Source: Berkelbacteria bacterium GW2011_GWE1_39_12 (GTDB lineage: Bacteria; Patescibacteriota; UBA1384; UBA12157). Taken from it: a stretch of 64,000 nt of DNA. Under the pieces are notes generated by a model that worked only from the letters and a program-made list of their open reading frames with translations, was not told the origin of the DNA and did no database searches. A program made the position numbers and the translations under genes. Positions 1 to 64,000 of this stretch are shown here, one piece after another. The DNA is taken from contig CP011213.1 of the NCBI GenBank assembly GCA_001029735.1, forward strand, positions 524,613 through 588,612. The letters are read 5' to 3'. How positions within the stretch are numbered: the first letter of the stretch is position 1; each line of letters opens with the position of its first letter.

Positions 1-7
1 TCAAAAC

Positions 8-3000
8 ATGACTCAATATGATAATTTTAATGACAATAGTATTGATGGCGCTAAATGGACTGGCGGCGGTACTTCAAATGGTGTTACTCTGGCAGAAACT
101 GGTGGAGAAATAAAAATTTCAGGTACCAATAGCTCTGCAGGAAATATTTACCCAACTTTAAATAGTGGATATACTCCCAGCGTAGTAACTCAAGTTGCTC
201 AAGTTAAGCTTAAAACGCCAACGGCTCCTGCTTCTGTTGGCACTTTCTATGAATTTGGATTAGCCGGCGATGGTGGAGCTTTTCCAATAGAAATTCAATA
301 TACCACATCCGGCTGGCGGCTAGCGTTTTACGATCCTATAACACAATGGGCCTACACAGCATATTCGGTTATTGGTAATGAATCAACTGAGTTTAAAACC
401 TTAAAGATTGTATATAATATAAATCATCCTGCTAGCCAATCGCCTGCTCCGGTTAATACTGGCTATGCCTATGGTTATGTTTATGATGCCAATGGCACTG
501 AACATTATCTCGGTAATTTTGCCATCAAGGGTATTACTCTTGGTGATAATATTGGCGTATATCTAAAAGGTGCTGTTGGCCCGGGCGTGGCTGTTGATGG
601 TCGTTTCGATGACTTTATGTTTTATCCAGTTAGTTCTACCGTTTCTGATGATTTTGATACTCAATCGGACGGGGAAAATCCTACTGGCTGGGTGGTGGCT
701 GGTGAACCCACCAATGGTTCTATTGAAGTTGACTCGGCCCAATCATTTTCGACCTCAAATTCACTTCTACTTCTCCGCAATGTCATAAACAATTCAAATA
801 TCAATGCTAATAAGAATTTCACAGCTTTAGACGGAATCGTTTACACCTCATTTAATTTTCGTGCCGATGGTACTACGATGACAGATAAATTGTTTCAGTT
901 AAGAAACGCCAGTGGTAACGAAAAAGTGCATATGAATTTTGCGCCAGATGGCCATATTTACGCCCAATCTACGGATTGGGCAGCGGTTGATCTAGGTACA
1001 TATAGTGCAAATACATGGTATAATGTTCTAATTAAAACCGATTGCCAGAGAGAAAAGTACGACGTCTATATTAATGGTGTTTTAAAAGTTTCCAATTTAC
1101 AGGTTGTTAATACGACAAATCAAAAAACAATTAGTCGAGCCCAAATACATAACACAGGGAATCTAACATCTGGCTCAAGAAGTATATGGTTTGATAGTAT
1201 TCAAATATACAATGAATTTAAAAACATCAGTGGACTTACTGCCGCTGATGCCACTTCGGCTTCGTGGGATTCAACCGGTTGGGCAGATGGCACAAACTAT
1301 CTTGTTCGTAACCGCGCCTACAACACAACAGATAATCTCTTTGGCCCTTACGATCATTCCGATGATGTTTTTGGTTTAGTTTTAGCGCCAGCAGAGGATG
1401 TGCCCGCGACTCCTTCTGTTATTGCTCCGGCAAACAATGGGACGGGTGTCATTACTAATCCTACTGGCACTTCTTCTGATTATTCTGGGAATCCGAGCCA
1501 ATTATCTGCCTCATGGGAGATCTATGATGATGCCGGGTTGGCAGCAGAAAACTTAGTTTGGTCAAAATATGCTGATACCACAAATTTAACATCGATAGTC
1601 GTAAACAGTACTAATGGCACTTTTTCCAATTCTTTAGCTGGTCAAACTACTTTAGCTTCTGGTACTGATTATTGGATTCATGTCAGACATACTAATAGTA
1701 TTGGTGATTCTGAATGGAGTACGGCCAATAAATTCACCACCGCAATCGATGCGCCAACTGCACCGACCAACATTGGAATTAATTCCTTAACCAATGCCGG
1801 CTTTAATGCTACTTGGACAGACAATTCAACTAATGAGTCTGACTTCAAAGTTTATATTTCCACAGTTGTAGCTAATAATGATTGCCAAGATGCGGGCACG
1901 ACTTGGGGTACGGCTTCTTTAGCTGGCGGGGCTGATGTTGCAACCAAAGCAATCTCGGGCCTCACTGGAAATACTCAATACTGTGTCAAAGTAACTTCTA
2001 CGAATGTTGCTGGAGATTCTGCACCGGCATATTTGGCCATTCCAAACTACACGTTGGCCAACGTGCCAACAGCGCCAACAATTGACGCAACATCTTCAAC
2101 ATCTTTAACCACTATTATTAATATTAATTCCAATCCGGCTACAACTGAATTTGCCATTTCCTGTGATTCGGATGAAATGTTCTTAAATTACACAACCAAT
2201 GCATGCGAATCAATTGTCGATGATTCAGACCATTGGCGAACCTTTACTAATTGGGGTGATGCTTCTGGTTTTACTCAGACGGGCTTGAATGTAAATAGTT
2301 CGCACGTTTATAAAGTGATGGCGCGAAATGCCGACAAAAACAACACAAACCTTTCTGCATCTACTTCAAAATTTACCTTGTCTGATACCCCTGCTTCACC
2401 AGATGTAACAAATACGACTTTAACCACTTCTTTGGAAATCGCTATCGCCGCCGATACTAATCCGGCATCAACTGAGTTTGCTATTTCTTGTGACTCTGAC
2501 GAGGCTTTCTTAAATTACACGACCAACGCTTGCGAGACCATCGCCGATGATTCTGATCACTGGCGAACGGCTGAAGGCTGGGGCGCATTCGGTAAAACGG
2601 ATTTATTAGCCAACACCAATCATACTTATAAAGTAAAATCTCGCAACGGTGATAAAGTAGCTAGTGTGTTTTCGGTTGGATCATCTAAATATACACTGAT
2701 TGAAATACCGGTAATCAGCTTCGGCGATATTGCTTCTGCATCTATAGCTCTGACTGGCGGCACTTTATCGAACATTAATGTGGGGTCATCTGGAGTCTGG
2801 TTTGAAGAAACTTCAGGCAATACTGGTGGCGGTAATCTTGTTAATCCTGACGGTTTTGGCGCTTGGAAAACGACAAACTCAATTATTGATGCTAGCTTGG
2901 TATCGTCAACAACTTATTCATACAAAGCTAAAGCTAAAAACGGTGATGGCACAGAGACGGTTTTTTCTTCGCCTGACGCCTCACAAATAACTTCGGCTGC

Positions 3001-6000
3001 AAGTTCTCCGCCTGAAGCACCAACCATTGGTACTCCAGTCGTTGCTTCTGCTACGGCGATTGATTGGCATTTTGTAGATAATTCAACGGACGAGACTGGG
3101 TTTAAAATTTACGATGGTTCAAATAATTTAGTGGCAACTTGTGCCACGTCGAATATCTCTGTTTGTACCGAAACTGGTCTTTCTCCTAACACTCAATATT
3201 CCGGTCGTTACGTTGTTGCTTACAATGAAGCTGGTAATTCAAGTTCTTCAACTAATGCTTCAGCTGTTTATACTTTAGCTAATACTCCTTTAGCTCCGAC
3301 GGTTAATACGGTTGACAATCATCCGGGTGAATTGATAGTTGTCGTTAATACAAACTCTAACCCAGTCAATACTGTCTTTGCCATTCAAGAAACTCAAGTT
3401 TCTGGCGGTAAATATGTTCAAGCAGACGGATCTTTGAACACTTCTGCCGTGTGGCAAAATGTAGCTCAATGGGGGAACATTACCGGCGTTAATATAACAG
3501 GACTTACTGTTGATACTCAATACACTTTTAAAGTTAGAGTGAAAAATGGTGACGATGTCGAAAGTCCATCGCCTCAATTTGGTCCGACGGCACAACAAAC
3601 AACTCTTACTGCTACCACCGCTTGTAATTGGACAAATGATGGTACTAATAATCTCTGGAGCAATGAGCTCAACTGGTCTTGCGCTCATGTCCCGACCAAC
3701 GCCGATGATGCTATTCTCGATGGTGCTATCTCTAATGATAATATGACAATTGATATATCAGCCACTACCGGTTCCCTTACTATTAAAGGAACCAATCTGC
3801 CAACTGGTGGCGACACTGCGTACACCGGTACTATCACTGAAAGTGCCAATTTAACTACTGATAATACTAATACTAAGTCTGGACTCTTCTATTTTGCCGG
3901 CGGCACATACAACGCTGGTTCTCATACTATTACCGCAATGGGTAACTTTACCCTTGCAGGTGGAACTTTCAATAAGGATACCTCCACTTTGGTGATGAAG
4001 GGTACTGGCTCTGTGACAACAGGCGGACAGGCATTAAATAATCTGCAGATCTCGGCAATTAGGTCAACCTCTACATCATTCAGAAGCGAAGCACATAATG
4101 CTGTTGCGCTAAACACGGCCGGCAGCATTGATTTGACCGTGAATAAGCCTAGCGGTGTAGTATCTGGTGATATGATGATTGCGGTTTTTTCATCTGGTTC
4201 GTCGAATTTATCTACAATTTCAGTAGCATCTGGATGGAACCTGATTAGGTCTTTATCTGATGCGACTAACGGTAATTACGCTTATGCTTATTCGAAACAA
4301 GCGACTGGCAGCGAACCTTCCACTTACACATTCGGTTTTACTGGTACCGGTGGCTATGCTTGTGACATCTATGCTTATCAAGGCGGGACAGTTTCTATTG
4401 ATTCGTATTCAAGTTCATTTTACAGTATGACCGGATCCCATGATCCTATTACTCTTACGATACCGCAAATCACTACTGTCTCCACAAACACCGTACTGGT
4501 AAGCTTGTTTGTATCTAGGATGGCTGACTCGTCTACTGCGACACTTTCTACCCCTGTAGGAGGGGTAAGTAGAGCTAATTTCACTATGAGCGTACCAACT
4601 CCTACTCGCTATTTTGTCAATAGTCTAAGCGACGAGACACTTTCTGTCTCAGGCGCCACTGGTACCAGATCTAGTATTGCCAATGAATCATCGGCCTTTA
4701 GTGCCATTGGGTTTATGGTTGCGTTCGAAAATCCTCCAGTTAACTCTTCAGTTATCGCATCTGACGATCTGATTCTTTCCGGCGCTCTTACTACCGATGC
4801 TAATCAAACATTCGGAACTGGTGGCAATGCGGTTACAATTGGCGGTAATATTGCCAACTCCGGTATCTTAACAGCCAATAATTCCACCATTTATATCGCC
4901 GGAAATTACACTAATTCTGGCACTTTCACCTACGGCACTTCGACCGTTAATCTTAATGGCACTGGCGCCCAGACTTTCACTGCTGGTGGCACTGATTCTA
5001 CAAAACAGCTTTACAATTTAGTTGCGGCCAATTCTTCTGGCAATGGTATTGGTGTCACTTTTGCCGACAGTTTAACAATCAACGGTTCTTTCACCAATAC
5101 GACCATCGATTCTAAACTTACTTTCAATGCCGGTTCGACTTATACTTTCCCGATAATTGATCTCGCTGGCACTGATGGTCATACGATTTTATTGAGAAGT
5201 TCTGCATCTAGCGCCTGGAATCTAAATGTTGATGCCGATTCGGTTGTCCATTACATAGATGCCGCCTATTCAAATGCCAACCATACTATCAATGACACTG
5301 ACGGCGGAGTTGATTCGCTCAATAATACCAACTGGGTTTTTGTAAATGCCCCAACAGCCCCAACAATCGGAACACCTCAAGTGCTTTCTACAACTTCGAT
5401 TCGTTGGACATTCACAGATAATGCTTCTAATGAAACAGGTTTCAAAATTTATGATGGCACAAATACTTTGAAAGCTACTTGTGCTACGGCAAACTTAACT
5501 TATTGTGACGAGGTAGCACTTTCACCGAATACTCAATATTCCGGTCGTTATGCGGTTGCGTACAATGACGGAGGTGACTCGATTCATTCGGCCGACGCTG
5601 TTGCAAAATACACTTATATTGAAAATCCAACAGGAATGACTAATAGTGTTAACGCGACGACAATTTCAACTTCGGCAACTGGGGCACTCTCTAATTTAGG
5701 AGCTGGCCAAACAGGATTCTACTTCACTTCTAGCCAGCCTGGTTCAAATACTTGCTTCAATAACTGGATTCAAGATAATCTATGCTTGAACGATAATTTA
5801 ACGCCAAATAGTCCTTACACTTATACGGTTAAGGCAAGAAATGGTGACGGATATGAAACTGCAATATCTGATCCTGTTTCTGTCTATACCTTATCTAATA
5901 CGCCGACTGCTCCTTCTGTTTCTGCAAATTATGACGAAGCAAATGGATACTACGAAACTATTTCTATTAATGCCAATTCAAACCCGGATAACACCTTATA

Positions 6001-9000
6001 TAAGATTGTTTATGATACTGATCCGGTAGGACCCTTTGATTCTGTCTTAGAAGATTGGACAGCCCATAAGAACGGTGACACAATTACACATGCTTCAGAT
6101 CTGTTGTGTAATAGTACATATTATTACAAGGTCCAAGCCCAAAACAGCGACCATGACAATTCGAACTATAGCCCTGTAAGTTTTGACACAACTCCGCCTT
6201 GTGCTCCAATTGGTTTGCAGAATACAAACACAACTGCCACCTCAACTTTACTTGATTGGTCAGGGGAAACTGTATTGACAACGGTTTACGATGTTAGTTT
6301 TGGCACCGACACACAGGCGACCAATCTTGGAGAGACAGAAGGAACGGCAACATCGCAATTGGTTAAATCTGGTTTAAATTCTGAAACAACATACTATTTC
6401 AAAGTTAGGACGGTTAACACTAATGGCACTGGCGCCTGGAGCGGTATTGCTAACTTTACAACTCCGATCGCTGGCTCGTTATTGTTAATCGGTTTACCAG
6501 GGCAAAGCTATGTTGCTGGAACTGGTATAGTTGGCGATCCTAATCCACAAATAGCAGGTCAGTCATTTAACGGTACTGTTTACTCTGTTAACGATAATAA
6601 AATTCTTGCCTCCACAAGTGTTGAAATGGTTACTTTCTCGACTATAACGGACAGTTTAATTTCGAAATTCAATAATGGAAGTTCTGCACCGTCAGCTTCA
6701 CAAACTTTATCATCTGGACAAAAAACAGTCAGTTTTACTTTCTACCAAGCCGGCCAAAATATTATTAACATGACCGGTAGTACGGGTTCAAGTTCGCCTT
6801 TCCAAGTTAATCCGGCTGTTACTTCAACAACAGATTCTACTGTTTCCCCGTCATCGGCAAGCTTAAATGTCGGCCAGACAGCGGTCGAAACAATCACTTT
6901 GGTTGATATCTATGGAAACCTTATTTCTAATCGCGGTGTGACTGTTTCCACAAATCAAATCGGCGATATAATTTCTTTCTCTTCGACTAAGACAAACTCA
7001 AACGGACAGATCACAGCTTATATTGGATCAGGTTTTGCTCATACATCGACATTAACTATCATCGATGAAAATGGATTGACGTTGTCAACCCATCCGCAAA
7101 TTACTTTCAATAATGTAAAGCCAACATCCATCGAAAATCCAAGTAATTTTATCGGCACTGCTGGTAACTCAATCGCTTCTATAGGATGGACAAACCCAAC
7201 TTCAGTATACTTTGATCACACGGAAATATATCGTTCTCAATACGCTGGGCAATTAGGGTCAAAGATTGCTGACTCAACAGTGGACAATTCGGATAATTAC
7301 GTTGATTCTAGCTTAACTAATGGTACGACTTACTTTTACACTTTAAAATCAGTAGATGTCTACGGTAATATTTCCTCTGGGACCTATCAACTAGCGCTTA
7401 CACCAAATGCGGAAGTAGAGCCGAAATTACCAGCACCAACCAACTTACGCGCAACATTAATCAATGCAAACGAAGTAAATTTAGCTTGGGATGCCCCAGT
7501 TGGTAATTTAAGAGTCACAGGATATCATGTTTACAATGCGGATACCAATATTCAGATTGATTCGACAGTTGATGAAGCTTACCACGCAGATGGGCTGTCA
7601 CCAGAAACTACTTACCGGTTTTTCGTAATTGCTTACAACGACGCCGGTAATTCAGGCGCTTCAAATGCTGTTACCATTGTTACAAAAGCAATTACCGGTC
7701 CAACCCCTCCAGGTCCAATTTGCCACAATGGCGGTGGCAGAGTTAGCTATTTAGTCCTAGGCAACATGCCTTCCGAGGTCATTTCCGGTAATAGTTTGCC
7801 AGATAGTGTCAGTGTCAAGGTGATCGTAGCTGATGGCGGGGGACAGCTCTGCGATGGTTATCAGGGTACGATTTACTTTACTTCAACTGATGAAAAGGCT
7901 GATTTGAGATGGGATAAAACAAATAGTTACACCTTCACTAGCTTCGATGCCGGTTTACACGAGTTTGATGGCAAAGGTTTCACCTTAAGAACATTAGGCA
8001 ATCAAATAATTACAGTAACAGATGGTACTGTCTCTGGTAAGGCTGAAATCAAAGTCATTTCTAATAGATCATCTGATGTTGTTTTCTCTAAAGCTCAAGG
8101 TGTCGTTTCAGATTTTGTAAACAAAAATGCAACTAAAGTTAACACTGCCGTGGTTACTGCCACAACGGCATTATTAGTTACGCCGGCGGCAGTGAATGCG
8201 GCTATCGGTTTAGGCAACATTTTACCTCAGCTTATTTACTGGTTTACCCAATTATTGCAAATGATCGGTATTAGAAAGAAACGCAAGCCATGGGGTATAG
8301 TCTTCAACTCTCAAACCGGCCAGCCGGTCAGCCTTGCTACAGTCAAAATTTATGATAAAGAATATAATCGTTTATTAGAATCTTCTGTAACAGACAGAGA
8401 TGGTCGTTTTGGTTTCCTAGTCAGACCTGGCACTTTCTACTTAGTTTTGGCAAAAGGTGGCTTTATCTTCCCATCGCAATATAAAGTTTCCGGCTTCTTT
8501 GAAAACGTTTATACTGGTGGCAATATTAATATTGCCACCAAAGATGAGGGTGCTATCGATTTGAATATTCCATTAGATCCCCAGGCAAAAGCATCAGTCA
8601 TATTTACTTTATGGGCCAATCTAATCAAGATTAATAGATTCTTGCAAAAAATTCGCATCCCTTTAATGGCTATTGGTGTAATTTTTGCCGTAATCATGAT
8701 TATCACTAACTACAATATAATTTACGCCTTATCTTTGGCTCTTTACGGCATCCTATTCGTAATTGAATATCTACAGTCCAAGAGATCAAGACCGTATGGT
8801 GTGGTGAGCGATGTATTTGGTCATCCGTTAGCAATTTCAATCGTTAGAATTTATAGTAAGAAGACTGATCGCTTAATCGCAACAGATGTTACAGATAATC
8901 AGGGTCGTTTCAAATTTTTGGTTGTGCCTGGTATTTATTATATGACTGCAGCCAAGCCAGGCTACATCGACTTTAAGAGTCATATCATGTATCTAGAACG

Positions 9001-9055
9001 CGAACGAACGATGGTTACGACCAATATCAAACTTAAAAAGATGGATCGTCAGTAA
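8..9055 (+). CDS. Giant (>=3015 aa) cell-surface adhesin-like protein. Contains two N-terminal LamG/ConA-like jelly-roll modules, many FN3-like repeats with PTAPT linkers, beta-helix-like G/T/N-rich repeats, Big/Ig-like domains and a C-terminal membrane anchor. The ORF is open to the window's left edge with no signal peptide, so it is probably 5'-truncated.
   Basis: Single 9 kb ORF with recurrent FN3 signatures (e.g. 'PAPTNLRATLINANEVNLAWDAP...YRFFVIAYNDAGNS'). Internal long-range duplications: 'TEFAISCDSDE.FLNYTTNACE' occurs twice, and 'TGFKIYDG.N.L.ATCAT...LSPNTQYSGRY.VAYN' occurs twice. C-terminus has hydrophobic helices flanking two CarboxypepD_reg-like segments ('VKIYDKEYNRLLESSVTDRDGRFGF', 'VRIYSKKTDRLIATDVTDNQGRFKF'). 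No in-frame stop between nt 2 and the ATG at nt 8. Confidence 0.85.
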   Translation: MTQYDNFNDNSIDGAKWTGGGTSNGVTLAETGGEIKISGTNSSAGNIYPTLNSGYTPSVVTQVAQVKLKTPTAPASVGTFYEFGLAGDGGAFPIEIQYTTSGWRLAFYDPITQWAYTAYSVIGNESTEFKTLKIVYNINHPASQSPAPVNTGYAYGYVYDANGTEHYLGNFAIKGITLGDNIGVYLKGAVGPGVAVDGRFDDFMFYPVSSTVSDDFDTQSDGENPTGWVVAGEPTNGSIEVDSAQSFSTSNSLLLLRNVINNSNINANKNFTALDGIVYTSFNFRADGTTMTDKLFQLRNASGNEKVHMNFAPDGHIYAQSTDWAAVDLGTYSANTWYNVLIKTDCQREKYDVYINGVLKVSNLQVVNTTNQKTISRAQIHNTGNLTSGSRSIWFDSIQIYNEFKNISGLTAADATSASWDSTGWADGTNYLVRNRAYNTTDNLFGPYDHSDDVFGLVLAPAEDVPATPSVIAPANNGTGVITNPTGTSSDYSGNPSQLSASWEIYDDAGLAAENLVWSKYADTTNLTSIVVNSTNGTFSNSLAGQTTLASGTDYWIHVRHTNSIGDSEWSTANKFTTAIDAPTAPTNIGINSLTNAGFNATWTDNSTNESDFKVYISTVVANNDCQDAGTTWGTASLAGGADVATKAISGLTGNTQYCVKVTSTNVAGDSAPAYLAIPNYTLANVPTAPTIDATSSTSLTTIININSNPATTEFAISCDSDEMFLNYTTNACESIVDDSDHWRTFTNWGDASGFTQTGLNVNSSHVYKVMARNADKNNTNLSASTSKFTLSDTPASPDVTNTTLTTSLEIAIAADTNPASTEFAISCDSDEAFLNYTTNACETIADDSDHWRTAEGWGAFGKTDLLANTNHTYKVKSRNGDKVASVFSVGSSKYTLIEIPVISFGDIASASIALTGGTLSNINVGSSGVWFEETSGNTGGGNLVNPDGFGAWKTTNSIIDASLVSSTTYSYKAKAKNGDGTETVFSSPDASQITSAASSPPEAPTIGTPVVASATAIDWHFVDNSTDETGFKIYDGSNNLVATCATSNISVCTETGLSPNTQYSGRYVVAYNEAGNSSSSTNASAVYTLANTPLAPTVNTVDNHPGELIVVVNTNSNPVNTVFAIQETQVSGGKYVQADGSLNTSAVWQNVAQWGNITGVNITGLTVDTQYTFKVRVKNGDDVESPSPQFGPTAQQTTLTATTACNWTNDGTNNLWSNELNWSCAHVPTNADDAILDGAISNDNMTIDISATTGSLTIKGTNLPTGGDTAYTGTITESANLTTDNTNTKSGLFYFAGGTYNAGSHTITAMGNFTLAGGTFNKDTSTLVMKGTGSVTTGGQALNNLQISAIRSTSTSFRSEAHNAVALNTAGSIDLTVNKPSGVVSGDMMIAVFSSGSSNLSTISVASGWNLIRSLSDATNGNYAYAYSKQATGSEPSTYTFGFTGTGGYACDIYAYQGGTVSIDSYSSSFYSMTGSHDPITLTIPQITTVSTNTVLVSLFVSRMADSSTATLSTPVGGVSRANFTMSVPTPTRYFVNSLSDETLSVSGATGTRSSIANESSAFSAIGFMVAFENPPVNSSVIASDDLILSGALTTDANQTFGTGGNAVTIGGNIANSGILTANNSTIYIAGNYTNSGTFTYGTSTVNLNGTGAQTFTAGGTDSTKQLYNLVAANSSGNGIGVTFADSLTINGSFTNTTIDSKLTFNAGSTYTFPIIDLAGTDGHTILLRSSASSAWNLNVDADSVVHYIDAAYSNANHTINDTDGGVDSLNNTNWVFVNAPTAPTIGTPQVLSTTSIRWTFTDNASNETGFKIYDGTNTLKATCATANLTYCDEVALSPNTQYSGRYAVAYNDGGDSIHSADAVAKYTYIENPTGMTNSVNATTISTSATGALSNLGAGQTGFYFTSSQPGSNTCFNNWIQDNLCLNDNLTPNSPYTYTVKARNGDGYETAISDPVSVYTLSNTPTAPSVSANYDEANGYYETISINANSNPDNTLYKIVYDTDPVGPFDSVLEDWTAHKNGDTITHASDLLCNSTYYYKVQAQNSDHDNSNYSPVSFDTTPPCAPIGLQNTNTTATSTLLDWSGETVLTTVYDVSFGTDTQATNLGETEGTATSQLVKSGLNSETTYYFKVRTVNTNGTGAWSGIANFTTPIAGSLLLIGLPGQSYVAGTGIVGDPNPQIAGQSFNGTVYSVNDNKILASTSVEMVTFSTITDSLISKFNNGSSAPSASQTLSSGQKTVSFTFYQAGQNIINMTGSTGSSSPFQVNPAVTSTTDSTVSPSSASLNVGQTAVETITLVDIYGNLISNRGVTVSTNQIGDIISFSSTKTNSNGQITAYIGSGFAHTSTLTIIDENGLTLSTHPQITFNNVKPTSIENPSNFIGTAGNSIASIGWTNPTSVYFDHTEIYRSQYAGQLGSKIADSTVDNSDNYVDSSLTNGTTYFYTLKSVDVYGNISSGTYQLALTPNAEVEPKLPAPTNLRATLINANEVNLAWDAPVGNLRVTGYHVYNADTNIQIDSTVDEAYHADGLSPETTYRFFVIAYNDAGNSGASNAVTIVTKAITGPTPPGPICHNGGGRVSYLVLGNMPSEVISGNSLPDSVSVKVIVADGGGQLCDGYQGTIYFTSTDEKADLRWDKTNSYTFTSFDAGLHEFDGKGFTLRTLGNQIITVTDGTVSGKAEIKVISNRSSDVVFSKAQGVVSDFVNKNATKVNTAVVTATTALLVTPAAVNAAIGLGNILPQLIYWFTQLLQMIGIRKKRKPWGIVFNSQTGQPVSLATVKIYDKEYNRLLESSVTDRDGRFGFLVRPGTFYLVLAKGGFIFPSQYKVSGFFENVYTGGNINIATKDEGAIDLNIPLDPQAKASVIFTLWANLIKINRFLQKIRIPLMAIGVIFAVIMIITNYNIIYALSLALYGILFVIEYLQSKRSRPYGVVSDVFGHPLAISIVRIYSKKTDRLIATDVTDNQGRFKFLVVPGIYYMTAAKPGYIDFKSHIMYLERERTMVTTNIKLKKMDRQ

Positions 9056-9057
9056 TA

Positions 9058-9150
9058 AAAAAAGACTCTCTAGTTTTTTCTGACACCGGATCGAGACGGG
9101 GAGGGGCATCTCCATCTCGGGCCGAAGTCAGAATCCAGAAAGTCTTTTTT
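9058..9150. terminator. Long imperfect hairpin between two convergent genes. It is a probable bidirectional intrinsic terminator or structured RNA element.
   Basis: Outer 10-bp perfect inverted repeat AAAAAAGACT (9058-9067) / AGTCTTTTTT (9141-9150). Nested perfect inverted repeat TTCTGAC (9078-9084) / GTCAGAA (9127-9133). GC-rich imperfect inner stem CCGGATCGAGA...TCTCGGGCCG. A/T runs on both flanks. Confidence 0.5.
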
Positions 9151-9163
9151 GTTGCTATTTAAT

Positions 9164-10624
9164 TTACCAGTGGATGAATACAGGTGTACCGATTTCATCC
9201 CAGTTATATATCCATTCAGCATCACCATTGGAAGCATTGATACAACCATGGCTCATTGGATGACCAAAGTTATTGTGCCAATAAGTTCCATGAATTGAAT
9301 AGTCTCCGCTCCACCAGCTGATCCATTCGACATTTGGCACGCTATAACCAGGCCCATCCATAGTTTGGGAACGTGTCTTACCATAAACGGAGTAAGTACC
9401 CGTTGGGGTTGGACCAGTTTTTCCTGACGAAATTAAGAAATGGTTAACCATTGTATATCCGTCGAAAGCGTACAAGGTTTGCTCTGATAAATTAACGTCA
9501 ATATATCTACCGGCAAAACGTCCTGGCTGAGCATGAGGGTTTCTAATGATTTCAATTTTAGTAATTGGATACGTACCAATACTGATGGAATTATTATTAT
9601 TTGATTTAACTTGGTTTAACACATTATTAAGTAATTTTTCTGTATCGACACCAATACCGTCTTGTCCTTCAACCAATACTTCGCCAGTTCCTTCCATAAT
9701 TTCACGATCGATTTTTTTAACTTTAATTTTTGAAGCAACCTTATCGGTATAAGAGTTTACTTTTTGTTTTGAAAGATCGGCAACTAACTTATCGTTAACT
9801 TCCTTAAACTCAATCCAAGAGCCGATTTCACTTCTAGAAATAATATAATTATCATCTTGATAAATAAGATTGATTGGCGCTGTAGCCATTAAACTCTCGG
9901 CTTGTTTTTGTGCATCAAGAGTATCATCAGCAAATATTTTCGGTTGAAGAATAGAAGTTTTTAAAGTGATTTTCTCGTCAATTTTATTTTTAATTGCGTG
10001 TATTAAATCATTTTTAAGTACATCCTTATCAAAACCAAACCCTGGCTTTTCAGCAATTATTGAGATATTACCATTATCAATTGAAAGGCTGGCATTTTGA
10101 GCCGGTTTTTCGATTTCCTGATTGATTTTAGATAAAAAGTCATCTAATTTTGATTCGTCAACCTTCGGGCTTAAAGCGATATCGTGACCGGTAAAAATTA
10201 TTTGAGAGTTGGAGATTACTTTTTGCTTAAATGAGCCATCTCGTCCAAAATTATAAGCATCTGCTACAATCTTATCTGCATCAAAAGAAACTCCTAGTTC
10301 TGGCAGGGTAGAGTTTAGGGTTTGAGTTTCATGATTGATAGAAGGACCTTTTTTATTAATACTATCTATATAGGATAAAATAATTCTTTTAGCTTCGTCT
10401 GGAGTTTTACCCCCGATATTTATTCCGGCAACGGTTACCTTGGGTAAAATTTTTCCGTCGGTATCATTTTTAATCTTCCAGCCGGAAGCAAATAAGAGTG
10501 CCAAAATTAAAAGAACAGCTGATACTTTAGCCATCACTGCTTTGTAAGTAGAGTGTTTAATTTTTTCTGATTTATTAGTCTTGATTTTTGGTAACGCGAT
10601 TGATGGATGAATAAACTGTTGCAT
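9164..10624 (-). CDS. L,D-transpeptidase (YkuD-fold) family protein with an N-terminal membrane anchor
   Basis: C-terminal catalytic motif '...HGTYWHNNFGHPMSHGCINASNGDAEWIYNW' (conserved H/SHGC of L,D-transpeptidases). Hydrophobic anchor 'VSAVLLILALLFASGW'. Start moved to the ATG at 10624 (MQQFIHP...) because a GGAGGGG SD lies 5 nt upstream; the ORF-track start at 10696 has no RBS. Confidence 0.8.
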   Translation of the reverse strand: MQQFIHPSIALPKIKTNKSEKIKHSTYKAVMAKVSAVLLILALLFASGWKIKNDTDGKILPKVTVAGINIGGKTPDEAKRIILSYIDSINKKGPSINHETQTLNSTLPELGVSFDADKIVADAYNFGRDGSFKQKVISNSQIIFTGHDIALSPKVDESKLDDFLSKINQEIEKPAQNASLSIDNGNISIIAEKPGFGFDKDVLKNDLIHAIKNKIDEKITLKTSILQPKIFADDTLDAQKQAESLMATAPINLIYQDDNYIISRSEIGSWIEFKEVNDKLVADLSKQKVNSYTDKVASKIKVKKIDREIMEGTGEVLVEGQDGIGVDTEKLLNNVLNQVKSNNNNSISIGTYPITKIEIIRNPHAQPGRFAGRYIDVNLSEQTLYAFDGYTMVNHFLISSGKTGPTPTGTYSVYGKTRSQTMDGPGYSVPNVEWISWWSGDYSIHGTYWHNNFGHPMSHGCINASNGDAEWIYNWDEIGTPVFIHW

Positions 10625-10730
10625 TTGCCCCTCCGGCCTATTTTTTGTTTTTTTAATTTTTGAAATTTCATTTTTCAAATTATATAAGTATATCAAAAAA
10701 AATACCGTTTGTCAAGCATTGGTATTTTAG

Positions 10731-10797
10731 TGGTGCGCGCGCTTGGATTCGCCTGCGTGCCTAAAGGTAGGCATCTAGCAAGAACCGATTGTGTATA
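10731..10797 (-). repeat. Partial duplicate of the 3' half of the adjacent tRNA (anticodon loop to CCA), interrupted by a 28-nt hairpin-forming insert in the T-arm. Possible att-site scar.
   Basis: Minus-strand sequence TATACACAATCGGTTCTT + [GCTAGATGCCTACCTTTAGGCACGCAGG] + CGAATCCAAGCGCGCGCACCA reproduces the tRNA 3' half exactly, except that GGTT is replaced by the insert (TGCCTA/TAGGCA stem). It lies 12 nt from the intact tRNA. Confidence 0.6.
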
Positions 10798-10809
10798 TAA
10801 ATAGAGTAT

Positions 10810-10884
10810 TGGTGCGCGCGCTTGGATTCGAACCAAGAACCGATTGTGTATAAGACAATTGCTCTGCCGTTGAGCTACGCGCGC
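10810..10884 (-). tRNA. tRNA-Ile, anticodon UAU (reads AUA)
   Basis: Manual fold of the minus strand: acceptor GCGCGCG/CGCGCGC, U8, D-arm GCTC-AACGGCA-GAGC, anticodon stem ATTGT/ACAAT with loop C-U-UAU-A-C, T-arm CTTGG-TTCGAAT-CCAAG, discriminator A, encoded CCA. Confidence 0.75.
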
Positions 10885-11077
10885 CTTCACTATTATTTTA
10901 ACCTGTAATCATCTAAATATCAAGCTTTTCGCTTGACATCCTTTGTACTCTAGAATAATATCTGATATCTTTATTAAGTAAGCCGAATTTCGGGCCGGGA
11001 TCTTAGGTCATTTTGAGCTAGGGTCAATAAGAGTAACAGTTGTATACCGAAAGTAATTTAAAAACTGAAAGGAAAAG

Positions 11078-12412
11078 ATGAGTCAAAAATTAAAACGCTG
11101 TTTTTTAATTTTTAGTGTTACAATTTTTGCGTTAATGACTTTCTTTGCTTTTGGTTTAGATAAATCTAAAGCCGCTGAAGAAAGTGAACCACAAGTAGAT
11201 GCTTTGCCGATAGTGCAATTTTCCGATGTATCAACAACCGGTTTGGAAAACAGTCCAAGCCATCCGATCAGAGTATACCTTTCGGAAGTTGCAACTCATG
11301 ATGTAATAGTCGATTATTCGGTCATCGGTGGAACGGCAGTAGCAGGGGAAGATTATTTGTTAGAATATTATTCCCTGAAAATTAGAGAAGGTGGATCCTA
11401 TGCGGACATTAATTTAATGTTGTTAGATAATCACTTGGTTGACAAAACAAGAAATCTAACATTAGGTTTATCAGGACCGATTAACGCACAATTAGGTGAA
11501 AACGCAGAGTTTAACTTTACGATTTTAGATGATGATTCGGCCCCGGTTAGTACTTTGACGACCGTGCCTCAAGTAGCAGATGGTCAAAATGGTTGGTTTA
11601 TAACTAAACCAGAGTTTGAGATAAGTACTGATAAGATAGCAGATGTTTATTACAGAATCAACAGACAAGATTGGGTTGTTTATGCTGGACCGGTTACGGT
11701 TTTGGAAGGTATAAATTTGATTGATTATTATGCATTTGATAGTTATGGAAACATTGAGTCAATTAAAACTACTACTTTGAAGGTTGATACTGTAAAGCCT
11801 AGCATACCAAGTTTAATAGTAAAATTGGAAAGCCAAGGCGAAACAATGCAAGCTAACCTTGCTTGGCAAACAGATGAAGACTCGCAGTTTTATCAAATTT
11901 GGCGAAATGGGGTATTGATCGAAACTTTATCTGGCGAAAAAAAAAGCTTTGCTGACGAGGGACTAGTTGTTAATCAGTCTTATGAATACTATATTATTGC
12001 CATTGATCGGGCGGGTAATCAGTCGGTTTCTGGAAAGTCGACTGTTCAGTTTGCAGTGAAAGAAGTGATTAAGGAAGTAAAAGGGACGCAAACCATTGCA
12101 AAACCTTTACCTAAAGTCAGAAAATCGATCGCTAAGGGTGTCAGCACTGAAGTTACAGAAAAAGTAAGTGGTGATGAAACCAAAATTGTCGAAGAGCAAC
12201 CAGAGAAGGAATCAGTAAAAGAAAGTGATTCAAATAAAGCTAATAATCAAGGAACTAAAGAAATAAATTGGAATAGAATCTTATTACTTATCTCTGTTTT
12301 GATTATTCTTTCAGGGCTTGGTATTGGAATTTATTACGGCTATGGATGGTTTTTGTCTTCAAAAAAAACGAAAACAGTAGTAGATGAAAAAAAGTCCAAG
12401 AGTAGATGGTAA
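11078..12412 (+). CDS. Membrane-anchored surface protein with a Calx-beta-like domain, an FN3-like domain, a Lys/Glu-rich linker and a C-terminal TM helix
   Basis: N-terminal signal/TM 'CFLIFSVTIFALMTFFAFG'. Calx-beta-like 'VDYSVIGGTAVAGEDYLLEYYSLKIREGGSYADINL...FNFTILDDD'. FN3-like 'LAWQTDEDSQFYQIWRNGVLIETLSGEKKSFADEGLVVNQSYEYYIIAIDRAGNQS'. C-terminal 'LLLISVLIILSGLGIGIYYGYGWF'. SD AAAGGAAAAG precedes the ATG. Confidence 0.65.
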   Translation: MSQKLKRCFLIFSVTIFALMTFFAFGLDKSKAAEESEPQVDALPIVQFSDVSTTGLENSPSHPIRVYLSEVATHDVIVDYSVIGGTAVAGEDYLLEYYSLKIREGGSYADINLMLLDNHLVDKTRNLTLGLSGPINAQLGENAEFNFTILDDDSAPVSTLTTVPQVADGQNGWFITKPEFEISTDKIADVYYRINRQDWVVYAGPVTVLEGINLIDYYAFDSYGNIESIKTTTLKVDTVKPSIPSLIVKLESQGETMQANLAWQTDEDSQFYQIWRNGVLIETLSGEKKSFADEGLVVNQSYEYYIIAIDRAGNQSVSGKSTVQFAVKEVIKEVKGTQTIAKPLPKVRKSIAKGVSTEVTEKVSGDETKIVEEQPEKESVKESDSNKANNQGTKEINWNRILLLISVLIILSGLGIGIYYGYGWFLSSKKTKTVVDEKKSKSRW

Positions 12413-12465
12413 ACAAAAATTGCTCCTAAGTTTAAATGGGGCAATTTTTGTAATATACTAAAACC

Positions 12466-12879
12466 ATGAGAATAAAAACAGCAGACAATATAAAGAGTTA
12501 TTTCAATCAAAACGGAGGGAGATATCTTTTGATTGTTTTAGTTTTTTACACTTTTATTATGCTTGGAAAATCTGTTTGGGCTAATTTTCAGCTACAAAAA
12601 CAAACCGACCTGATTAAGGCTAAAATTGAAGAAGTAAAAACTCAAAATAATAATTTAGGGAATTTAATACTTTATTATAAATCAGATAGCTTCAGGGAAG
12701 TGGAAGCAAGACGGAAATTAGGTCTAAAAAGACCGGATGAAAAAGTTATGAATGTTCCAGTTCAAAAATTTGATAATTTTAATGCAGAAATTGAAGCACA
12801 AAAAAATAATTTAGCGCCAAAGATAATTGATACTAAATCATCCAATCCTTCCATGTGGTGGCAATACTTAACTAAATAA
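12466..12879 (+). CDS. ftsB: FtsB/DivIC-like septum-formation initiator family protein
   Basis: Single TM followed by a coiled coil and the conserved 'SFREVEARRKLGLKRPDEKV' motif (compare FtsB 'EEARFELGMVKPGE'). Confidence 0.65.
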   Translation: MRIKTADNIKSYFNQNGGRYLLIVLVFYTFIMLGKSVWANFQLQKQTDLIKAKIEEVKTQNNNLGNLILYYKSDSFREVEARRKLGLKRPDEKVMNVPVQKFDNFNAEIEAQKNNLAPKIIDTKSSNPSMWWQYLTK

Positions 12880-12967
12880 ATCAGAACTCTCTGCTTGACT
12901 TACGGCCGTTTTTGTGGTAAACTATTTTAATATCAAAAAATTGATATTAAAAACAAAAGGAAGGGTA

Positions 12968-13966
12968 ATGGGAAAAAATTTTAAAAAGTTATTGATTGGG
13001 GCAATTCTCATTATTCTTTTTGTCGGTCCGATAAAATTCGCAAACGCTGCTGTTTCTTCAAATTCATTAACCAATTTAGTAAATGCTTCAAGATCTCAAG
13101 AAGGTTTATCTCCTTTAAGTAATAACGCCAAACTTGCCGATGCTGCTTTAAAAAAAGCGCAAGACATGTTTGACAATCAATATTTTTCCCATAACTCTCC
13201 AGAAGGTAAAACTCCTTGGGATTTTTTTAAAGTTTCCGATTATGATTATGTTTATGCTGGTGAAAACTTAGCCATAGGATATACCGATTCTAATGAGCTT
13301 CACGACGCGTGGATGAATTCGCCAACTCATCGAGAAAATATAATGAATCCAAATTATCGTGAAATTGGGATCGCGTTTTTGTCAGGTGAGTATAATGGGG
13401 AAAATACCACAATTGTTGTTCAAACGTTTGGTTCTATGTCCGCAATCCAGCCGGCCAGTCAACTAAAAACTGTTTCTGCTTCAGAAATAAATAAAGAATC
13501 TGGGGCAGTAAACTCTTTTGAAATCTTGAACGATGGTACTTCTTTTACCCCAACGAAAATTTTTCAAAATGACAGTGTTGATTTTAAAGTTGCAATTAAG
13601 GGTGACGCTAAGGATGTTTATATAATGGTAGGTGATCAAAAAATTGATTTAAAAAACATTTTATTACTAGCCGATGGTTCAGTTAAAAATTTATCTAAGA
13701 CTGTAAAAATAGAAAACGCTGGTAAACTAAATGTTGCGTTAACTGTAACTGATCATAATAATGAACAAGAGGTAAAGGATCTTGGCATTTTAGAGGTAAA
13801 TTCAGTTGTTGTCGCAAATGCTGGCACAAACCGTTCGATTACTGCTGCCACTTTTAATAATATAATCGATCATCTTAGCCTCTACCTGTCTGGAACCTTT
13901 TTCCTGATATTGATGATCGCTTTGTATTTTCTCTTTGTTCGTCAACGATATGGAAAATTTATATAA
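12968..13966 (+). CDS. CAP/SCP (YkwD-like) domain protein with a signal peptide, a beta-rich C-terminal extension and a C-terminal TM anchor
   Basis: CAP-domain signature 'FSHNSPEGKTPWDFF...YAGENLAIGYTDSNELHDAWMNSPTHRENIMNPNYREIGIA'. Start set to the ATG at 12968, which has an AAGGAAGGG SD; the upstream ORF-track start has no RBS. Confidence 0.75.
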   Translation: MGKNFKKLLIGAILIILFVGPIKFANAAVSSNSLTNLVNASRSQEGLSPLSNNAKLADAALKKAQDMFDNQYFSHNSPEGKTPWDFFKVSDYDYVYAGENLAIGYTDSNELHDAWMNSPTHRENIMNPNYREIGIAFLSGEYNGENTTIVVQTFGSMSAIQPASQLKTVSASEINKESGAVNSFEILNDGTSFTPTKIFQNDSVDFKVAIKGDAKDVYIMVGDQKIDLKNILLLADGSVKNLSKTVKIENAGKLNVALTVTDHNNEQEVKDLGILEVNSVVVANAGTNRSITAATFNNIIDHLSLYLSGTFFLILMIALYFLFVRQRYGKFI

Positions 13967-14038
13967 TTAAATCTTGATTTATTGCTCTAATGCTGATAGA
14001 ATAACTATGATAAGTAATTTTAGTATTCTTATTTTTGT

Positions 14039-14113
14039 CGCGGGGTGGAGAAGTGGCATCTCACCAGGCTCATAACCTGGGGATCGGCGGTTCGAGTCCG
14101 CCCCCCGCTACCA
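14039..14113 (+). tRNA. Initiator tRNA-fMet (CAU)
   Basis: CGCGGGGTGGAG...CTCATAA...GGTTCGAGTCCGCCCCCCGCTACCA. The 1:72 position is C:U unpaired, the 5' end 'CGCGGGGUGGAG' matches E. coli tRNA-fMet, and the anticodon is CAU. Confidence 0.8.
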
Positions 14114-14128
14114 TTTTTATTTTTAAAT

Positions 14129-14203
14129 GGCTGAGTAGCTCAGTGGTAGAGCAGCAGACTCATAAGCTGTTGGTCGGTGGTTCAAATCCACCCTCAGCCA
14201 CCA
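14129..14203 (+). tRNA. tRNA-Met (CAU), elongator type. tRNA-Ile2 (lysidine) cannot be excluded from sequence alone.
   Basis: GGCTGAG-TA-GCTC-AGTGGTA-GAGC...CTCATAA...GGTGG-TTCAAAT-CCACC-CTCAGCC-A-CCA. Anticodon CAU with a fully paired acceptor stem. Confidence 0.7.
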
Positions 14204-14272
14204 TCTGTTAAAACTGAGATTTACTCAGAAAAAAATTGTAAAATTAACTTTTATATAATAAGGAATTTCTTA

Positions 14273-16057
14273 ATGCGCGCCAGTTGTACACGAAACATTT
14301 TTTACATTATAGTAGCGGTCATCATTGCGCTAATAGTTTGGTCTCTTTTTGCCCAAACAGGAACTAAACCTGATCAGGTTAATATTTCTCAAGTAACCGA
14401 TGCAGTTAAAAACAACGAAGTCTCAAAAATCGTTGTTTCTAACGATAAATTGACTGTTGATTTAAAGAGCGGTAAAACTTGGCAAACCTATAAGGAATCA
14501 GGCGTAGGTATAAATCAGTACGGTATTACGCCGGATAAAGTTGCTATTGATATCCAAAATTCCAGCTCTAATAGTATCTGGCCAACAATTATTGGTTATT
14601 TGCTTCCATTTTTATTAATCGGTGGTTTTATTTTCTTTATGTTGCGCCAGGCCCAGGGTGGGAATATGAAAGCAATGAATTTCGGCCAATCCCGAGCCAG
14701 GCTTTTCCAGCCAGGGGCTAAAAAAACCACTTTTGCGGATGTTGCAGGATTGGAAGAACCTAAACAAGAATTGTATGAAATAGTAGAATTTTTAAAAAGT
14801 CCAGGTAAATTTCAAAATTTAGGCGCAGAAATTCCTAAGGGTGTTTTATTGGTAGGTCCTCCTGGAACCGGTAAAACTTTATTGGCAAGAGCAGTTGCTG
14901 GTGAAGCTGGTGTACCGTTCTTTTCGATTTCCGCATCAGAATTTGTGGAAATGTTTGTCGGTGTTGGTGCGGCAAGAGTAAGAGATTTATTTCAGAAAGC
15001 CAAACGGAACGCTCCGGCTATATTATTTATCGACGAATTAGATGCTATTGGTCGTCAGCGTGGAGGCGGTATGGGTAGTGGTTCTCATGATGAGAGGGAA
15101 CAGACCCTCAATCAAATTTTGGTGGAGATGGATGGATTTGAGACCGATACTCGTGTAATTGTTATGGCCGCAACAAACCGTCCTGATGTTTTAGATCCTG
15201 CATTGCTACGCCCAGGTAGATTTGACCGAAGGGTTGTAATAGATATTCCTGACTTAAAAGAAAGAGAAGAGATACTAAAAATTCATGGTCGCAATAAGCC
15301 TTTAGCCAAGGATGTTGATTTGGAAAGGATTGCACGCTCTACTGCTGGTCTATCTGGGGCAGACCTAAGAAACGTGATGAACGAAGCAGCTATATTGACG
15401 GCTAGAGCTAATGCAAAAAGTATTAATCAAAATCAGCTAAACATGGCGATTGAAAAAGTTATTTTAGGACCTGAAAGAAAATCTCATTTAATGTCGGTTA
15501 AAGAAAAAGAAATTTCCGCTTATCATGAAGCCGGACACGCAATTATCGGTAAATTATTACCAAATACTGATGAAATTCATAAAATTTCAATTGTTTCACG
15601 CGGCTCTGCCTTAGGATACACTTGGTCATTACCAACCGAGGATCGTAAGTTGTATTCCAAAGCTAAATTTGAAGATGAAATCGCGCAACTGTTGGGTGGT
15701 TTTGTTTCCGAAAAGATTATTTTCAATGAGGTGACAACAGGTGCGCAGAACGATCTTAAACGAGCAACAAAAATTGCCAAAGACATGGTTACTGTTTACG
15801 GCATGTCAGATCTTTTGGGTCCGGTTGTTCTCAAAGACAAAGAAGACGTGGGTTATTTAAGAGAACTCGGTGAACAAAAGAATTATTCAGAATCTAAAGC
15901 AACTCAAATTGACGCAGAAGTTTCAAGAATTATCTCCGATGCGCAAAAAAAAGCGACACGTGTCTTAAGCGGAAAGAAATCTCTTCTCAAAAAAATTGCT
16001 TTGAAACTGATCAAAGAAGAAACTATCGAAGGTGTTGATTTCGATAAACTTTTTTAA
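14273..16057 (+). CDS. ftsH: ATP-dependent zinc metalloprotease FtsH
   Basis: Two N-terminal TM segments, Walker A 'GPPGTGKT', SRH region, and zinc motif 'HEAGHA'. Start moved to the ATG at 14273 so that it no longer overlaps the tRNA. Confidence 0.95.
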
Positions 16058-16144
16058 GCTATTTGTTTTTTTCTAACTTATGTATATAATTAGTAGAGAC
16101 TAATGTTTTAGAGGGTATTTTAGGTTAAAAAAGAGGGGTTCATA

Positions 16145-17269
16145 GTGAAACTACTTACTAGGATCAAGCGATTACCTCAAAGGCAAAAAATAATACTTGG
16201 ACTATCTTCTTTTGTTGTATTGGCGACAATTGGAGTTTTGATTTGGGCAGCAGCCACTGGTCAAATCAAGCCTAAGGCTGCCAGTGTTCAGATCTCAAAT
16301 ACAGCTACCGTGACTTATCAAGACGCAGCAGGAAACTCTTACAGCGCACAGAGCAATACTGTGCTTGTTGATATTGTTCCGACTGTTAACGCGACTCTTG
16401 CTTTGTCGCCAGCTACTTCGAGCACCGTTGTTGGTAGTACTTTTAAAGTCGATATTATTTTAAATACAAACGGTCAAGTAAGCACAGAAACCGATGCTGT
16501 ATTGTCATACAATAACCAAGAGTTACAGGTGGTTGATTCAAATGGCAGTGCTGCAACACAAATAACACCGAATACGCCAAATGTATTTGCCACGGTATCG
16601 GCAAACACTGTCAATTCATCAATGGGAACAATTACTTATAAAGCAACCGGATCGTATGCTGGTACCGGAACTTTAGCCTCTATTAATTTTAAAGCTCTTA
16701 AAGCAGCTGCGCCGAGCAAGGTACAATTTGCCTTTACTAATGGTCAAACCAATGATTCAAATGTATTAATAACGAATGGATCAGATATTTTATCATTAGC
16801 AAGTGGGGGAGACTATACTATAACTGGCGCGACAAGCAATACCATTAATATTTCTTTAGCTCTGCAATCTGGAACTAACTTTTCAACTACTAATACAGTT
16901 TTCACAATTTATCGAGTAGGTACGACTACAGAAGTGTTTAAATCAGATGTGACTACCGATAGTTCTGGCAAGGCTTCTTTCACAATTACTTCACCTGCAG
17001 CTGGAAACTATGATTACATAATAAAAGTGAATGGTTATTTGGTTAAAGCCATAAAGAATACTGTTTATACTAATCCTTTGACTTTGAATTTTGGTAGTTT
17101 AAAAGCTGGTGATCTTGATAGCGATAATCATGTGACGCTTTCGGATTTTATATCTTTTAGAACCAAATTTGGTGGCAGTGACCCAGTTGCTGATTTCGAT
17201 CACGACGGAAAAGTAACATTATCGGATTTTATCACTTTTAGAACTAATTTTGGATTAACAGGAGATTAA
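16145..17269 (+). CDS. Surface protein with an N-terminal TM anchor, a cohesin-like domain, a beta-sandwich (CarboxypepD_reg/Cna-B-like) domain and a C-terminal two-repeat dockerin
   Basis: Cohesin-like 'GSTFKVDIILNTNGQVSTETDAVLSYNNQELQVVD...GTITYKATGSYAGTGTLASINFKALK'. Dockerin repeats 'GDLDSDNHVTLSDFISFRTKFG' and 'DFDHDGKVTLSDFITFRTNFG' (Ca-binding D-x-D-x-D...D pattern). GTG start with an AGAGGGG SD. Confidence 0.75.
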   Translation: MKLLTRIKRLPQRQKIILGLSSFVVLATIGVLIWAAATGQIKPKAASVQISNTATVTYQDAAGNSYSAQSNTVLVDIVPTVNATLALSPATSSTVVGSTFKVDIILNTNGQVSTETDAVLSYNNQELQVVDSNGSAATQITPNTPNVFATVSANTVNSSMGTITYKATGSYAGTGTLASINFKALKAAAPSKVQFAFTNGQTNDSNVLITNGSDILSLASGGDYTITGATSNTINISLALQSGTNFSTTNTVFTIYRVGTTTEVFKSDVTTDSSGKASFTITSPAAGNYDYIIKVNGYLVKAIKNTVYTNPLTLNFGSLKAGDLDSDNHVTLSDFISFRTKFGGSDPVADFDHDGKVTLSDFITFRTNFGLTGD

Positions 17270-17273
17270 TCAA

Positions 17274-18290
17274 ATGAAAAACAAGAAAAACATTACAATC
17301 ATAGCTGGGGTAGTTGCAATCTTAATTATTGTTTTTGTCTTAGCTTATGTTTATAGAACAAAAATATTTTCCAATGCTGCTACTATTACTTCATCGCTTA
17401 CTCTGTCTCCTGCTACAAGCTCAATTAATGCAGGTTCAGCCTTCAATGTGAACATTGCTTTAAATACTGCAGGACAAGCTGTTTCGGGTGTTCAGATTGA
17501 GAAGATACATTTTGATCCGACCGTCTTGCAAGTAGTTGACGCAGACACTGCTACAACTGGTATCCAAATCGCTAAAGGAAACATCAATAACTTTGAGATG
17601 TCGCTTACAAATAGTGTTGACAATGCTAGCGGAACAATCACCTATGCTGTGGCAACAATTAGTAATGACTATACCGGCAATGACATACTGGCGATAATAA
17701 ACTTTAAAGCTCTAAATAAAGTTGCCGCTAATTCTGCGGTTACTTTTGATTACACACAGGGTTCAAAGGTCCTGACTAGTGTTAGTGATTCATCTGGAAA
17801 CAACGTATTATTGACCGTTGGCAATGGTTCTTATTCAATAACCAACAATACGGCGGCTAATATTACTCTTGGCCTACAAGCAGGCAATAATTTTAATACT
17901 TCAGGAACGGTTTTTTCCATTTACCAAGTAAATTCATCGACATTGGTTTATCAAAATAATGCAGTAGCAACAGATAATACTGGTAAAGCAACGATATCTT
18001 TTGCTTCTCCGGTGGCTGGAAATTATGATTATAAAATAAAAGTTAATGGTTACTTGGTCAAAGCTGTTAAAAACACGGCCATTTCAAATACAATGTCACT
18101 TGCTTTTGGCACGTTGAAAGCGGGTGATCTCGATGGTGATAACACTGTTTCGTTAGCTGATTTTATTTCATTTAGATCAAAATTTGGTCAAGCTATAGCA
18201 AAAATTGTTCCTGATTTTGATCAAGACGGCAAGGTAACTTTATCTGACTTTGTTATTTTCAGAAGTAATTATTTGCAAAGTGGTGATTAA
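17274..18290 (+). CDS. Paralog with the same architecture: TM anchor, cohesin-like domain, beta-sandwich domain and dockerin
   Basis: 'SAFNVNIALNTAGQAVSGVQIEKIHFDPTVLQVVD' (cohesin-like). Dockerin repeats 'GDLDGDNTVSLADFISFRSKFG' and 'DFDQDGKVTLSDFVIFRSNY'. GGAGA SD precedes the ATG. Confidence 0.75.
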   Translation: MKNKKNITIIAGVVAILIIVFVLAYVYRTKIFSNAATITSSLTLSPATSSINAGSAFNVNIALNTAGQAVSGVQIEKIHFDPTVLQVVDADTATTGIQIAKGNINNFEMSLTNSVDNASGTITYAVATISNDYTGNDILAIINFKALNKVAANSAVTFDYTQGSKVLTSVSDSSGNNVLLTVGNGSYSITNNTAANITLGLQAGNNFNTSGTVFSIYQVNSSTLVYQNNAVATDNTGKATISFASPVAGNYDYKIKVNGYLVKAVKNTAISNTMSLAFGTLKAGDLDGDNTVSLADFISFRSKFGQAIAKIVPDFDQDGKVTLSDFVIFRSNYLQSGD

Positions 18291-18309
18291 TAAATTGGAC
18301 AGGAGATTG

Positions 18310-19755
18310 ATGAGTAAAATTGATTTTAAAGGGATGAAAAAAGACTTAGTTGTTGCTTTATCGGTAACGTTGATTGTTTTTATGATAGGTGGATATTTCG
18401 TGCTCAGGAAAACTGGAAAGCTTTCAACAAAAGCCGACGTAAACGGTCCTTCTTTTACTTTAGAACCAAATAGTGGCTCAATTTATCTTGACGCCAATCT
18501 CGAGGTCAGTGTAAGGATGGATACCTTTGGCCAAGCAGCTTCGGGAGCTCAGATAGAAAAAATCCATTTTGACCCGACGGTTTTACAGGTTATTGATGCA
18601 GACTCTCAAACTGATGGTGTCCAAATAGCTAAGGGTAATATTTCAAATTTTGAAATTCCATTGGCCAATTTGGTCGACAACTCTGCGGGTACTGTATCAT
18701 ATAGTGTAAGTTCGTTTACTAATAATTTTACTGGTAGTGATATATTGGCTGTTATAAACTTCAAAACAATCGCGGAATCGTCTAGTACTGAAATAAAATT
18801 TGATTTCGACGGTACGGCTTCGACTACAATGATGACAGATGTCCAGGGAAGCAATATTTTGGCAGGCGTGGGTTCTGCCGCTTTCAGTATCACAACGCAA
18901 AATCCGGCTCCGACAGTTGATTTAAAAGCTAATAATTCAGATGGCCCTATTACTATTAACTCAGGTGAAGCGGCTACTCTCTCATGGATTTCCGCAAATG
19001 CTACAAGTTGTAGTGCTTCAGAGGGTTGGTCAGGTTCGAAAGAATTATCGGGCAGCGATTCTACTGGCGCTTTAACAGTATCTCAGAGTTACATTTTAAC
19101 TTGCACTGGCGATGGAGGTTCTGTAAGTGATGCAGTTACTGTAAACGTTAAGACGCCAGATAAAAAAATCCCTCAAATAGATCTAAAGGCAAACAATATG
19201 AGTGGTTCAGTTACCATTGATAGTGGCTTGACTGTGAAGCTTGGCTGGACTGTCACAAATGCGAGTTCATGCAATGCGGGGGGCGACTGGCAGGGCGCAA
19301 AGGGTCTGATTGGCGAAGAGACCACAGCCGTGATTACTACTGCTAAAACTTATACACTAATTTGCCAAGGGGATGTGGAATCAACTGGAAGTGTGACGGT
19401 TAATGTGAATAGCGTTAATTCTGGTGGTGACGACACGAGTGACGACGTGAGTGACGACACGAATCGGGACAGCACTGGCGGAACAAGTAAAAAGACTGCC
19501 AGTACTCCGGTCGCGGCTTTACCCTCAAAGCTTACTCCTGCTGCTCCAGTGCAGCTCTCTAAGCTTCCAAGCAACATCCAACCAATAGCTACACCACAGG
19601 TTTCAGCTAACAATGTCGAGTTATACAAGAATGACTCAATGAAGCCTTGGGCATTGTGGTTTTTATATGCTATTATTCCTGCTTTTTTGGCTGGCGGTGC
19701 AATCTATTTCTATTTAAAAAGAAATAAAACAATGAAAAATAACGAGGTGATCTAG
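18310..19755 (+). CDS. Third paralog: TM anchor, cohesin-like domain, two Ig-like Cys-containing repeats, an acidic/Ser-Thr-rich linker and a C-terminal TM anchor. It has no dockerin.
   Basis: 'GQAASGAQIEKIHFDPTVLQVID' cohesin-like. Duplicated ~80-aa modules 'DLKANNSDGPITINSGEAATLSWISANATSC...LTCTG' and 'DLKANNMSGSVTIDSGLTVKLGWTVTNASSC...LICQG'. C-terminal 'WALWFLYAIIPAFLAGGAIYFYL'. Start set at 18310, which has an AGGAGA SD. Confidence 0.7.
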   Translation: MSKIDFKGMKKDLVVALSVTLIVFMIGGYFVLRKTGKLSTKADVNGPSFTLEPNSGSIYLDANLEVSVRMDTFGQAASGAQIEKIHFDPTVLQVIDADSQTDGVQIAKGNISNFEIPLANLVDNSAGTVSYSVSSFTNNFTGSDILAVINFKTIAESSSTEIKFDFDGTASTTMMTDVQGSNILAGVGSAAFSITTQNPAPTVDLKANNSDGPITINSGEAATLSWISANATSCSASEGWSGSKELSGSDSTGALTVSQSYILTCTGDGGSVSDAVTVNVKTPDKKIPQIDLKANNMSGSVTIDSGLTVKLGWTVTNASSCNAGGDWQGAKGLIGEETTAVITTAKTYTLICQGDVESTGSVTVNVNSVNSGGDDTSDDVSDDTNRDSTGGTSKKTASTPVAALPSKLTPAAPVQLSKLPSNIQPIATPQVSANNVELYKNDSMKPWALWFLYAIIPAFLAGGAIYFYLKRNKTMKNNEVI

Positions 19756-19825
19756 ATCTTGTTAAGCTGGTACAACTGGTTTAATATTTAACTATGAAAA
19801 AAAATTCACAAGAGCTAGAGCGATT

Positions 19826-21424
19826 ATGGTAAAAAAAATATCTAAAGCTTTAAATCGGCAAAACTCTCTGGCATCTGCCTCAATAATTTTAATCATTACT
19901 CTTTTTATTTCAAATATACTTGGTGTTTTTAGAGATCATTTTTTAACTCAAAAAATCCCGACTGATATCCTAAGTACGTATTATGCTGCCTTTAGGATTC
20001 CGGATTTTATTTTTAACCTATTAATTTTAGGAGCGATTGCCTCTGCCTTTATTCCTGTTTTTACAACATTAATAACCCAAAAGAAAAATGAAGAAGCATG
20101 GCAGGTTGCAAATTCGATTATTAATATCGCCATGCTAGTATTAGTGATTTTTATCACAACACTCTTTATTACTATGCCTTTTCTTGTTCCATTGGTAGTA
20201 CCAGGTTTTGACGAGGAAAAACAAAGAATAGTCACGTCCTTAGCGCGGATTATGCTCGGTTCGCCGTTGTTCTTTGGCCTCTCTTATATAGTCGGTGGAA
20301 TTCTAAACTCGCATAAACGTTTTCTTGCTTATTCTTTGGCACCGTTAATTTACAATGTTTCGATTATAGTGGGGGCCATATTTTTTGCCGATAAGTACGG
20401 GATAGTTGCAATTGCTTATGCCGTAGTAGTCGGCGCTTTTTTACATTTAATGATTCAGCTTCCTTCCGCGATTAAGCTAGGCTTTCGTTATCAACCTAAG
20501 ATTTATTGGAAGCATTGGGGTGTTAAAAGAATTGGCATAATGATGTTTCCTCGCTCTATCGCCTTGGGCGCCAATCAAATAATGTTATTAATTTTTACCG
20601 CCATTGCTTCCGGCCTAGGGGGTTTTTCAGTTGCAATATACACTTTGGCTGACAATATTCAAACTTTACCGGTAGTGGTATTTGGAACATCATTTGCCAC
20701 AGCAGTTTTTCCATCTCTTTCCGAAGCAATTTCTCAAAACAAACAAACAGTGTTTGTAGATCATCTCAAAAAAACAATGAGAATTATTATTTTTCTATTA
20801 ATCCCTGTGACGGCGGGGCTATTTTTGTTACGCACTGAAATAGTAAGGCTGATCCTGGGATCAGGCTTTTTTGGCTGGCAACAGACTATTACAACAGCAA
20901 ATACTTTAGGTATTTTAGCTCTTTCACTCGTTTTCTCGGGCTTAACACCTTTATTTTTCAGAGCATTCTATGCATTGCATAACACAAAGCTGCCGATGGT
21001 TATAATGTTGATAAACGTAATTTTTAGTATCGTTTTAGGTAAATTATTTTCGATCAATATGGGAGTACTTGGGTTAGCTTTGGGTTATGCAATCGGCGAT
21101 GTGATTGGAGCTGTTATTGCTTATGCGTTATTGCGTAGAAAAGTTACCATTTCTAATGAAAAGGAAATTTTTTTCTTTGTATTAAAAGTAGTTTTGGCTA
21201 CTTTGATAATGAGTATAGCGATTCAAGAGGCTAAAGTATTATCCGGTATTTTTGTCGACATGCAAAGATTTTGGGGAGTTTTAGCAAAAACGAGCATTGG
21301 CTTGGGAGTAGGCATATCTGTATATTCATTAACTTGCTGGATTTTTGGCTGCGAAGAAATACAGTCGGTTAAGGCAATTTTAAATCGCGTAATAAAACGG
21401 GGACCAGATGGAACAAAAATCTAA
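19826..21424 (+). CDS. murJ: Lipid II flippase MurJ (MviN family)
   Basis: 532-aa polytopic membrane protein with the MurJ-like N-terminus '...ASASIILIITLFISNILGVFRDHFLTQKIPTDILSTYYAAFRIPDFIFNLLILGAIASAFIPVF'. Confidence 0.85.
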   Translation: MVKKISKALNRQNSLASASIILIITLFISNILGVFRDHFLTQKIPTDILSTYYAAFRIPDFIFNLLILGAIASAFIPVFTTLITQKKNEEAWQVANSIINIAMLVLVIFITTLFITMPFLVPLVVPGFDEEKQRIVTSLARIMLGSPLFFGLSYIVGGILNSHKRFLAYSLAPLIYNVSIIVGAIFFADKYGIVAIAYAVVVGAFLHLMIQLPSAIKLGFRYQPKIYWKHWGVKRIGIMMFPRSIALGANQIMLLIFTAIASGLGGFSVAIYTLADNIQTLPVVVFGTSFATAVFPSLSEAISQNKQTVFVDHLKKTMRIIIFLLIPVTAGLFLLRTEIVRLILGSGFFGWQQTITTANTLGILALSLVFSGLTPLFFRAFYALHNTKLPMVIMLINVIFSIVLGKLFSINMGVLGLALGYAIGDVIGAVIAYALLRRKVTISNEKEIFFFVLKVVLATLIMSIAIQEAKVLSGIFVDMQRFWGVLAKTSIGLGVGISVYSLTCWIFGCEEIQSVKAILNRVIKRGPDGTKI

Positions 21425-22091
21425 CGATTTAACAAAATCGGGAAGAGGCGAAAACGATTTAAAACTCGGCCTCCCAGAAAAAGAAGAAGATTTCTATCGT
21501 GACTTAGACAGAAAAACTTCACACAAAAGTTGTTGTACTTGCCAGACATTGGCAATATTTTTTACCTGTTTATTATTGATTTTTTCAGGTTTAATTATTT
21601 TTATTTATTGGCAAATCACCAGAGGAGAGGTGCCAAATTTTAATGTTAAAAAGAGCGCTGAGGTTTTGAATTTGGAAAATAAATTGATGGGTACAAAACC
21701 AGACATTCAAAATAAATACGAAATAAGATTAACAAGTGATGAAATTAATTCATTACTAACAGGTGGTCTTTCGTTCCAAGATTTTTTATTAAAAGATACT
21801 ACAGTCAGTATAAATCCCAACGAAGTATTGATTTATGGAAACTTAGTAAAACCCTTTAATGCAAGAATTATACTATCAGTTGCACCGCAAGTTAAAAATA
21901 ATAAAATTGCCTTCAAAGTGATAAAAACCACGGCAGGGAATATTACTTTACCTGCGGTAGTAAATAAGAAGATTGAGACCAATCTGAATTTTTTGATTGA
22001 TCAAAAAATGGCGAAGTTTTATCAAAAGGCAAGTGTGACAGATGAAATTTTATTGAATAATGAATTATTAATTAAGGGCGTATCAAAATAA
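21408..22091 (+). CDS. Hypothetical single-pass membrane protein
   Basis: ORF with one TM helix ('LAIFFTCLLLIFSGLIIFIYW'). No recognisable domain. Overlaps the murJ end by 17 nt. Confidence 0.5.
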   Translation: MEQKSNDLTKSGRGENDLKLGLPEKEEDFYRDLDRKTSHKSCCTCQTLAIFFTCLLLIFSGLIIFIYWQITRGEVPNFNVKKSAEVLNLENKLMGTKPDIQNKYEIRLTSDEINSLLTGGLSFQDFLLKDTTVSINPNEVLIYGNLVKPFNARIILSVAPQVKNNKIAFKVIKTTAGNITLPAVVNKKIETNLNFLIDQKMAKFYQKASVTDEILLNNELLIKGVSK

Positions 22092-22110
22092 TTATCTCCA
22101 AAGGAGAAAA

Positions 22111-22374
22111 ATGCAAATTGCTTTTATGATTATCATTGCTCTGTTAGGAGCTGCTCTTGCTATGTCGCGCCGTGAAACCCGTGTATCGTTAGGGTTGTTG
22201 ATCGTAGCAGTATCTTTTGTTCTACAAATCGAAGGTTTGGCGTCTGGTTTTTGGTTAGATGCGTTAATGGCTCTATCATTAATCGTTTTTGCCTTTGGTG
22301 TCTATGTTTTAATTAGCCGGAATGAGGGTAAAAAAAATGAGAAAGAAGATAAAATTGAACCAGAAAAAGAGTAA
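22111..22374 (+). CDS. Small two-TM membrane protein with a charged tail
   Basis: 87 aa with two hydrophobic helices and a C-terminal KKNEKEDKIEPEKE tail. GGAGAAAA SD. Confidence 0.5.
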   Translation: MQIAFMIIIALLGAALAMSRRETRVSLGLLIVAVSFVLQIEGLASGFWLDALMALSLIVFAFGVYVLISRNEGKKNEKEDKIEPEKE

Positions 22375-22575
22375 TATTTAATTTTGCATGGATGGGAAAC
22401 TAATCCCAAAGCATATGGGATTTAGATTTTTAAGAAAAACTTAGGAAGAGCAGATACGGTAAAATTTTCAAAAATGAAATGCCTCACTAAGCCAACGTTT
22501 GACGCTGAATTTTCAAATTCAAGATAATACTGTTTCACAATTTCCAAACAGGAGAAAATATGGTAAAATTCAAGT

Positions 22576-23982
22576 ATGATAAATGACCGAATTAAATTTA
22601 CGGTAGATCATCGCTTGGATTTGCTTGAGGAAAAAGCAATTGAAGTGGTTAAAGTGCTACAAAAAAATAATTTCGAATGTTATTTTGCCGGCGGGGCAGT
22701 TCGGGATCTATTGTTAAACAGAAAAATATGCGATATCGATATTGCCACTTCAGCTAAGCAAGACGAAGTCAAGAAGTTGTTTCCAATTACTGAGGACAGG
22801 GGCAAATCATTCGGAGTCATTGTGGTAAAAATGGGAAAGTTTGAATTTGAAGTTGCCACATTTCGTAAGGATATCGGAACTACAGACCATCGTCGACCAA
22901 AAGAAACTGAATTTACCTCTGCAGAAGAGGATGCCAAGAGACGTGATTTTACAATTAACGGTCTTTTTTACGATCCAGTCAAAGAAGAAATTATCGATTA
23001 TGTCGAAGGCATTAAAGATATCAAAAATAAGGTCATCCGTTTTATTGGTAATCCTACCGAGAGAATAAATGAAGATTATCTTCGTCTGTTAAGGGCTATT
23101 CGTTTTGCTGGAAGACTAGATTTTCAAATTGAAGAAAATACCTTTGAAGCTATCAAAAAGAACGCTGACAAGATAAAGTTGATTTCTGTAGAAAGAATAA
23201 GAGATGAATTAAGTAAAATTTTACAAAATGAAAATAGATCCTTAAGTCTTGAAATTCTTTCCCGAACGAAGCTACTCAAAGAATTATTTCCAGAACTTGA
23301 AGCGTTAAAGAACGTTCCGCATCCACCGGAATTTCATAGCGAAGGAGACGTTTGGACTCATAATCTTCTAGCGTTGAATAATATTAACGATTTACCAAAA
23401 GAATCAGTAACCGAAGAATTAGTTTGGGCAGTACTACTTCATGATATTGCTAAGCCTGAGACCATTGGTTTTAGAGCAACACAAGGAAAGACTAAAATTA
23501 CTTTCTTTGATCATGATGTACGTTCGGCTGAAAAAGCCAAGAGTATCCTTGAACGAATGCGATTTTCGCATAGTTTTATAAACGCAGTGGTTTGGGCGAT
23601 TTCCCAGCACATGAGAATCGTGCATGCTTTTACCGGTATGAGTGAGCGTAAGCAAAAAAAATTATTTCTTGATGAAAATATCCAACTACTGCTGGATCTG
23701 ACCTACGCTGATCTTTCTGCTAGTTTAAGGCCAAATGGTAAGCCTGATATGCAGTTGCATAATGACGCATTGGAGATGGCCGAAAGATTTTCGAGAGAAA
23801 TGAAAGATGAGGAAAAAAATCAAATGAAAAAATTTGATTTGGTAACCGGCAAAGATATAATGGAAATTTTAAAAATTCCGGCCAGTAAAGAAGTTGGTAA
23901 AATAAAATCGGAAATTGAAAAAGCTTACTTTGAAGGTAAAATTAACACTCGTGAAGAAGCTTTAAAAATGGTGAATAAATAA
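22576..23982 (+). CDS. cca: CCA-adding tRNA nucleotidyltransferase with a C-terminal HD domain
   Basis: 'YFAGGAVRDLLL...DIDIAT' Pol-beta NTase head and 'LLHDIAKP' HD motif. Confidence 0.85.
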   Translation: MINDRIKFTVDHRLDLLEEKAIEVVKVLQKNNFECYFAGGAVRDLLLNRKICDIDIATSAKQDEVKKLFPITEDRGKSFGVIVVKMGKFEFEVATFRKDIGTTDHRRPKETEFTSAEEDAKRRDFTINGLFYDPVKEEIIDYVEGIKDIKNKVIRFIGNPTERINEDYLRLLRAIRFAGRLDFQIEENTFEAIKKNADKIKLISVERIRDELSKILQNENRSLSLEILSRTKLLKELFPELEALKNVPHPPEFHSEGDVWTHNLLALNNINDLPKESVTEELVWAVLLHDIAKPETIGFRATQGKTKITFFDHDVRSAEKAKSILERMRFSHSFINAVVWAISQHMRIVHAFTGMSERKQKKLFLDENIQLLLDLTYADLSASLRPNGKPDMQLHNDALEMAERFSREMKDEEKNQMKKFDLVTGKDIMEILKIPASKEVGKIKSEIEKAYFEGKINTREEALKMVNK

Positions 23983-24096
23983 TGAAACAATCCAATATAC
24001 AGACAACTCGGAATTTTGTAATAATGGCAAATCAAAAGATTTGCGCGGAAATTACGATTCCGATAAAAGAAAGTTATTTAATTCGGGAGGTCTGCT

Positions 24097-25836
24097 ATGG
24101 TTGAACAATCAAACATACGAAATTTCGTAATTATTGCTCATATCGATCATGGTAAATCGACATTGGCCGATCGAATGATTGAAGTGACTAAAACTGTCGA
24201 GATAAATAAAATCAAACCGCAAATGTTAGACACAATGGATTTGGAAAGGGAACGTGGTATAACGATTAAACTTCAGCCAGTGAGAATGAACTTTCATTGC
24301 GGCGGCAATGATTATATTTTGAATTTAATTGACACTCCTGGTCACGTTGATTTTTCGTATGAAGTTTCAAGGTCTCTTGCCGCGGTCGAAGGAGCAGTCC
24401 TTGTTGTTGATGCAACTAAAGGTATTCAAGCACAAACATTAGCTAATCTTCAGCATGCTATTGATAATAATTTAATCATTATTCCGGTTATAAATAAAAT
24501 TGATTTACCTAACGCACAGATCGAAGAAGTGGAGAAGGAAATTTCAGAGCTATTAAAAATCGATCAGAACCAAATATTGAAAGTGTCGGCAAAAACTGGC
24601 CAGGGCGTCACTGAAATTTTAGAAAAAATTATTTCGTTAATTCCTGCCCCAAAAGGCAAGAGGGAAGCGCCGTTTAAAGCTTTAATCTTTGATTCAGTTT
24701 ACGATTCATATCGAGGGGTGATTGCTTATGTCAAAGTTTTCGAAGGCAGATTAGAAATAGGCGACAAGATTAATTTCTTTGCTACCAAAAAAATAGGTGA
24801 GACCGTTGAAGTAGGGGAATTTAAACTCAAATATCAAGCAACTGACGAATTGGTAGCAGGGGAGATCGGTTATATTGTGACCGGTGCTAAATCAATTTCC
24901 GAAGTTCAGGTTGGTGACACCATCGCCTCCCAATCCCCTGAAGACGTCTCCCCTATTGAAGGTTACAAAAAACCTCAGTCTTTTGTCTTTGCTAGTTTTT
25001 TTACTGTCGGCAGTGATGTTAATCATCTTCGCACTGCTCTGGATAAATTGGTTTTAAATGATTCAAGTTTGAATTTTAGCCCTGAAAATTCCGAAGCATT
25101 TGGTCATGGTTTTCGTTGTGGTTTTCTTGGGTTGCTTCATTTGGAGATTGTTAAAGAACGCTTAGAGCGGGAATACAACTTAGATTTAGTTATTACTCAG
25201 CCATCAGTAGAATATAAGGTTCATGATGAAGGCTCAAAAATAGAGTACGAAGAACCATGGGTGAACTTGGAAATTATTACGCCGTCACAGTATTTGGGAC
25301 AGGTAATGGAGCTAATTCAAAACAAGCGCGCTGTTTATCAAGATACAAAATATTTTGGCGACCGTGCAGTCTTGTACTATGAATGTCCCCTTTCGGAGAT
25401 CATCGTCCAGTTTTACGATCAGCTAAAATCAGTATCTTCTGGGTATGCGTCGCAAAACTACGAGATGATTGGGTGGAGGCAGGGAGATTTAGCGAAATTA
25501 GACGTTCTAGTCGCTGGAGACAAAGTCGATGAATTTGGCAAGATTGTTCCCCGAACTCGAGTTGATAGTGAGGCAAAAAGTTTAGCCCTAAAATTAAAAA
25601 ATTTAATTCCCAAACAAATGTTCGAAGTTTCAATTCAAATTGTTATCGGTGGAAAAATTATCGCTCGTGAAAATATCTCGGCTATGAAAAAAGATGTTAT
25701 CGCCAAACTCTATGGTGGAGACATTACTCGTAAAAATAAACTTCTAAAGAAGCAAGCTGCGGGTAAGAAAAAAATGAAACAAATGGGCCGCTTGCAAATA
25801 CCCGACGAAGTTTTCATGGAAATATTAAAGCAATAG
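24097..25836 (+). CDS. lepA: Elongation factor 4 (LepA)
   Basis: 'IRNFVIIAHIDHGKSTLADRMIE', 'DTPGHVDF', 'NKIDL' G-motifs. LepA-specific C-terminal domain. GGGAGG SD. Confidence 0.95.
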   Translation: MVEQSNIRNFVIIAHIDHGKSTLADRMIEVTKTVEINKIKPQMLDTMDLERERGITIKLQPVRMNFHCGGNDYILNLIDTPGHVDFSYEVSRSLAAVEGAVLVVDATKGIQAQTLANLQHAIDNNLIIIPVINKIDLPNAQIEEVEKEISELLKIDQNQILKVSAKTGQGVTEILEKIISLIPAPKGKREAPFKALIFDSVYDSYRGVIAYVKVFEGRLEIGDKINFFATKKIGETVEVGEFKLKYQATDELVAGEIGYIVTGAKSISEVQVGDTIASQSPEDVSPIEGYKKPQSFVFASFFTVGSDVNHLRTALDKLVLNDSSLNFSPENSEAFGHGFRCGFLGLLHLEIVKERLEREYNLDLVITQPSVEYKVHDEGSKIEYEEPWVNLEIITPSQYLGQVMELIQNKRAVYQDTKYFGDRAVLYYECPLSEIIVQFYDQLKSVSSGYASQNYEMIGWRQGDLAKLDVLVAGDKVDEFGKIVPRTRVDSEAKSLALKLKNLIPKQMFEVSIQIVIGGKIIARENISAMKKDVIAKLYGGDITRKNKLLKKQAAGKKKMKQMGRLQIPDEVFMEILKQ

Positions 25837-25857
25837 TCAAAATTTTTGTGGAGGAAA

Positions 25858-26097
25858 ATGGAAATTATAAAACTTGATGGTGCAAACATCGATATTGATC
25901 TTACGTCGAATGACAAGACTTCGTGGAAACAGGCCCAATGTCCTTGGAATAAAGCCGAAGGTGCTAATTTACATAGATGCGCTGTTAAAAATACCTCAAT
26001 TTGTTCCTATTTTTGCGGAATCGAGTATGAAGATACTGTTATGTGTTGTTATCCTGATAAAAATATTTCGGTAGATAAAGAAAAACAGAAAATATAA
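25858..26097 (+). CDS. Small Cys-rich protein (6 Cys, no signal peptide); hypothetical
   Basis: GGAGGA SD followed by ATG. 'CPWNKAEGANLHRCAVKNTSICSYFCGIEYEDTVMCC'. Confidence 0.45.
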   Translation: MEIIKLDGANIDIDLTSNDKTSWKQAQCPWNKAEGANLHRCAVKNTSICSYFCGIEYEDTVMCCYPDKNISVDKEKQKI

Positions 26098-26114
26098 GTT
26101 GTAAAGTCTCGAAC

Positions 26115-26738
26115 TTATAATTTTTTTGAGTGATCTCTGATTTCTTTATTTAGAACTTTGCCTTCGTCATCAATCTCATAAACATGAATAACTCCAGTGC
26201 CGATTTCCAATTCGGCGATTTTATCGTCCGGAATATTTTCCAAATGTTTAACGATGGCACGAAGAGAATTGCCATGTGCGGCCACAATCACATTATGGCC
26301 GGATTTAAGATCATTTAAAATGTGTTCTTCATAGTAAGGAATAGCGCGTTCAAAAGTATCTTTTAAACTTTCGCCGTTTGGCGGAGCCACATCCCAGCTG
26401 CGGCGATAAAGTTTAAACTTTTCTTCACCGAATTTGGCTCTGGCCTCGTCTTTGTTCATGCCAGTTAGATCACCATAGTGTCGCTCTTTAATGGCCGGAT
26501 GTTTTTTTACATCGATATCGGTATGATTATTTTCTTTTAAAATGATATCTAACGTCTCTTGGGCGCGTTTCAAATCAGAAGTGTGCGCTTTGTGTAGCGT
26601 GATATCGGAAATTAAATTTGCCGCTTGCTTTGCTTCTTCCCGGCCTTTGTCTGAAAGCTCGACGTTGGTAAAGCCGGTCCATTTATTTAACAAATTCCAT
26701 TTTGATTGACCGTGTCGAACCAATATCAAATAAGACAT
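26115..26738 (-). CDS. gpmA: Phosphoglycerate mutase, 2,3-BPG-dependent type (histidine phosphatase superfamily)
   Basis: 'LVRHGQSKWN' catalytic RHG motif, and 'AHGNSLRA'. Confidence 0.85.
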   Translation of the reverse strand: MSYLILVRHGQSKWNLLNKWTGFTNVELSDKGREEAKQAANLISDITLHKAHTSDLKRAQETLDIILKENNHTDIDVKKHPAIKERHYGDLTGMNKDEARAKFGEEKFKLYRRSWDVAPPNGESLKDTFERAIPYYEEHILNDLKSGHNVIVAAHGNSLRAIVKHLENIPDDKIAELEIGTGVIHVYEIDDEGKVLNKEIRDHSKKL

Positions 26739-26768
26739 TTTAATAATCCTCTCTAAATGTAAATAAAG

Positions 26769-28100
<1,332 letters not shown>

Positions 28101-28159
28101 TCACAACTTCCGCTTTTCAAGCTAAAATTAATATATACAAAATTATAGAAAGGGATAAC

Positions 28160-29356
28160 TTGACTAATTTTAACAAGTCCAAACTTCGGTTTCCGTTTTC
28201 CTATTTAATTGTTTTGATTCTTATTATTTATGTCATTATTGTTTTGTTTTTACCTATGCCTAAAATTTCGGCAACTTCTAACGAAATTATGGTCGACCCA
28301 GTGAATGGGAAATTGATATGGCCAACTTATGGACAGTCAGCTGTTGGCGTAGAAAATTATGGTGTTTTAGCGACGAATGGTGAGCAAAAAGCGGCACCAA
28401 TCGCCAGTATCGCCAAGACCATGGTTGCTTTATCAGTGTTAAAAGAAAGGCCGTTAAAGATTGGTGAGCAGGGTCCGATGATTACAATGACAGCTAATGA
28501 TGAAGAGTTTTTCAGACAGGATTTTGCTCAAAATGGATCAGTAGTCCCGATAAGAATTGGTGAAGAGCTTTCTGAGTATCAAGCGATCCAGGCCTTATTA
28601 TTGCCATCAGGAGATAATATTGCTAGTACGCTTGCTGTTTGGGCATTCGGATCTGTTGAGGAATATCTAACCTATGCTAATAATTTGGCTAAAGATTTGG
28701 GTTTGGAGCAGACTTATTTCGCAGATGCATCGGGTCTTTCTCCTCAGACAGTAAGTTCGGCACAGAATCTGGTTGTGCTGGGTGAAAAAGTGATGGCGGA
28801 ACCGGTATTAGCCGAGATCGTTGGACAATCAAGCGTGACTTTACCAGTAGCGGGGAAAGTCAATAATTACAATACTATTTTAGGAATTGAAAATATTGTC
28901 GGCATTAAGACAGGAAACACAGACGAAGCTGGTGGCTGCTTCCTATTTGCTTCAAAGAGAAGCATTGGTAGTAAGGAAGCGATGGTTATAGGTGTTATTT
29001 TAGGCGCAACAAGTAGAAATCAAGCACTTTCTGATACCAAAACTTTCCTTCGTTCAAATAGCTCAAATTTTGTTTCGCAAACAGTGGTAAGTGAAGGTCA
29101 GATTGTTGGTAGTTATAGATTGCCTTGGGGTAAAGAAGTTAATATTTTAGCAAAAGATGATCTTTCAGTCATAACTATTCCAGGTGCTAAACAGGAAATT
29201 AAGGCTAATTTTTCCAGTATAAATAAATCCACGAATAAAGGCTCAGAAGTTGGCAGAATTTCGGTTTCATCTGGTACGAATGAGATTTCGGTATCAGGTA
29301 TTCTTGATGAAAAAGTTTCCAAACCGCCGTTTTTCTGGAAACTTCTTCATCCTTAA
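28160..29356 (+). CDS. D-alanyl-D-alanine carboxypeptidase (peptidase S11, PBP5-like) with an N-terminal TM anchor
   Basis: SxxK active-site motif 'ASIAKTM', 'SGDN' (SxN-like), 'KTGNT' (KTG). TTG start with an AAAGGGA SD. Confidence 0.8.
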   Translation: MTNFNKSKLRFPFSYLIVLILIIYVIIVLFLPMPKISATSNEIMVDPVNGKLIWPTYGQSAVGVENYGVLATNGEQKAAPIASIAKTMVALSVLKERPLKIGEQGPMITMTANDEEFFRQDFAQNGSVVPIRIGEELSEYQAIQALLLPSGDNIASTLAVWAFGSVEEYLTYANNLAKDLGLEQTYFADASGLSPQTVSSAQNLVVLGEKVMAEPVLAEIVGQSSVTLPVAGKVNNYNTILGIENIVGIKTGNTDEAGGCFLFASKRSIGSKEAMVIGVILGATSRNQALSDTKTFLRSNSSNFVSQTVVSEGQIVGSYRLPWGKEVNILAKDDLSVITIPGAKQEIKANFSSINKSTNKGSEVGRISVSSGTNEISVSGILDEKVSKPPFFWKLLHP

Positions 29357-29412
29357 ATAACCAATCTTTAGTTCTAATAAATAACAATATTTTTTCACCG
29401 AGTTGTTATAAG

Positions 29413-29449
29413 AAAAAACAATATTTTTGCAGAATATTGTTTTTTTAGA
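29413..29449 (+). terminator. AU-rich intrinsic terminator-like hairpin downstream of the carboxypeptidase gene
   Basis: Perfect 13-bp inverted repeat AAAAAACAATATT (29413-29425) / AATATTGTTTTTT (29433-29445) with a 7-nt loop, running into a T tract. Confidence 0.5.
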
Positions 29450-29518
29450 CGAAGAATATGACTTAGGATGATAGGAAAATAAAATCATCAACTAAATGTT
29501 TTGACTAGAAAGGAAAAA

Positions 29519-29782
29519 ATGAGCTGGATTATTACGATTATCGTTGGTGGTTTAATTGGATGGATTGCTAATGGTATCTATAAAACTGGGCACATGCACG
29601 GTTTGTTAGTAGATATCGTTGTTGGTATCGTGGGCTCTCTGCTCGGTAAATATGTTTTTTATGATTTATTGGGAATTGGTTCAGCAGCGAGTTCAGGAAG
29701 TTTTAGCTTTTTCGGTATTTTTTGGGGAGTAATTGGAGCAATTATCCTCATATCCATCTTGCGATTATTAAAAATCTACTAA
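29519..29782 (+). CDS. GlsB/YeaQ/YmgE family (transglycosylase-associated) small membrane protein
   Basis: 'MSWIITIIVGGLIGWIANGI...GLLVDIVVGIVGSLLGKYVF' typical of the family. AAAGGAAAA SD. Confidence 0.75.
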   Translation: MSWIITIIVGGLIGWIANGIYKTGHMHGLLVDIVVGIVGSLLGKYVFYDLLGIGSAASSGSFSFFGIFWGVIGAIILISILRLLKIY

Positions 29783-29788
29783 TTTACA

Positions 29789-29977
29789 ATGAACCAAAAT
29801 ACTTTTTATGTATTGCTTTCAATCGGGAGCATAATATCGAGTCTGTTTTACATCTTAATAATATTAATTATTCTTTTTCTGACTGTTAAGTTAGTTAAAA
29901 TATTTAAAACCATTAACCATGGTTTTAAATATTTAAGTGACATAAAGGAAATGATAAAAAAGATAATAAATAATTAG
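29789..29977 (+). CDS. Small hydrophobic protein; hypothetical
   Basis: 62-aa ORF with one TM helix; weak support. Confidence 0.35.
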   Translation: MNQNTFYVLLSIGSIISSLFYILIILIILFLTVKLVKIFKTINHGFKYLSDIKEMIKKIINN

Positions 29978-29987
29978 AAAGGCGAAA

Positions 29988-30299
29988 ATGAAAAAAGAAT
30001 TTTTCATTGGTCTAATGATCGGATTAATAAGTGGTGCCACGGCTGGAATATTACTTGCACCAAAAAAAGGCGAGGAGACACAAAGAGACATTAATGATGC
30101 GATGGCCAACTTAAAAACCACTATCACTGGAAAAATTGCCAATTTGGGAAAAATGAGCCGTCAAAAGTTTAATGAAATTATTGACTCGACTTTTGATGAA
30201 ATTGATGATCTAAAAAGTCTCTCGGTAAATGAAAAAGATGAGTTGAAAGAAAAGTTAAAAAACAAATATGATCAGGTAAGGGAAGTGATAGAAGGATAA
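29988..30299 (+). CDS. YtxH-like (DUF948) small membrane-associated stress protein
   Basis: 'FFIGLMIGLISGATAGILLAPKKGEETQRDI' N-terminus followed by a coiled-coil tail. Confidence 0.65.
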   Translation: MKKEFFIGLMIGLISGATAGILLAPKKGEETQRDINDAMANLKTTITGKIANLGKMSRQKFNEIIDSTFDEIDDLKSLSVNEKDELKEKLKNKYDQVREVIEG

Positions 30300-30348
30300 T
30301 ACGGCAAGGTATGGCAAAAATGGCTGCAAACGTTCCACCTTCGAACAT

Positions 30349-31275
30349 TCATGAAATTTTCTTCAAAACTTTTTTAAGATCAAATCCTGTTGAGTATAAA
30401 ATTGAAGAAAATAAATCTCCCTTCTTTTTAAGTCGAGCCGTTACTGTTTTCAAATTAAAATCTTCCGGGTTTAAGCCGCTTCTTATTTCCTCCCAATCAA
30501 GAGGGACTGATACAGTAGCTTTTATGGCTGGACGAACTGAATAAGGTGCAACGGTTGTTTTGTCTAATCCGTTTTGTAACCAATCTAAATATACCTTACC
30601 TTTTCTTTTTTTTGGGCTTCTTTCCAGACTAGTAAAATCTGCTGCCTTGCGATGTGCTAAGTTTGCAATAATCTCTGCCAATGTCTTTATTTGTGCGTAA
30701 TCGTATTTAGCGCCTGTAGGCAGATAGATATGTAGGCCTCTTTTTCCAGAAGTTTTTGGGTAACCCTCAATATTAAGATCGTCTAAAATCTCTTTAATTA
30801 TTAAAGCCGTCTTTATGACGTTATCAAAAGAGCTTTCAACAGGATCAAGATCAAGTATTAAATAGTCAGGTTTTTCGAAATCTGGGCCTTTTGAAGCCCA
30901 GGGATTTATTTCAATACAGCCCAGATTCACCACATAAATTAAAGAGGCAAGATCGTTAATGATTAAATACTTAGTTAAACTATTTTCCATCTTGCTGACT
31001 GTTTTAGTTTCAATCCAATCGGGTAGATTTAAATTGGAAGTGTCTTTTTGAAAAAAACCTAATCCTTTAATTCCATCTGGTGTTCGAAAAAGTGATTCAG
31101 GCCTTCCTTCTAAATACGGTAGAATAAACGGTGCGATTTCTGTATAAAAATTTATTAAATCTAATTTAGAGATTTTTTCTTCTGGCCAAAATATTTTCGA
31201 TGGATTCGAAATTTTAACTTTTTTGTTTTCAAGTGTTAATATCATTTCAGAATTTTGATTTATTAATTTCGGCAT
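30349..31275 (-). CDS. ligD: LigD polymerase (primase-like) domain protein
   Basis: 'KISNPSKIFWPEEKISKLDLINFYTEIAPFILPYLEGRP...FRTPDG' and 'YSVRPAIKATVSVPLDWEEI', characteristic of the LigD Pol domain. Overlaps the upstream gene by 29 nt; the alternative ATG at 31245 would abut its stop codon instead. Confidence 0.8.
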   Translation of the reverse strand: MPKLINQNSEMILTLENKKVKISNPSKIFWPEEKISKLDLINFYTEIAPFILPYLEGRPESLFRTPDGIKGLGFFQKDTSNLNLPDWIETKTVSKMENSLTKYLIINDLASLIYVVNLGCIEINPWASKGPDFEKPDYLILDLDPVESSFDNVIKTALIIKEILDDLNIEGYPKTSGKRGLHIYLPTGAKYDYAQIKTLAEIIANLAHRKAADFTSLERSPKKRKGKVYLDWLQNGLDKTTVAPYSVRPAIKATVSVPLDWEEIRSGLNPEDFNLKTVTARLKKKGDLFSSILYSTGFDLKKVLKKIS

Positions 31276-32749
31276 CTTCGAAAGTTACCTCATTAGGATT
31301 TTTGTCTTCTCTTAAACCTAAGAAGACGGCTTGTCTCAACATTTTATCTTTTGTCAGTTCTTGGTACCTAATCTCAATGACTATATCCGGAGCAACCCAT
31401 GTTGAATTCGGAAGCCGATTAAAATTTCCAAAAGGGGAATCCTTAATAATTTTTTGTCTTAGTTTTGAGTAGAACATTTCAAGATCTTTTTCTGTAAAAC
31501 CGGTCCCAACTCCACCGATAAACCTAAACTTATCTTTTTCAAAAATTCCTACTAATAATGATCCGAAGTATTTTCTGCCATTTTTGGGCTTTGTAAAGCC
31601 ACCAACCACAACTTCTTGCTGGGTTAAGGCTTTAATCTTTAGCCAATCTTTTGATCGAACTCCTTCGTGATATAAGCTATCCTTTTTCTTAGCGATAATT
31701 CCTTCGATGTTGTTTATTTTTGCTATTTCGAAAAATCTTTTTCCCTCTTTTTCGATAAATTCAGATTTCTTTAAATACGGAAGATCGGTAAGTATTTCGT
31801 CGAGGATTTGTTTCCTTTTAGTTAAGGGCAATACTTCGCAATTCTTCCCAGAAATATTCAAAACGTCAAAAACATAGTATATTAAATTACCCTCTTTAGT
31901 TTTTGAATAATCTTGAATTAAATGAAAATCTGGGTATCCCTTATCATTTAGAACCGTAATTTCTCCATCGAGTATACAATCAATGCTCAATTTTTTAAGC
32001 GATGAAACTAATTCGGGAAATCTTTTATTTAAAGATAATTGATTTCTTGAGATTAATTCAACTGAGCCATTTTTAATTAGCGCTAATGCTCGATAGCCGT
32101 CCCACTTAATTTCATAAAGCCAGTCTGGACTATCAAAAGGTTCGTGCACTAAAGTAGTCATCATTGGTTTGGCCATTTTAATATCTTTTGGTGGAAGTGA
32201 ACTTAGATCTAACTTTCCGCCTTTAAGCCAAAATACTTCTTTTTCGTTTTTAACTGGCTCTTCACTAAATTTTTTTTCCCTCGAAAATTCATCATTAGCT
32301 TTTATAAATAGCCAATAATTTTCCCCTTTAATTTTTTGTATTTTTACCAAAGCAAACTCGCCTTTAAGTTTTTTTCCTTTCAGCAAAAAAGTCAGGTGGC
32401 CGCTTTCTAAATTTTTATTATCTAAAAACTTATATTTACCTTTGTCCCAAATTTCTACCGTACCAGCGCCATAGTTACCCTCGGGAATCACTCCTTCGAA
32501 ATTTATATATTCTAAAGGATGGTCTTCGACTTGAACAGCCAATCTTTTTATTTTTGGATCTAATGTCGGTTTTTTTGGAATTGCCCAGCTTTTTAAAACG
32601 CCTTCCATTTGCAATCTAAAATCATAATGAAGATGCGATGCGTTGTGCTTTTGAATTACAAAATTTGAATCGGAACTACCCGTCAATTTTCCGAAGGGCT
32701 CCGGTGTTTTTTTGAATCGCCTTTTTGTTCGATATTTTCCTAAGGCCAC
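31247..32749 (-). CDS. ligD: LigD 3'-phosphoesterase (PE) + ATP-dependent DNA ligase domain protein
   Basis: PE domain 'FVIQKHNASHLHYDFRLQMEGVLKSWAIPKKP'. Ligase adenylation motif 'YEIKWDGYRALA' (KxDG). Confidence 0.85.
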   Translation of the reverse strand: MALGKYRTKRRFKKTPEPFGKLTGSSDSNFVIQKHNASHLHYDFRLQMEGVLKSWAIPKKPTLDPKIKRLAVQVEDHPLEYINFEGVIPEGNYGAGTVEIWDKGKYKFLDNKNLESGHLTFLLKGKKLKGEFALVKIQKIKGENYWLFIKANDEFSREKKFSEEPVKNEKEVFWLKGGKLDLSSLPPKDIKMAKPMMTTLVHEPFDSPDWLYEIKWDGYRALALIKNGSVELISRNQLSLNKRFPELVSSLKKLSIDCILDGEITVLNDKGYPDFHLIQDYSKTKEGNLIYYVFDVLNISGKNCEVLPLTKRKQILDEILTDLPYLKKSEFIEKEGKRFFEIAKINNIEGIIAKKKDSLYHEGVRSKDWLKIKALTQQEVVVGGFTKPKNGRKYFGSLLVGIFEKDKFRFIGGVGTGFTEKDLEMFYSKLRQKIIKDSPFGNFNRLPNSTWVAPDIVIEIRYQELTKDKMLRQAVFLGLREDKNPNEVTFEDAEINKSKF

Positions 32750-32751
32750 TT

Positions 32752-33531
32752 CTAAACCTTAGTTTTAGTTTTAGCTTTCTTTAAACTTTCTTGTAGCATT
32801 TTCATAAGGTCGGGGACAGGCGTAGGTTTTTTGACCGGAACAGCTTCCGGTTCCTTACCTGAAAGTTTTTGTTCGATAATTTTTTTCAAATTTTCGTTAA
32901 AATTATCTTTGTAGTTTTCAATCTCAATTGGCTTTTCTAAACTCGATATTAAATTAACCGCAAGTTTTAATTCGTCGTTTGTTACTTCTGAGGCTGCAGG
33001 ATTTTTTAATTCTTCTGGGCTTCTTATTTCATCTTGAAATCGAATTTGTTCCAAAATTAAATAACCATTTTCTACCTGCAAGGTCGCAAGATGCTCTCTG
33101 TTACGAATGGAAAATTTAGCTACTGCAATTCTTTTAGTTTGAATTAATGCTTCGCGAAGTAAGGCAAAAGATTTTTCAGCGCCTTCGTTTGGCTCTAGAT
33201 AATATGGTTTTTGATCTAGCATTCGATTAACTTTTTCTTTATCAGTGAAACCGACTATATTGATGCTTTTGTAGCTCGGTGAATTAACTTGTAGAAAGTC
33301 TTTTTCCGTTAAAACAACGTATTGATCCTTTTCATATTCATAGCCTTTGACGATTTCCGCATACGGAACCTCTTTTTCTTCTTCAACACAAACTCTGGCG
33401 AAACGAATCGGTGATAAATCCTTTTTATGAAGCATATCAAAATTATACACTCGATCATTCGATGCAGAATAAAGTTTAATTGGAATACTAATTAAGAAGA
33501 AATTTAAACTGCCCGACCAAATTGCTTTCAT
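32752..33531 (-). CDS. ku: Ku DNA-end-binding protein
   Basis: 'MKAIWSGSLNFFLISIPIKLYSAS...ARVC...YYLEP' matches the bacterial Ku core. Abuts the ligD genes. Confidence 0.85.
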   Translation of the reverse strand: MKAIWSGSLNFFLISIPIKLYSASNDRVYNFDMLHKKDLSPIRFARVCVEEEKEVPYAEIVKGYEYEKDQYVVLTEKDFLQVNSPSYKSINIVGFTDKEKVNRMLDQKPYYLEPNEGAEKSFALLREALIQTKRIAVAKFSIRNREHLATLQVENGYLILEQIRFQDEIRSPEELKNPAASEVTNDELKLAVNLISSLEKPIEIENYKDNFNENLKKIIEQKLSGKEPEAVPVKKPTPVPDLMKMLQESLKKAKTKTKV

Positions 33532-33635
33532 TTCACCTCTTAAAAAGTATAGTCTATTACTTTGTGAAAAGGTTTGTGGATATTAATAATGATTTACTTA
33601 ATGATTATTAATAGGATAAATAAGAAAGGAAAAGA

Positions 33636-33938
33636 ATGGTTTATCCCTATAGAAATAGATTTTTGGTCTATCTGGTTGATTTAGTGTTTTCACTGATTGA
33701 ACTTCTGCTCGTAATGAGAATACTTTTGCGTCTTTTTGGCGCTTCGCCTAGCGCATCTTTCGTGCGTTGGATTTTTGATACAACTTCTTCCCTGCTACGT
33801 CCATTTTTCGGTATCTTTCCCACGACTGCGATTAATCATGTTTATATATTAGAGCTTTCAACTTTGTTCGCTTTGGTAGTATATGCGATTTTACATTATC
33901 TAATCGTTGAACTTTTGAATTGGTTTGCTGCTCGATAA
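33636..33938 (+). CDS. YggT family membrane protein
   Basis: 'LLLVMRILLRLFGASPSASFVRWIFDTTSSLLRPFFGIFP' matches the YggT repeat. Confidence 0.65.
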   Translation: MVYPYRNRFLVYLVDLVFSLIELLLVMRILLRLFGASPSASFVRWIFDTTSSLLRPFFGIFPTTAINHVYILELSTLFALVVYAILHYLIVELLNWFAAR

Positions 33939-34160
33939 TTAGTTTTGTTTAAAAAGATTTAAAAGCTCAAAGAAAAAGCGGCCCACAATTGGGATGTTGG
34001 TTAGAACTTTTATTATATACAGCAAGATAGTAGCAAATAACGCTGAACCTAAAAAGAATCCAAAACCACCAAAAATCCCTTTGATAAATGTCCACTTTAA
34101 AGAATTAGCTTTTATTAATTCATTTTTTAATTCTAGAATAGGATTTTTTTGAATATTCAT
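33939..34160 (-). CDS. Small two-TM protein; hypothetical
   Basis: 73-aa ORF with a 'GIFGGFGFFLGSALFATILLYII' helix. Confidence 0.4.
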   Translation of the reverse strand: MNIQKNPILELKNELIKANSLKWTFIKGIFGGFGFFLGSALFATILLYIIKVLTNIPIVGRFFFELLNLFKQN

Positions 34161-34309
34161 TGTTTACTTATATTTTACTTGATTGAAAATAAAAACTCTT
34201 GATAAATAAAACAAATATTACACAAGATTTTAAAGAATTTATGAGCTAATTGCCAATGATTTTCGAGTTTAAAATAATCAAACTGAAAGTAAGAATGGGG
34301 GCGATATTA

Positions 34310-34504
34310 ATGAATAACAGCCAAAGGAAAGGGACAGAAAAAAGAGGATTTGCTTCAATGAGTCCTGACGAGCAAAAAAAAATTGCCAGTATGGGTGGAA
34401 AAGCTGCACATCAAAAAGGTACTGCGCATGAATTTACTTCTTCCGAAGCTCGAGAAGCCGGTCGCAAAGGGGGACGATCCTCCCAAAAAAGTCGAGCAAG
34501 ATAA
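34310..34504 (+). CDS. KGG-repeat stress-induced protein (YciG/con-10-like)
   Basis: 'RGFASMSPDEQKKIASMGGKAAHQKG...REAGRKGGRSS' KGG motifs. Start set at MNNSQ, which has a G-rich SD. Confidence 0.65.
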   Translation: MNNSQRKGTEKRGFASMSPDEQKKIASMGGKAAHQKGTAHEFTSSEAREAGRKGGRSSQKSRAR

Positions 34505-34554
34505 TATGCAAAATTTGATTAACTCAAAAAATCATCGGCTATACCGATGATTTT

Positions 34555-34878
34555 TTATTCGACACCATTATTTTCAATTAATTCATTTACTTTTATTTTA
34601 CCACTAGTTTCTAAATGAGCCTCACAGTGATATCCAAATTCGCCAGGATCGTTAAAAGTGTGTTCAAAAGTCTCGCCGGGTCTAATTATTTGAGATGAGA
34701 AGAAATTATCATCAGATGTGACCGTATGTTCTTTGTCGCCGACATTTTGCCAAATTACTTTTGAATTTGGATAAATTTCTAAAAAATCAGGATCAAATAC
34801 GTCATCAGTAATAACTATATTTGATCTTTCTAAATTACTTTCACTTATCTCGTCTAAGAATTCTTTTTCTTGGTTCAT
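34555..34878 (-). CDS. Cupredoxin-like (plastocyanin/amicyanin-fold) small protein
   Basis: 'KEHTVTSDD...PGEFGYHCEAHLETSGKIKV' resembles a type-1 copper H...C..H ligand arrangement. No axial Met is seen. Confidence 0.45.
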   Translation of the reverse strand: MNQEKEFLDEISESNLERSNIVITDDVFDPDFLEIYPNSKVIWQNVGDKEHTVTSDDNFFSSQIIRPGETFEHTFNDPGEFGYHCEAHLETSGKIKVNELIENNGVE

Positions 34879-34984
34879 AATTAAATTTTATAAAAAATTA
34901 TTAAAATAAACTTCGTCAAATAAAACAAAGTTTTCTAAATCAATAACCGGAGAATTTCTCCGGTTATTGTTAAATAAAGCTATC

Positions 34985-35488
34985 CTACTCTGCACCGTAT
35001 TGCTGACAAATGATGTGTGCCAGCTTTTCGGCAGTAATATCAGTGAGATCTACCGCTCTTTCTGCGTTGTTAAATACGAGATAGCAATTGCCGCTATGAA
35101 GCATAATGCCTTCTGTTTCGTCCATCCAGATACACAGCCGGAAGTCCAAAATGGTTAGCGACTCAATACTGCAGCAGTTCTCCAGCATCAAATCACGCTT
35201 TTCCAGGACTTCTTCGATTGCGGTCCGCCACTCAGCGACATTGGTACCGTATCGGTTTACGAAGTTGTTGATCTTTGATACGGATTCCTCAACGGAAACG
35301 TAGTTCTGGCCTTTGGGCCATTCCACTGATACATCGACTACTGCGAGATTCTTTACTAGATCATCACCAAATGCCTTAACGATGCCCAGATAGACGCATC
35401 CTGCTTCTTGGCTTATAACCATACCACTGAGTGGTGATTCAGTCCCAAGAAAGTATACACCGATCACATGTGAATTTTCCAAATCCAC
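34985..35488 (-). CDS. Hypothetical protein (167 aa) in a locally higher-GC segment
   Basis: Long ORF. No recognisable motif. Local GC ~47% versus ~35% nearby. Confidence 0.5.
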   Translation of the reverse strand: MDLENSHVIGVYFLGTESPLSGMVISQEAGCVYLGIVKAFGDDLVKNLAVVDVSVEWPKGQNYVSVEESVSKINNFVNRYGTNVAEWRTAIEEVLEKRDLMLENCCSIESLTILDFRLCIWMDETEGIMLHSGNCYLVFNNAERAVDLTDITAEKLAHIICQQYGAE

Positions 35489-35636
35489 ACCTCCTTAGAA
35501 TCAAATTTGCCATGCATAGCATAGCAAATTTGGGGTCCAATGTCAATCAGTGCCTTTTAAAAAACCGCCTTGATATTATAATTTCGCAGAAATTTCCGCG
35601 GATTTATCCTATCTTCGGCGGGTTAATCTTGTGTTC

Positions 35637-38360
35637 TTATCGGATGAATTTAGAAGAGAGCTTAGAAATGTTTGGAATGTCATCGCTTTTGGTAGCTTTT
35701 TGGCCTAAACGATAAAAATATTTTCGGATTTCTTCCACTACGATTATTGATAAACTAATAGTAATGATTGTTACCCAGTCAATAAAATTTAATGGAGTTG
35801 TGTGCAAAATCCTCTGCATAATTGGATTATAGACTGCTAACATCTGTAGCAGAATAACTATGATAGTCGCTCCGACTAAAAATTTATTGGAAAAAAATCT
35901 CATCTGAAAGATCGATTTTTCTTCTGAACGACAGTTCCAAGCGTTGAACCATTGAAAAACCGCTAATGTTGTCAAAGATATCGTCCAGGCTTTAGTAATA
36001 TCGACTTGATAGAACCTGCTAAAAAGATAAAGCGTACCAACCATCATTGGTAGAGCCATTAAAATAATTCTCTTTGTCATTAAGGAATCAATCAGATATT
36101 TAGAAGGTTTTTCAGGTTTTTCCTTGAGCAAACCGTCTTCTTTCGGTTCCATCGCCAATGACATGTCTAAAAAACCATCAGTAACTAAATTGAGCCAAAT
36201 AATCTGTGCCGGTAATATGGGTAGTGCCCATCCTAAAACAAGTGCTCCCGATATAGTTAAAACTTCGCCTATGCTGGTGGAGAAAAGATACAGAATCACC
36301 TTTTTAATGGTTTTATAGATCGATCGACCTTCTTCGACCGCTGAGACAATGCTGCCGAAATTATCGTCCAAAAGAACAATGTCAGCGGCTTCTTTAGTTA
36401 CCTCAGTACCGATTTTCCCCATCGCCACTCCTAAATCGGCAGCAACAAGGGAAGGCGCGTCATTAACGCCGTCGCCAGTCATCGCAATAATTTCCCCTCT
36501 TGTCCTAAAAGCTTTGATTATCATCAGTTTGTGTTCGGGAGTTACTCTGGCGAAAACCGAGGTATAATCAAGTTTTTCTGAAAGTTCAGTTTCGGAAAGT
36601 TTTTCAAGTTCTTCACCTGTTAAAATCATATCTCCTTGCGAGAAGATCCCCGCCTCTTGGGCAACTGCCTTGGCCGTAATCGGATGGTCGCCGGTAATCA
36701 TTACAATTCTAATACCGGCAGAATGTGCTTTTTGAACTGCATTATGGACTTCTGGGCGAAGAGCATCTTTCATGCCCAAAAAGCCCAAGAAGGTTAGTGA
36801 ATTAACCTCGTCTAGCTTAAGACTTGTAGAGATTTTATCCGAAGTTGCGATAGCGACCACTCTTAAACCTTCTTTAGACATTTCTTGAAAAGTTGACTCA
36901 AGTTTTTTAACCTCTACCAAAGATAATTCTTCAACTTTCCCATCCCGCCAGATTTTCTGGGAAAGTTTTAAAATCGTCTCGGGTGCTCCAGAAACTGTCA
37001 TTATTTTGTTTAATCCTTCTTGATTTACAACTGTGCGAAGTTTATGTCTGTAATCAAAGGGAGTCTCGGCAATCTTTGGCAAATCTTTTTCCGTCTTGTC
37101 TCTGTCAATCCCTAGTTTATTGGCAAATACCAACATAGCCGCCTCTGTTGGATCGCCTGAAACTTGATGGTTACCTTTCTCAAAAGTTACATTTGCCCCT
37201 GAGGACAACAATGTATGCAAAGATAAGGTTTCTAACTCAGGAAAATCACTAAGATTGATCGTTTTCCCATCAATTTTTACTTCTCCTTTTGGTTCGTAAC
37301 CTTCACCGGTAATTTGAAAGCATTTTCCATTAATAAATACTTTTTGGACCATCATTTCATTCTTTGTGATCGTGCCCGTTTTATCAACTGCAATAATTTT
37401 AGTTTGCCCTAGCGCTTCAACAGCATAAAGTTTTTTGATCAAAGCATTGCGCTTACTCATCCTCCAGACCCCGGTGGTCAGAATCAGAGTCATCACAATT
37501 GGCAAACCCTCTGGAATTATCGAAACAGCCAAAGAAACCACCGTTCTAAACATTTCAGAAAGGGGATTTCCATGAGCAATTCCAAGGAATATAAGAAGAG
37601 TACCAATTATTATGACAGCATAAACAATTAGTCGTGAAAGATAGCGGATGTTGGTTTTAAGAGGTATTTCCGTATCGATGGTAGCGATTTCTTTAGAGAT
37701 TTTCCCAATATAAGTATCTAACCCTGTGGCGACAACAATTGCTTTTCCATTTCCGGCAACAATGTGAGTTCCTTTGAAAACCATGTTTTTTTGATCGGAG
37801 ATCGGCAAATGAGTTGTTTCCAAAATCTCGGATATTTTACTTACAGGCTCTGACTCGCCAGTTAAGGTTGATTCATCGAGGCGCAACTGATTAGAAACTA
37901 ACAGACGAGCATCGGTAGGGATTTTCTCGCCTTCTTGCAAGACAATAATGTCACCAGGAACGAGTTCGCTATCTGAAATAATCGATTCTTTACCGTCCCT
38001 TAAAACAGTTGCCTTAGTGGCGACATAGTTTTTAAGTGCTAAGAGTGTATTTTGGGCTTTCCCTTCTTGAATGGTGCCGACAATCGCATTAAAGAAAAGA
38101 ACAAACAGGATCAATCCTCCATCGGTATACTCCTTTAGAAAGAGGGTAATGACGGCGGCGGCAAAAAGGATATAGATTAGAGGACTTTGAAATTGACGAA
38201 AAAATATTACCAGCAAACTATCTGATTTCGCTTCAGGAAGTTTGTTCTGTCCGTACTTTAGTAAGCGGTTTTTGCTTTCTGGATTCGTTAAACCTTCTAT
38301 ATTGGAACCAAAATCAGCCAAGATTGTCTCAGTTGATTTATTAAACCATAAATTGTTCAC
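35637..38360 (-). CDS. P2-type cation-transporting ATPase (Ca2+-ATPase-like)
   Basis: 'DKTGTITKN' phosphorylation motif, 'IPEGLP' TM4 motif, 'TGDGVNDAPSL' hinge, and the N-terminal cation-ATPase domain. Confidence 0.9.
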   Translation of the reverse strand: MNNLWFNKSTETILADFGSNIEGLTNPESKNRLLKYGQNKLPEAKSDSLLVIFFRQFQSPLIYILFAAAVITLFLKEYTDGGLILFVLFFNAIVGTIQEGKAQNTLLALKNYVATKATVLRDGKESIISDSELVPGDIIVLQEGEKIPTDARLLVSNQLRLDESTLTGESEPVSKISEILETTHLPISDQKNMVFKGTHIVAGNGKAIVVATGLDTYIGKISKEIATIDTEIPLKTNIRYLSRLIVYAVIIIGTLLIFLGIAHGNPLSEMFRTVVSLAVSIIPEGLPIVMTLILTTGVWRMSKRNALIKKLYAVEALGQTKIIAVDKTGTITKNEMMVQKVFINGKCFQITGEGYEPKGEVKIDGKTINLSDFPELETLSLHTLLSSGANVTFEKGNHQVSGDPTEAAMLVFANKLGIDRDKTEKDLPKIAETPFDYRHKLRTVVNQEGLNKIMTVSGAPETILKLSQKIWRDGKVEELSLVEVKKLESTFQEMSKEGLRVVAIATSDKISTSLKLDEVNSLTFLGFLGMKDALRPEVHNAVQKAHSAGIRIVMITGDHPITAKAVAQEAGIFSQGDMILTGEELEKLSETELSEKLDYTSVFARVTPEHKLMIIKAFRTRGEIIAMTGDGVNDAPSLVAADLGVAMGKIGTEVTKEAADIVLLDDNFGSIVSAVEEGRSIYKTIKKVILYLFSTSIGEVLTISGALVLGWALPILPAQIIWLNLVTDGFLDMSLAMEPKEDGLLKEKPEKPSKYLIDSLMTKRIILMALPMMVGTLYLFSRFYQVDITKAWTISLTTLAVFQWFNAWNCRSEEKSIFQMRFFSNKFLVGATIIVILLQMLAVYNPIMQRILHTTPLNFIDWVTIITISLSIIVVEEIRKYFYRLGQKATKSDDIPNISKLSSKFIR

Positions 38361-38364
38361 GGAG

Positions 38365-38565
38365 CTACTCCTTGATTTGCTTTAAGCCAATAATGGCAAG
38401 ATAAATGATGGGGACAACAAAAATAATCCAAAGCAAAATAACGGCCATATCGGTCAAAAACCAACCTGGAAAATAAACGGTGATTAGAACACCGGCGGCG
38501 ATCATGGAAAACTTAAGTAGCCCCAATTGCCACCAAGAAAACGAATAATCTTTAAATGGATGCAT
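38365..38565 (-). CDS. Small two-TM membrane protein, apparently co-transcribed with the P-type ATPase gene
   Basis: AAGGAG SD precedes an ATG at 38565 (MHPFKDYSFSWWQLGLLKFSMIAAGVLITVYF...). The ORF-track start at 38652 lies inside the promoter/-35 region. Confidence 0.5.
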   Translation of the reverse strand: MHPFKDYSFSWWQLGLLKFSMIAAGVLITVYFPGWFLTDMAVILLWIIFVVPIIYLAIIGLKQIKE

Positions 38566-38645
38566 TTTGCTCCTTTGTTTAATTTTACCACAGAAAGATG
38601 ATAAGTAATTGTACTGCAAATAAACGGATGAAAAACGTAAAAAAC

Positions 38646-38674
38646 TTGACAAATATGAACATATGTTCTAAAAT
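38646..38674 (+). promoter_or_regulatory. Sigma70-like promoter (TTGACA-17-TAAAAT) with a perfect 12-bp palindrome GAACATATGTTC in the spacer
   Basis: TTGACA at 38646-38651, 17-nt spacer 'aatatgaacatatgttc', TAAAAT at 38669-38674. Confidence 0.5.
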
Positions 38675-38680
38675 AAAATT

Positions 38681-38761
38681 AATCAATTTGATTTCAAACT
38701 TGTTTATAATCAATTTGATTTCAAACTTGTTTATAATCAATTTGATTTCAAACTTGTTTAT
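38681..38761 (+). repeat. Three perfect tandem copies of a 27-bp unit (AATCAATTTGATTTCAAACTTGTTTAT), each containing a TTTGA-N2-TCAAA palindrome. Probable operator/iteron array in the 5' leader.
   Basis: Direct reading: the unit repeats at 38681, 38708 and 38735. The array ends 20 nt before the ATG of the DUF134 gene. Confidence 0.9.
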
Positions 38762-38781
38762 TTTTACTAGAAAAGGAAAAT

Positions 38782-39297
38782 ATGCGTAATGGAAAACGGG
38801 GAAGAAAAAAACTTTTAAGAACAATTCATTTTTGTCCAGAAATAACCTACTTTAAACCGGTGGGGGTTCCTTTGAGAAACTTACAAGAGGAGGTTTTGAC
38901 TTTGGATGAAGTCGAAGCAATACGCTCGACAGATCTAGACGATCTAAATCAAGAAGAAGCGGCTATAAAAATGGGAATTTCCAGGATTACATATTTAAGA
39001 ATTTTACATAGTGCGCACAAAAAAATAGCCAGAAGTTTAATTTATGGTAAAGCAATTCAAATGAGAGGAGGTGATGTAATTATGCCAAACTTAGACGGGA
39101 CCGGCCCCCAGGGCCATGGTTCGCAAACTGGACAAGGACAGGGTTGGGGTAAAAAACAAGGACAAGGATTAGGCGGCACTGAAGAGTGTGTCTGCCCAAA
39201 ATGTGGCGAAAAAGTATCGCATCGCAGAGGAGTTCCCTGTAGCCAAATGATTTGCCCGAAATGTAACGCGCCTTTAACAGGAAAATTTTGTGAGTAA
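38782..39297 (+). CDS. DUF134 (UPF0251) HTH DNA-binding domain fused to a DUF5320 Gly-rich segment and a C-terminal CxxC...CxxC zinc ribbon
   Basis: 'CPEITYFKPVGVPLRNLQEEVLTLDEVEAIRSTDLDDLNQEEAAIKMGISRITYLRILHSAHKKIARSLIYGKAI' (DUF134). 'MPNLDGTGPQGHGSQTGQGQG' (DUF5320-like). 'CVCPKCGEKVSHRRGVPCSQMICPKCNAPL'. AAAGGAAAA SD. Confidence 0.75.
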   Translation: MRNGKRGRKKLLRTIHFCPEITYFKPVGVPLRNLQEEVLTLDEVEAIRSTDLDDLNQEEAAIKMGISRITYLRILHSAHKKIARSLIYGKAIQMRGGDVIMPNLDGTGPQGHGSQTGQGQGWGKKQGQGLGGTEECVCPKCGEKVSHRRGVPCSQMICPKCNAPLTGKFCE

Positions 39298-39327
39298 GAA
39301 ATTTTTTATAGAAGGGAGGTGACTAAT

Positions 39328-39570
39328 ATGCCAAGATTAAATGGAACAGGTCCGCAAGGAATGGGACCAATGACAGGAAGAGGTTTGGGTTCTTGCGGAG
39401 GTGGTAGAGGATATGGACGGGGAATGGGTTGTGGCTATGGTTGTGGAATGCCCTGGTCATATCGACAGCCGAATATTGACGAAGAAAAAGAAATGATTAA
39501 AGATGACATTGCCGTTTTAAAAGAAGAATTAAAAGCCGCCGAAGAGCGTCTTTCAGAGTTGAATAAGTAG
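39328..39570 (+). CDS. DUF5320 family protein (Gly/Cys-rich N-terminus and coiled-coil C-terminus)
   Basis: 'MPRLNGTGPQGMGPMTGRGLGSCGGGRGYGRGMGCGYGCGMPW' followed by a coiled coil. GAAGGGAGG SD before the ATG at 39328. Confidence 0.75.
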   Translation: MPRLNGTGPQGMGPMTGRGLGSCGGGRGYGRGMGCGYGCGMPWSYRQPNIDEEKEMIKDDIAVLKEELKAAEERLSELNK

Positions 39571-39635
39571 AATAAAAATGAAGAGGGAATTAACGGAAAC
39601 CCACTTCCCTCTTCACTTGTATTGTAAGGAGATTT

Positions 39636-40031
39636 ATGGACTCATACAATGTGTGCGGGCAGATCCCCGTTATTAAAGAAATATCGTGGGTTGTAATCAC
39701 TAGTGCCGCGCTAGTCGATTCAATTAATCCTTGCGCAATCGCGGTATTGTTAATTTTATTAGGATCGCTTCTTACCTTAAAAACTAAAAGGCAAGCAGTT
39801 TTAACTGGGCTATCTTTTGTTGTCGGCTTGTTTGTTGCTTATTTTTTAGCAGGCTTCGGACTTTTTCATGCCTTAACTTTGGTTGGAATCGCCAAGTGGT
39901 TCCATCTGGTAGTGGGGATATTGGCAATAATTATTGGACTTTCCAATGTCAAAGACTATTTTTGGTATGGGGCGGGTGGATTTGTTACTGAAATCCCAAA
40001 TCGCTGGCGGCCAAAAATGAAAAATATTTGA
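39636..40031 (+). CDS. ccdA: CcdA/DsbD-family thiol-disulfide transporter, N-terminal half. The gene is split or frameshifted.
   Basis: 'DSINPCAIAVLLILLGSLL' first conserved Cys-containing TM. The ORF ends in an A-rich tract, and the continuation lies in another frame. Confidence 0.6.
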   Translation: MDSYNVCGQIPVIKEISWVVITSAALVDSINPCAIAVLLILLGSLLTLKTKRQAVLTGLSFVVGLFVAYFLAGFGLFHALTLVGIAKWFHLVVGILAIIIGLSNVKDYFWYGAGGFVTEIPNRWRPKMKNI

Positions 40032-40342
40032 CAAAAATTGTAAAACCGTTGCCAGCTTTTTTGATTGGTTTTGTGATTATTTTCTTCGAGCTGCCGTGTA
40101 CTGGCGGACCGTATCTATTTACTCTGGGCTATCTCGCTAGTCTGCCCAAATTTTCTTTAGTGCCAATACTTATCTATTATAACTTGATCTTTATTTTGCC
40201 GCTTTTGCTTATTATCGGTCTGGTGTATTTTGGATATTCTAGTATTGAAAAAACAACTCAATGGAAAGATAAAAACATTAGGATTTTACACCTTATTTCT
40301 GGTATAATAATGTTGGGTCTAGGTCTTTGGATAATTAATTAG
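40028..40342 (+). CDS. ccdA: CcdA/DsbD-family thiol-disulfide transporter, C-terminal half (TTG start overlapping the upstream stop)
   Basis: 'FFELPCTGGPYLFTLGYLAS' second conserved Cys motif. The two halves together come to ~235 aa. Confidence 0.6.
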   Translation: MTKIVKPLPAFLIGFVIIFFELPCTGGPYLFTLGYLASLPKFSLVPILIYYNLIFILPLLLIIGLVYFGYSSIEKTTQWKDKNIRILHLISGIIMLGLGLWIIN

Positions 40343-40351
40343 AATGGGATA

Positions 40352-41089
40352 ATGACTTTACTATTTATTCTTTTGGCTACTTTTATTAATGGATTAGTCG
40401 CTTTTACAGGTGCTACTTTTTTATTTTTTGGCCCTAAGAAGTATGGAAAAATCCTTTTTTTACTCGTTGCTTTTTCGACTGGCGCATTGCTCGGCGGTGC
40501 ATTTTTTCATCTTATTCCTGAATCTTTAGAAGCCATTGATTCAAATTTGACTTTTATATTGGTCTTGATTGGTTTCTCTGCTTTTTTTCTGATGGAAAAA
40601 TACTTTCATTGGCGTCATTGTCATGACGATGAATGCAATATCCATCCTGCCAGTTACCTGCTATTGTTTGGCGATGGAATCCATAATTTTATTGACGGCT
40701 TAGTTATAGCTGCTTCTTTTATGGTTGATTTTCGATTTGGTGTCATTACGACAATCCTTATTATCGCCCATGAATTGCCTCAAGAACTGGGAGATTTCGG
40801 TGTTTTAGTCCATTTGGGTATGAAAGTTAAAAAAGCCCTAATTTATAATTTTCTCTCACAATTAACAGCGGTTGCTGGGGGGATTGTCGGATATATTTTA
40901 TCGGGTAACACTGAATTTAGCACTGCAATGCTACCGATAGCTGCCGGCGGATTTATCTATATTGCGGCCTCTGATCTAATTCCTGAATTACATAAAGAGC
41001 GACAGCTTAAACGCTCAATTGCTAATTACTCAATCTTTTTAGTGGGTATTTGTTTTATTGTTATTCTAAAAATTTTATTGGGTGAATAG
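40352..41089 (+). CDS. zupT: ZIP-family metal (Zn/Fe) transporter ZupT
   Basis: 'HNFIDGLVIAASF' and 'HELPQELGDFGVLV' ZIP signatures. Confidence 0.85.
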   Translation: MTLLFILLATFINGLVAFTGATFLFFGPKKYGKILFLLVAFSTGALLGGAFFHLIPESLEAIDSNLTFILVLIGFSAFFLMEKYFHWRHCHDDECNIHPASYLLLFGDGIHNFIDGLVIAASFMVDFRFGVITTILIIAHELPQELGDFGVLVHLGMKVKKALIYNFLSQLTAVAGGIVGYILSGNTEFSTAMLPIAAGGFIYIAASDLIPELHKERQLKRSIANYSIFLVGICFIVILKILLGE

Positions 41090-41223
41090 CTCTCGATCAA
41101 TTTTCTGATTTACTCAATTTGCTCCACTTAAAAAGTTTCATATATTAAGCGGAGAGATTTGGGTTACCCATCTTCACGATCTAAACTGCAATATCAGCTG
41201 ATTCAAGCCAAATATTACAAAAA

Positions 41224-41252
41224 ACACCTCTACCATTTGAAGAGGTGTTTTT
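41224..41252. terminator. Bidirectional intrinsic terminator
   Basis: AAAAAACACCTCT-accatttga-AGAGGTGTTTTT. 8-bp GC-containing stem flanked by an A-run and a T-run between convergent genes. Confidence 0.8.
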
Positions 41253-41276
41253 GCTCAATAATTTCTCTAAATGTAT

Positions 41277-41984
41277 CTAAAAATTATTTTTCCAGCGATT
41301 CATCCAACCGAATAAGCTAAACCCACTCTGTAAACTAGTTAACTGATCTTTCAACTCTAATTGGGTTTGCTGTAAAACAATGATCTGATTGGCAACTGTA
41401 ATCTTGTCGGTGTTACTAGTTAATTGTGTTAGTATTTGCTCAAGTGACTTTATCTGTTTTTGGTTCTCGGATAGGGTATCTTTGGCTATTTTTAATTCTT
41501 TGTAGTTTGCTCCAATAAAGAACTTGGCAAATCCGCTTCTTGTTTCAGCTTTATCAATAGATTGTCCTATCTTGTCTTGATTTTTGGTCTGCGTTTGAGC
41601 AATCGTTCGAATTTGATCTCCGATTCCCTCATTTTTGACTTGAGCGGCGGTGCGAATCAACTGCTGTGCCGCGCTGGCGACCGCACTTCTTTGCTCAACA
41701 CCTTTGGAATTTTTCGGTGTGTATTGGGATGTGGCTTGACTAATATCTTCCTGGATCTGTGTCTCGGTTCTAGTTTGTGTCATCGTTCCCGCACTGGGAT
41801 TATTTGTTTGTGTTTGGCTTTGAGTCGCATCCGTTGTGTTGCTCGAAGCCGCAGACGAATCAACTGATGTACTAGACGTACCGGTATTTCCACTTGTTGA
41901 ACCTTGTCCATTTTCCGAGGCTGCAAAGGCCAATCCAGGAACCAGCATAATGAGTCCAAGCATAATTGTAAAAGCTTTTTTCAT
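41277..41984 (-). CDS. Secreted protein with an S/T/Q-rich low-complexity region and a C-terminal coiled coil; hypothetical
   Basis: Signal peptide 'MKKAFTIMLGLIMLVPGLAFAAS'. Long S/T/Q-rich tract followed by heptad-like repeats. Confidence 0.6.
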   Translation of the reverse strand: MKKAFTIMLGLIMLVPGLAFAASENGQGSTSGNTGTSSTSVDSSAASSNTTDATQSQTQTNNPSAGTMTQTRTETQIQEDISQATSQYTPKNSKGVEQRSAVASAAQQLIRTAAQVKNEGIGDQIRTIAQTQTKNQDKIGQSIDKAETRSGFAKFFIGANYKELKIAKDTLSENQKQIKSLEQILTQLTSNTDKITVANQIIVLQQTQLELKDQLTSLQSGFSLFGWMNRWKNNF

Positions 41985-42189
41985 AACCCTCCTATTGCTT
42001 AATTAACTTCTCAAATCAATTATAGCATAAATGCAAAATCGTTGGTTTGATATTCCAGTGATGAGTTAGTAATCGTCCATCAAAAAGCCCAAATTTGCCA
42101 TCAGACTTTTTGAAAAAAATTGCTATTTTTTGTGAGAAATGTCATAGAATTTTAAAAATTAATTTAAGATAATACTTTTGGAGGTAAAA

Positions 42190-42615
42190 ATGTTCACAGG
42201 TTTAGACGTCCTAGATACAACTGTTCAAAAAACCAATATATTTCTTGGGTCAATTGAAAATGATTTAGGTTGGGAGGGGCATCGACATCAGGCCTATCAA
42301 GCGACTCGAGCAGTATTGCATGCATTAAGAGATCGTTTGCCAATTGATTTAGAAGCGCATTTGGCGGCTGAATTGCCACTTTTCCTTAAAGGTGTTTTCT
42401 TTGAAGGCTGGAGCCCGGCTCGAGTGCCTTTACGTATGAATAAGGAAGAGTTTATTCAGTATATCCGTCAAAATTTTATTTTCGATGTTAAAGAGAATGA
42501 AGTAGAAAAAGTTATTAATGTTGTTGGTAAGCGGATTTTTGAATTAATTGGTCCTGAAGAAACAAAAAATATTCTTCAAGCACTTTCGTCTGATGTTGCC
42601 GAGTTATTTGAGTAA
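42190..42615 (+). CDS. DUF2267 family protein
   Basis: 'AYQATRAVLHALRDRLPIDLEAHLAAELPLFLKGVFFEGWSPARVP' matches DUF2267. GGAGGT SD. Locally higher GC. Confidence 0.65.
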   Translation: MFTGLDVLDTTVQKTNIFLGSIENDLGWEGHRHQAYQATRAVLHALRDRLPIDLEAHLAAELPLFLKGVFFEGWSPARVPLRMNKEEFIQYIRQNFIFDVKENEVEKVINVVGKRIFELIGPEETKNILQALSSDVAELFE

Positions 42616-42618
42616 ATT

Positions 42619-42798
42619 ATGCCAATCGATAATCATGAACTTAAAACTAAAATAGGTAAAATCGAGCAACGTTTAAATATGGTTGAAAAACGAGAGCAAG
42701 AAGATTTTATTGGGATATATTCACGTTTAGATAATTTAGAAGAATCTTTAAGAAAATTGGAAAATGATATTGCCGCCGTACATCTGAATAACCAATAA
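42619..42798 (+). CDS. Possible 59-aa coiled-coil protein. It falls below the ORF-track length threshold.
   Basis: ATG 3 nt after the upstream stop. 'MPIDNHELKTKIGKIEQRLNMVEKREQEDFIGIYSRLDNLEESLRKLENDIAAVHLNNQ'. Confidence 0.3.
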   Translation: MPIDNHELKTKIGKIEQRLNMVEKREQEDFIGIYSRLDNLEESLRKLENDIAAVHLNNQ

Positions 42799-42902
42799 TG
42801 ATTTAACACCTTGTGTTTCTAAACGCCACTTTACACTAAAAAAACCGTCCAAATGACAGTTTCTTTAGTGGAGGGACACTCGGGTCTAGTCTCTTAGCTT
42901 TT

Positions 42903-43142
42903 TTAGTAAAAATTAATGTTATATAGGCTTAGTAAATAAATTATCTCTACTAATAAACCTAAAACTGAAAAAACAATTCCAAAAATTGCTAAAATTTTTG
43001 AAGATTTTAGCCCCCTTAATGAAAGTACTAAGCCTATAATCTGCAGAGGTATTCCTAAAGCACCAAGTGATGTTGTAATTAGCCCAATAAATCCAAAAAT
43101 TAGTCCGTATAATGCCGATTTGTTTATTTCTTTTACTTTCAT
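42903..43142 (-). CDS. Small two-TM membrane protein; hypothetical
   Basis: 79-aa ORF with two clear hydrophobic helices. Confidence 0.45.
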   Translation of the reverse strand: MKVKEINKSALYGLIFGFIGLITTSLGALGIPLQIIGLVLSLRGLKSSKILAIFGIVFSVLGLLVEIIYLLSLYNINFY

Positions 43143-43194
43143 TTGGAATGGTGCTTTAGATCTGGAACCTTTGCTTTTTTATCACTTAATCTAT

Positions 43195-43782
43195 TTAAAA
43201 TCCTAATTCATCAGAAATATTTTGTAGCGAAGACAGCCCAATTTGCATAAATTCATCCAAGGGGATACTAACTTTTTCGCATTCTAGAATAAGTTCGCGA
43301 TTACATTTTGCTGCAAATTTTTTATTCTTGAACTTTTTTTGTAAGCTGTGTAAAGATAAGCTCGCCAATTTTTTGTCGTTTGTCATTAGTGCCGATGCAA
43401 TAATTAATCCAGTCAAGGTTTCAGCCGCGACAAGGCAGTGTTGAATTCTCGTCGTGCGCAGCTTTTCTTTTAGTTGGGGTATCATCTCATTTGAGTAGCC
43501 ATGAGAAACAATGGTTTCAATTAAGAACTCACTCGCCTCGACTTCTCTTAAGATTTCTTGGCACTTTATGCAATGTTCAGTTGAGTTATCTTTCGTTAGA
43601 TCCCAATCAATATCATGAAGTAGTCCGATGATTCCCCATTTTTCCTCATCCTCATGAAATTTTTTTGCCAATGCACGCATAATAACTTCTGTTTCCCTGA
43701 GGTGTAATTTAGTAATCGGATTGCTTACATATTTATTAACCAATTCATTTGCATCTTTAATTGTAATATTTAAATCTTCCAT
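43195..43782 (-). CDS. HD-domain phosphohydrolase family protein
   Basis: 'WGIIGLLHDIDWD' HD motif plus a downstream His/Asp-containing helix. Confidence 0.7.
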   Translation of the reverse strand: MEDLNITIKDANELVNKYVSNPITKLHLRETEVIMRALAKKFHEDEEKWGIIGLLHDIDWDLTKDNSTEHCIKCQEILREVEASEFLIETIVSHGYSNEMIPQLKEKLRTTRIQHCLVAAETLTGLIIASALMTNDKKLASLSLHSLQKKFKNKKFAAKCNRELILECEKVSIPLDEFMQIGLSSLQNISDELGF

Positions 43783-43912
43783 TTGGTTTGATTATACAAA
43801 AAAATCACCAGAATAGCGATATTCGTGAAATCTATAAATTATAGTAACAAACTGCTTGGGGACATACGTGTCTGGAACCTTTTGAGGTTTTCTATAGACA
43901 AACTCATTACTA

Positions 43913-44419
43913 ATGATTAAATTATATACAGTAGGAGTTGTTAATATGACAGGGTCGTTCAAAGAAAAATTTGATTTAGTTACTAGGGAGTTTCAAGAGA
44001 TTTGCGAGTTTAAAATATCAGAATCAAGTTTATTGGATGCCGATAAGGAAACTTATATTCGTTTTTTTAGAGATTGTTTTCATCTAAAAGACTGGCTAAG
44101 AAATGATAATGCCATTAAAAACAATAATGCTAAAAATATTATAGAAACCTATATAAATAACTCTAGTTATCTTAAATTTTCTGCAGATGTTGCAAATGCA
44201 TCCAAACATAAAATATTAAATCCCAAGCGAAAAATAAGAGTCGATAAAGATATCGATCTAGTTGAAAGTGGTTATATTATGCCTGGAGATTTTACAATGA
44301 CTCAGTTTGGAAAATGTGTGCGGATAATTTATAATGAATATCACTCTATCAACGCCTTTACACTTGCAAAAGGTTGTATCGATGAATGGAGAATGTTTAT
44401 TGAAAAATATAAATTATAA
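43913..44419 (+). CDS. Hypothetical protein (168 aa)
   Basis: ORF only; no recognisable motif. Confidence 0.45.
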   Translation: MIKLYTVGVVNMTGSFKEKFDLVTREFQEICEFKISESSLLDADKETYIRFFRDCFHLKDWLRNDNAIKNNNAKNIIETYINNSSYLKFSADVANASKHKILNPKRKIRVDKDIDLVESGYIMPGDFTMTQFGKCVRIIYNEYHSINAFTLAKGCIDEWRMFIEKYKL

Positions 44420-44438
44420 GTCCATCTTAAAGGAAAAT

Positions 44439-44870
44439 ATGAATAAGAAGTGTCCTTTTTGTAACATAAATAAAGTGAAAACAAGAATTATCGAAAATGG
44501 AAATCATTGTTTTGTTATTCTTAGCAACCCTCGTTTAATGCCTGGTCATTTGCTAATAATTCCCAAGAGACATGTTGAGAAATTATCTGAACTAAGCAAT
44601 TCTGAGTTAGCTGATCTATTAAAATTTACCGTTAAATACCAGGAAAAGATTATTAAAAATATTGCTTCAGGGTGCGATGTGCGTCAAAATTATCGTCCAT
44701 TTATAAAAGACGGTAAACTCAAAGTTGCGCATTTACATTTTCATTTGCAACCAAGATGGCCAGATGTTTCTGATGAATTATTTACCAAATGTCAGAAATA
44801 TGAAATTGAATTATTTAAGCCTTTAACTGACGACGAAAAAGCCGATATTGAAAAACTTTTAGAAAAATAA
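44439..44870 (+). CDS. HIT-family (histidine triad) protein with an N-terminal CxxC
   Basis: 'CPFC' and 'HLHFHLQP' histidine triad. AAGGAAA SD. Start moved to 44439 to remove the overlap. Confidence 0.75.
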   Translation: MNKKCPFCNINKVKTRIIENGNHCFVILSNPRLMPGHLLIIPKRHVEKLSELSNSELADLLKFTVKYQEKIIKNIASGCDVRQNYRPFIKDGKLKVAHLHFHLQPRWPDVSDELFTKCQKYEIELFKPLTDDEKADIEKLLEK

Positions 44871-45082
44871 ATAAAATGTCCCACAATTTTTTAGAGCCAA
44901 CAGATTGAAAAAACAGTTCCAGACCCACTTGGGTGTCTCCAAAAATGAGCTCGTTTGGCACCAAAAAAGACCGAAATCGGTCTTTTGCGTCTTTACCTCT
45001 ACCTTATAATTACTTAATAAATATATCGACCAAAGGTCGCTATACTCTTTTCTACTACTTTGAATCGTCCCACTATATAAGT

Positions 45083-45098
45083 GGAGGGCCAGGTGGGC
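45083..45098 (-). repeat. 16-nt exact repeat of the 3' end (T-stem to CCA) of the nearby tRNA-Lys, inside a degenerate tRNA-like stretch
   Basis: tggagggccaggtggg occurs at 45083-45098 and again at 45189-45204, which is the tRNA-Lys 3' end. Confidence 0.6.
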
Positions 45099-45188
45099 AA
45101 GATGCCAACTTCCGTTGGCGGACCCACAGGTCGTGATTTCTCAACTCCACCATACAAAAAAGCATCAACCGAATTGGTGACGCTTTTT

Positions 45189-45263
45189 TGGAGGGCCAGG
45201 TGGGGATCGAACCCACGACACGGAGCTTAAAAGGCTCCTGCTCTACCACTGAGCTACTGGCCC
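45189..45263 (-). tRNA. tRNA-Lys (UUU)
   Basis: Minus strand: GGGCCAG-TA-GCTC-AGTGGTA-GAGC-A-GGAGC-CTTTTAA-GCTCC-GTGTC-GTGGG-TTCGATC-CCCAC-CTGGCCC-T-CCA. Confidence 0.85.
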
Positions 45264-45379
45264 ATAATTTTGAAAAAATTTCCGCGGCAATATATTGCCC
45301 ATAAATTCTTAACTAATTCAAAAATACCTTTACATTGTATAATAAAAAAGATGAAAAATCAAGCCTGATTAGAGACGGA

Positions 45380-45586
45380 TTAGTCGACCCATTCGACATT
45401 GGGAAAAGGCTTCTTGCTTGCAATTAAAATTACGTCGACTAGCCACCAGATACCCAAACCACCAAAAGTGATAAGTTTCAAGATACCTAATCCAACTTGA
45501 CCCATCATGAAACGATCGACCCCTAATTGGCCGAAAAAGATCGATAAAATCAAAACCAGAACCCGATTCAGTTTTCTAGCTTGCAT
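45380..45586 (-). CDS. TM2-domain small membrane protein
   Basis: 'VLVLILSIFFGQLGVDRFMMGQVGLGILKLITFGGLGIWWLVDVILIA'. Confidence 0.7.
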   Translation of the reverse strand: MQARKLNRVLVLILSIFFGQLGVDRFMMGQVGLGILKLITFGGLGIWWLVDVILIASKKPFPNVEWVD

Positions 45587-45692
45587 ATTTCTCCTTAAGA
45601 ATATTATACCTTATATTTAGAATTAATTAAAATATTACGGCGTTGTTTAACAATATCTTGGAAAGGGGTTTTTAATCTGATAAACTGAAGAT

Positions 45693-46052
45693 ATGTATAA
45701 TCAAAAAACAATCGATTACTTTTCGAACCCTCGAAATATGGGAGAGATAAGCAATGCTACTGTTGTTGCTGAAGGCGGAAACCTTTCGTGTGGCGATGTG
45801 GTCAAACTTTATTTAAAGGTTGATAAAGACATAATAACGGATATAAAATTCAAGGCTTTTGGCTGTGGCGCCTGCATTGCCACCGCTTCTGCTTTGACTG
45901 AATTGGTTAAAGGTAAAACTCTTAACGAGGTTGATAAGATATCCAACGGAGACGTCGATAAGTTTTTAGGTGGATTACCGCCACAAAAGTTAAAATGTTC
46001 TAATTTTTCTGCCGAAGTATTGCAGAAAGCTCTCAAGCAACTAAAAAAATAA
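45693..46052 (+). CDS. Fe-S cluster assembly scaffold, IscU/NifU-N/SufU-like
   Basis: 'NLSCGDVVKLYLKV...FKAFGCGACIATASALTELVKGKT' conserved Cys ligands. Confidence 0.8.
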   Translation: MYNQKTIDYFSNPRNMGEISNATVVAEGGNLSCGDVVKLYLKVDKDIITDIKFKAFGCGACIATASALTELVKGKTLNEVDKISNGDVDKFLGGLPPQKLKCSNFSAEVLQKALKQLKK

Positions 46053-46063
46053 TTTTATTATTT

Positions 46064-46090
46064 AAAAAAATGAACCCTTCGGGTTGCGGA
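46064..46090. terminator. Short GC hairpin. Its T-run is on the minus strand, so it is probably the terminator for the minus-strand gene at 46129-46638.
   Basis: gAACCCttcGGGTTgc preceded by AAAAAAA on the + strand, which is a T-run on the - strand. Confidence 0.5.
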
Positions 46091-46128
46091 AATTGCTACG
46101 CAATTAATCTGGCTATTTGAGAAATTTT

Positions 46129-46638
46129 TTAGTCGGCGCTTTTACGGAAAAAGCCCATACCAATTAAGACGAGAACCGGAGTAATCACCCACCAAGTATA
46201 ATCATTAATTAAGATGGCGGCGAATTTTGAATTCTCGACAAAAGCGGCTCGAGAGTCGGCAGGCATAAAGTTGAAGAGGGAAGAGAGGATCAAGCCTGTT
46301 GTTAGTATTGAATAACCGATAATCTCAAAAGGCGAGAGTAGTCCTTTTGTTTTACCACCCGAAATACCTGCTTTGGCGGTAAGTAAAGTGATAGTTAGCA
46401 TAAAAATAGCAGATCGTATGCTAAACGGTGAGGCATGAAGATTTATCCAAAACTGATTAAAGGTTTTGGATCCTTCAAAAAATTGCTGCATAGTGCCAGA
46501 GAGTGCTTGAGTCATGATTAATCCGACGTATACCGAAAGCAGGGTCGCGATAATTTTATCGCGCTGCAAGATATAGCCAAAAGAAATCCCCATAACAAAA
46601 ATAACTGCAATTGCCAGGTTCCAACTTGGTACCGGCAT
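46129..46638 (-). CDS. Hypothetical polytopic membrane protein
   Basis: 169-aa ORF with ~5 hydrophobic helices. Confidence 0.5.
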   Translation of the reverse strand: MPVPSWNLAIAVIFVMGISFGYILQRDKIIATLLSVYVGLIMTQALSGTMQQFFEGSKTFNQFWINLHASPFSIRSAIFMLTITLLTAKAGISGGKTKGLLSPFEIIGYSILTTGLILSSLFNFMPADSRAAFVENSKFAAILINDYTWWVITPVLVLIGMGFFRKSAD

Positions 46639-46775
46639 ATTTCCCCTCCGAAATAGATGATCAATCCTTTTTAATCTCTATCTTAATTATTGATTAAGGA
46701 TGATCATCTTAATTATACAACAATAATTTTTCTTCAACAATCAAAATAATAAAAACCTGTTAAGTTAATAACAGG

Positions 46776-47390
46776 TTAAATAATGGTCAAAATACTTCCG
46801 CATCGGTGTATTAGTGGATGGATGATGGTTTTCTTTCCGTCCTGTAAATCAAAAACCATATCCATGGCGAAGCGCATAAAGTCGAATCGAAATTGCACGC
46901 ATTCACTGTTGTTTGTGCTCGTGCATTTACTTGTGCTGGTAAATGCACGGCAGAGAAGCGGTCTAACGGAATAAATGCCGCAACTTGATTCATTAAGGAA
47001 TGGACAAGGGTATGTACCATACCAATCTTCCAGCATTAACTCCGTATTTTGCCTACTGGATTGCCTTCGACTATCTGGTAGGGAGGATAGATAGTCTTGC
47101 CATCGTGTGTATCCATCTTTCATTTTCTTTAAGAGAATCGAGCGGTCTTCGACTGGCATTTCGGCAATATATTTCTCAATAAGTTGCCATTCAACGTCTG
47201 ATGCGGCCACTAACTGATGGCAGCAATGCGTACATCCTTCGCTGCAAGCAAGGTGTATGTCTCCTCGCTTAATGGTTTCTGATAGTAATTCATCCACGAT
47301 ACGGTAAATAGCCTCAATCGGTTTCAAGCCATTTTCTCGACTAGTAAGAGCAACAAGTAACTCAAATGCTTTGCGATCAAAACTCTCCAT
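46776..47390 (-). CDS. YkgJ-family (UPF0153) putative zinc/iron-chelating Cys-cluster protein
   Basis: 'CSEGCTHCCH' plus 'CPFLNESSCGIYSVRPLLCRAF'. Locally higher GC. Confidence 0.65.
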   Translation of the reverse strand: MESFDRKAFELLVALTSRENGLKPIEAIYRIVDELLSETIKRGDIHLACSEGCTHCCHQLVAASDVEWQLIEKYIAEMPVEDRSILLKKMKDGYTRWQDYLSSLPDSRRQSSRQNTELMLEDWYGTYPCPFLNESSCGIYSVRPLLCRAFTSTSKCTSTNNSECVQFRFDFMRFAMDMVFDLQDGKKTIIHPLIHRCGSILTII

Positions 47391-47457
47391 TGACGCATTA
47401 CCTCCTCAACTCAAATACAAGAACCATTATACATGTTGACTGGTTCTTTATCAAGAG

Positions 47458-48063
47458 TTATAGTCCAGAATTCCTTAGTTTTTCAAAGAGTTCTTTTTGT
47501 TCCCGATTTAATTTTCGCGGCAGTTTCACTCGTACGGTTACCAATAAGTCGCCTCTGCCTCGGTTATAAGACTGGCCTTTGCCTCTGAATCGGAAAGTAG
47601 TGCCGTCAGCCGTTCCAGCTGGAATATTTAATACGATTTTTTCACCCGTTGATATTTGTAATTCTATTTTCTCGCCCAAAACTGCCGTGGAAAGACTGAT
47701 TGCAATTTCTGTTTGTACTTGAGAAAAAGCTTGTCCAAACATGGTCTCGAATATGTCACCAATACCACCGAAACCGCCAAAATCTGCACCTTGAAAACCG
47801 CCGGCATTTTGCCAGCCGCCACCAGAGTTAAATCCGCCTCCGCCTACTCCGGCTTCTCCAAATTGGTCATATTGCGCTCTCTTTTGAGTGTCGGAAAGCA
47901 CTTGATAGGCTTCGTTGATTTCCTTAAATTTAGCCTCATCACCGCCGTCTTTATCGGGATGGTATAGATGGGCTAATTTACGATAGGATTTCTTAATTTC
48001 TTCAATTGTGGCGTCTTTTTTTACACCTAAAACGCCGTAAAAATCTTTTGACATGTTTTTCAC
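47458..48063 (-). CDS. DnaJ-like co-chaperone (J-domain, G/F-rich region, C-terminal substrate-binding domain; no zinc-finger repeats)
   Basis: '[33 protein letters not shown]' with the HPD motif. Gly/Phe-rich linker. No CxxCxGxG repeats. Confidence 0.85.
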
Positions 48064-48147
48064 CAGAAAATTATAAAAGACAAACTTTGTTTGTCAGTCA
48101 TTAAAATATTCTACCAAGAATTTCTAATTATTTCAAGAGAAAATGTT

Positions 48148-48777
48148 TTATTTTGAGACCAAAATGCCGCTGTCGTTATAAATTAAGCCATCATTTGCTG
48201 AAATACGAATTTTTTGAGCATCAGTTGCACCGCGATACTCAACGACATACCACGTCCAGTTTTTCGGTGCGCTCTGTGAGAGTGTTACTGTTGTCTGCGC
48301 TTCTGGATGCTGGGCTTTGTAGGCTGTGCCGCCATTATCATCGGCTGTTCGCAATATATCAACATAACTTTTTTTCCAATATTGTTCTTGGATTGGCTGA
48401 AGATCTGTACCAAGAAAATCGGCTTTAGGGATTGCAGCGCGGACGAACTTGTTTTGCGCGTCAATGGAATAGGTAAACCAGTTATCCTTGTCCTCGTTTG
48501 AGCCAAATATGTATGTCATGCTCAAGCTTAATGGGTTTAAGTCGCCTGGCACGCGGAAATTCAAACCGGCAAAATATGCATCGCTCTTCCAGGCATTTGC
48601 CGCCACTTTAGCTTTGGCTAAATTTGTTTGAGTGTTCGTTGTTACCGTTTTGGTATCTTGATTAGTAAAATCATTTCCACTTGTTGTGGTACTTACAGTA
48701 TTATCTTTAGCGGTTCCGCAACCAGCTGTGAAAAAAAGTATTGAAGAAATAATAGCTATCTTGGTTATTTTAGTCAT
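48148..48777 (-). CDS. Lipoprotein, hypothetical (Thr/Asn-rich N-terminus)
   Basis: 'ISSILFFTAGCGTAKD' lipobox-like signal. Lies between dnaJ and dnaK. Confidence 0.55.
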   Translation of the reverse strand: MTKITKIAIISSILFFTAGCGTAKDNTVSTTTSGNDFTNQDTKTVTTNTQTNLAKAKVAANAWKSDAYFAGLNFRVPGDLNPLSLSMTYIFGSNEDKDNWFTYSIDAQNKFVRAAIPKADFLGTDLQPIQEQYWKKSYVDILRTADDNGGTAYKAQHPEAQTTVTLSQSAPKNWTWYVVEYRGATDAQKIRISANDGLIYNDSGILVSK

Positions 48778-48897
48778 TTCCCCTCCCGACTATTTTTTGA
48801 GATAGAGCTTACTTTTGAAATGTTCGCTCTAGAAAATTTAAACTATTTAATTTAAGGTACTTTAATTGTACAACCAATTTTATTTAAATACTATTGT

Positions 48898-50784
48898 CTA
48901 TTTGTTTTCTTCTTTTGTCTCTTCAGTTTGCTCGGTTTTAGCTTCCTCTTTTGTGTCTTCTGCTTGCGCACTCTCGGCTGGTTTACTGGCTTCATACATG
49001 GCTGCGCCAACTTTTTGAATTTTTTCGCTTAATTCGGCAGTCGCAGTTTTGATTTTTTCTAAATCATCTTTACCCAAAGCTTCTTTCAAAGCGCTGATTT
49101 TTTCTTCAACTTCTTTTTTATCTTCATCTTTTACTTTGTCACCGGCGTCCTTCAAAGTTTTTTCAGAAGTGTAAATCAAATTTTCAGCAATATTATTAAT
49201 CTCGATGCTTTCTTTTCTTTTTTGATCTTCGGCGCTATGTGCTTCGGCTTCAGTTTTCATTTTTTCAATTTCTTCTTTGCTTAGCCCCGAAGAAGCGGTG
49301 ATAGTGATTTTTTGTTCTTTATTTGTGGCTTTATCCACAGCTTTAACATTTAAAATTCCGTTAGCGTCGATGTCAAAACTGACTTCAACCTGAGGAATGC
49401 CGCGTGGCGCTGGTGGGATACCGTCTAACATGAAGGTGCCAAGCGTTCGGTTGTCAGTAGACAGCGGACGTTCTCCTTGTAAAACATGAATTTGAACAGA
49501 AGTTTGATTATCTGCTGCCGTTGAAAAAATCTGGCTTTTTGAAGCGGGGATTGTCGTGTTTCGATCAATCAATGGCGTCATAACACCGCCCAAGGTTTCA
49601 ATACCAAGTGTTAACGGCGTAACGTCCAAAAGTAAAAGATCTTTGACTTCTCCAGTTAAAACGCCACCCTGAATTGCCGCGCCAAGTGCGACGCACTCAT
49701 CTGGGTTAACGCCTTTGGATGGTTCTTTTTCAAAAATCTTTTTGACCGTTTCTTGAATCAAGGGCATTCTGGTCTGACCGCCGACTAAAATGACTTCTAA
49801 AATATCTTTTTTATTTATTTTAGCGTCTGTGATTGCTTTTTCAGAAATGCCGACAGTTTTTTCGATTAGGTCGCCGGTCAGTTGTTCTAGTTTAGCGCGG
49901 TTCATTTTCTTAACCAGATGTTTTGGTCCGGAAGCGTCTGCAGTAATAAATGGCAAGTTAATTTCGGTTTCCATATTGGTGGAAAGTTCGATCTTCGCTT
50001 TTTCAGCCGCTTCTTTGACGCGCTGCAAAGCCATCGGATCTTTTCTTAAATCAACGCCTTCTTCTTTTTCAAAGTCATTCACGATCCAATCCATGACTTT
50101 TTGATCCAAATCGTCGCCGCCCAAATGGGTGTCACCATGAGTACTTAGAACTTCAAAGACACCATCACCGATTTCCAAAATTGTAATGTCGAAAGTTCCG
50201 CCGCCAAAGTCATAAACGGCAATTTTACCTTCTTTTTTCTTGTCTAAGCCATAAGCTAAAGAAGAGGCGGTTGGTTCGTTGATAATTCTTTTGACTTCCA
50301 AGCCCGCAATTTGGCCGGCGTCTTTAGTTGCTTGACGTTGCGAGTCGCTAAAATAAGCCGGAACTGTAATAACAGCTTCGGTGACTTTCTCTCCTAAGTA
50401 GCTTTCAGCGTCTTTTTTTAATTTTTCCAAGATAAAAGCGGAGATTTCTTGAGGCGTGTATTCTTTTTCGCCCATTTTAACTTTAACGCCTTCGCCAGCT
50501 TTAACAATTTTATATGGTAAGAGTTTAAGATCAGTTTGAATTTCTTCGTCGTCCCAATGGCGGCCAATTAAACGTTTGACCGAAAAAATAGTGTTTTCCG
50601 GATTAGTGACGGCTTGTCTTTTGGCCAGTTGTCCAACCAAACGTTCACCAGCTTTGCTTTCGGCGACGATTGACGGACAAAGGTTTGAGCCCTCTGCTGT
50701 TGGGATAACTTTAGCTTTGCCGCCCTCCATAACAGCGACAACGGAGTTAGTGGTACCAAGATCGATTCCAATAATTTTACTCAT
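48898..50784 (-). CDS. dnaK: Molecular chaperone DnaK (Hsp70)
   Basis: '[10 protein letters not shown]', 'DLGGGTFD', '[11 protein letters not shown]' and an EEVD-less acidic C-terminus. Confidence 0.97.
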
Positions 50785-50958
50785 TTAAATCCTTTCCGAT
50801 CCGTGTTTTACGTTCCGAAACAGGAAGTAAAACCGGAAGTCCGCCAAGAGTTAAATCCTATTTACAGATTCACGAATAGGGATACTGTAAGAGATTTAAC
50901 GATGGTGGATATTACTTTAATTTTTCTTCGTATATTAAATGTAAAGTCTCCTTTACAT

Positions 50959-51003
50959 TTTGTCAAGTACTTTCTTGACAAACTTGGAGAATTGAGATAT
51001 ATT
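50959..51003 (+). promoter_or_regulatory. Consensus-like sigma70 promoter (TTGACA-17-TATATT) overlapped by a perfect 9-bp inverted repeat TTTGTCAAG-N6-CTTGACAAA (candidate operator)
   Basis: Inverted-repeat arms at 50959-50967 and 50974-50982. -35 at 50975-50980. -10 at 50998-51003. Confidence 0.55.
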
Positions 51004-51090
51004 TTATTGTTCTATGCAGAATCGGACATAGAACACTTATCGATGGGTCAATTTGCCCAAACCAAATTGATAAGTAAATGGAGGGATCCG

Positions 51091-51786
51091 ATGTTTTCGA
51101 TTTTAGAGGTCATTAGGGTTCTGACAGTGCTCGTCTGTATACTCGTTCTTTATAAGGGCGCAAGCTGTGGTCGCCAAGGTATGGCAGTATTTGGCACCTT
51201 TTCTTCTATGGCTTTTGCTGAGCTTGGTTTCAGGATTGTCATGATAGGTAATGGATTACCTGGTCTTGATGTCCTCGACGGTATGTTTGTTGGAATCGGC
51301 TTTTTCTTGTCAATTGCATTGTGGATATCTTTTGTGCCAGACAAGGCTTCTGACAAGGGAGATGACTGTATAGTAATCGGCTTTGTTCAGCGTTTTGGCC
51401 ATACAGTATTTTACGAAGGCTCGGCTGAGCCGTTTAACAACTGGTGGAACCGTACCTTTGGATTATCCAACTTTGTCAGCGGATTGGAAATTAAGAACTG
51501 TCGATTCGCCTACGGTAATGGCCCATCCTTTAACGGCCGATACGTTATCAAGGCCCAGAGATCAATCGCCTACAAGGAATTTCTTGAGTTGAAAAGAACC
51601 ATTCCTAGAGACCTTGATAAACTCGTGCAGGAGCTCATTTTCGAAAAAGCACCAGCTGATGTGGTGATTTCCAAGTTGGCCGCCTTTTGGAAGTCTCATA
51701 AGGGTTTTGAATTGCAAAAATTCGATCTATTTCCACATCAGCCCCAGAATCTGATGGCACCGATTAGGAAGAAAGCTGAGGTGTAG
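51091..51786 (+). CDS. Hypothetical membrane protein in a higher-GC segment
   Basis: GGAGGG SD 5 nt before the ATG at 51091. N-terminal TM helices 'VIRVLTVLVCILVLY' and 'FVGIGFFLSIALWISFV'. The upstream ORF-track extension (50803-51090) has no RBS and covers the promoter. Confidence 0.55.
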   Translation: MFSILEVIRVLTVLVCILVLYKGASCGRQGMAVFGTFSSMAFAELGFRIVMIGNGLPGLDVLDGMFVGIGFFLSIALWISFVPDKASDKGDDCIVIGFVQRFGHTVFYEGSAEPFNNWWNRTFGLSNFVSGLEIKNCRFAYGNGPSFNGRYVIKAQRSIAYKEFLELKRTIPRDLDKLVQELIFEKAPADVVISKLAAFWKSHKGFELQKFDLFPHQPQNLMAPIRKKAEV

Positions 51787-51843
51787 CTCATCACCAAAAC
51801 AGGAGATCTGGCACTAGCTTTAGTAGTAAACAAGTTCAAAATC

Positions 51844-51873
51844 ACCGCCTAGAGAAATCAAGGCGGTTTTTTA
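51844..51873 (+). terminator. Intrinsic terminator
   Basis: ACCGCCT-agagaaatca-AGGCGGT followed by TTTTTT. Confidence 0.8.
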
Positions 51874-51986
51874 GTACTTTATTTCTAAACCTCCTTTAAG
51901 ATCAGTTGTAAATATACTTGACGTGTCTGCATATAGATTGTTAAATAAAAGGGTAACAGCTTAGTCTTTTAAATTAGGAGGATCGC

Positions 51987-52412
51987 ATGTCTAATGAAGA
52001 ACTCGAAAAGACGAACCCTGAAGATGAGCAAAAGCCTGAGGAATTTACTGCACCAGAAACTGGAAATCTGAAAGAAGCGGTAGGAGAGAATGATGGTATA
52101 AGCGGAGTATACGAGGCCTATGAAAGAATGGGCGAAATTGATGCAATGGATTCGGCGGAATTTAAAAAGGAAGTTTTAGATGATTTGATGAGAATCAAAA
52201 CAGAATTATTAGAGGAAGACGATGTGGAAAAGGCAATAATGTCTTTTTTGTTATCTGTTGAAGTTTATGGTAGTTACGAGAAGGGATTAAAGTTAAATAA
52301 TTTTAAGGAAATTGTGTATAAGGCCGTTGAATTAAAGAAAAAATCTTCCAAGGAAGAACTTGCTGATTATTTTGATTATGTAATCAGTCAAATCGAGTTT
52401 GATCAAATTTAG
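51987..52412 (+). CDS. Acidic hypothetical protein (141 aa) carrying an N-terminal 'PE(E/D)FTAPxTG' motif
   Basis: TAGGAGGA SD. 'EDEQKPEEFTAPETGNLKEAV'. Paralogous at the N-terminus to the 55483 gene. Confidence 0.55.
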   Translation: MSNEELEKTNPEDEQKPEEFTAPETGNLKEAVGENDGISGVYEAYERMGEIDAMDSAEFKKEVLDDLMRIKTELLEEDDVEKAIMSFLLSVEVYGSYEKGLKLNNFKEIVYKAVELKKKSSKEELADYFDYVISQIEFDQI

Positions 52413-52466
52413 ACATGAGAACATATTAATCTAAGCAATGCTTTAGAATTGTGTTTATAGTATTTT

Positions 52467-52955
52467 TTATTTTCCTTTGGAAACTCTGACTTTGGCCGGT
52501 TTGAGTACTTTGCCGTTGAATTCCCAGCCGCTTTCGGCTTCGGCGATAATAGAATCGGCAGGCAATTCATTTTCTTCGTAAGATATTGCTTCGTGTTTTG
52601 CCGGGTTAAAAAGTTCTCCGGTGGTTTCGATTTTTTTGAGTCCTTCGGCGGTTAATATCTCTTCCAGTTGTTTTTCAATTTGTTTAATGCCAAGTGTAAA
52701 ATTATCTTCGCCAGCTGGCGAATTTGGTGCATGCAAAAAAGCTCGGCGAAAATTATCTAAAACCGGTACGATTTCCATCATTAAATCAGTATTGGCAGCC
52801 TTAATAATATTTAATTTCTGATCTTCGCTTCTTTTAACATAGTTATCAAAATCGGCCTGGGTTCTCTTCCAGCCGTTTTCTAATTCAATTATTTTTTCTT
52901 CTAAATTGTTATCTTTTTGATCCTTCGGATCATTTTTTAGATTTTTCTTTGTCAT
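52467..52955 (-). CDS. grpE: Nucleotide exchange factor GrpE
   Basis: 'EKQLEEIL...GLKKIETTGELFNPAKHEAIS' GrpE C-terminal domain, preceded by a coiled coil. Confidence 0.85.
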   Translation of the reverse strand: MTKKNLKNDPKDQKDNNLEEKIIELENGWKRTQADFDNYVKRSEDQKLNIIKAANTDLMMEIVPVLDNFRRAFLHAPNSPAGEDNFTLGIKQIEKQLEEILTAEGLKKIETTGELFNPAKHEAISYEENELPADSIIAEAESGWEFNGKVLKPAKVRVSKGK

Positions 52956-53052
52956 GTTAAAACCAGTATAGTTGAAAAGCCATGGCTTTTCAACGCGGAA
53001 ATTTAATAATTTTGGTTATTAAATTATACTAAAGGGGGAGCGTGATGTAAAG

Positions 53053-54522
53053 ATGAAGTTACAACGAATTGGACTCTCAAGATTTACGTTGAGTTTTTTA
53101 GGGCTTTTCTTAATCGGTATATTTTTGGGCGATTTTACCCAAATCGTTTTTTATTATTTTTTGCTTTTGGTTTTTGTTCTCATTGTTATCGCATTATTTA
53201 TTCGAAAGAAAAATTTAACCGTTCTAATTCTTATAGCGCTTTGTGGCCTAAGTTCTGGTTTGGCCGATTACAGATATTTCGACGCAAAAGAAACCGCAAA
53301 AAAAATTAGCTATGGCAAATCGGAATTTGAGGTCATGGTTGAATCTTCAATCGTAAAAAACAATACTCAGCAAATTATCGCAAAATACAAAAACACAAAA
53401 CTGCAAATCGATGCGCCACTTTATCCGGCATTTAATTATGGCGACAAGCTAAAAGTTAAGGGCGAGATTCAGGATCCGAAAGATTTAAAATTCAACGATT
53501 TCGATTACGGTAATTATTTATTAAAAAAAGGAATAAGGGGTACGGTAAAAAATCCGAAAAAAATCGCAAAGATTGATTGGCAGGGGAATAAGATTATTTC
53601 GCAGATTCTAAAAATCAGCAATACTTTCGCGATTATTATTAATAAAGAACTACCAGAACCAATGTCGACTTTGATGATCGGTTTGATAATGGGTTTAAAA
53701 CAGCAGCTGCCGGATTCCGTTTCGACCGCTTTTCAACGAACCGGACTTTCCCATGTCACCGCCGTCTCTGGCTACAATGTTACAATCATCATTATTTGGC
53801 TTTCCTTTTTGTTAACGTATATTTCTCGACGCGCTTCTTTTTTTGGCACAATTTTAGCGACTATTATGTTTGTGGTTCTAACTGGCGCCGGCGCGTCTGT
53901 CATGCGTGCCGGAATTTTAGCGATATTAATTTTGTTTGGAAAACATATTGGCCGCAAAGCTTACTATCCGATTCTAATTTTACTCGTGGCTGATAGCATG
54001 TTGATAATAAATCCTTATGCGCTAAAAAACGACGCCTCTTTTCAGTTGTCATTTTTAGCTTTTATCGGTTTGATGATCTTATCTTCGCCAATTTCTAAAA
54101 TTAAATATATCCAATTTATTCCAGAAAATCTAAGAACAGTTTTATCCGAAACGCTGGGCGCCCAAATCCTAGTCTTACCGATCTTAATTTATAATTTCGG
54201 TTTGGTTTCGGTTATCGCGCCATTGGCTAATATTTTAGTTTTGCCTTTTATACCTTTGGCGATGCTTCTCGGCTTTATTTCTGGTATAACCGGTTTAATT
54301 TGGTTGAAAGCTGGCATTTTTGTCGCTAATTTTGCTTGGCTTATCTTAAAATATATTTTAGTGGTGGTTGATAATTTTAGTCGTTTTCCATGGGCCGCTT
54401 TCAGTCTAAAAAATAAAGAATGGTGGTGGATCCCGCTTTACTATATTATTATATTTATATTACTCAGACATAAAAACGAGACGTCATCCCGTGACCGGCC
54501 GGTGGCAGGATCCGGGATCTAA
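53053..54522 (+). CDS. comEC: ComEC/Rec2 competence protein, DUF4131 + Competence (channel) domains. The MBL domain is encoded separately.
   Basis: N-terminal TM helices plus an OB-like region, and polytopic Competence-domain helices ('GLSHVTAVSGYNVTII'). Confidence 0.75.
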   Translation: MKLQRIGLSRFTLSFLGLFLIGIFLGDFTQIVFYYFLLLVFVLIVIALFIRKKNLTVLILIALCGLSSGLADYRYFDAKETAKKISYGKSEFEVMVESSIVKNNTQQIIAKYKNTKLQIDAPLYPAFNYGDKLKVKGEIQDPKDLKFNDFDYGNYLLKKGIRGTVKNPKKIAKIDWQGNKIISQILKISNTFAIIINKELPEPMSTLMIGLIMGLKQQLPDSVSTAFQRTGLSHVTAVSGYNVTIIIIWLSFLLTYISRRASFFGTILATIMFVVLTGAGASVMRAGILAILILFGKHIGRKAYYPILILLVADSMLIINPYALKNDASFQLSFLAFIGLMILSSPISKIKYIQFIPENLRTVLSETLGAQILVLPILIYNFGLVSVIAPLANILVLPFIPLAMLLGFISGITGLIWLKAGIFVANFAWLILKYILVVVDNFSRFPWAAFSLKNKEWWWIPLYYIIIFILLRHKNETSSRDRPVAGSGI

Positions 54523-54550
54523 TTTGTGATAGCGCAAGAAGAATTTTAAA

Positions 54551-55420
54551 ATGATTAAAAACCGCTTACAATTTATCTTTGGATTTCTATTAGTTAGCGC
54601 CGTAATTATTTGGGCTGGCTATTTCACTAATTCGAACGCTGATACAAATAACACTGATCACATTTATTTTTTAGATGTCGGTCAGGGTGATAGCGAGTAC
54701 ATTAAACTGCGCGACGGCAGTGACATTCTAATCGACGGCGGCCCAGATCAAAAAGTGCTCACTGAGCTGGGAAGAGTCATGGATTTCGGTGACAGAAAAA
54801 TCGACTTGGTTATTTTAACTCATCCCCATGCCGATCACTTAACAGGTTTAATTTCCGTCATTAACAGGTTCGAAATTGGAGAAGTTTGGGAGTCTGGGGT
54901 AGAGTATCCATCCTCTGTCTATGATCAATGGAAAAACGACATTAAAACAAAGAATATTTCCGATAGCTTTGTAACGGCTGGAAAATCACAATCGTTTAAT
55001 TTTGGCCAAACAAAATTTTCCGTGCTCTATCCCCTTCTTCCGGAAAAAAATTTGAAAATTGATGATCTAAATAATTCATCGGTTATTACACAGCTTAGCG
55101 ATGGTAGAATTTCTTTTCTCTTTTTAGGTGATGCGCAGCTTGAAGCTCAACAAAAAATTTTAAATCAGCTTAACTTAATTACCGTTTTAAAAGTTGGCCA
55201 CCATGGGTCGAGTAATGGGACATTAGATGATTTATTAAAAATCACGCGGCCCGCTGTCGGTGTAATTGAAGTCGGTAAAGATAATACCTATGGTCATCCG
55301 GCGTCATCGGTAATCAATTTATTGAAGTCTTATGCAGTACGGATTTATCGCACTGACCAAAATGGTACGGTAGAAATTAGTACTGATGGGAAAAGCTATA
55401 ACATAAAAACTAATTTTTGA
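54551..55420 (+). CDS. Metallo-beta-lactamase-fold protein corresponding to the ComEC C-terminal nuclease domain
   Basis: 'LTHPHADHLTGL' (HxHxDH), 'KVGHHGS'. N-terminal TM anchor. Confidence 0.8.
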   Translation: MIKNRLQFIFGFLLVSAVIIWAGYFTNSNADTNNTDHIYFLDVGQGDSEYIKLRDGSDILIDGGPDQKVLTELGRVMDFGDRKIDLVILTHPHADHLTGLISVINRFEIGEVWESGVEYPSSVYDQWKNDIKTKNISDSFVTAGKSQSFNFGQTKFSVLYPLLPEKNLKIDDLNNSSVITQLSDGRISFLFLGDAQLEAQQKILNQLNLITVLKVGHHGSSNGTLDDLLKITRPAVGVIEVGKDNTYGHPASSVINLLKSYAVRIYRTDQNGTVEISTDGKSYNIKTNF

Positions 55421-55482
55421 CAATTTCTTCAATAAGTTTAAAATGAAAGAGTAAAGTTATTTAAAATTGTGAGGAGTAAATT

Positions 55483-55950
55483 ATGGCAAGCGAAAATGAT
55501 CCCGACTTCGAAGGTGAAGAGCAAAGACCAGAGGATTTTACAGCGCCTGGAACAGGCAAGCCAAATATGGAAGAGATATACAGAAAAACAGGAGAAGCAA
55601 TGAGAAAAGGAGAAACGATTTTATATGAAAATAGGCAGGAACGTTTAAGTAGATTTAGTTCAGAGCAGCGATCGATGCTTAGATTATTAAGAGATGCGGC
55701 TGAATTTAGACTGACCAGATCCATAGAATTGTATCGAGAAAATCGCAGAAAAGAAGAGGAACAAGGAATCAATACCGTCATTCGCAAAGAAAAAAATCCT
55801 TCACAGTTACTTTTAGTAAGCATTGATGATTTTATCATTGAGGGAGATCCCGAAAATGTTGATGATTTCTTTCATAAAATTATGAAGAGACTTGTAGAAG
55901 AGGGGCAAGAGCAGGATGAAAAATATTTTGCAACAAAACTGGAACTTTAA
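55483..55950 (+). CDS. Acidic hypothetical protein (155 aa); N-terminal paralog of the 51987 gene
   Basis: 'EEQRPEDFTAPGTGKPNMEEI' aligns with 'EDEQKPEEFTAPETGNLKEAV'. The remainder has diverged. Confidence 0.55.
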   Translation: MASENDPDFEGEEQRPEDFTAPGTGKPNMEEIYRKTGEAMRKGETILYENRQERLSRFSSEQRSMLRLLRDAAEFRLTRSIELYRENRRKEEEQGINTVIRKEKNPSQLLLVSIDDFIIEGDPENVDDFFHKIMKRLVEEGQEQDEKYFATKLEL

Positions 55951-55964
55951 GCAGAAATTAAATT

Positions 55965-56702
55965 ATGTCAGGACACAGTAAATGGTCACAAATTAAACGT
56001 CAAAAAGGTGCGGCCGATGTTAAGCGCGGCGCTTCTTTTTCGAAACTATCAAATGCTATTATTGTCGCAGCAAAAAACGGCGGCGGTGATCCTGGAAATA
56101 ATTTTACCTTGAAGATGGCAATTGAAAGAGCTAAAGCAGTCAGTATGCCTAAAGACACAATCGAACGGGCGATTAAACGAGGTACGGGTGAAATCGCTGG
56201 CGCAGCTATCGACGAAGTTTTGTACGAAATTATTGCAACTGACAATGTTGGCATTTTAGTTGAGGCGGCGACTGATAATAGAAATCGCACGACCGCCGAA
56301 TTGAAAAATGTTTTGACTAAATGCGGCGGTAAGCTAGCTAGCTCAGGCGCTGTTTCTTATCAATATAACAAAATGGGCAAGCTCCTAGTGGAAGTCGGCG
56401 AGAATCCGCCAGCTGGCGGAAAAGAAGAATTAGAGCTAGCGTTAATCGATGCCGGCGCGGAAGATTTTACCGAAGAAGATAATGCTATTGCCGTTTACAC
56501 TAAGCCAAACGAATTAGAATTAACTAAAAAAGCACTTGAAGCGCAAGGGTTAAACATATTAGAAGCGGGTCTGACTTACGAGCCGCAAAGTACTATAAAA
56601 CTTGAAGAAAAAGAAAAAGCAGATAAGATGATTAAATTAATGGAATCGTTAGAAGATCTCGAAGATGTGACGGCAGTCTACGCCAATTTTGAACTCGAAT
56701 AG
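55965..56702 (+). CDS. yebC: YebC/PmpR family transcriptional regulator
   Basis: 'MSGHSKWSQIKRQKGAADVKRG...' canonical YebC N-terminus. Confidence 0.9.
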   Translation: MSGHSKWSQIKRQKGAADVKRGASFSKLSNAIIVAAKNGGGDPGNNFTLKMAIERAKAVSMPKDTIERAIKRGTGEIAGAAIDEVLYEIIATDNVGILVEAATDNRNRTTAELKNVLTKCGGKLASSGAVSYQYNKMGKLLVEVGENPPAGGKEELELALIDAGAEDFTEEDNAIAVYTKPNELELTKKALEAQGLNILEAGLTYEPQSTIKLEEKEKADKMIKLMESLEDLEDVTAVYANFELE

Positions 56703-56742
56703 AAATTCATATATGATGGTCTTATAAGTAAGGAGGTTTCTC

Positions 56743-57261
56743 TTGCGTATTTTAGGTATTGATCCTGGTAGTGCTCGTTGCGGTTGGGGAGTTATTGATA
56801 TTACAGAAGAAAAAGGCCAACCGGCTTGGGTGGCACATGGTTGTATTGAAACAGAAAAAACCATGGAAGCATGCGAAAAATTAAATCGAGTTTTTAATGA
56901 TATAATGAGTTTGATAGAACAGTATAAACCAAATATGGTTTCGCTTGAATTGCTCTTTATGTTTAATAATCAAAAAACGGTGATGAAAATTGCCGAGGCG
57001 CGTGGTGTAATATTACTGGCTTGTGCCAAGAAAGGCCTTGCCTTGCAAACTTTTGAATATACACCGATGCAGGTAAAGCTGGCAGTAACTGGTTACGGCC
57101 GAAGTGATAAAAAACAGGTGATGGAAGAAGTAATTAAAGCTCTAAATCCACAGCGAAATATTAGTTCCGGGAAAAAAGATGGTTTTGATGATGCGGCTGA
57201 TGCGTTAGCTGTGGCCATGGCTCATTTTCACAAATATATTGAAGAGGGGATAAAAGAGTAA
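56743..57261 (+). CDS. ruvC: Holliday junction resolvase RuvC
   Basis: 'RILGIDPGSARCGWGVI' catalytic Asp, and 'DAADALAVAMAH'. TTG start with an AAGGAGG SD. Confidence 0.88.
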   Translation: MRILGIDPGSARCGWGVIDITEEKGQPAWVAHGCIETEKTMEACEKLNRVFNDIMSLIEQYKPNMVSLELLFMFNNQKTVMKIAEARGVILLACAKKGLALQTFEYTPMQVKLAVTGYGRSDKKQVMEEVIKALNPQRNISSGKKDGFDDAADALAVAMAHFHKYIEEGIKE

Positions 57262-57298
57262 CGCTTCGGGTTTGTCTCAGCTAAAAAAGGAGAGAGGA

Positions 57299-58270
57299 AT
57301 GTCTAAATTAAGACAGAATATTATAACAGGCGAATGGGTGGTAATTTCGCCGGAGCGGTCTCAAAGGCCGGAAGATTATGTGATGGCGTCTTCCGCCAAG
57401 CGTGGCATCCCATTGGATTGCCCTTTTTGTGTCACCAATAATAATGCTTACCGTTTTTCAATCAAAGAAGCAGAAACTAAAAATGTTTATGTCATCCCAA
57501 ATAAATACCCGGCATTTTCCAAAGCTGACGGTGTGATTGATGAAGGCGACGGTTTCTACCAAAACTCCAAAGCACTCGGAGGACATGAAGTTATTATATT
57601 AAAAGATCATGAACAAGATGTTTATGACGACGGCGTGGAAATTACAGACGAGCTTATTGGCGTCTATCGCGACCGTTATAATTTTTACGATCAGGACCCA
57701 ACGATTGAATATACGATGTTAATTCATAATCACGGTCCGGAAGCGGGTGCTTCCATTGATCACCCTCACTCCCAGCTTTTTGCTTCAGCTATTGTACCAA
57801 GCTATATTCAAAAAGAATTAGAAAACACCAAAGCTTATTTTGAAGCAAATAAAAAATGTGTTTTTTGTGAAATGAATAAAGTTGAGAAAGAAAACAACCA
57901 CCGAGTTGTTTACGAAAATGACGAGTTTATAGTTTTTACTGTTTTTGCCGCGCGTTTTCCTTTTGAGATGTGGGTTGTGCCAAAAAAACATCAACCGCAA
58001 TTTGAAAAAATTTCGGCCGAGACTCAACTACAATTAGCCGATGCGATGAGAAATGTTTTACAAAAATTAAACAAATCTTTAAATTTTCCTCCATTTAATT
58101 ATTGGATCCACACCTTGCCTCATCATGAAGCAGGCGCCAGTGAATACTATCATTGGCATGTGGAAATCGCACCGCGCATTTCCAAATTTGGTGGTTACGA
58201 AATGGGCTCTGGTGTAGTAATAGATGTTGTCTCGCCGGAAGTGGCAGCAGAGTTCCTTAGGAAAGCATAA
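57299..58270 (+). CDS. galT: Galactose-1-phosphate uridylyltransferase-like (GalT, HIT superfamily)
   Basis: 'CPFC' zinc motif and 'DHPHSQLF' HxHxQ active-site motif. AAGGAGAG SD before the ATG at 57299. Confidence 0.8.
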   Translation: MSKLRQNIITGEWVVISPERSQRPEDYVMASSAKRGIPLDCPFCVTNNNAYRFSIKEAETKNVYVIPNKYPAFSKADGVIDEGDGFYQNSKALGGHEVIILKDHEQDVYDDGVEITDELIGVYRDRYNFYDQDPTIEYTMLIHNHGPEAGASIDHPHSQLFASAIVPSYIQKELENTKAYFEANKKCVFCEMNKVEKENNHRVVYENDEFIVFTVFAARFPFEMWVVPKKHQPQFEKISAETQLQLADAMRNVLQKLNKSLNFPPFNYWIHTLPHHEAGASEYYHWHVEIAPRISKFGGYEMGSGVVIDVVSPEVAAEFLRKA

Positions 58271-58376
58271 TCTAAATGAGAGCCGCGGAAATTTTGCCCC
58301 ACAAAATTATGGGCTCTGGTGTAGTAATAGATGTTGTCTCGCCGGAAGTGGCAGCAGAGTTCCTTAGGAAAGCATA
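58202..58376 (+). repeat. Perfect 68-bp tandem duplication (copies at 58202-58269 and 58309-58376) of the last 22 codons of galT
   Basis: Direct reading: atgggctctggtgtagtaatagatgttgtctcgccggaagtggcagcagagttccttaggaaagcata occurs twice, 39 nt apart. Confidence 0.9.
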
Positions 58377-58459
58377 GTGAAAGAGGTTTGAAAGATTGAT
58401 TAAAAGCCCCCTACGTGTTACAATACAGGGCAAAGTAAATACACAAGTAAATTATACAT

Positions 58460-59797
58460 ATGAACAAAGAAATATCTCAAAAAAACGCTAGCATTTCGGC
58501 GATTATTCCTGCATTTAATGAAGCCAAGACAGTATGCAAAGTAATCGAGGAAGTATTGAAGCTCAGAGAAGTCTCAGAGCTTATTTTGGTGAATGATGCT
58601 AGTACGGATCAAACTGAAACTAAAATTAAAAAATATAAAGACGATCCTCGCTTTATTTGTATTCGTCACAACAAAAATAAGGGTAAGGGAGACTCTTTAA
58701 GGGACGGTATTGCGAAAGCAAAGAATGAGGTAATATTGCTTTTAGATGCTGATTTAAGAAATATTACTTCCCAAAAAATACGTAAAATTTTCTCGCCCGT
58801 TCTACGAGGCGAAGTTGATGTTGCTCGCGCTGGCTTTCGAAGGAAAAGAGGCCGTGTGACTGAGTATGCCGTAAAGCCAATGATGAAAGTTCTTTTTCCA
58901 GATATTAATTTTGAACAACCGATTAGTGGACAGATTTGTGCTAAAAAGAACTTTTTGAACCAAGTTAAATTTGAAAGTCGCTACGGTGTGGATATCGGCT
59001 TACTCTTCGATGCGATTGAGTTGGGTCAGAAGGTAATTGAAGTTGATATCGGAAGATTAGAGCATAAAGAGAATAACGAAGAAACAATTACGGAAATGTC
59101 ACGTCAAGTATTAGAGACCATGATCAAAAAAGCTGGGTTAATTCAGCATAAATATCGTTTGGTTGTTTTTACTTTAGATAACACTCTTTTACCGCAAAAA
59201 TCACTCGAAAAAATTTTTATCGCCTTGGGTATAAAAACAAAACAAATTGATTTGAAGCAAAAATTAGATTCGGGAGACATCACATTCAAAGAATTTATTA
59301 AAGATTCTGCCGCTTTACTTAAAGACGTCCCGATTGAAAAAATCGACAAAGCTGTAAACGAAGTAGAGGTCATGAAATACGCATACGAAGTAATCCATGC
59401 GCTTAAAAAAAGAAGATATCAAGTTGCTATAATTAGTTCTAATTTTTCACCTATCGTCTACCCAATTGCAAAACGGCTAGGTGTTGATCTGGTTGATTGC
59501 GTTTCGTTAGAGAGCCATAATCATCAAATACTCACGGGCAATATTTACAACCGTTCGGCAAATCGTTGGCTTGAAGATAATGCAGAGACGGCTTTCTCAA
59601 AAGCATTTACTTCAATTTTAAACCGTGCAAAAGTAAAACCTTTGCAGACAATAATGGTGGCAAATAGTGAAAAATGCAGTGCACTTTTCCTCAAGGCCGG
59701 ACTTTCAATTGCTTTTAAGCCAAAAGATAAATCATTAAAAGAAGTTGCGAATAAGACTATTTCAATTTTGCCAGAACTTTTGGCAATCATGGAATAA
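58460..59797 (+). CDS. Bifunctional-looking protein: N-terminal GT2-family glycosyltransferase domain fused to a C-terminal HAD-superfamily hydrolase-like domain
   Basis: 'ISAIIPAFNEAKTV...LVNDASTDQT...LLLDADL' (GT-A, DxD). C-terminal 'LVVFTLDNTLL' (HAD motif I-like) and 'AIISSNFSP'. Confidence 0.65.
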   Translation: MNKEISQKNASISAIIPAFNEAKTVCKVIEEVLKLREVSELILVNDASTDQTETKIKKYKDDPRFICIRHNKNKGKGDSLRDGIAKAKNEVILLLDADLRNITSQKIRKIFSPVLRGEVDVARAGFRRKRGRVTEYAVKPMMKVLFPDINFEQPISGQICAKKNFLNQVKFESRYGVDIGLLFDAIELGQKVIEVDIGRLEHKENNEETITEMSRQVLETMIKKAGLIQHKYRLVVFTLDNTLLPQKSLEKIFIALGIKTKQIDLKQKLDSGDITFKEFIKDSAALLKDVPIEKIDKAVNEVEVMKYAYEVIHALKKRRYQVAIISSNFSPIVYPIAKRLGVDLVDCVSLESHNHQILTGNIYNRSANRWLEDNAETAFSKAFTSILNRAKVKPLQTIMVANSEKCSALFLKAGLSIAFKPKDKSLKEVANKTISILPELLAIME

Positions 59798-59814
59798 AAT
59801 TATTTAGGAAAAAA

Positions 59815-60846
59815 ATGCCCGAAAGTCTCAATTTCGAAGGTATTTCTCAGCCAGAATTCAATGAAAGAGAAGAAAAGAAACCTATAGACGCTTTGGTTGT
59901 TTTTGGTGGAGGGATTGTTTCTGACAATTCTTATAGAGCTAGAGAAAGTGGCAAGTCTTTGATAGGCCATCCGGAAGGTGGTTGGCGTTTACCTTTGAGT
60001 GCCAAATTAAGAGTATTAGCTACTGCAGATTTATTTTCAAAAGGGATGGTTGGCGATGTGATTTTAACCGGAGGAGCGGTCAAAGAGAAGGAAGGTTTTT
60101 TAACCTCCGAAGCTGCTTTAATGAAGAAATATCTTCGCCAAAAATTAATTCATAAATGGCAAAGAGAAGCGCTTGAAATTGCTCGAAGCCATGGTGAAGT
60201 TTCAGATGAAAAAGAAGGGCAAGCAAGACAAAGCGCGGAAGAAAAATGGTTAGAATCTGAACCGCATATTATTCTAGAAGATAAGGCAACGAATACAATT
60301 GAGAATTTTGCATATACTGTAAATTATCTAGAAAAAAATAAAGCAAAATATCAAAATATTTCTTTGCTTTCAAATAATTTTCATATTGATCGGATCACTA
60401 AGCTGGCTAAAAAATTTGCAGTTGATGGGAAAGGAATTGGCGCGGAAACTATAATGTCTCAAATTGACCCAAGATATGATCAACTGATACAAAACTATCT
60501 AAATCCGGAAAAAAATGATGAGTATAGACAGGAAATAATTGATTCTGTGCCCGACGAAGAAAAGCAAAAATATCTAGCTCGTTTAGGCGGATCAGCAAAA
60601 GATGCGATGAAAAGTGAGAAGCGTTTTAGTCGAGGGCTTGATGAAATTCCGGAGTATTGGCTGCCGAATGTAAAGCATATTGAAAATTTTGATTATCTAA
60701 AGCAGATTTTAGCAGCAGAGGAAAAGACTCAGGAAGTATTAGAAGAGAAGGGAATTCCAAATGTAAATGAGGCGAGTGAAGAAGAAGTGAGAAACGTTTT
60801 AGATAATTTAGAGAGAATAATTCCGCCTGAAGAATGGGGAGAATAA
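59815..60846 (+). CDS. DUF218 (YdcF/SanA/ElyC-like) domain protein
   Basis: 'IDALVVFGGGI...DVILTGGAV...SEAALMKKYL'. Confidence 0.6.
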   Translation: MPESLNFEGISQPEFNEREEKKPIDALVVFGGGIVSDNSYRARESGKSLIGHPEGGWRLPLSAKLRVLATADLFSKGMVGDVILTGGAVKEKEGFLTSEAALMKKYLRQKLIHKWQREALEIARSHGEVSDEKEGQARQSAEEKWLESEPHIILEDKATNTIENFAYTVNYLEKNKAKYQNISLLSNNFHIDRITKLAKKFAVDGKGIGAETIMSQIDPRYDQLIQNYLNPEKNDEYRQEIIDSVPDEEKQKYLARLGGSAKDAMKSEKRFSRGLDEIPEYWLPNVKHIENFDYLKQILAAEEKTQEVLEEKGIPNVNEASEEEVRNVLDNLERIIPPEEWGE

Positions 60847-60848
60847 TA

Positions 60849-61943
60849 ATGGATAAATTAAAAATTGCGGTTTTGGCGCCGTTAACGCGCCCAATTGAAA
60901 ACGACCCACGAGGTGCAAGAGCTCGGATTGTTTACGATTTAGTGAAGGGTTTAGTTGAAAAAGGTCATGAAGTGACTACTTTTTGCACGGGTAATTCGAC
61001 AATTCCTGGAAAAATAGTACCGATTGCCCCTGTCGCGGTATTTCAAATGGATGCAGAGAACCCGTTTTATCAGCACATGATTTATTTATGTCGAATGATG
61101 GATGAGGTTATAAAGCGTGAGGGTGAATTCGATTTGATACACAGTCACCTTTATCCTGAAGTATTGCCCATTACTTTTGATCAGTTTTTGAAAAAACCTT
61201 TGTTAGTTACTCCTCATCAATTTGTTTCTGGTGAAGTTGCCGAGAACTATAAGGCTCATTCTAAAGCAAGCTATATTGCTGTATCTAATTATCAAGTTCA
61301 AGAGGAACCACAGATTAACTTCATTGGAACTGTCCACAACGGTGTTGCTTTAAATGAATTCGATTTCAATGATAGCTCTGAAGATTATTTATTATTTTTT
61401 GGTCGCATGAAAGAATTTGTTGAAATTGACGGTAAGAGTGTTGATCCAAAAGGCGTAACGAACGCCATTAAAATTGCCCAAAAAGCTGGTATGCGACTGA
61501 AAATTGCTGGAAATGTTGAATCTCAAGCATTCTTTGATAGAGAAATTAAACCTTATCTTGGCGAACAAATTGAATTTGTTGGTCCAATCGACTCTTTTGG
61601 TCCAATATCAGTAGAGCAAAAAGTTAAATTATACAAAAATGCCAAAGCATTTTTATTTCCGATAAATTTAGTTGAAGCATTTGGTATGACAATGCTTGAA
61701 TCAATGGCCTGTGGCACACCGGTCATCGGCTCAGATTTAGGCGCAACTTCAGAAGCTATCATCGATGGCAAAACTGGTTTTCTTGTACCACCTGGCGATA
61801 TTGATGCCGCAGTAGCAGCAGCTAAGAAAATCGATCAAATTGATCGAAAAAATTGTCGCAAACATATTGAAGAAAATTTCACAGTCGAAAAAATGGTGGC
61901 AGAGTACGAAGGAATGTATCAAAAAGTACTAAAGACTAATTAA
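60849..61943 (+). CDS. Glycosyltransferase family 1 (GT4-like)
   Basis: 'EAFGMTMLESMACGTPVIGSDLGATSEAIIDGKTGFLV' E-x7-E motif. Confidence 0.8.
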   Translation: MDKLKIAVLAPLTRPIENDPRGARARIVYDLVKGLVEKGHEVTTFCTGNSTIPGKIVPIAPVAVFQMDAENPFYQHMIYLCRMMDEVIKREGEFDLIHSHLYPEVLPITFDQFLKKPLLVTPHQFVSGEVAENYKAHSKASYIAVSNYQVQEEPQINFIGTVHNGVALNEFDFNDSSEDYLLFFGRMKEFVEIDGKSVDPKGVTNAIKIAQKAGMRLKIAGNVESQAFFDREIKPYLGEQIEFVGPIDSFGPISVEQKVKLYKNAKAFLFPINLVEAFGMTMLESMACGTPVIGSDLGATSEAIIDGKTGFLVPPGDIDAAVAAAKKIDQIDRKNCRKHIEENFTVEKMVAEYEGMYQKVLKTN

Positions 61944-62706
61944 ACCAAAACTCCAAACCTCTTTTTTGGTCGACTCTTTCCCATAAATGAAGTGGTAGTA
62001 TCTGTTTGGCTTCCGCTGTGCTTGGGATCGGCAGATGATGTTTATTTCTAACAAGGTTTAAGTTTTTTTTTCTTAAATCAAATTCAACGCTAGAAGTTAA
62101 ACTCTCATTGTGGACAATAGCAGTAGTCATTATTTCAGGTATATATCCGAATTTTGCATCAAGCTTTAAAAAATTTAACCACAAATCATAATCCTCACTA
62201 GTAAAAAGATCAAAATCATAACCACTCGACTTTAAATAGATTTCTTTTTTGTAACAAGCGGTAGGATTAAAAATGTAGTTATAGATTCTTTGCAATTTTG
62301 GATTGTGCTCACAGGATGTAAGAATTTCCGATTTGCCATCTCTGATAATTTCCATATCGCCGTATATTACATCTAAAAAAGGCTTTTGACTGATGTATTG
62401 GGATAGAACCTCGAGGCGGTTGATTCTGTTAATATTATCGGAGTCAGCAATAACAATATAATCGCCGCTAGCTTGACGGATGCCAAAGTCACGTGCGGCC
62501 CCTGGTCCAGTATTGCTAACTAATTTCTTATAAATAATTCTTTGATCTTTGAAAGTCTCGACTATTGCCTCAGTTTCGTCAGTACTATGATCGTCAACTA
62601 CGATCAATTCCCAATCGGTGTAAGTCTGATTTATAATTGAATCGATGCTTTGCTTAAGAAAGCCCGCTCTATTTTTAGTTGGCATAATAAACGTAAATTT
62701 ACTCAT
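61936..62706 (-). CDS. Glycosyltransferase family 2
   Basis: 'FTFIMPTKNRAGFLKQSIDSIINQTYTDWELIVVDDHSTDET'. Confidence 0.8.
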   Translation of the reverse strand: MSKFTFIMPTKNRAGFLKQSIDSIINQTYTDWELIVVDDHSTDETEAIVETFKDQRIIYKKLVSNTGPGAARDFGIRQASGDYIVIADSDNINRINRLEVLSQYISQKPFLDVIYGDMEIIRDGKSEILTSCEHNPKLQRIYNYIFNPTACYKKEIYLKSSGYDFDLFTSEDYDLWLNFLKLDAKFGYIPEIMTTAIVHNESLTSSVEFDLRKKNLNLVRNKHHLPIPSTAEAKQILPLHLWERVDQKRGLEFWFN

Positions 62707-62753
62707 ATTTTTTCTCTCTTTCTGTTATAATTATACCAGAAAGAATATTTACT

Positions 62754-63608
62754 ATGAAACAACCAAAAATTGGAATCGTTGGATATTTTGGCCACGAAAA
62801 TGCAGGCGATGAAATAATGAAGGATTTGATGCTTGCCGAGTTTCCAAATTCCGTGGCTATGAATCTTGGGAAGCTAGAGAAATGCGATGCCTATATTATC
62901 GCTGGTGGCGATTTGATAACTAAATATCACGGACTCCATCTGCCTGAAATATGGAATTCAGTGACAGACGAACCGTGTTACGCTTTGTCACTTGGCGTTA
63001 AGCCAGGTTGGGAGGTTTTACAGGATCAAGTGATTAACCATTTAAAAAAATTTCGCATCGTCTATGTGCGAGATCAAAAATCTTTTGATGTCTTGTCAAA
63101 ATATAGTACTCTCGACGGCGTGATGCCTGATCTGGTTTTTTTGGCTGATGCAGCTAAGGCTACCGAAAATTATCCGATTTTATTCAATTATACTGATAGA
63201 CCGGAGCTCAATCCCAATGGCCAATTTGAGGATGTTTTAAATTCTGGCGAAGTTTTTCCAATTGCGCTTTCTCCGGATTTTGACACTAATTACTCCAAAA
63301 AAATCGTTGACGCTAAAAAGTTTATTTCGATGGCTAAATCATCAAAGGGTGTGATTGGTACGAGACTGCACTCAGTGGTTATGGCGGTAATAGCTGATGT
63401 TCCGGTTGTAGCCATTACTTATGAAGAAAAAGTTAGAAAATTTTGTGAGCGTTATGATATACCGTGCTTCGAATATGGCCAAAAAAACGGTAAGGAAATT
63501 TTAGAAAGCATGAAAAAAACAAACATTGATTTAGAGTCTGAAAGAACGAAAATTAGAACAGTGATTAACATGATTAAGGAAGACTTATTAAGCAGAGAAT
63601 GGAATTAA
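62754..63608 (+). CDS. Polysaccharide pyruvyl transferase (CsaB/WcaK-like)
   Basis: 'IGIVGYFGHENAGDEIM' and 'IGTRLHSVVMAVIADVPVVAI' PS_pyruv_trans signatures. Confidence 0.7.
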   Translation: MKQPKIGIVGYFGHENAGDEIMKDLMLAEFPNSVAMNLGKLEKCDAYIIAGGDLITKYHGLHLPEIWNSVTDEPCYALSLGVKPGWEVLQDQVINHLKKFRIVYVRDQKSFDVLSKYSTLDGVMPDLVFLADAAKATENYPILFNYTDRPELNPNGQFEDVLNSGEVFPIALSPDFDTNYSKKIVDAKKFISMAKSSKGVIGTRLHSVVMAVIADVPVVAITYEEKVRKFCERYDIPCFEYGQKNGKEILESMKKTNIDLESERTKIRTVINMIKEDLLSREWN

Positions 63609-63633
63609 TTTGATTCAGCCGGACAATAAAAAA

Positions 63634-64000
63634 ATGAAGATTCTTATTCTATCTTCTGAAGTAACGCCACTAATAAAAGCAGGCGGGCTTGGTGATGTGA
63701 CTGGGTCGTTACCTAAAGCGCTGGTTAAACAGTATGACTTAGACATCATCATCATGATTCCGAAGTATAAAAGCTTCGATGATAAAAAAAATCCAAATCA
63801 AAAAATAATCTCAAAATTTGAAATTACCTTGCCAAGCGGCGAAAAATATTTTATTGATGTTTACAAAACTCCTCTACCACAAACTAATATCTCGGTTTAT
63901 ATGATTGACATGCCAAAATTTTTCAACGGTGACGGCGTGTATAGCCATCATCCCGAAATCAATAACATCCAGTGGGTTAATTTTTCGAAAGCCGCATTGG
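63634..64000 (+). CDS. glgA: Glycogen/starch synthase (GT5, GlgA-like). Only the N-terminal fragment is present, because the gene runs off the window end.
   Basis: 'MKILILSSEVTPLIKAGGLGDVTGSLPKAL' canonical GlgA N-terminus. No stop before nt 64000. Confidence 0.75.
   Translation, partial: MKILILSSEVTPLIKAGGLGDVTGSLPKALVKQYDLDIIIMIPKYKSFDDKKNPNQKIISKFEITLPSGEKYFIDVYKTPLPQTNISVYMIDMPKFFNGDGVYSHHPEINNIQWVNFSKAAL

What the first reader, a model, noticed from the sequence alone, without database searches (positions are those of the whole stretch)
8..9055. Giant surface protein with an atypical C-terminal anchor: TM helices alternating with two CarboxypepD_reg-like domains
The ORF is at least 3015 aa and probably continues upstream of the window, since it lacks a signal peptide and has no upstream stop. 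It combines LamG-like, FN3, beta-helix, Big/Ig and unknown modules. It ends with TM helix(es), a CarboxypepD_reg-like beta-sandwich, 2-3 TM helices, and a second CarboxypepD_reg-like domain. Such anchoring differs from LPXTG, S-layer homology or autotransporter mechanisms. Long-range internal duplications (~2.3 kb apart) indicate ongoing repeat turnover, and this may make the gene prone to assembly collapse. Giant adhesin-like proteins are thought to mediate host attachment in episymbiotic CPR bacteria.
Basis: partly seen in the sequence, partly recalled or inferred. Interest (0 to 1): 0.6.

Follow-up and report, generated by a model that had tools for sequence, protein, structure and literature searches.

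The report
Giant surface protein, conserved membrane-anchor cassette
This is the last 3,015 residues of a 3,333-residue cell-surface protein of a Berkelbacteria (candidate phyla radiation) genome, and its tail is a conserved but apparently undescribed membrane-anchor cassette that many Patescibacteria attach to surface proteins of very different sizes.

Summary
Window 8..9055 (+) is one ORF, open at the 5' edge. It is 100% identical to residues 319-3333 of AKM82385.1 from Berkelbacteria GW2011_GWE1_39_12, which GenBank names "cellulose 1,4-beta-cellobiosidase" without support.

The 318 missing residues carry a conserved ~55-aa leader, a transmembrane (TM) helix and an AxA-like site.

The C-terminal ~320 aa form a cassette:
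- a long uncharged helix followed by RKKRK
- a CarboxypepD_reg sandwich
- a cationic amphipathic helix
- a tight TM hairpin followed by KRSR
- a second CarboxypepD_reg sandwich

A profile of the cassette finds 2,595 protein clusters at E<=1e-30. It sits at the C-terminal end of proteins of 328-6,018 aa, and every named hit is Patescibacteria. No Pfam or NCBIfam model covers it, and I found no paper on it.

AlphaFold2 (pLDDT 89) and family-wide charge statistics place the passenger outside the cell and both sandwiches on the cytoplasmic face. This topology is inferred, not shown.

The internal duplications are real but old (72% DNA identity). The identical protein lies on six contigs, so assembly collapse or chimerism is unlikely.

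Host adhesion is untested. Conserved synteny with cell-wall and division genes makes an envelope-structural role a serious rival.

The parts
1..9055 (+). 3' 9,048 nt of a 10,002-nt gene (codons 319-3333 plus stop). The ATG at nt 8 is an internal Met; the true start lies 954 nt upstream of nt 8, outside the window.
   Evidence: 100% identity to P0161 aa 319-3333. L010 full gene 6001..16002; window nt 1 = L010 6948.
8..1222 (+). Two N-proximal beta-rich domains (aa 1-405), possibly jelly-roll/LamG-like. Only a sub-threshold Sialidase-like_CBM match at aa 282-365.
   Evidence: 23.2 bits vs GA 27. 43% identical to the Woykebacteria orthologue over aa 1-901.
1424..3604 (+). Array of seven FN3-like units (aa 473-1199).
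3605..5356 (+). No family match.
   Evidence: no hits; sequence
5357..6463 (+). Array of four FN3-like units (aa 1784-2152).
3076..3228 (+). Copy 1 of the long-range internal duplication. Its partner is 5416-5568, 2,340 nt away, at 72% nt identity.
5416..5568 (+). Copy 2 of the long-range internal duplication.
6848..7108 (+). Ig-like domain with a sub-threshold Big_1 match (aa 2281-2367).
   Evidence: 23.9 bits vs GA 34.9. Relatives P0019 and P0166 carry a precomputed PF02369 (Big_1) hit.
7433..7687 (+). FN3 domain (aa 2476-2560), the best Pfam fn3 stretch.
7700..8077 (+). Membrane-proximal beta-rich domain (aa ~2565-2690), aligned with the equivalent region of relatives P0001 and P0008. No family assignment.
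   Evidence: alignment (columns 26-180)
8087..8128 (+). Juxtamembrane amphipathic helix (aa 2694-2707).
   Evidence: AF2 helix 2-15; periodic hydrophobic/charged profile in 77 family members
8138..8272 (+). R1: 45 uncharged residues (aa 2711-2755) with conserved Pro at 2714, 2726 and 2740. AF2 predicts one 40-residue helix. Inferred stop-transfer membrane span.
8273..8287 (+). Polybasic junction RKKRK (aa 2756-2760; 78-97% K/R across the family), followed by invariant W2762-G2763.
8291..8581 (+). CarboxypepD_reg / transthyretin-like beta-sandwich 1 (aa 2762-2858), ending in the invariant NIPLDP motif.
8597..8659 (+). Cationic amphipathic helix (aa 2864-2884; the wider stretch 2859-2884 has family mean net charge +3.5), continuous with TM2.
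8660..8707 (+). TM2 (aa 2885-2900).
8708..8716 (+). Three-residue hairpin turn (aa 2901-2903). Its length is invariant in 77 of 77 members and it carries almost no charge.
8717..8773 (+). TM3 (aa 2904-2922).
8774..8791 (+). Second basic junction QSKRSR (aa 2923-2928), followed by P-(W/Y)-G.
8795..9037 (+). CarboxypepD_reg / transthyretin-like beta-sandwich 2 (aa 2930-3010). A 5-aa tail and the stop codon at 9053-9055 follow.
9164..10696 (-). Convergent neighbour: an L,D-transpeptidase (PG_binding_4 + YkuD). It is syntenic with the giant gene in most orthologous loci. Context only, not shown to be a functional partner.

Best explanation
The ORF is the 3' 90% of the gene for a 3,333-aa membrane-anchored cell-surface protein of Berkelbacteria GW2011_GWE1_39_12.

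Shown:
- The full-length protein starts 318 aa upstream with a conserved ~55-aa segment, one strongly hydrophobic helix and an AxA-like motif.
- Then come ~2,600 aa of beta-rich modules: two jelly-roll-like domains, 12 FN3-like units, an unassigned Gly/Thr-rich region, and Ig-like domains.
- It ends in a ~320-aa cassette that recurs at the C-terminal end of hundreds to thousands of Patescibacteria protein clusters with unrelated passengers.

Inferred mechanism:
1. The N-terminal leader drives Sec export. It is probably cut at the AxA site, which would leave the jelly-roll domains at the distal tip.
2. The passenger is threaded out until the uncharged helix R1 followed by RKKRK acts as a stop-transfer signal.
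3. Everything after R1 stays on the cytoplasmic side. That is sandwich 1, a cationic amphipathic helix lying on the inner leaflet, a TM2-turn-TM3 hairpin that dips into the membrane, the KRSR junction and sandwich 2.
4. The result is a three-helix membrane bundle clamped by two folded transthyretin-like domains pressed against the inner face. This is a non-covalent 'rivet' that holds a long extracellular fibre without sortase, SLH domains or an outer membrane.

What the fibre binds (host cell, own wall or S-layer) is unknown.
For: Identity and completeness:
- 100% identity to P0161 aa 319-3333.
- L010 holds the full gene with an upstream in-frame stop, and matches the window with 0 mismatches over 15,055 nt.
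- The same product is on six contigs.

Leader:
- It is conserved in the L001, L007 and L008 orthologues and nine other giant proteins.
- The only strongly hydrophobic N-terminal segment is full-length aa 65-83.

Cassette:
- Two CarboxypepD_reg stretches score above Pfam's cut-off.
- Foldseek matches the human carboxypeptidase D transthyretin-like domain (TM-score 0.79 normalised to the target, rmsd 2.5).
- The profile search gives 13,561 hits at E<=1e-3 and 2,595 at E<=1e-30. In the top 150, 76 are single full-length matches near the C-terminus of proteins of 328-6,018 aa.
- Across all 255 proteins collected, 139 carry a full cassette.
- All named hits are Patescibacteria.

Topology:
- AF2 with 96 sequences (pLDDT 89.3) gives R1 as one continuous helix and TM2/TM3 as a hairpin with a 3-residue turn. 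Reading that secondary structure, the passenger would lie opposite sandwich 1, and both sandwiches on the same side.
- In 77 family members the mean net charge is +4.5 after R1, +3.5 before TM2 and +2.9 after TM3. It is ~0 in the turn and -0.5 before R1. By the positive-inside rule (established knowledge) the sandwiches are cytoplasmic.
- Members with ordinary N-terminal signal peptides, and one with only a Ser/Thr/Pro linker as passenger, fit the same scheme.
Against: - Topology is inferred only. No dedicated topology predictor or experiment was available.
- CarboxypepD_reg/transthyretin-like sandwiches in known surface proteins are almost always extracytoplasmic (Cna-B, SpaA, SdrD, NOMO; one search hit list).
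- R1 is only marginally hydrophobic in this protein (Hessa-scale sum 4.1) and contains conserved prolines. It could be a re-entrant or non-spanning segment.
- AF2 confidence in R1 is lower (70-81) than elsewhere.
- Leader cleavage, the 'rivet' function and any adhesin activity have no direct evidence.
Confidence: 0.6

Rival explanations
1. Same protein and same anchor, but with the opposite sidedness. R1 is a helical hairpin or does not span the membrane, and both CarboxypepD_reg sandwiches are extracellular membrane-proximal stalk domains. Only the helices hold the protein in the membrane.
For: - Structural neighbours of the sandwiches are extracellular stalk domains such as pilins, SdrD, Cna-B and NOMO.
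- R1 is 39-45 uncharged residues with conserved Pro/Gly/Asn near its middle, long enough for a hairpin.
- R1 is weakly hydrophobic.
Against: - It would place about 12 conserved Lys/Arg on the outer face and none inside, against the positive-inside rule.
- AF2 with a deep alignment draws R1 as one unbroken 40-residue helix.
- The tight, invariant 3-residue uncharged turn between TM2 and TM3 looks like the translocated side.
Confidence: 0.22
2. The protein is a core envelope-structural component, such as an S-layer-like or wall-associated scaffold. It would not be a host adhesin. The cassette would then tie the envelope layer to the membrane.
For: - The orthologous group keeps synteny with cell-wall and division genes across lineages. 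The L,D-transpeptidase neighbour is present in about 20 of the 25 related loci that hold usable downstream sequence, often with DivIC and CAP. FtsH and MurJ lie nearby in the window.
- The N-proximal 'head' is 43% identical to the Woykebacteria orthologue over ~900 aa. That is similar to the neighbouring housekeeping genes and is not hypervariable.
Against: - There is no S-layer family match.
- Synteny among related lineages can be inherited without functional linkage.
- More distant cassette proteins lack these neighbours (L002, L011, L012).
- This rival concerns the passenger's role and is compatible with the anchoring mechanism.
Confidence: 0.3
3. The giant ORF is an assembly artefact: a chimeric or collapsed repeat region.
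For: The protein is modular and repetitive, with 12 FN3-like units.
Against: - The identical 3,333-aa product is on six contigs, two of them in the 0.2-1 Mb class.
- The window matches an independent ENA assembly with 0 mismatches over 15 kb.
- Internal DNA repeats are at most 79% identical over at most 153 nt, and there are no tandem repeats.
- Orthologues of 2,431-3,295 aa with the same N-terminal leader and C-terminal cassette occur on other contigs, one of them a 929-kb chromosome record.
Confidence: 0.02
4. It is a secreted cellulase, as GenBank and UniRef name it ('cellulose 1,4-beta-cellobiosidase').
For: The source annotation. A weak NCBIfam match to exoglucanase CbhB.
Against: - The CbhB match is 34 bits against a cut-off of 1,950. 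It covers only model positions 713-890, over protein aa 2382-2563, which includes the best Pfam fn3 unit (aa 2476-2557).
- No glycoside-hydrolase domain was found by Pfam, NCBIfam or PDB sequence search in any segment.
Confidence: 0.03

Closest known systems
LPXTG/sortase-anchored adhesins of Gram-positive bacteria (MSCRAMMs, SdrD, pilins)
   Same: - N-terminal export signal, distal binding-type domains and a stalk of Ig/FN3/Cna-B-like sandwiches.
- A C-terminal hydrophobic segment followed by a basic cluster.
- The cassette sandwiches resemble Cna-B/SpaA/SdrD-B folds.
   Different: - No LPXTG motif.
- The hydrophobic-plus-basic element is not at the C-terminus; about 260 more residues follow it (sandwich, hairpin, sandwich).
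- The anchor is presumably non-covalent and in the membrane, not covalent to peptidoglycan.
Type I membrane proteins with transthyretin-like ectodomains (NOMO of the BOS complex, FAM171; archaeal S-layer stalk SlaB)
   Same: Transthyretin-like/Ig-like sandwiches combined with C-terminal transmembrane anchoring. Weak Pfam (NOMO, FAM171) and Foldseek (9c7u_B, 8qox_B) similarities.
   Different: In those proteins the sandwiches lie before a single TM helix and are luminal or extracellular. Here two sandwiches are interleaved with three helices, and charge bias puts them on the cytoplasmic side.
NikL/HI1622-type small membrane proteins with a CarboxypepD_reg domain
   Same: A CarboxypepD_reg-like domain joined directly to a membrane helix. 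Weak NCBIfam match (E=4.8e-5, 23 bits).
   Different: The score is far below the cut-off of 100. Those proteins have one domain, no passenger and a transporter context.
Other giant bacterial surface proteins (Apilactobacillus kunkeei Giant1-5, PMC12863079; Omnitrophota giant genes, bioRxiv 10.1101/2023.11.21.568195)
   Same: Multi-thousand-residue extracellular proteins in small genomes or uncultivated lineages. This is judged from titles and abstracts only.
   Different: I did not read these papers for their anchoring, so no anchor comparison is made. The cassette defined here returned only Patescibacteria-named relatives.

Membership tests
CarboxypepD_reg (Pfam PF13620) / transthyretin-like fold | HMM score above Pfam's gathering cut-off | tested here: met
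   51.5 bits against 32.3, two stretches in the last 324 aa.
CarboxypepD_reg (Pfam PF13620) / transthyretin-like fold | Seven-stranded transthyretin-like beta-sandwich | tested here: met
   AF2 pLDDT above 90 over most of both domains. Foldseek match to 5aq0_A with TM-score 0.79 (normalised to the target) and rmsd 2.5 A.
Fibronectin type III domain proteins | fn3 HMM matches above cut-off | tested here: met
   E=2e-36, 124.5 bits, 5 stretches. 12 units found with a self-trained HMM.
LPXTG sortase substrates | LPXTG-type motif, then a hydrophobic stretch and a short basic tail at the extreme C-terminus | tested here: not met
   No LPxT[GAS]/NPxTG match anywhere in the protein. About 260 folded residues follow the hydrophobic-plus-basic element.
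SLH-domain wall-anchored proteins | SLH domain(s) | tested here: not met
   No SLH family among the Pfam hits at E<=0.1-1.
Autotransporters (type V secretion) | C-terminal outer-membrane beta-barrel translocator | tested here: not met
   The C-terminus consists of alpha-helical TM segments and beta-sandwiches. No autotransporter family hit.
Cellobiohydrolase CbhB (the GenBank/UniRef product name) | NCBIfam equivalog score at or above 1,950, and a glycoside-hydrolase catalytic domain | tested here: not met
   34.2 bits, limited to model positions 713-890 over protein aa 2382-2563, which contains the best fn3 unit. No GH domain in any segment.
Patescibacterial C-terminal cassette (unnamed; defined here) | Order: uncharged helix, polybasic + WG, sandwich ending NIPLDP, cationic amphipathic helix, TM, 3-residue turn, TM, basic + (W/Y)G, sandwich, located at or near the C-terminus | tested here: met
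   The window protein was part of the seed alignment, so its match is by construction. Independent members share every element.
Patescibacterial C-terminal cassette (unnamed; defined here) | Sandwiches located on the cytoplasmic face | not testable with these tools
   Inferred from charge bias and AF2 helix continuity. Needs a topology predictor or reporter fusions.
Giant-protein N-terminal leader (unnamed; defined here) | Conserved 'LDxxIxxIQKSTRTxVPAxLPLHDxLRQ+FxWYYxWS' segment + TM + AA(T/S) | tested here: met
   Present in the full-length protein (P0161 / L010 6001-6290), outside the window. Absent from the window itself.

The most novel reading that the evidence does not exclude
The cassette, together with the conserved cytoplasmic N-terminal leader of the giant members, is a Patescibacteria-specific transmembrane coupling device and not a passive anchor. 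Two cytoplasmic transthyretin-like domains would link a giant extracellular fibre to cytoplasmic partners. In some relatives, long charged tails with recurrent 'PWELxxLxK' motifs and a C-terminal 'IFG' would add to that link. The cell would then sense or transmit contact or tension, in the manner of an integrin. These organisms lack an outer membrane and appear to lack the usual wall-anchoring signals on these proteins.
Probability: 0.15. Interest if true: 0.8.

Novelty: new variant of a known kind. Interest (0 to 1): 0.5.

Why it matters
- Cultivated Patescibacteria live attached to other cells, and Tn-seq in a Saccharibacterium showed that epibiotic growth needs multiple adhesins (PMC10633639). 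I did not find a description of how this group anchors such surface proteins.
- This analysis defines a recurrent anchoring cassette with no Pfam or NCBIfam model, found only in Patescibacteria among named hits, and a matching leader on the giant members.
- A profile of the cassette could flag membrane-anchored surface proteins in patescibacterial genomes.
- It also corrects a misleading 'cellobiohydrolase' annotation.
- If the cytoplasmic location of the two sandwiches is confirmed, this would be an unusual use of a normally extracellular fold. It would also open the question of what these domains bind inside the cell.

Tried and rejected
- Exact look-up of the 3,015-aa product found nothing, because the true product is longer.
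- Exact DNA searches with the first 60 nt of the window found nothing in genome contigs or metagenome contigs. The source was instead identified through a 90%-identity cluster member.
- The first AF2 run with 14 sequences was too weak in the helices (pLDDT 56-65) to use for topology. It was repeated with 96 sequences.
- The word-index search with the leader returned only five short fragments, so the leader's wider distribution is unknown.
With A1 it returned only close orthologues, so neighbourhood analysis does not cover distant cassette proteins.
- 'Stand-alone' cassette genes were examined. P0075 is a mis-called start of a 428-aa ORF with a signal anchor. P0097 directly follows, and overlaps, a 997-aa passenger ORF. 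The Woykebacteria split (L001) lies just after runs of X in the translation (sequence gaps).
- Literature searches for the cassette (CarboxypepD_reg + CPR/Patescibacteria, large surface proteins) found no description.
- The beta-helix and LamG assignments could not be confirmed by sequence methods.

Full report
**What is in the window.** Positions 8..9055 (+) form one reading frame of 3,015 codons ending in TAA TAA. The seven bases before the ATG read Gln-Asn in frame with no stop, so the ORF is open at the window edge.

Kyte-Doolittle scanning finds no hydrophobic segment in the first ~2,700 residues. It finds two clusters near the end, at aa 2711-2755 and 2878-2924.

Pfam results:
- fn3: E=2e-36, five stretches.
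- CarboxypepD_reg: 51.5 bits against a cut-off of 32.3, two stretches in the last 324 residues.
- Sialidase-like CBM (aa 282-365): below threshold.
- Big_1 (aa ~2281-2367): below threshold.

An HMM trained iteratively on the protein itself finds 12 FN3-like units, arranged as 7 + 4 + 1. That call remains unverified.

**Where it comes from and where it starts.** The window protein is 100% identical over all 3,015 residues to aa 319-3333 of P0161. P0161 is AKM82385.1 / UniRef100_A0A0G4B464 from Berkelbacteria bacterium GW2011_GWE1_39_12.

An independent ENA contig (L010) holds the whole gene at 6001..16002.
- Window nt 1 corresponds to L010 6948.
- The two sequences have 0 mismatches over 15,055 nt.
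- An in-frame stop lies two codons upstream of the ATG.

The identical product is recorded on six contigs. Chimerism or collapse is very unlikely.

The database name 'cellulose 1,4-beta-cellobiosidase' rests on nothing I can find. The NCBIfam CbhB match is 34 bits against a cut-off of 1,950 and covers aa 2382-2563, a stretch that contains the best fn3 unit. No hydrolase domain appears in any segment.

**The missing N-terminus.** Full-length orthologues occur in Woykebacteria (L001), on a 929-kb Berkelbacteria chromosome record (L007, 2,431 aa) and in a MAG labelled Saccharibacteria (L008, 3,295 aa). Nine further giant proteins are related.

All begin with a strongly conserved ~45-55-aa segment (consensus sLDxxIxxIQKSTRTxVPAxLPLHDiLRQkFxWYYxWS). 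One hydrophobic helix follows, and 8-12 residues later a conserved AA(T/S). On a Hessa-type scale (values recalled from memory) this helix, TM2 and TM3 are the only three segments of the whole 3,333-aa protein with a 19-mer sum below 1.

Neither Pfam nor NCBIfam knows the leader. In my sample, all 12 complete proteins with the leader also carry the C-terminal cassette. The 11 of them with a single full-length cassette match are large, with a median of 3,333 aa against 764 aa for cassette proteins with ordinary signal peptides. I read the leader as an extended signal peptide that signal peptidase probably cuts. That is inference.

**The C-terminal cassette.** An alignment of 77 family members and AF2 with a 96-sequence alignment (mean pLDDT 89.3) give the same anatomy:
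- A short amphipathic helix (aa 2694-2707).
- R1 (aa 2711-2755): ~45 residues with essentially no charged residue, with conserved prolines, and drawn by AF2 as one 40-residue helix.
- Five consecutive basic columns (78-97% K/R), then invariant Trp-Gly.
- Sandwich 1 (aa 2762-2858), ending in the invariant NIPLDP.
- A cationic amphipathic helix running straight into TM2 (aa 2885-2900).
- A turn of exactly three residues in 77 of 77 members.
- TM3 (aa 2904-2922), then a second basic cluster and (W/Y)-Gly.
- Sandwich 2 (aa 2930-3010).

The two junction-plus-sandwich units are 43% identical to each other, so the cassette is itself an old duplication. Foldseek confirms the transthyretin-like/carboxypeptidase-D regulatory fold (5aq0_A: TM-score 0.79 normalised to the target, rmsd 2.5 A). 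It finds no solved structure with the whole arrangement.

**How common it is.** A profile of the cassette was searched against 1.84 billion representative proteins. It gave 13,561 hits at E<=1e-3 and 2,595 at E<=1e-30. Some high scorers are simply long arrays of CarboxypepD_reg repeats.

Among the top 150, 76 show one full-length match near the C-terminus of proteins of 328-6,018 aa. Across all 255 proteins collected, 139 carry the full cassette. Passengers include FN3, Big_1, Big_5, PKD, FG-GAP/VCBS, DUF11, cohesin and ChW domains. One member has almost no passenger, only a signal anchor and a Ser/Thr/Pro linker.

Every hit that carries an organism name is Patescibacteria: Berkelbacteria, Woykebacteria, Uhrbacteria, Parcubacteria or 'Patescibacteria group'. 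One 8-kb contig is binned as Thermoguttaceae. Its match statistics equal those of a Patescibacteria contig, so it is probably mis-binned. Sources name these proteins only 'carboxypeptidase regulatory-like domain-containing' or hypothetical. Four literature searches found no description of the architecture.

**Topology and mechanism (inferred).** Across the family the mean net charge is:
- -0.5 before R1
- +4.5 right after R1
- +3.5 in the helix before TM2
- ~0 in the three-residue turn
- +2.9 after TM3

By the positive-inside rule the flanks of the TM2/TM3 hairpin, and hence both sandwiches, face the cytoplasm. R1 is then the single stop-transfer span separating them from the exported passenger. 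AF2's unbroken R1 helix and tight hairpin fit this sidedness, although I could not inspect coordinates.

The weak points are these:
- R1 is only marginally hydrophobic (sum 4.1 here; family median 2.4). Its most hydrophobic window is in its N-terminal third.
- Such sandwiches are normally extracellular.

I therefore put about 0.6-0.7 on the cytoplasmic model and about 0.2 on the all-outside alternative. Functionally I commit to a non-covalent anchor. Three membrane helices are clamped by two folded domains on the inner face, which would resist extraction of a long fibre.

**Repeats.** The '2.3 kb apart' duplication is real: nt 3076-3228 against 5416-5568, at 72% nucleotide and 67.5% amino-acid identity. 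It is specific to this lineage. The closest repeat is 79% identical over 110 nt, and there are no tandem repeats. This records past domain shuffling, as do orthologue lengths of 2,431-3,333 aa. It is not a present assembly hazard.

**Role of the passenger.** Nothing tested here shows adhesion. The general idea that Patescibacteria need protein adhesins has experimental support in Saccharibacteria (PMC10633639).

Two observations point to a conserved envelope component as a rival to a fast-evolving host adhesin:
- This orthologous group keeps a convergent L,D-transpeptidase neighbour in about 20 of the 25 related loci that hold usable downstream sequence. DivIC and CAP genes are often there too, and FtsH and MurJ lie nearby in the window.
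- Its N-proximal 900 aa are 43% identical between Berkelbacteria and Woykebacteria, which is no more diverged than the neighbouring genes.

**Verdict.** The gene itself is already public but misnamed. What appears to be new is the recognition of a Patescibacteria-wide C-terminal anchoring cassette, its probable inside-facing sandwiches, and its pairing with a conserved leader on the giant members.

Noticed in passing
L010 6001-6290 (upstream of the window; the same gene): A conserved ~90-aa N-terminal leader (LDxxIxxIQKSTRTxVPAxLPLHDxLRQ+FxWYYxWS + TM + AA[TS]) with no Pfam or NCBIfam model. In my sample every complete protein that has it also has the C-terminal cassette, and these proteins are large (1,435-6,018 aa).
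   Followed up: partly
L010 4993-5742 (just upstream of the full-length gene, outside the window): A heliorhodopsin gene (Pfam E=1.9e-103) sits 258 nt upstream of the giant gene on the same strand. A GT4-family glycosyltransferase precedes it.
   Followed up: no
window 9164-10696 (-): An L,D-transpeptidase (PG_binding_4 + YkuD) converges on the giant gene. This arrangement is kept in most orthologous loci even where the transpeptidase is only 32-56% identical. Whether it acts on the giant protein (as E. coli Ldts attach Lpp to peptidoglycan) is unknown.
   Followed up: partly
family members P0044, P0139, P0140, P0159, P0097, P0105, P0121, P0143 and others (tails after the second sandwich): 47 of 184 cassette proteins have tails of 40 aa or more after the second sandwich. 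The tails are charged and Pro-rich, and 41 of the 47 have no further TM-like segment. Six carry a 'WEL..L' motif (seen as (K/V)PWELxxLxK) and eight end in '...IFG' or 'KFG'. The window protein has only a 5-aa tail.
   Followed up: partly
L011 15-4245: A 997-aa passenger (cohesin, Big_5, ending in a CSDGxDNDGDGxxDxxDPGC motif) and a 414-aa cassette protein lie in overlapping ORFs (ATGATGAATGA). This is either a genuine two-gene version of the system or a frameshift.
   Followed up: partly
L004 7375-7640: A bAvd gene (accessory protein of diversity-generating retroelements) lies about 6 kb from a cassette-bearing gene in a Patescibacteria contig.
   Followed up: no
L007 1626-3512 (-): In the Berkelbacteria chromosome record, a TMEM260/PMT-like protein O-mannosyltransferase with TPR repeats is transcribed divergently from the giant orthologue. 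The passengers are Ser/Thr-rich, so O-glycosylation is conceivable.
   Followed up: no
window 10810-10884 (-), 14039-14203 (+): A tRNA-Ile with anticodon TAT lies next to the transpeptidase gene. Two adjacent tRNA-Met(CAT) genes lie 16 nt apart; ARAGORN's end of the second (14203) overlaps the listed GTG start (14177) of the FtsH ORF.
   Followed up: no
window 16145-17269 and 17274-18290 (+): Two adjacent ORFs (374 and 338 aa) each have only a sub-threshold EF-hand_8 match near the C-terminus. They may be tandem paralogues of unknown function with a Ca-binding or dockerin-like tail.
   Followed up: no
L005 versus L006: An 8.2-kb contig binned as Thermoguttaceae carries a cassette match with statistics identical to a Patescibacteria contig from the same SPRUCE study. 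It is probably mis-binned.
   Followed up: no
window 1-8000: The giant gene is slightly GC-richer (0.41-0.43) than most of the window (0.33-0.40). This may reflect its Thr/Ala/Gly/Ser-rich composition.
   Followed up: no

Follow-up and report, generated by a model that had tools for sequence, protein, structure and literature searches.

A tRNA-Ile with anticodon UAU near ftsH in Berkelbacteria and the probable loss of tilS from its ancestral site

The ordinary minor isoleucine tRNA, tRNA-Ile2(CAU), depends on TilS, which converts C34 to lysidine. This enzyme is regarded as essential in bacteria and as present in nearly all of them (PMC11947777). For lineages that have dispensed with it, Taniguchi et al. 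(2013, PMC3575796) proposed an evolutionary model: the wobble C of tRNA-Ile(CAT) changes to T, IleRS comes to accept U34, and the tilS gene disappears. The best characterized example is Mycoplasma mobile, where tilS is absent. Experiments with this organism showed that U34 is unmodified, that Arg865 of IleRS (E. coli W905R) confers recognition of UAU, and that AUA and AUG are told apart by the ribosome itself (PMC3575796). In 2013, nine bacterial species from three clades were counted as lacking tilS but possessing tRNA-Ile(TAT), and 371 unique TAT tDNAs had been collected from metagenomes (PMC3575796). Bacterial tRNA-Ile(UAU) is still called rare in a 2026 preprint (bioRxiv 10.64898/2026.02.03.703510). 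In the indexed literature we found no paper tying CPR, Patescibacteria or Berkelbacteria to lysidine, tilS or tRNA anticodons, and none on the tRNAs of Berkelbacteria bacterium GW2011_GWE1_39_12.

Here we describe a locus from this bacterium. The window analysed is a stretch of 64,000 nucleotides of contig CP011213.1, and all positions given below are counted from its first letter. Comparison with related loci makes it probable that the gene at 10810–10884 encodes a functional AUA-decoding tRNA-Ile which arose from tRNA-Ile2, tilS having been lost from its ancestral site. Decoding of AUA by a UAU tRNA is a known mechanism. The new aspect is the lineage-level case in Berkelbacteria.

The tRNA-Ile(UAU) gene and its Ile2-type body

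In the whole window ARAGORN finds four tRNAs, one of them a tRNA-Ile(tat) on the minus strand at exactly 10810–10884. Both the coordinates and the UAU anticodon had been given by an earlier sequence-only reading, to which the strand is now added. A match to Rfam RF00005 (10813–10884, minus strand) is full length and scores 71.6 bits (gathering score 29; E = 1.1e-13) with 0 non-canonical pairs flagged. Read directly, the 5' half consists of GCGCGCG UA GCUC AACGGCA GAGC A AUUGU CUUAUAC ACAAU and the 3' half continues with CGGUU CUUGG UUCGAAU CCAAG CGCGCGC A CCA. The acceptor stem thus has 7 bp (GCGCGCG/CGCGCGC) and is followed by U8 and the D stem (GCUC/GAGC). The anticodon loop is C32-U33-U34-A35-U36-A37-C38, and the T stem (CUUGG/CCAAG) encloses the T-loop UUCGAAU. 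The discriminator is A73 and CCA is encoded in the gene. The cloverleaf drawn by the sequence-only reading (7-bp acceptor, U8, U33, A37, TTCGAAT, discriminator A, CCA) is hence correct in every detail. A single-sequence MFE fold did not return the exact cloverleaf, as is common for tRNAs, and was left out of the evidence.

A sigma-70-like promoter candidate (TTGATA-17 nt-TAAAAT, 10895–10923, minus strand) was picked up by a consensus scan as a pattern match in 10 of 12 positions. Its putative -10 element ends 11 nt 5' of the mature tRNA end on the same strand. The 461-nt intergenic region holding the gene shows no difference among six independent assemblies (L084–L089), which come from different samples, and the window sequence is also present in Rifle groundwater metagenomes. 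Since the tRNA-Ile(UAU) locus agrees base for base in the six assemblies, it is no assembly artefact. A tRNA-Lys(TTT) was called by ARAGORN at 45189–45263 on the minus strand.

For comparison, a scan of species-representative genomes with FtsH yielded 80 CPR loci. ARAGORN placed a tRNA-Ile(tat) at most 10 kb from ftsH in 11 of these 80 (L007, L010, L012, L014, L018, L021, L023, L039, L046, L068 and L080), and in each of the 11 a pair of CAU tRNAs adjoins ftsH as well. Other loci, for example L026, L032 (Kazan) and L035, have three CAU tRNAs and no UAU tRNA. The CAU tRNAs of the window and of the relatives' loci form three sequence classes. Bulk identity to E. coli ileX, metT and metZ was rejected as a classifier because it finds the initiator only and leaves Met and Ile2 unseparated; the elongator tRNA-Met of the window, for instance, is 0.79 identical to ileX and 0.72 identical to metT. 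Therefore, position-specific discriminators were applied instead (Silva et al. 2006, PMC1635315). According to these, C3-G70 marks Met and fMet tRNAs, and G3 or A3 with C70 or T70 marks tRNA-Ile(CAT). C4-G69 and C5-G68 are frequent in Ile2, and A11-T24 together with G12-C23 marks the initiator (PMC1635315).

With these positions the classes separate cleanly. C3-G70 occurs in all 30 elongator Met tRNAs and in all 27 initiators, the latter also having G12-C23 (27/27) and mostly A11-T24 (22/27). G3-C70 is found in every one of the 11 Ile2-type CAU tRNAs. The same pair is present throughout the UAU class (12/12), together with C4-G69 in 11 and A73 in all 12 of its members.

Both CAU tRNAs of the window, called by ARAGORN and Rfam on the plus strand, belong to the C3-G70 type. 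The one at 14039–14113 is an initiator tRNA-fMet with a C1xU72 mismatch, A11-T24 and G12-C23, and its identity to E. coli metZ is 0.79. The second, at 14129–14203, has U4-A69 and an A31xG39 mismatch that is typical of this CPR class; judged by its discriminators it is an elongator tRNA-Met and no tRNA-Ile2. The sequence-only reading had taken the pair for initiator and elongator Met, and the position-specific discriminators agree. An Ile2-type CAU tRNA was detected neither in the window nor near ftsH in the 27 loci that make up the window's clade (see below), and the 10 kb past the right end of the window yielded no further CAU tRNA. For annotation this means that neither of the CAU tRNAs adjacent to ftsH in these genomes should be labelled tRNA-Ile2.

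The tRNA-Ile(UAU) of the window has an Ile2-type body with G3-C70, C4-G69, A73 and A37. At position 34, the gene of the window and those of the 11 relatives all have T. The class closest to the UAU tRNAs is that of the Ile2-type CAU tRNAs, to one of which (from L030) the UAU tRNAs of L014 and L021 are 88–89% identical. In a joint alignment of both classes the differences lie mainly at position 34. In a neighbour-joining tree of FtsH all 12 UAU tRNAs fall into one clade of 27 loci with a bootstrap of 90/100. The UAU tRNA is thus a descendant of tRNA-Ile2 that is conserved within this clade. G3:C70 and C4:G69 are acceptor-stem identity elements of Burkholderia TilS (PMC11947777). By keeping these pairs, the UAU tRNAs remain recognizable as former substrates of TilS.

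Structural conservation was examined in an alignment of 21 homologs (12 UAU and 9 Ile2-type CAU tRNAs). In the cloverleaf 99.5% of the cells are paired, double changes are found in 14 of the 21 pairs, and none of 500 shuffles reached the observed values. Paired cells and compensatory changes together indicate that selection maintains the structure of a functional tRNA family. One position of the anticodon loop behaves differently in the two kinds of tRNA. Position 38 is A in 68/68 CAU tRNAs of all three classes, whereas U or C occupies it in 8 of the 12 UAU tRNAs; in the window, C38 replaces the usual A38. This drift suggests that constraints have been relaxed or have changed.

tilS and the ftsH neighbourhood

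The ftsH gene of the window (14273–16057, plus strand; a called gene of 594 aa) matches TIGR01241 with 788 bits. The slot directly upstream of it is filled by the pair of initiator and Met tRNAs, where sister CPR clades have tilS. For the search, all stop-to-stop ORFs of at least 100 aa in the window and in the loci were compared with E. coli TilS by phmmer. A TilS homolog was found directly upstream of ftsH in 29 loci, all of them from sister clades. Five of these upstream proteins were checked against TIGR02432 and scored 166–198 bits, the cutoff being 93.6 bits. No TilS-like ORF at E <= 1e-3 was found in the window, and tilS lies beside ftsH in 0/27 loci of the UAU-bearing clade, including 0/12 loci with the UAU tRNA itself. 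The tilS-bearing loci fall outside this 27-locus clade on the FtsH tree.

The two kinds of tRNA are distributed accordingly. All 11 Ile2-type CAU tRNAs are in loci with tilS and none of the 12 UAU tRNAs is; no locus with both a UAU tRNA and a tRNA-Ile2(CAU) was found among those compared. The link of the UAU tRNA to loci without adjacent tilS is thus exclusive. However, this association represents essentially one evolutionary event, so that Fisher p-values overstate the independence of the loci.

An alternative reading holds that tilS and a tRNA-Ile2(CAU) are kept elsewhere in the genome and that the UAU tRNA is an extra reader of AUA. We regard such redundant decoding as unlikely, although it is the most serious of the competing explanations. 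Transitional states do exist, for example in Lactobacillus casei, L. plantarum and Cyanothece (PMC3575796). Adjacency of tilS and ftsH is also not universal in CPR, since a third clade of 23 loci, with the order tRNA-Leu, ftsH, tRNA-Val, is likewise without adjacent tilS. Consequently, an empty slot beside ftsH is no proof of genomic loss. Moreover, the analysis covered the 64-kb window and about 10 kb beyond it, which is about 8% of the 915-kb genome. Against redundancy stands the fact that the Ile2-type tRNA is replaced, not duplicated, in 12/12 UAU loci, and that the ancestral tilS site is empty in 27/27 loci of the clade. The drift of A38 in 8/12 UAU tRNAs, compared with its invariance in 68/68 CAU tRNAs, points in the same direction. 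In addition, genomes of 0.9 Mb would seldom be expected to retain redundant systems.

Neither TilS nor IleRS was found in the 10 kb past the right end of the window. A search for TilS proteins named after Berkelbacteria returned none among the best 120 of 2272 profile matches (8000 candidates scored), a result which cannot show absence. IleRS was detected neither in the window nor in the fetched loci, the sole strong match being ValRS. The association of UAU tRNA-Ile with a lack of TilS, to which the sequence-only reading had pointed, is thus borne out for the 64-kb window, for the 10 kb beyond its right end and for the ancestral slot, and it extends to that sequence alone. For the genome as a whole, we infer that tRNA-Ile2(CAU) is absent, and tilS is probably absent too.

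Use of AUA and half-tRNA copies

In 47 ORFs of the window ATA is used 16.2 times per 1000 codons, which is as frequent as ATG and corresponds to 19% of the Ile codons. It occurs in every ORF examined, in line with the abundance of ATA codons noted in the sequence-only reading. Because ATA is present in every gene, some decoder of AUA must be essential.

Direct reading and an exact-repeat scan revealed a broken direct copy of the 3' part of tRNA-Ile(UAU) at 10730–10797 on the minus strand, 16 nt downstream of the full gene. Two of its segments are identical to the gene, T34-G52 (19 nt, 10779–10797) and C56-A76 (21 nt, 10731–10751). Between them, G53-T54-T55 is replaced by a 27-nt hairpin-forming insert (10752–10778). 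A repeated element was considered for this insert and rejected, as it is unique in the window. The copy is identical in the six assemblies, and neither ARAGORN nor Rfam calls a tRNA in it. It is probably a scar of recombination or duplication.

Half-tRNA copies also flank tRNA genes in related loci, and their boundaries are all located inside the anticodon loop (positions 33–37). In L003 the full tRNA-Met gene is preceded by a 5' half and followed by a 3' half, and short inverted repeats bracket the full copy. A 41-nt 3' copy accompanies the tRNA-Met of L018 and a 5' copy the tRNA-Ile(UAU) of L080. The spacers measure only 15–100 nt and no integrase is found nearby. In general appearance these half-copies look like scars of recombination or integration.

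tRNA genes are common targets of integration. Together with the partial 3' copy 16 nt downstream and its boundary in the anticodon loop, this could suggest that the tRNA-Ile(UAU) is a pseudogene or a passenger of a mobile element, the half-copy being the scar of an attachment site, and that AUA is served by another decoder. We consider this very improbable. The gene has a full Rfam score and zero broken pairs, its place near ftsH and, through compensatory changes, its stems have been kept throughout a deep clade, and an AUA decoder is essential with ATA in every gene. No gene for an integrase, a transposase or another mobile-element protein was found among the searched window ORFs of at least 130 aa, and a megablast of positions 8000–16000 against phage genomes gave zero matches. 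The neighbours in the window are L,D-transpeptidase, a DivIC-like protein, FtsH, MurJ, the CCA-adding enzyme, LepA, DnaK, enolase and Ku/LigD. A phage or mobile origin was rejected in view of the missing phage match and these chromosomal housekeeping neighbours.

The FtsH genes of the UAU clade contain 131 ATA codons, from which the meaning of AUA was derived. In the outgroup, formed by the tilS-bearing loci, the residues at these positions are I (0.41), V (0.20), L (0.17) and M (0.02). This profile matches those of ATT and ATC and is unlike that of ATG (M 0.44). At columns conserved to at least 80% in the outgroup, ATA coincides with 29 Ile, 9 Val, 4 Phe, 2 Leu and 0 Met. Hence AUA is read as isoleucine, and the Ile isotype assigned by the sequence-only reading is supported both by the Ile2-type body with G3-C70 and by the position of ATA on Ile/Val/Leu columns rather than on those of Met. 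Code variants are known from CPR lineages; UGA is read as Gly in Gracilibacteria and Absconditabacteria. Nevertheless, a reassignment of AUA, with the UAU tRNA charged with a different amino acid such as Met, as in many mitochondria, is scarcely credible: U34 could in principle read AUA and AUG, but the ATA columns are Ile-like with 0 Met where conserved, and the tRNA has kept its Ile2 body and A73.

Proposed conversion and comparison with known systems

We propose that a C34-to-U change in the gene of a tRNA-Ile2(CAU) produced the UAU anticodon. U34 would pair with AUA directly, so that lysidine is unneeded. The change would be common to the whole Berkelbacteria-type CPR clade, where tilS appears to be gone from beside ftsH as well. 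The example of Mycoplasma mobile makes it probable that the tRNA is charged by a U34-tolerant IleRS. The ribosome, competing tRNA-Met or some modification of U34 probably keeps misreading of AUG low.

With some reserve, we lean towards the wider interpretation that a whole deep CPR lineage, sampled here by 27 species-level genomes, gave up lysidine through one ancient tRNA conversion and a deletion of tilS, the loss of A38, which leads to C32-U38 or C32-C38 in 8/12 UAU tRNAs, being an adaptation on the side of the tRNA that tunes decoding and keeps the U34 anticodon off AUG. If this is true, the lineage would be the first lysidine-free example on the scale of a class or phylum, and would add a separate origin to the three bacterial clades counted in 2013. 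Such an uncultured CPR clade would be an independent natural experiment of great age and with many species, in which to study the adaptation of IleRS and the ribosome to a U34 tRNA-Ile and the separation of AUA from AUG. The transition would have left a genomic trace in which the body of the tRNA and its neighbourhood are unchanged, C34 has become U and tilS is gone.

Among the known systems close to this one are the canonical lysidine systems of sister CPR (for example Kazan, L032). They share the tRNA body with G3-C70/C4-G69/A73/A37, the ftsH neighbourhood and the codon served. The Berkelbacteria differ from them by T34 instead of C34, by the lack of an adjacent tilS and by an unfixed A38. 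Suppressors of tilS-deficient Bacillus subtilis show that a living bacterium can do without the lysidine system if a U34 tRNA-Ile takes its place (PMC3919564; PMC3575796). The suppressor tRNA was obtained in the laboratory from tRNA-Ile1(GAU) by exchange of G34 to U, whereas the tRNA of the Berkelbacteria is natural and comes from tRNA-Ile2(CAU).

Lactobacillus casei, L. plantarum, Cyanothece and Ferrimonas also have tRNA-Ile(TAT) but retain tilS (PMC3575796). Presumably, tRNA-Ile2(CAU) is kept in these organisms in a transitional or redundant state. In the Berkelbacteria, by contrast, UAU is the anticodon of the Ile2-type gene itself, and the ancestral site of tilS no longer holds that gene. 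Bifidobacterium and Neorickettsia are likewise independent lineages with tRNA-Ile(TAT) and without tilS; they have a horizontally acquired eukaryote-type IleRS (PMC3575796).

Another close system is that of M. mobile. Both it and the Berkelbacteria have a genomic UAU tRNA-Ile in place of tRNA-Ile2(CAU), with the wobble C changed to T, in a small reduced genome. For M. mobile the loss of tilS and the contributions of IleRS and the ribosome are experimental, whereas for the Berkelbacteria we observe the genomic side and infer the rest. Furthermore, M. mobile is a single species of the Tenericutes, while the Berkelbacteria case concerns a whole deep clade of the CPR in which position 38 is variable (A, U or C).

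The partial copy beside tRNA-Ile(UAU)

The 3' part of the tRNA-Ile(UAU) gene (10810-10884, minus strand) is present a second time as a partial direct copy on the same strand (10730-10797, minus), 16 nt downstream of the complete gene. Two blocks of this copy, T34-G52 (19 nt) and C56-A76 (21 nt), are identical to the gene, while G53-T54-T55 is replaced by a unique insert of 27 nt, CTAGATGCCTACCTTTAGGCACGCAGG, which can form a hairpin. Since the copy contains T34, it is younger than the C34-to-U change. No differences in the copy were found among six assemblies. If gene and copy were transcribed jointly, the MFE fold would pair the 5' acceptor strand of the tRNA with the 3' strand of the distal copy.

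The best-scoring promoter-like site within the intergenic region of tRNA-Ile(UAU) is located at 10687-10715 on the minus strand (TTGACA, 17 nt, TG-TATACT; 11 of 12 consensus matches). This site probably drives the L,D-transpeptidase gene downstream. It overlaps a weak hairpin and T-run that follow the partial tRNA copy. Consequently, the terminator of the tRNA transcript is not clear-cut.

Partial tRNA copies in related genomes and at tRNA-Lys(UUU)

In related CPR genomes, half-tRNA copies repeatedly adjoin full tRNA genes, with breakpoints in the anticodon loop at positions 33-37. In L003 (313-498), one of the ftsH loci taken from species-representative genomes, the full tRNA-Met is preceded by a 5' half across a gap of 15 nt and followed by a 3' half after a gap of 31 nt; the full tRNA-Met copy is flanked on either side by 8-nt inverted repeats, AACTCATT and AATGAGTT. 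Among the other ftsH loci, a 3' copy of 41 nt lies some 100 nt downstream of tRNA-Met in L018 (9457-9671), and in L080 (4888-5097) a 5' copy of tRNA-Ile(UAU) is found about 100 nt upstream. The 3' end of a tRNA-Leu is copied over 20 nt in L053 and L061 (near 9539 and 9861). No integrase was found near the half-tRNA copies of these five loci.

In the window itself, the last 16 nt of tRNA-Lys(UUU) at its 3' end (gene at 45189-45263, minus strand) recur as an exact copy. This copy, which reads TGGAGGGCCAGGTGGG on the + strand (45082-45097), is located some 90 nt further downstream, past a hairpin and then a T-run, and resembles a small att-type duplication.

Further genes and an assembly boundary

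At the left end, the window truncates a giant ORF (8-9055, + strand), which is called with 3244-3333 aa in other assemblies. Its matches to fn3 and Ig-like domains are faint, and it probably encodes a large surface protein. A complete bacterial non-homologous end-joining set of Ku and LigD occupies 30349-33531 on the minus strand. Ku is encoded at 32752-33531, and LigD is split into two overlapping ORFs, one with the phosphoesterase and ligase domains (31247-32749) and one with the polymerase domain (30349-31275). The ENA contig ERZ909597 k127_157203 (341,715 bp) from the same organism stops at the equivalent of window position ~43541. The window sequence itself continues across this point, which hints at a break in the assembly or at variation between strains.

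TilS forms and features of the tRNA classes

CPR TilS proteins encoded next to ftsH, on its upstream side (loci L013 to L078), fall into two size classes: a short form of ~315-345 aa without the TilS_C domain (e.g. L019, L025 and L032) and a long form of ~436-480 aa with TIGR02433/PF11734 (e.g. L030, L013 and L026). TilS of L071 is a 551-aa fusion with an N-terminal extension.

Position 38 is A in all 68 CAU tRNAs, but U (six) or C (two) in 8 of the 12 UAU tRNAs from the window and loci L007 to L080; a U31-G39 wobble pair is present in each of the four UAU tRNAs with A38. The change may reflect tuning of the 32-38 pair alongside the switch to U34. Among elongator tRNAs-Met (14129-14203, + strand, and 29 related genes), 21 of 30 share a conserved mismatch, A31xG39, at the base of the anticodon stem, which Rfam marks as non-canonical and which is absent from the initiator, Ile2 and UAU classes. 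The corresponding part of the window initiator (14039-14113, + strand) consists of A29-U41, G30-C40 and G31-C39, with only two G-C pairs. In place of the classical initiator mismatch C1xA72, 11 of the 27 initiator tRNAs from the window and its relatives have C1xU72.

What the first reader, a model, noticed from the sequence alone, without database searches (positions are those of the whole stretch)
16145..19755. Three tandem paralogs combining cohesin-like and dockerin-like modules: a candidate self-assembling surface scaffold
Genes 1 and 2 each have an N-terminal membrane anchor, a cohesin-like beta-sandwich ('...IEKIHFDPTVLQVVD...') and a C-terminal duplicated Ca-loop dockerin ('GDLDSDNHVTLSDFISFRTKFG' / 'DFDHDGKVTLSDFITFRTNFG'). 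Gene 3 keeps the cohesin-like domain but replaces the dockerin with two Ig-like Cys modules, an acidic S/T-rich linker and a C-terminal TM anchor. Each dockerin-bearing subunit also carries a cohesin, so in principle they could chain onto each other and onto the doubly anchored gene 3 product. That would be a polymerisable, non-cellulosomal cohesin-dockerin assembly beside murJ. No enzyme-borne dockerin partner is visible in this window.
Basis: partly seen in the sequence, partly recalled or inferred. Interest (0 to 1): 0.75.

Follow-up and report, generated by a model that had tools for sequence, protein, structure and literature searches.

The report
Cohesin–dockerin surface cassette in a CPR bacterium
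Three adjacent genes of a tiny uncultured (Berkelbacteria) bacterium encode the same plug-and-socket protein modules that cellulose-degrading bacteria use to build cellulosomes, here with no enzymes attached, and the same gene cassette recurs widely in uncultured bacteria, probably as a kit for building a cell-surface attachment structure.

Summary
Three co-directional, tightly spaced paralogous genes (16145-17269, 17274-18290, 18310-19755) lie between ftsH and murJ in a Candidatus Berkelbacteria genome.

None of the three proteins passes Pfam's Cohesin or Dockerin cut-offs alone. Family profiles and AlphaFold2 models nevertheless show real cohesins (3l8q 7.7e-14; TM 0.76-0.77) and real dockerins (1e-9, against 8e-4 or worse for EF-hand proteins).

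Genes 1 and 2 are therefore Coh-X-Doc, and the best structural match is the CipA Coh9-X-DocII fragment. Gene 3 is a cohesin, two 2-Cys Ig modules, a disordered stalk of about 75 residues and a conserved C-terminal helix.

The strongest new evidence is comparative. In 31 of 46 related loci (Patescibacteria, Chloroflexota), dockerin-bearing genes sit beside separate cohesin-only genes, and 19 of these have a C-terminal anchor. Cargo in relatives is adhesin-, lectin- or protease-like, never a carbohydrate-active enzyme (CAZyme).

The best reading is a minimal non-cellulosomal anchoring and adaptor scaffoldin system for surface display or adhesion. Cohesin-dockerin binding, open-ended polymerisation and double anchoring of gene 3 are inferred, not shown. 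It is a new variant of a known kind, of moderate interest.

The parts
16145..17269 (+). Gene 1 (374 aa). Layout: N-terminal hydrophobic segment (aa ~16-37); a g1-specific 35-aa Ig-fragment-like insert (aa 46-80); a divergent cohesin (aa ~81-227); an X-module-like Ig domain (aa ~228-316); a dockerin with two F-hand repeats (aa 317-374).
   Evidence: Searches give the domain boundaries from family HMMs. NCBIfam dockerin_GC scores 28.7 bits against a cut-off of 29. The Shine-Dalgarno sequence GAGGGG lies upstream of the GTG start.
17274..18290 (+). Gene 2 (338 aa). Layout: N-terminal hydrophobic helix (aa 2-31); cohesin (aa 38-190); X-module-like Ig domain (aa 191-278); dockerin (aa 279-338).
   Evidence: AlphaFold2 model, pLDDT 75. 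Foldseek's best hits are CipA Coh9-X-DocII, 4fl4_I at 1.5e-15 and 3kcp_A at 1.1e-14, over ~330 columns. Pfam Dockerin_1 scores 18.2 bits against a cut-off of 22.9. AGGAG lies 9 nt upstream, inside the end of gene 1.
18310..19755 (+). Gene 3 (481 aa), the putative membrane-anchored base. Layout: N-terminal hydrophobic helix (aa 11-34); cohesin (aa 48-195); two 2-Cys Ig-like modules (aa 202-281 and 289-367); an acidic then S/T/P-rich disordered stalk (aa 370-444); a conserved C-terminal helix plus KRNK tail (aa 446-481).
   Evidence: AlphaFold2 model, pLDDT 76.6. Foldseek finds cohesins at TM 0.77 and 0.65. The ortholog alignment is A3. A profile of A3 hits only cohesins in the PDB. AGGAG lies upstream of the ATG at 18310.
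17093..17269 (+). Gene 1 dockerin: GDLDSDNHVTLSDFISFRTKFG - GSDPVA - DFDHDGKVTLSDFITFRTNFG. Both repeats have Asp at Ca positions 1, 3, 5 and 12 and Thr at position 9. Positions 10-11 are LS and position 17 is R in both repeats, so the two halves are internally symmetric.
   Evidence: The sequence is printed. The Doc-only profile A5 against the PDB gives 3ul4_B at 1e-9 and many other dockerins.
18108..18290 (+). Gene 2 dockerin: GDLDGDNTVSLADFISFRSKFG - QAIAKIVP - DFDQDGKVTLSDFVIFRSNYL.
   Evidence: It is 67% identical to the gene 1 dockerin, with no sign of recent gene conversion (third-codon-position identity 0.50).
17844..18107 (+). Gene 2 X-module-like Ig domain, directly preceding the dockerin. 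The equivalent region in gene 1 is about 16826-17092.
   Evidence: The X-only profile A4 against the whole PDB has as its top hits the X-modules of ScaA XDoc (4wi0_B 5e-4, 4u3s_B 6.5e-4), followed further down by CipA XDoc (5g5d_B 0.062, 2b59_B 0.067). The whole-family profile aligns across X plus Doc of 2b59_B at 1.1e-9.

Best explanation
The three genes form one operon that encodes a minimal, enzyme-free cohesin-dockerin surface assembly of a Candidatus Berkelbacteria (CPR/Patescibacteria) cell.

**Gene 3 is the base.** It is held in the membrane by a conserved C-terminal helix. A disordered stalk of about 75 residues and two Ig-like spacers raise a single cohesin above the envelope. This makes it the functional analogue of an anchoring scaffoldin.

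**Genes 1 and 2 are adaptor subunits.** Their layout, cohesin - X-module - dockerin, is that of the C-terminal end of a cellulosomal scaffoldin.

**Proposed assembly (inferred).**
- The Ca2+-loaded dockerins of genes 1 and 2 plug into the cohesin of gene 3, or into the closely related cohesin of gene 2.
- This gives a short stacked fibre: base, then adaptor, then adaptor.
- The outermost cohesin, the divergent one of gene 1, stays free for a further partner or has no partner.

**Likely role.** In relatives the same cassette carries adhesin-, lectin- or protease-bearing dockerin proteins. The general job is therefore modular display on the cell surface, most plausibly attachment to a host cell or substrate.

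**Shown:** gene structure; paralogy; cohesin, X-module and dockerin identity; gene 3 architecture; conservation of the cassette.

**Inferred:** that these dockerins bind these cohesins; which binds which; Ca2+ dependence; the surface location; the adhesive role.
For: **Domain identity.**
- Family profile A1 hits type II cohesins (3l8q 7.7e-14) and X-Doc dyads (2b59_B 1.1e-9, 4u3s_B 7.5e-8).
- 7 of 14 family members hit Pfam Cohesin (best 1.9e-11) and 10 of 14 hit Dockerin_1 (best 7.2e-8).
- The AlphaFold2 model of g2 matches CipA Coh9-X-DocII best (1.5e-15) and single cohesins at TM 0.72-0.76.
- The g3 model matches cohesins at TM 0.77.
- The X-only and Doc-only profiles separately recover X-modules (5e-4) and dockerins (1e-9).

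**Operon.** Gaps of 4 and 19 bp, a Shine-Dalgarno sequence before each start, and no terminator above background.

**Cassette conservation.**
- The same ftsH...murJ trio occurs in L001 and L035.
- L003 has Doc-only, Coh-X-Doc and Coh-only-with-C-terminal-anchor genes. L036 has two Coh-X-Doc genes followed by Coh-only genes.
- L002 has Coh-fn3-X-Doc followed by Cohesin+PG_binding_1.
- Census: 31 of 46 loci have Doc-bearing and separate Coh-only ORFs side by side; 19 have a Coh-only ORF with a hydrophobic segment C-terminal to the cohesin; 19 have a Coh+Doc adaptor.

**Cargo in relatives.** FG-GAP, discoidin plus SdrD_B, TIG/fn3, beta-helix and clostripain, each with a dockerin above Pfam's cut-off.

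**Age and selection.**
- The three cohesin lineages are orthologous between genomes (73%, 69% and 60% identity), so the triplication is old.
- The conserved stretch shared by the g2 and g3 cohesins is kept at the protein level only (third-position identity 38%).
- The two dockerins of a genome share the residue at canonical recognition position 10: L here, G in L001, A in L035.
Against: - None of the three window proteins passes Pfam's or NCBIfam's curated cut-offs alone. Membership rests on family profiles and predicted folds.
- The dockerin part of the model has low confidence (pLDDT 55-67).
- No cohesin-dockerin interface was predicted or measured.
- A Coh x Doc mutual-information probe on 57 sequences gave no signal at recognition positions.
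- The within-genome dockerin similarity is small (67% against 62%) and does not generalise to the Anaerolineae cassettes.
- In cellulosomes, a cohesin and a dockerin on one polypeptide normally do not share specificity. That argues against self-chaining.
- No cargo-bearing dockerin lies in the 64 kb, and the rest of the genome could not be searched.
- If the N-terminal hydrophobic segments of about 20 residues are uncleaved anchors, genes 1 and 2 would be tethered beside the membrane. A stacked fibre would then be geometrically awkward.
Confidence: 0.6

Rival explanations
1. Open-ended self-polymer. The Coh-X-Doc subunits bind head to tail, with the dockerin of one in the cohesin of the next. 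This builds an indefinitely long non-covalent filament or network, nucleated on gene 3.
For: - Each of g1 and g2 carries one cohesin and one dockerin.
- The g2 cohesin shares a strongly conserved stretch with the g3 cohesin, so whatever binds g3 may also bind g2.
- The two dockerins are alike, and each is internally symmetric.
- No cargo lies in the window.
- Single Coh-(X)-Doc proteins are the commonest Doc-bearing architecture in the family (coh-doc 43, coh-xmod-doc 32).
Against: - The g1 ortholog in L035 and the first genes of L003 and L004 have no cohesin. A capped, finite stack is therefore the recurrent design.
- Known scaffoldins avoid self-compatible Coh/Doc pairs (established cellulosome biology, my own knowledge).
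- The covariation probe showed no intra-chain Coh-Doc coupling, though it had low power.
Confidence: 0.2
2. Display platform whose real clients are encoded elsewhere. The dockerins of g1 and g2 dock only on g3. The cohesins of g1 and g2 hold dockerin-bearing adhesins or enzymes encoded elsewhere in the 915 kb genome.
For: - Relatives' cassettes include large cargo proteins with dockerins (FG-GAP, discoidin, clostripain, beta-helix).
- The g1 cohesin is very divergent (26-41% identity to the others), as expected for a different specificity.
- Multi-cohesin scaffoldin-like relatives exist (nine cohesins plus a dockerin in P0025).
Against: - The full-length g2 search of 5.8 billion proteins returned, from this genome, only g2 itself. 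The only other 374-aa hit, P0004 (49% identical to g2, like g1), is listed from a different 68 kb JGI contig. No close dockerin sibling is therefore evident.
- Weak dockerins would have been missed, and the dedicated search failed technically.
Confidence: 0.3
3. The modules do not pair with each other. The cohesin-like and Ig-like domains are generic spacers or ligand-binding domains of envelope proteins, and the dockerin-like segment is a Ca2+-stabilised structural or glycan-binding tail.
For: - The window proteins are below the curated cut-offs.
- Most non-cellulosomal cohesins and dockerins have no demonstrated partner (Peer et al. 2009, as cited).
- The essential dockerin protein of Southlakia stands alone, with no cohesin neighbour.
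Against: - Separate Doc-bearing and Coh-only genes are adjacent in 31 of 46 loci across phyla. This is hard to explain without a functional link.
- The X-Doc dyad and the cohesin both match partners of solved complexes.
Confidence: 0.12
4. Gene 3 is a glucan endo-1,3-beta-glucanase (GH81), as NCBI's record for the identical protein says.
For: Only the name attached to P0161 by its source.
Against: - g3 has no Pfam or NCBIfam hit of any kind.
- The ortholog profile hits only cohesins in the PDB at significant E-values.
- 4 of 14 orthologs hit Pfam Cohesin and none hits a glycoside hydrolase.
- The AlphaFold2 model is cohesin plus two Ig modules plus a disordered stalk, which leaves no room for a catalytic domain.
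Confidence: 0.01

Closest known systems
Clostridium (Acetivibrio) thermocellum scaffoldin CipA, C-terminal Coh9-X-DocII fragment, with its anchoring scaffoldins SdbA, OlpB and Orf2p (PDB 3kcp, 4fl4, 2b59)
   Same: - Genes 1 and 2 have the same module order, cohesin - Ig-like X-module - dockerin. This fragment is their best structural match (4fl4_I 1.5e-15) and a sequence-profile match across X plus Doc (2b59_B 1.1e-9).
- The logic of adaptor plus anchored cohesin-only base, encoded in a gene cluster, is the same.
   Different: - There are no type I/type II division of labour, no CBM and no glycoside hydrolases.
- Each protein has one cohesin.
- The base is anchored by a C-terminal transmembrane helix rather than SLH repeats.
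- The dockerin has a very short inter-repeat linker (6-8 residues) and is closer in sequence to type I dockerins.
- The cohesin model shows no type II helix.
- The host is a CPR bacterium, not a cellulolytic clostridium.
Acetivibrio cellulolyticus ScaA XDoc - ScaB cohesin (PDB 4u3s, 4wi0, 3l8q, 1qzn)
   Same: - It gives the best sequence-profile hits for the cohesin (3l8q 7.7e-14) and for the X-module alone (4wi0_B 5e-4).
- It is an adaptor-scaffoldin concept.
   Different: The same differences as for CipA apply. Similarity is at remote-homology level (14-20% identity).
Non-cellulosomal cohesin- and dockerin-like modules (Peer et al. 2009 survey; Archaeoglobus fulgidus; ANME archaea, PMC9012536; Omnitrophota giant proteins, PMC10066038)
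   Same: - Cohesin and dockerin modules occur in organisms that do not degrade cellulose.
- The parent proteins are mostly non-catalytic, and adhesion or assembly roles have been proposed.
   Different: - Those reports are domain inventories.
- What is seen here is a conserved operon-like cassette (cap/cargo, Coh-X-Doc adaptor, TM-anchored Coh base) shared by Patescibacteria and Chloroflexota.
- It includes an X-module dyad and, in some relatives, true multi-cohesin proteins.
- I found no description of this cassette in the library searched.
Dockerin-domain envelope protein SEML1_0315 of the Saccharibacterium Southlakia epibionticum (Cell 2023, PMC10633639)
   Same: It is a CPR cell-envelope protein with a dockerin domain. 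It scored as essential or growth-defective in Tn-seq during epibiotic growth, and the authors propose host-glycan adhesion.
   Different: It is a stand-alone 927-aa gene with unrelated neighbours. It is not an ortholog, and no cohesin partner is described.
Clostridium perfringens toxin-complex cohesin / FIVAR-dockerin system (e.g. GH84C, PDB 2w1n)
   Same: It uses Coh-Doc pairs outside cellulose degradation to assemble surface or secreted proteins. 2w1n appears among the structural hits.
   Different: Its modules are carried by large glycoside hydrolases. It has no TM-anchored base and no Coh-X-Doc adaptor.

Membership tests
Cohesin domain (Pfam PF00963) | Nine-stranded beta-sandwich (jelly-roll) fold like solved cohesins | tested here: met
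   In the AlphaFold2 models the cohesin regions have pLDDT 85-93. Foldseek TM (target-normalised) is 0.76 for g2 and 0.77 for g3 against CaCohA2 (6kge_A), 0.74 against CipA Coh (1aoh), and 0.62-0.65 against type II cohesins.
Cohesin domain (Pfam PF00963) | Significant sequence-profile similarity to known cohesins | tested here: met
   Family profile A1 against the PDB gives 3l8q 7.7e-14 and 1qzn 5.7e-8. 7 of 14 family members hit PF00963, best 1.9e-11. The g3-family profile gives 2vn5_A 1.3e-4, and 4 of 14 orthologs hit PF00963, best 2.6e-13.
Cohesin domain (Pfam PF00963) | Each protein itself passes Pfam's gathering threshold | tested here: not met
   None of g1, g2 or g3 shows a Cohesin hit even at E <= 1. 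Membership is by family-level homology only.
Cohesin domain (Pfam PF00963) | Binds a dockerin | not testable with these tools
   No multimer prediction or experiment was available. The covariation probe was uninformative.
Dockerin (Pfam PF00404) | Two tandem ~22-residue F-hand repeats with Ca-ligand residues at positions 1, 3, 5, 9 and 12 | tested here: met
   Read directly from the sequence. g1 has D-L-D-S-D-N-H-V-T-L-S-D and D-F-D-H-D-G-K-V-T-L-S-D. g2 has D-L-D-G-D-N-T-V-S-L-A-D and D-F-D-Q-D-G-K-V-T-L-S-D. Position 9 is T or S rather than the usual N or D.
Dockerin (Pfam PF00404) | Profile similarity to dockerins clearly above that to generic EF-hands | tested here: met
   The Doc-only profile A5 gives dockerins 3ul4_B 1e-9, 4fl4_A 7.8e-9 and 1daq 1.8e-8, with both repeats aligned. 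The best EF-hand protein is 8e-4 on a single loop. 10 of 14 family members hit Dockerin_1. Relatives' dockerins score 29-40 bits against a cut-off of 22.9.
Dockerin (Pfam PF00404) | Each protein itself passes the curated threshold | tested here: not met
   g2 scores 18.2 bits on Dockerin_1 against 22.9. g1 has no Dockerin_1 hit, only EF-hand models. On NCBIfam dockerin_GC, g1 scores 28.7 against 29 and g2 scores 16.3.
Type II X-module-dockerin dyad (XDoc) | Ig-like X-module immediately N-terminal to the dockerin and homologous to scaffoldin X-modules | tested here: met
   For the X-only profile A4, the top PDB hits are ScaA XDoc (4wi0_B 5e-4, 4u3s_B 6.5e-4), with CipA XDoc further down (5g5d_B 0.062, 2b59_B 0.067). 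Foldseek aligns g2 over Coh-X-Doc of 3kcp_A. The E-values are modest.
Type II X-module-dockerin dyad (XDoc) | Type II-specific features of the partner cohesin (helix between strands 6 and 7, beta-flaps) and type II dockerin sequence | tested here: inconclusive
   The cohesin sequence profile prefers type II cohesins. However, the AlphaFold2 secondary structure shows no helix in the cohesin, and the dockerin profile scores type I dockerins higher than type II.
Cellulosome | [quoted passage not shown] | tested here: not met
   Each protein has one cohesin. No GH, CBM or other CAZyme domain is present in the three genes. No other cohesin or dockerin lies in the window, and the neighbours that were annotated carry no CAZyme domain. 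Cargo in relatives is non-CAZyme.
GH81 endo-1,3-beta-glucanase (NCBI's name for gene 3) | GH81 catalytic domain | tested here: not met
   No Pfam or NCBIfam hit. Profile, Pfam-on-orthologs and AlphaFold2 all show only cohesin plus Ig modules plus a stalk.

The most novel reading that the evidence does not exclude
The Coh-X-Doc proteins are protomers of a new kind of bacterial surface filament. It would be a non-covalent, Ca2+-dependent, head-to-tail cohesin-dockerin polymer, nucleated on the membrane-anchored gene 3 base and capped by cohesin-less X-Doc subunits. CPR and Chloroflexota cells would use it as an attachment fibre in place of, or alongside, pili. The unusually conserved C-terminal helix of the base (KPWALWFLYAIIP..L.GG.IY.YL.RKK) would then be an oligomerisation or sorting element specific to this system.
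Probability: 0.15. Interest if true: 0.8.

Novelty: new variant of a known kind. Interest (0 to 1): 0.55.

Why it matters
CPR/Patescibacteria are mostly obligate epibionts with tiny genomes. How they hold on to hosts is a central open question.

A conserved, enzyme-free cohesin-dockerin cassette would be a simple, experimentally tractable candidate for their surface architecture. It consists of an anchored base, Coh-X-Doc adaptors and, in relatives, adhesin, lectin or protease cargo.

It would also extend the scaffoldin logic well outside cellulolytic Firmicutes:
- anchoring and adaptor tiers
- the X-Doc dyad
- multi-cohesin proteins (a family member with nine cohesins plus a dockerin, whose source organism is unknown)

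For protein engineers, these short Coh-X-Doc units may offer new orthogonal plug-and-socket pairs.

The work also corrects a public mis-annotation of gene 3 as a glucanase.

Tried and rejected
1. **Single-sequence Pfam and NCBIfam scans** of the three proteins gave only sub-threshold dockerin or EF-hand hits and no cohesin. This was insufficient alone and was resolved with family profiles.
2. **Coh x Doc covariation** (mutual information with APC correction) on 57 non-redundant single-Coh/single-Doc proteins. The top pairs fell on linker and terminal columns and on one cohesin column (39), not on recognition positions. The result was uninformative at this depth.
3. **Concerted evolution of dockerins within a genome as a general signature.** It is present but weak in three Berkelbacteria-type loci (67-83% within a genome against ~62% between orthologs). 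It is absent in four orthologous Anaerolineae cassettes, so it was not used as strong evidence.
4. **Recent gene conversion** as the reason for g2/g3 cohesin and g1/g2 dockerin similarity. Rejected: third-codon-position identity is 0.38 and 0.50.
5. **Genome-wide dockerin hunt** by searching the 60-aa dockerin and flagging hits from the 915,059-bp contig. The word index produced only 2 candidates and no scores, so this was a dead end.
6. **AFDB fold search:** the library was unavailable.
7. **Metagenome scan for close cassettes** returned only 12 loci at 36% identity or less. That is too few and too distant for a targeted position-10 covariation test.
8. **Cluster look-ups** for multi-cohesin relatives gave no organism names.
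9. **SEML1_0315 as a direct functional precedent.** It is a stand-alone gene with unrelated neighbours.
10. **Promoter and terminator scan:** nothing above the shuffled background.
11. **The gene-1-specific insert and the 2-Cys Ig modules** have no convincing Pfam family.

Full report
**1. What is there**

The region holds three co-directional ORFs between ftsH (14177-16057) and murJ (19826-21424):
- gene 1: 16145-17269, 374 aa
- gene 2: 17274-18290, 338 aa
- gene 3: 481 aa from the ATG at 18310 to 19755

The mechanical ORF list starts gene 3 at a TTG at 18250, but the database protein P0161 and an AGGAG box point to 18310. The gaps are 4 and 19 bp. Each start has a Shine-Dalgarno sequence, and that of gene 2 lies inside the end of gene 1. 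A consensus scan finds no promoter or terminator signal above the shuffled background. I read this as one operon.

Paralogy is unambiguous:
- g1 vs g2: 49% identity over 305 residues, E = 1e-81.
- g2 vs g3: 43% identity over the N-terminal ~200 residues only, E = 1e-48.

Identical proteins in public data carry Candidatus Berkelbacteria names and sit on a 915,059-bp contig.

**2.

On their own the three proteins fail the curated tests:
- No Pfam Cohesin hit even at E <= 1.
- Dockerin_1 scores 18.2 bits against a cut-off of 22.9 for g2.
- NCBIfam dockerin_GC scores 28.7 against 29 for g1.
- g3 has no hit at all.

Family-level evidence is clear.
- *Whole-family profile.* A profile of 14 relatives hits type II cohesins of A. 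cellulolyticus ScaB (3l8q 7.7e-14; 1qzn 5.7e-8). Its C-terminal half hits the X-module-plus-dockerin dyads of CipA (2b59_B 1.1e-9) and ScaA (4u3s_B 7.5e-8).
- *Pfam on family members.* Seven of the 14 members hit Pfam Cohesin (best 1.9e-11) and ten hit Dockerin_1 (best 7.2e-8).
- *g2 model.* The AlphaFold2 model of g2 (pLDDT 75; cohesin 85-90, X 75-82, dockerin 55-67) finds as best PDB match the CipA Coh9-X-DocII fragment over ~330 columns (4fl4_I 1.5e-15, 3kcp_A 1.1e-14). Single cohesins follow at TM 0.72-0.76.

I then tested the modules separately.
- *X-only profile.* Its top hits in the whole PDB are the X-modules of ScaA XDoc (5e-4 and 6.5e-4), with CipA XDoc further down (0.06-0.07).
- *Doc-only profile.* It hits dockerins across both repeats (3ul4_B 1e-9 and about twenty more). 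EF-hand proteins appear only from 8e-4, on a single loop.

Both repeats of both dockerins keep Asp at Ca positions 1, 3, 5 and 12, with Thr or Ser at position 9.

Two refinements follow.
- I cannot assign the cohesins or dockerins to type I or II. The cohesin profile prefers type II. However, the models show no type II helix, and the dockerin sequences score higher on type I.

**3. Gene 3**

AlphaFold2 with 14 orthologs (pLDDT 76.6) gives:
- helix 11-34
- cohesin 48-195 (pLDDT ~90)
- two beta-sandwich modules, 202-281 and 289-367 (pLDDT 90-95), each with two invariant Cys and a Trp
- a disordered acidic then S/T/P-rich stretch, 370-444 (pLDDT ~30)
- helix 446-475 followed by KRNK

Foldseek confirms the cohesin (TM 0.77) and Ig-like arrays. 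The ortholog profile hits only cohesins in the PDB at significant E-values.

NCBI's name for this protein, a GH81 glucanase, has no support.

The C-terminal helix is strikingly conserved among orthologs (KPWALWFLYAIIP..L.GG.IY.YL.RKK).

A long stalk next to a C-terminal anchor makes most sense if the N-terminal hydrophobic segment is a cleaved signal, so that the cohesin is held away from the membrane. However, the segment is 20-22 residues long. The conserved GxIxPxA motif after it is not a canonical signal peptidase site. I therefore leave both options open: doubly anchored, or a type I membrane protein.

**4. Comparative evidence**

This is the main new result.
- *Same trio elsewhere.* It sits in the same ftsH...murJ context in two related genomes (L001, L035).
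- *Age.* Orthologs are closer than paralogs for each cohesin (73%, 69% and 60%, against 26-50%), so the three lineages are old.
- *Dispensable cohesin.* In L035 the g1 ortholog has lost its cohesin and is just anchor-X-Doc. L003 and L004 show the same three-tier layout: X-Doc, then Coh-X-Doc, then Coh-only with a C-terminal anchor.
- *Variant layouts.* L036 has two Coh-X-Doc genes followed by Coh-only genes. In L002 the base carries a peptidoglycan-binding domain instead of a helix.

Across 46 non-redundant loci from reference genomes and metagenomes:

| Feature | Loci |
|---|---|
| Doc-bearing ORFs next to separate Coh-only ORFs | 31 |
| Coh-only ORF with a hydrophobic segment C-terminal to the cohesin | 19 |
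| Coh+Doc adaptor present | 19 |

The loci come from these groups:
- Berkel-, Azam-, Saccharibacteria, Kerfeld-, Woese- and Doudnabacteria, and Microgenomates.
- Anaerolineae and Caldilineaceae.
- A few MAGs labelled Gammaproteobacteria.

Large dockerin proteins in those cassettes carry FG-GAP, discoidin plus SdrD_B, TIG/fn3, beta-helix or clostripain domains. Their dockerins pass Pfam's cut-off at 29-40 bits. None is a CAZyme.

An exhaustive profile search finds 632 representative clusters at E <= 1e-30 and 4,873 at E <= 1e-10. They include proteins with up to nine cohesins plus a dockerin.

**5. How it most likely works**

The cassette has the logic of anchoring and adaptor scaffoldins. Gene 3 is a membrane-held base that presents one cohesin on a stalk. 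Genes 1 and 2 are Coh-X-Doc adaptors whose dockerins plug into cohesins of the set. The recurrent cohesin-less first gene in relatives points to a finite stack (base, adaptor, cap) rather than an endless chain.

Two weak hints bear on which module binds which.
- The g2 and g3 cohesins share a 60-residue stretch with 39 identities kept at the protein level only (third-position identity 38%).
- The two dockerins of a genome share the residue at the canonical recognition position 10: L here, G in L001, A in L035. They are also slightly more alike within a genome than between orthologs, without recent gene conversion.

The second signal does not generalise. In four orthologous Anaerolineae cassettes each dockerin is closest to its positional ortholog (86-88%), which suggests several distinct specificities there.

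Binding itself, Ca2+ dependence, surface exposure and an adhesive role are inferences. I could not run multimer prediction. A mutual-information probe on 57 sequences was uninformative.

**6. Comparison with what is known**

- *Known ground.* Non-cellulosomal cohesins and dockerins are established (Peer et al. 2009, cited). They have been inventoried in archaea, ANME and Omnitrophota.
- *CPR precedent.* A dockerin-domain envelope protein scored as essential in the Saccharibacterium Southlakia. It is a stand-alone gene.
- *Not found.* In the searchable library I found no description of a conserved Coh/Doc cassette in CPR or Chloroflexota, nor of Coh-X-Doc adaptors with a TM-anchored base.
- *Not a cellulosome.* It has one cohesin per protein, no glycoside hydrolase and no CBM (definition quoted).

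I rate it a new variant of a known kind.

**7. Context and verdict**

The neighbourhood is envelope-related: a 3,015-aa fn3/Ig protein, an L,D-transpeptidase, Calx-beta and CAP-domain proteins, FtsH, MurJ and LepA. Adjacency to murJ is conserved in close relatives (L001, L002) but not in L003. I draw no functional link from it.

- **Observation:** confirmed.
- **Interpretation:** partly supported. The modules and the three-gene system are real. Self-polymerisation and double anchoring are unproven and are not the most likely reading.
- **Interest:** moderate (0.55). The case is well-defined, testable and apparently undescribed, and it bears on how CPR cells build their surface, but it is made from known parts using known logic.

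Noticed in passing
window 19645-19755 (gene 3 aa 446-481); alignment A3: The C-terminal helix of gene 3 is conserved almost residue for residue across Patescibacterial orthologs (KPWALWFLYAIIP..L.GG.IY.YL.RKK). This is far more than a plain membrane anchor needs. It matches no NCBIfam sorting-signal model. It could be an oligomerisation or sorting element.
   Followed up: partly
window g1 aa ~38-46, g2 aa ~29-36, g3 aa ~36-42; alignments A1 and A3: A conserved motif, GxIxPxA, follows the N-terminal hydrophobic segment in all three paralogs and in distant relatives. Pro at -3 is not a canonical signal peptidase I site. Whether it marks a cleavage site is unknown.
   Followed up: partly
window 18913-19410 (gene 3 aa 202-367): The two-Cys Ig-like module has no Pfam match, although AlphaFold2 models it at pLDDT 90-95. 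Most of the 292 proteins found with gene 3 share only this module. They include Patescibacterial proteins and carry PKD, DUF11 or N_methyl (pilin) domains. It appears to be an uncatalogued, promiscuous surface module.
   Followed up: partly
window 16280-16384 (gene 1 aa 46-80): A gene-1-specific insert, SVQISNTATVTYQDAAGNSYSAQSNTVLVDIVP, resembles only the last strands of an Ig-like domain (Big_13 positions 66-101 of 102, E = 0.01). It is conserved in the L001 ortholog and in the cohesin-less L035 ortholog P0009. Its role is unknown.
   Followed up: partly
window 18310-19755: NCBI's record for the identical protein calls it 'Glucan endo-1,3-beta-glucanase, putative, glu81A'. Nothing in sequence, profile or predicted structure supports this, so it is a likely mis-annotation.
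   Followed up: yes
window 8-9055: A 3,015-aa ORF with fn3 and Ig-like domains and a weak sialidase-type CBM hit, i.e. a giant surface protein. It has no cohesin or dockerin by the family HMMs.
   Followed up: partly
P0025 (2276 aa, JGI metagenome) and other hits: The family contains true multi-cohesin, scaffoldin-like proteins, with up to nine cohesins followed by a dockerin. The 2009 survey, as cited in the ANME paper, did not find such proteins in archaea outside cellulosomes. The source organism is unknown.
   Followed up: partly
L017:5938-6735 and L020:5959-6705: These base-type Coh-only proteins end in an LPxxG/A-like motif followed by a hydrophobic tail with no basic residues. This differs from the helix-plus-KRK tails elsewhere and may be a different, sortase-like anchoring mode.
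   Followed up: no
L035:1989-2702 (P0009); L003:485-1150: The first gene of the cassette can lack a cohesin entirely (anchor-X-Doc only). This suggests a capping subunit and means the gene-1-type cohesin is dispensable.
   Followed up: yes
P0195 (alignment A3): A gene-3-type protein (cohesin plus three 2-Cys Ig modules) ends in a dockerin instead of the stalk and C-terminal helix. The base and adaptor roles can therefore interconvert by swapping the C-terminal module.
   Followed up: no
window 9164-13966: Upstream neighbours are all envelope proteins: a YkuD L,D-transpeptidase with PG_binding_4 (- strand), a Calx-beta protein, and a CAP/SCP-domain protein that also ends in a hydrophobic helix with a basic tail.
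   Followed up: partly
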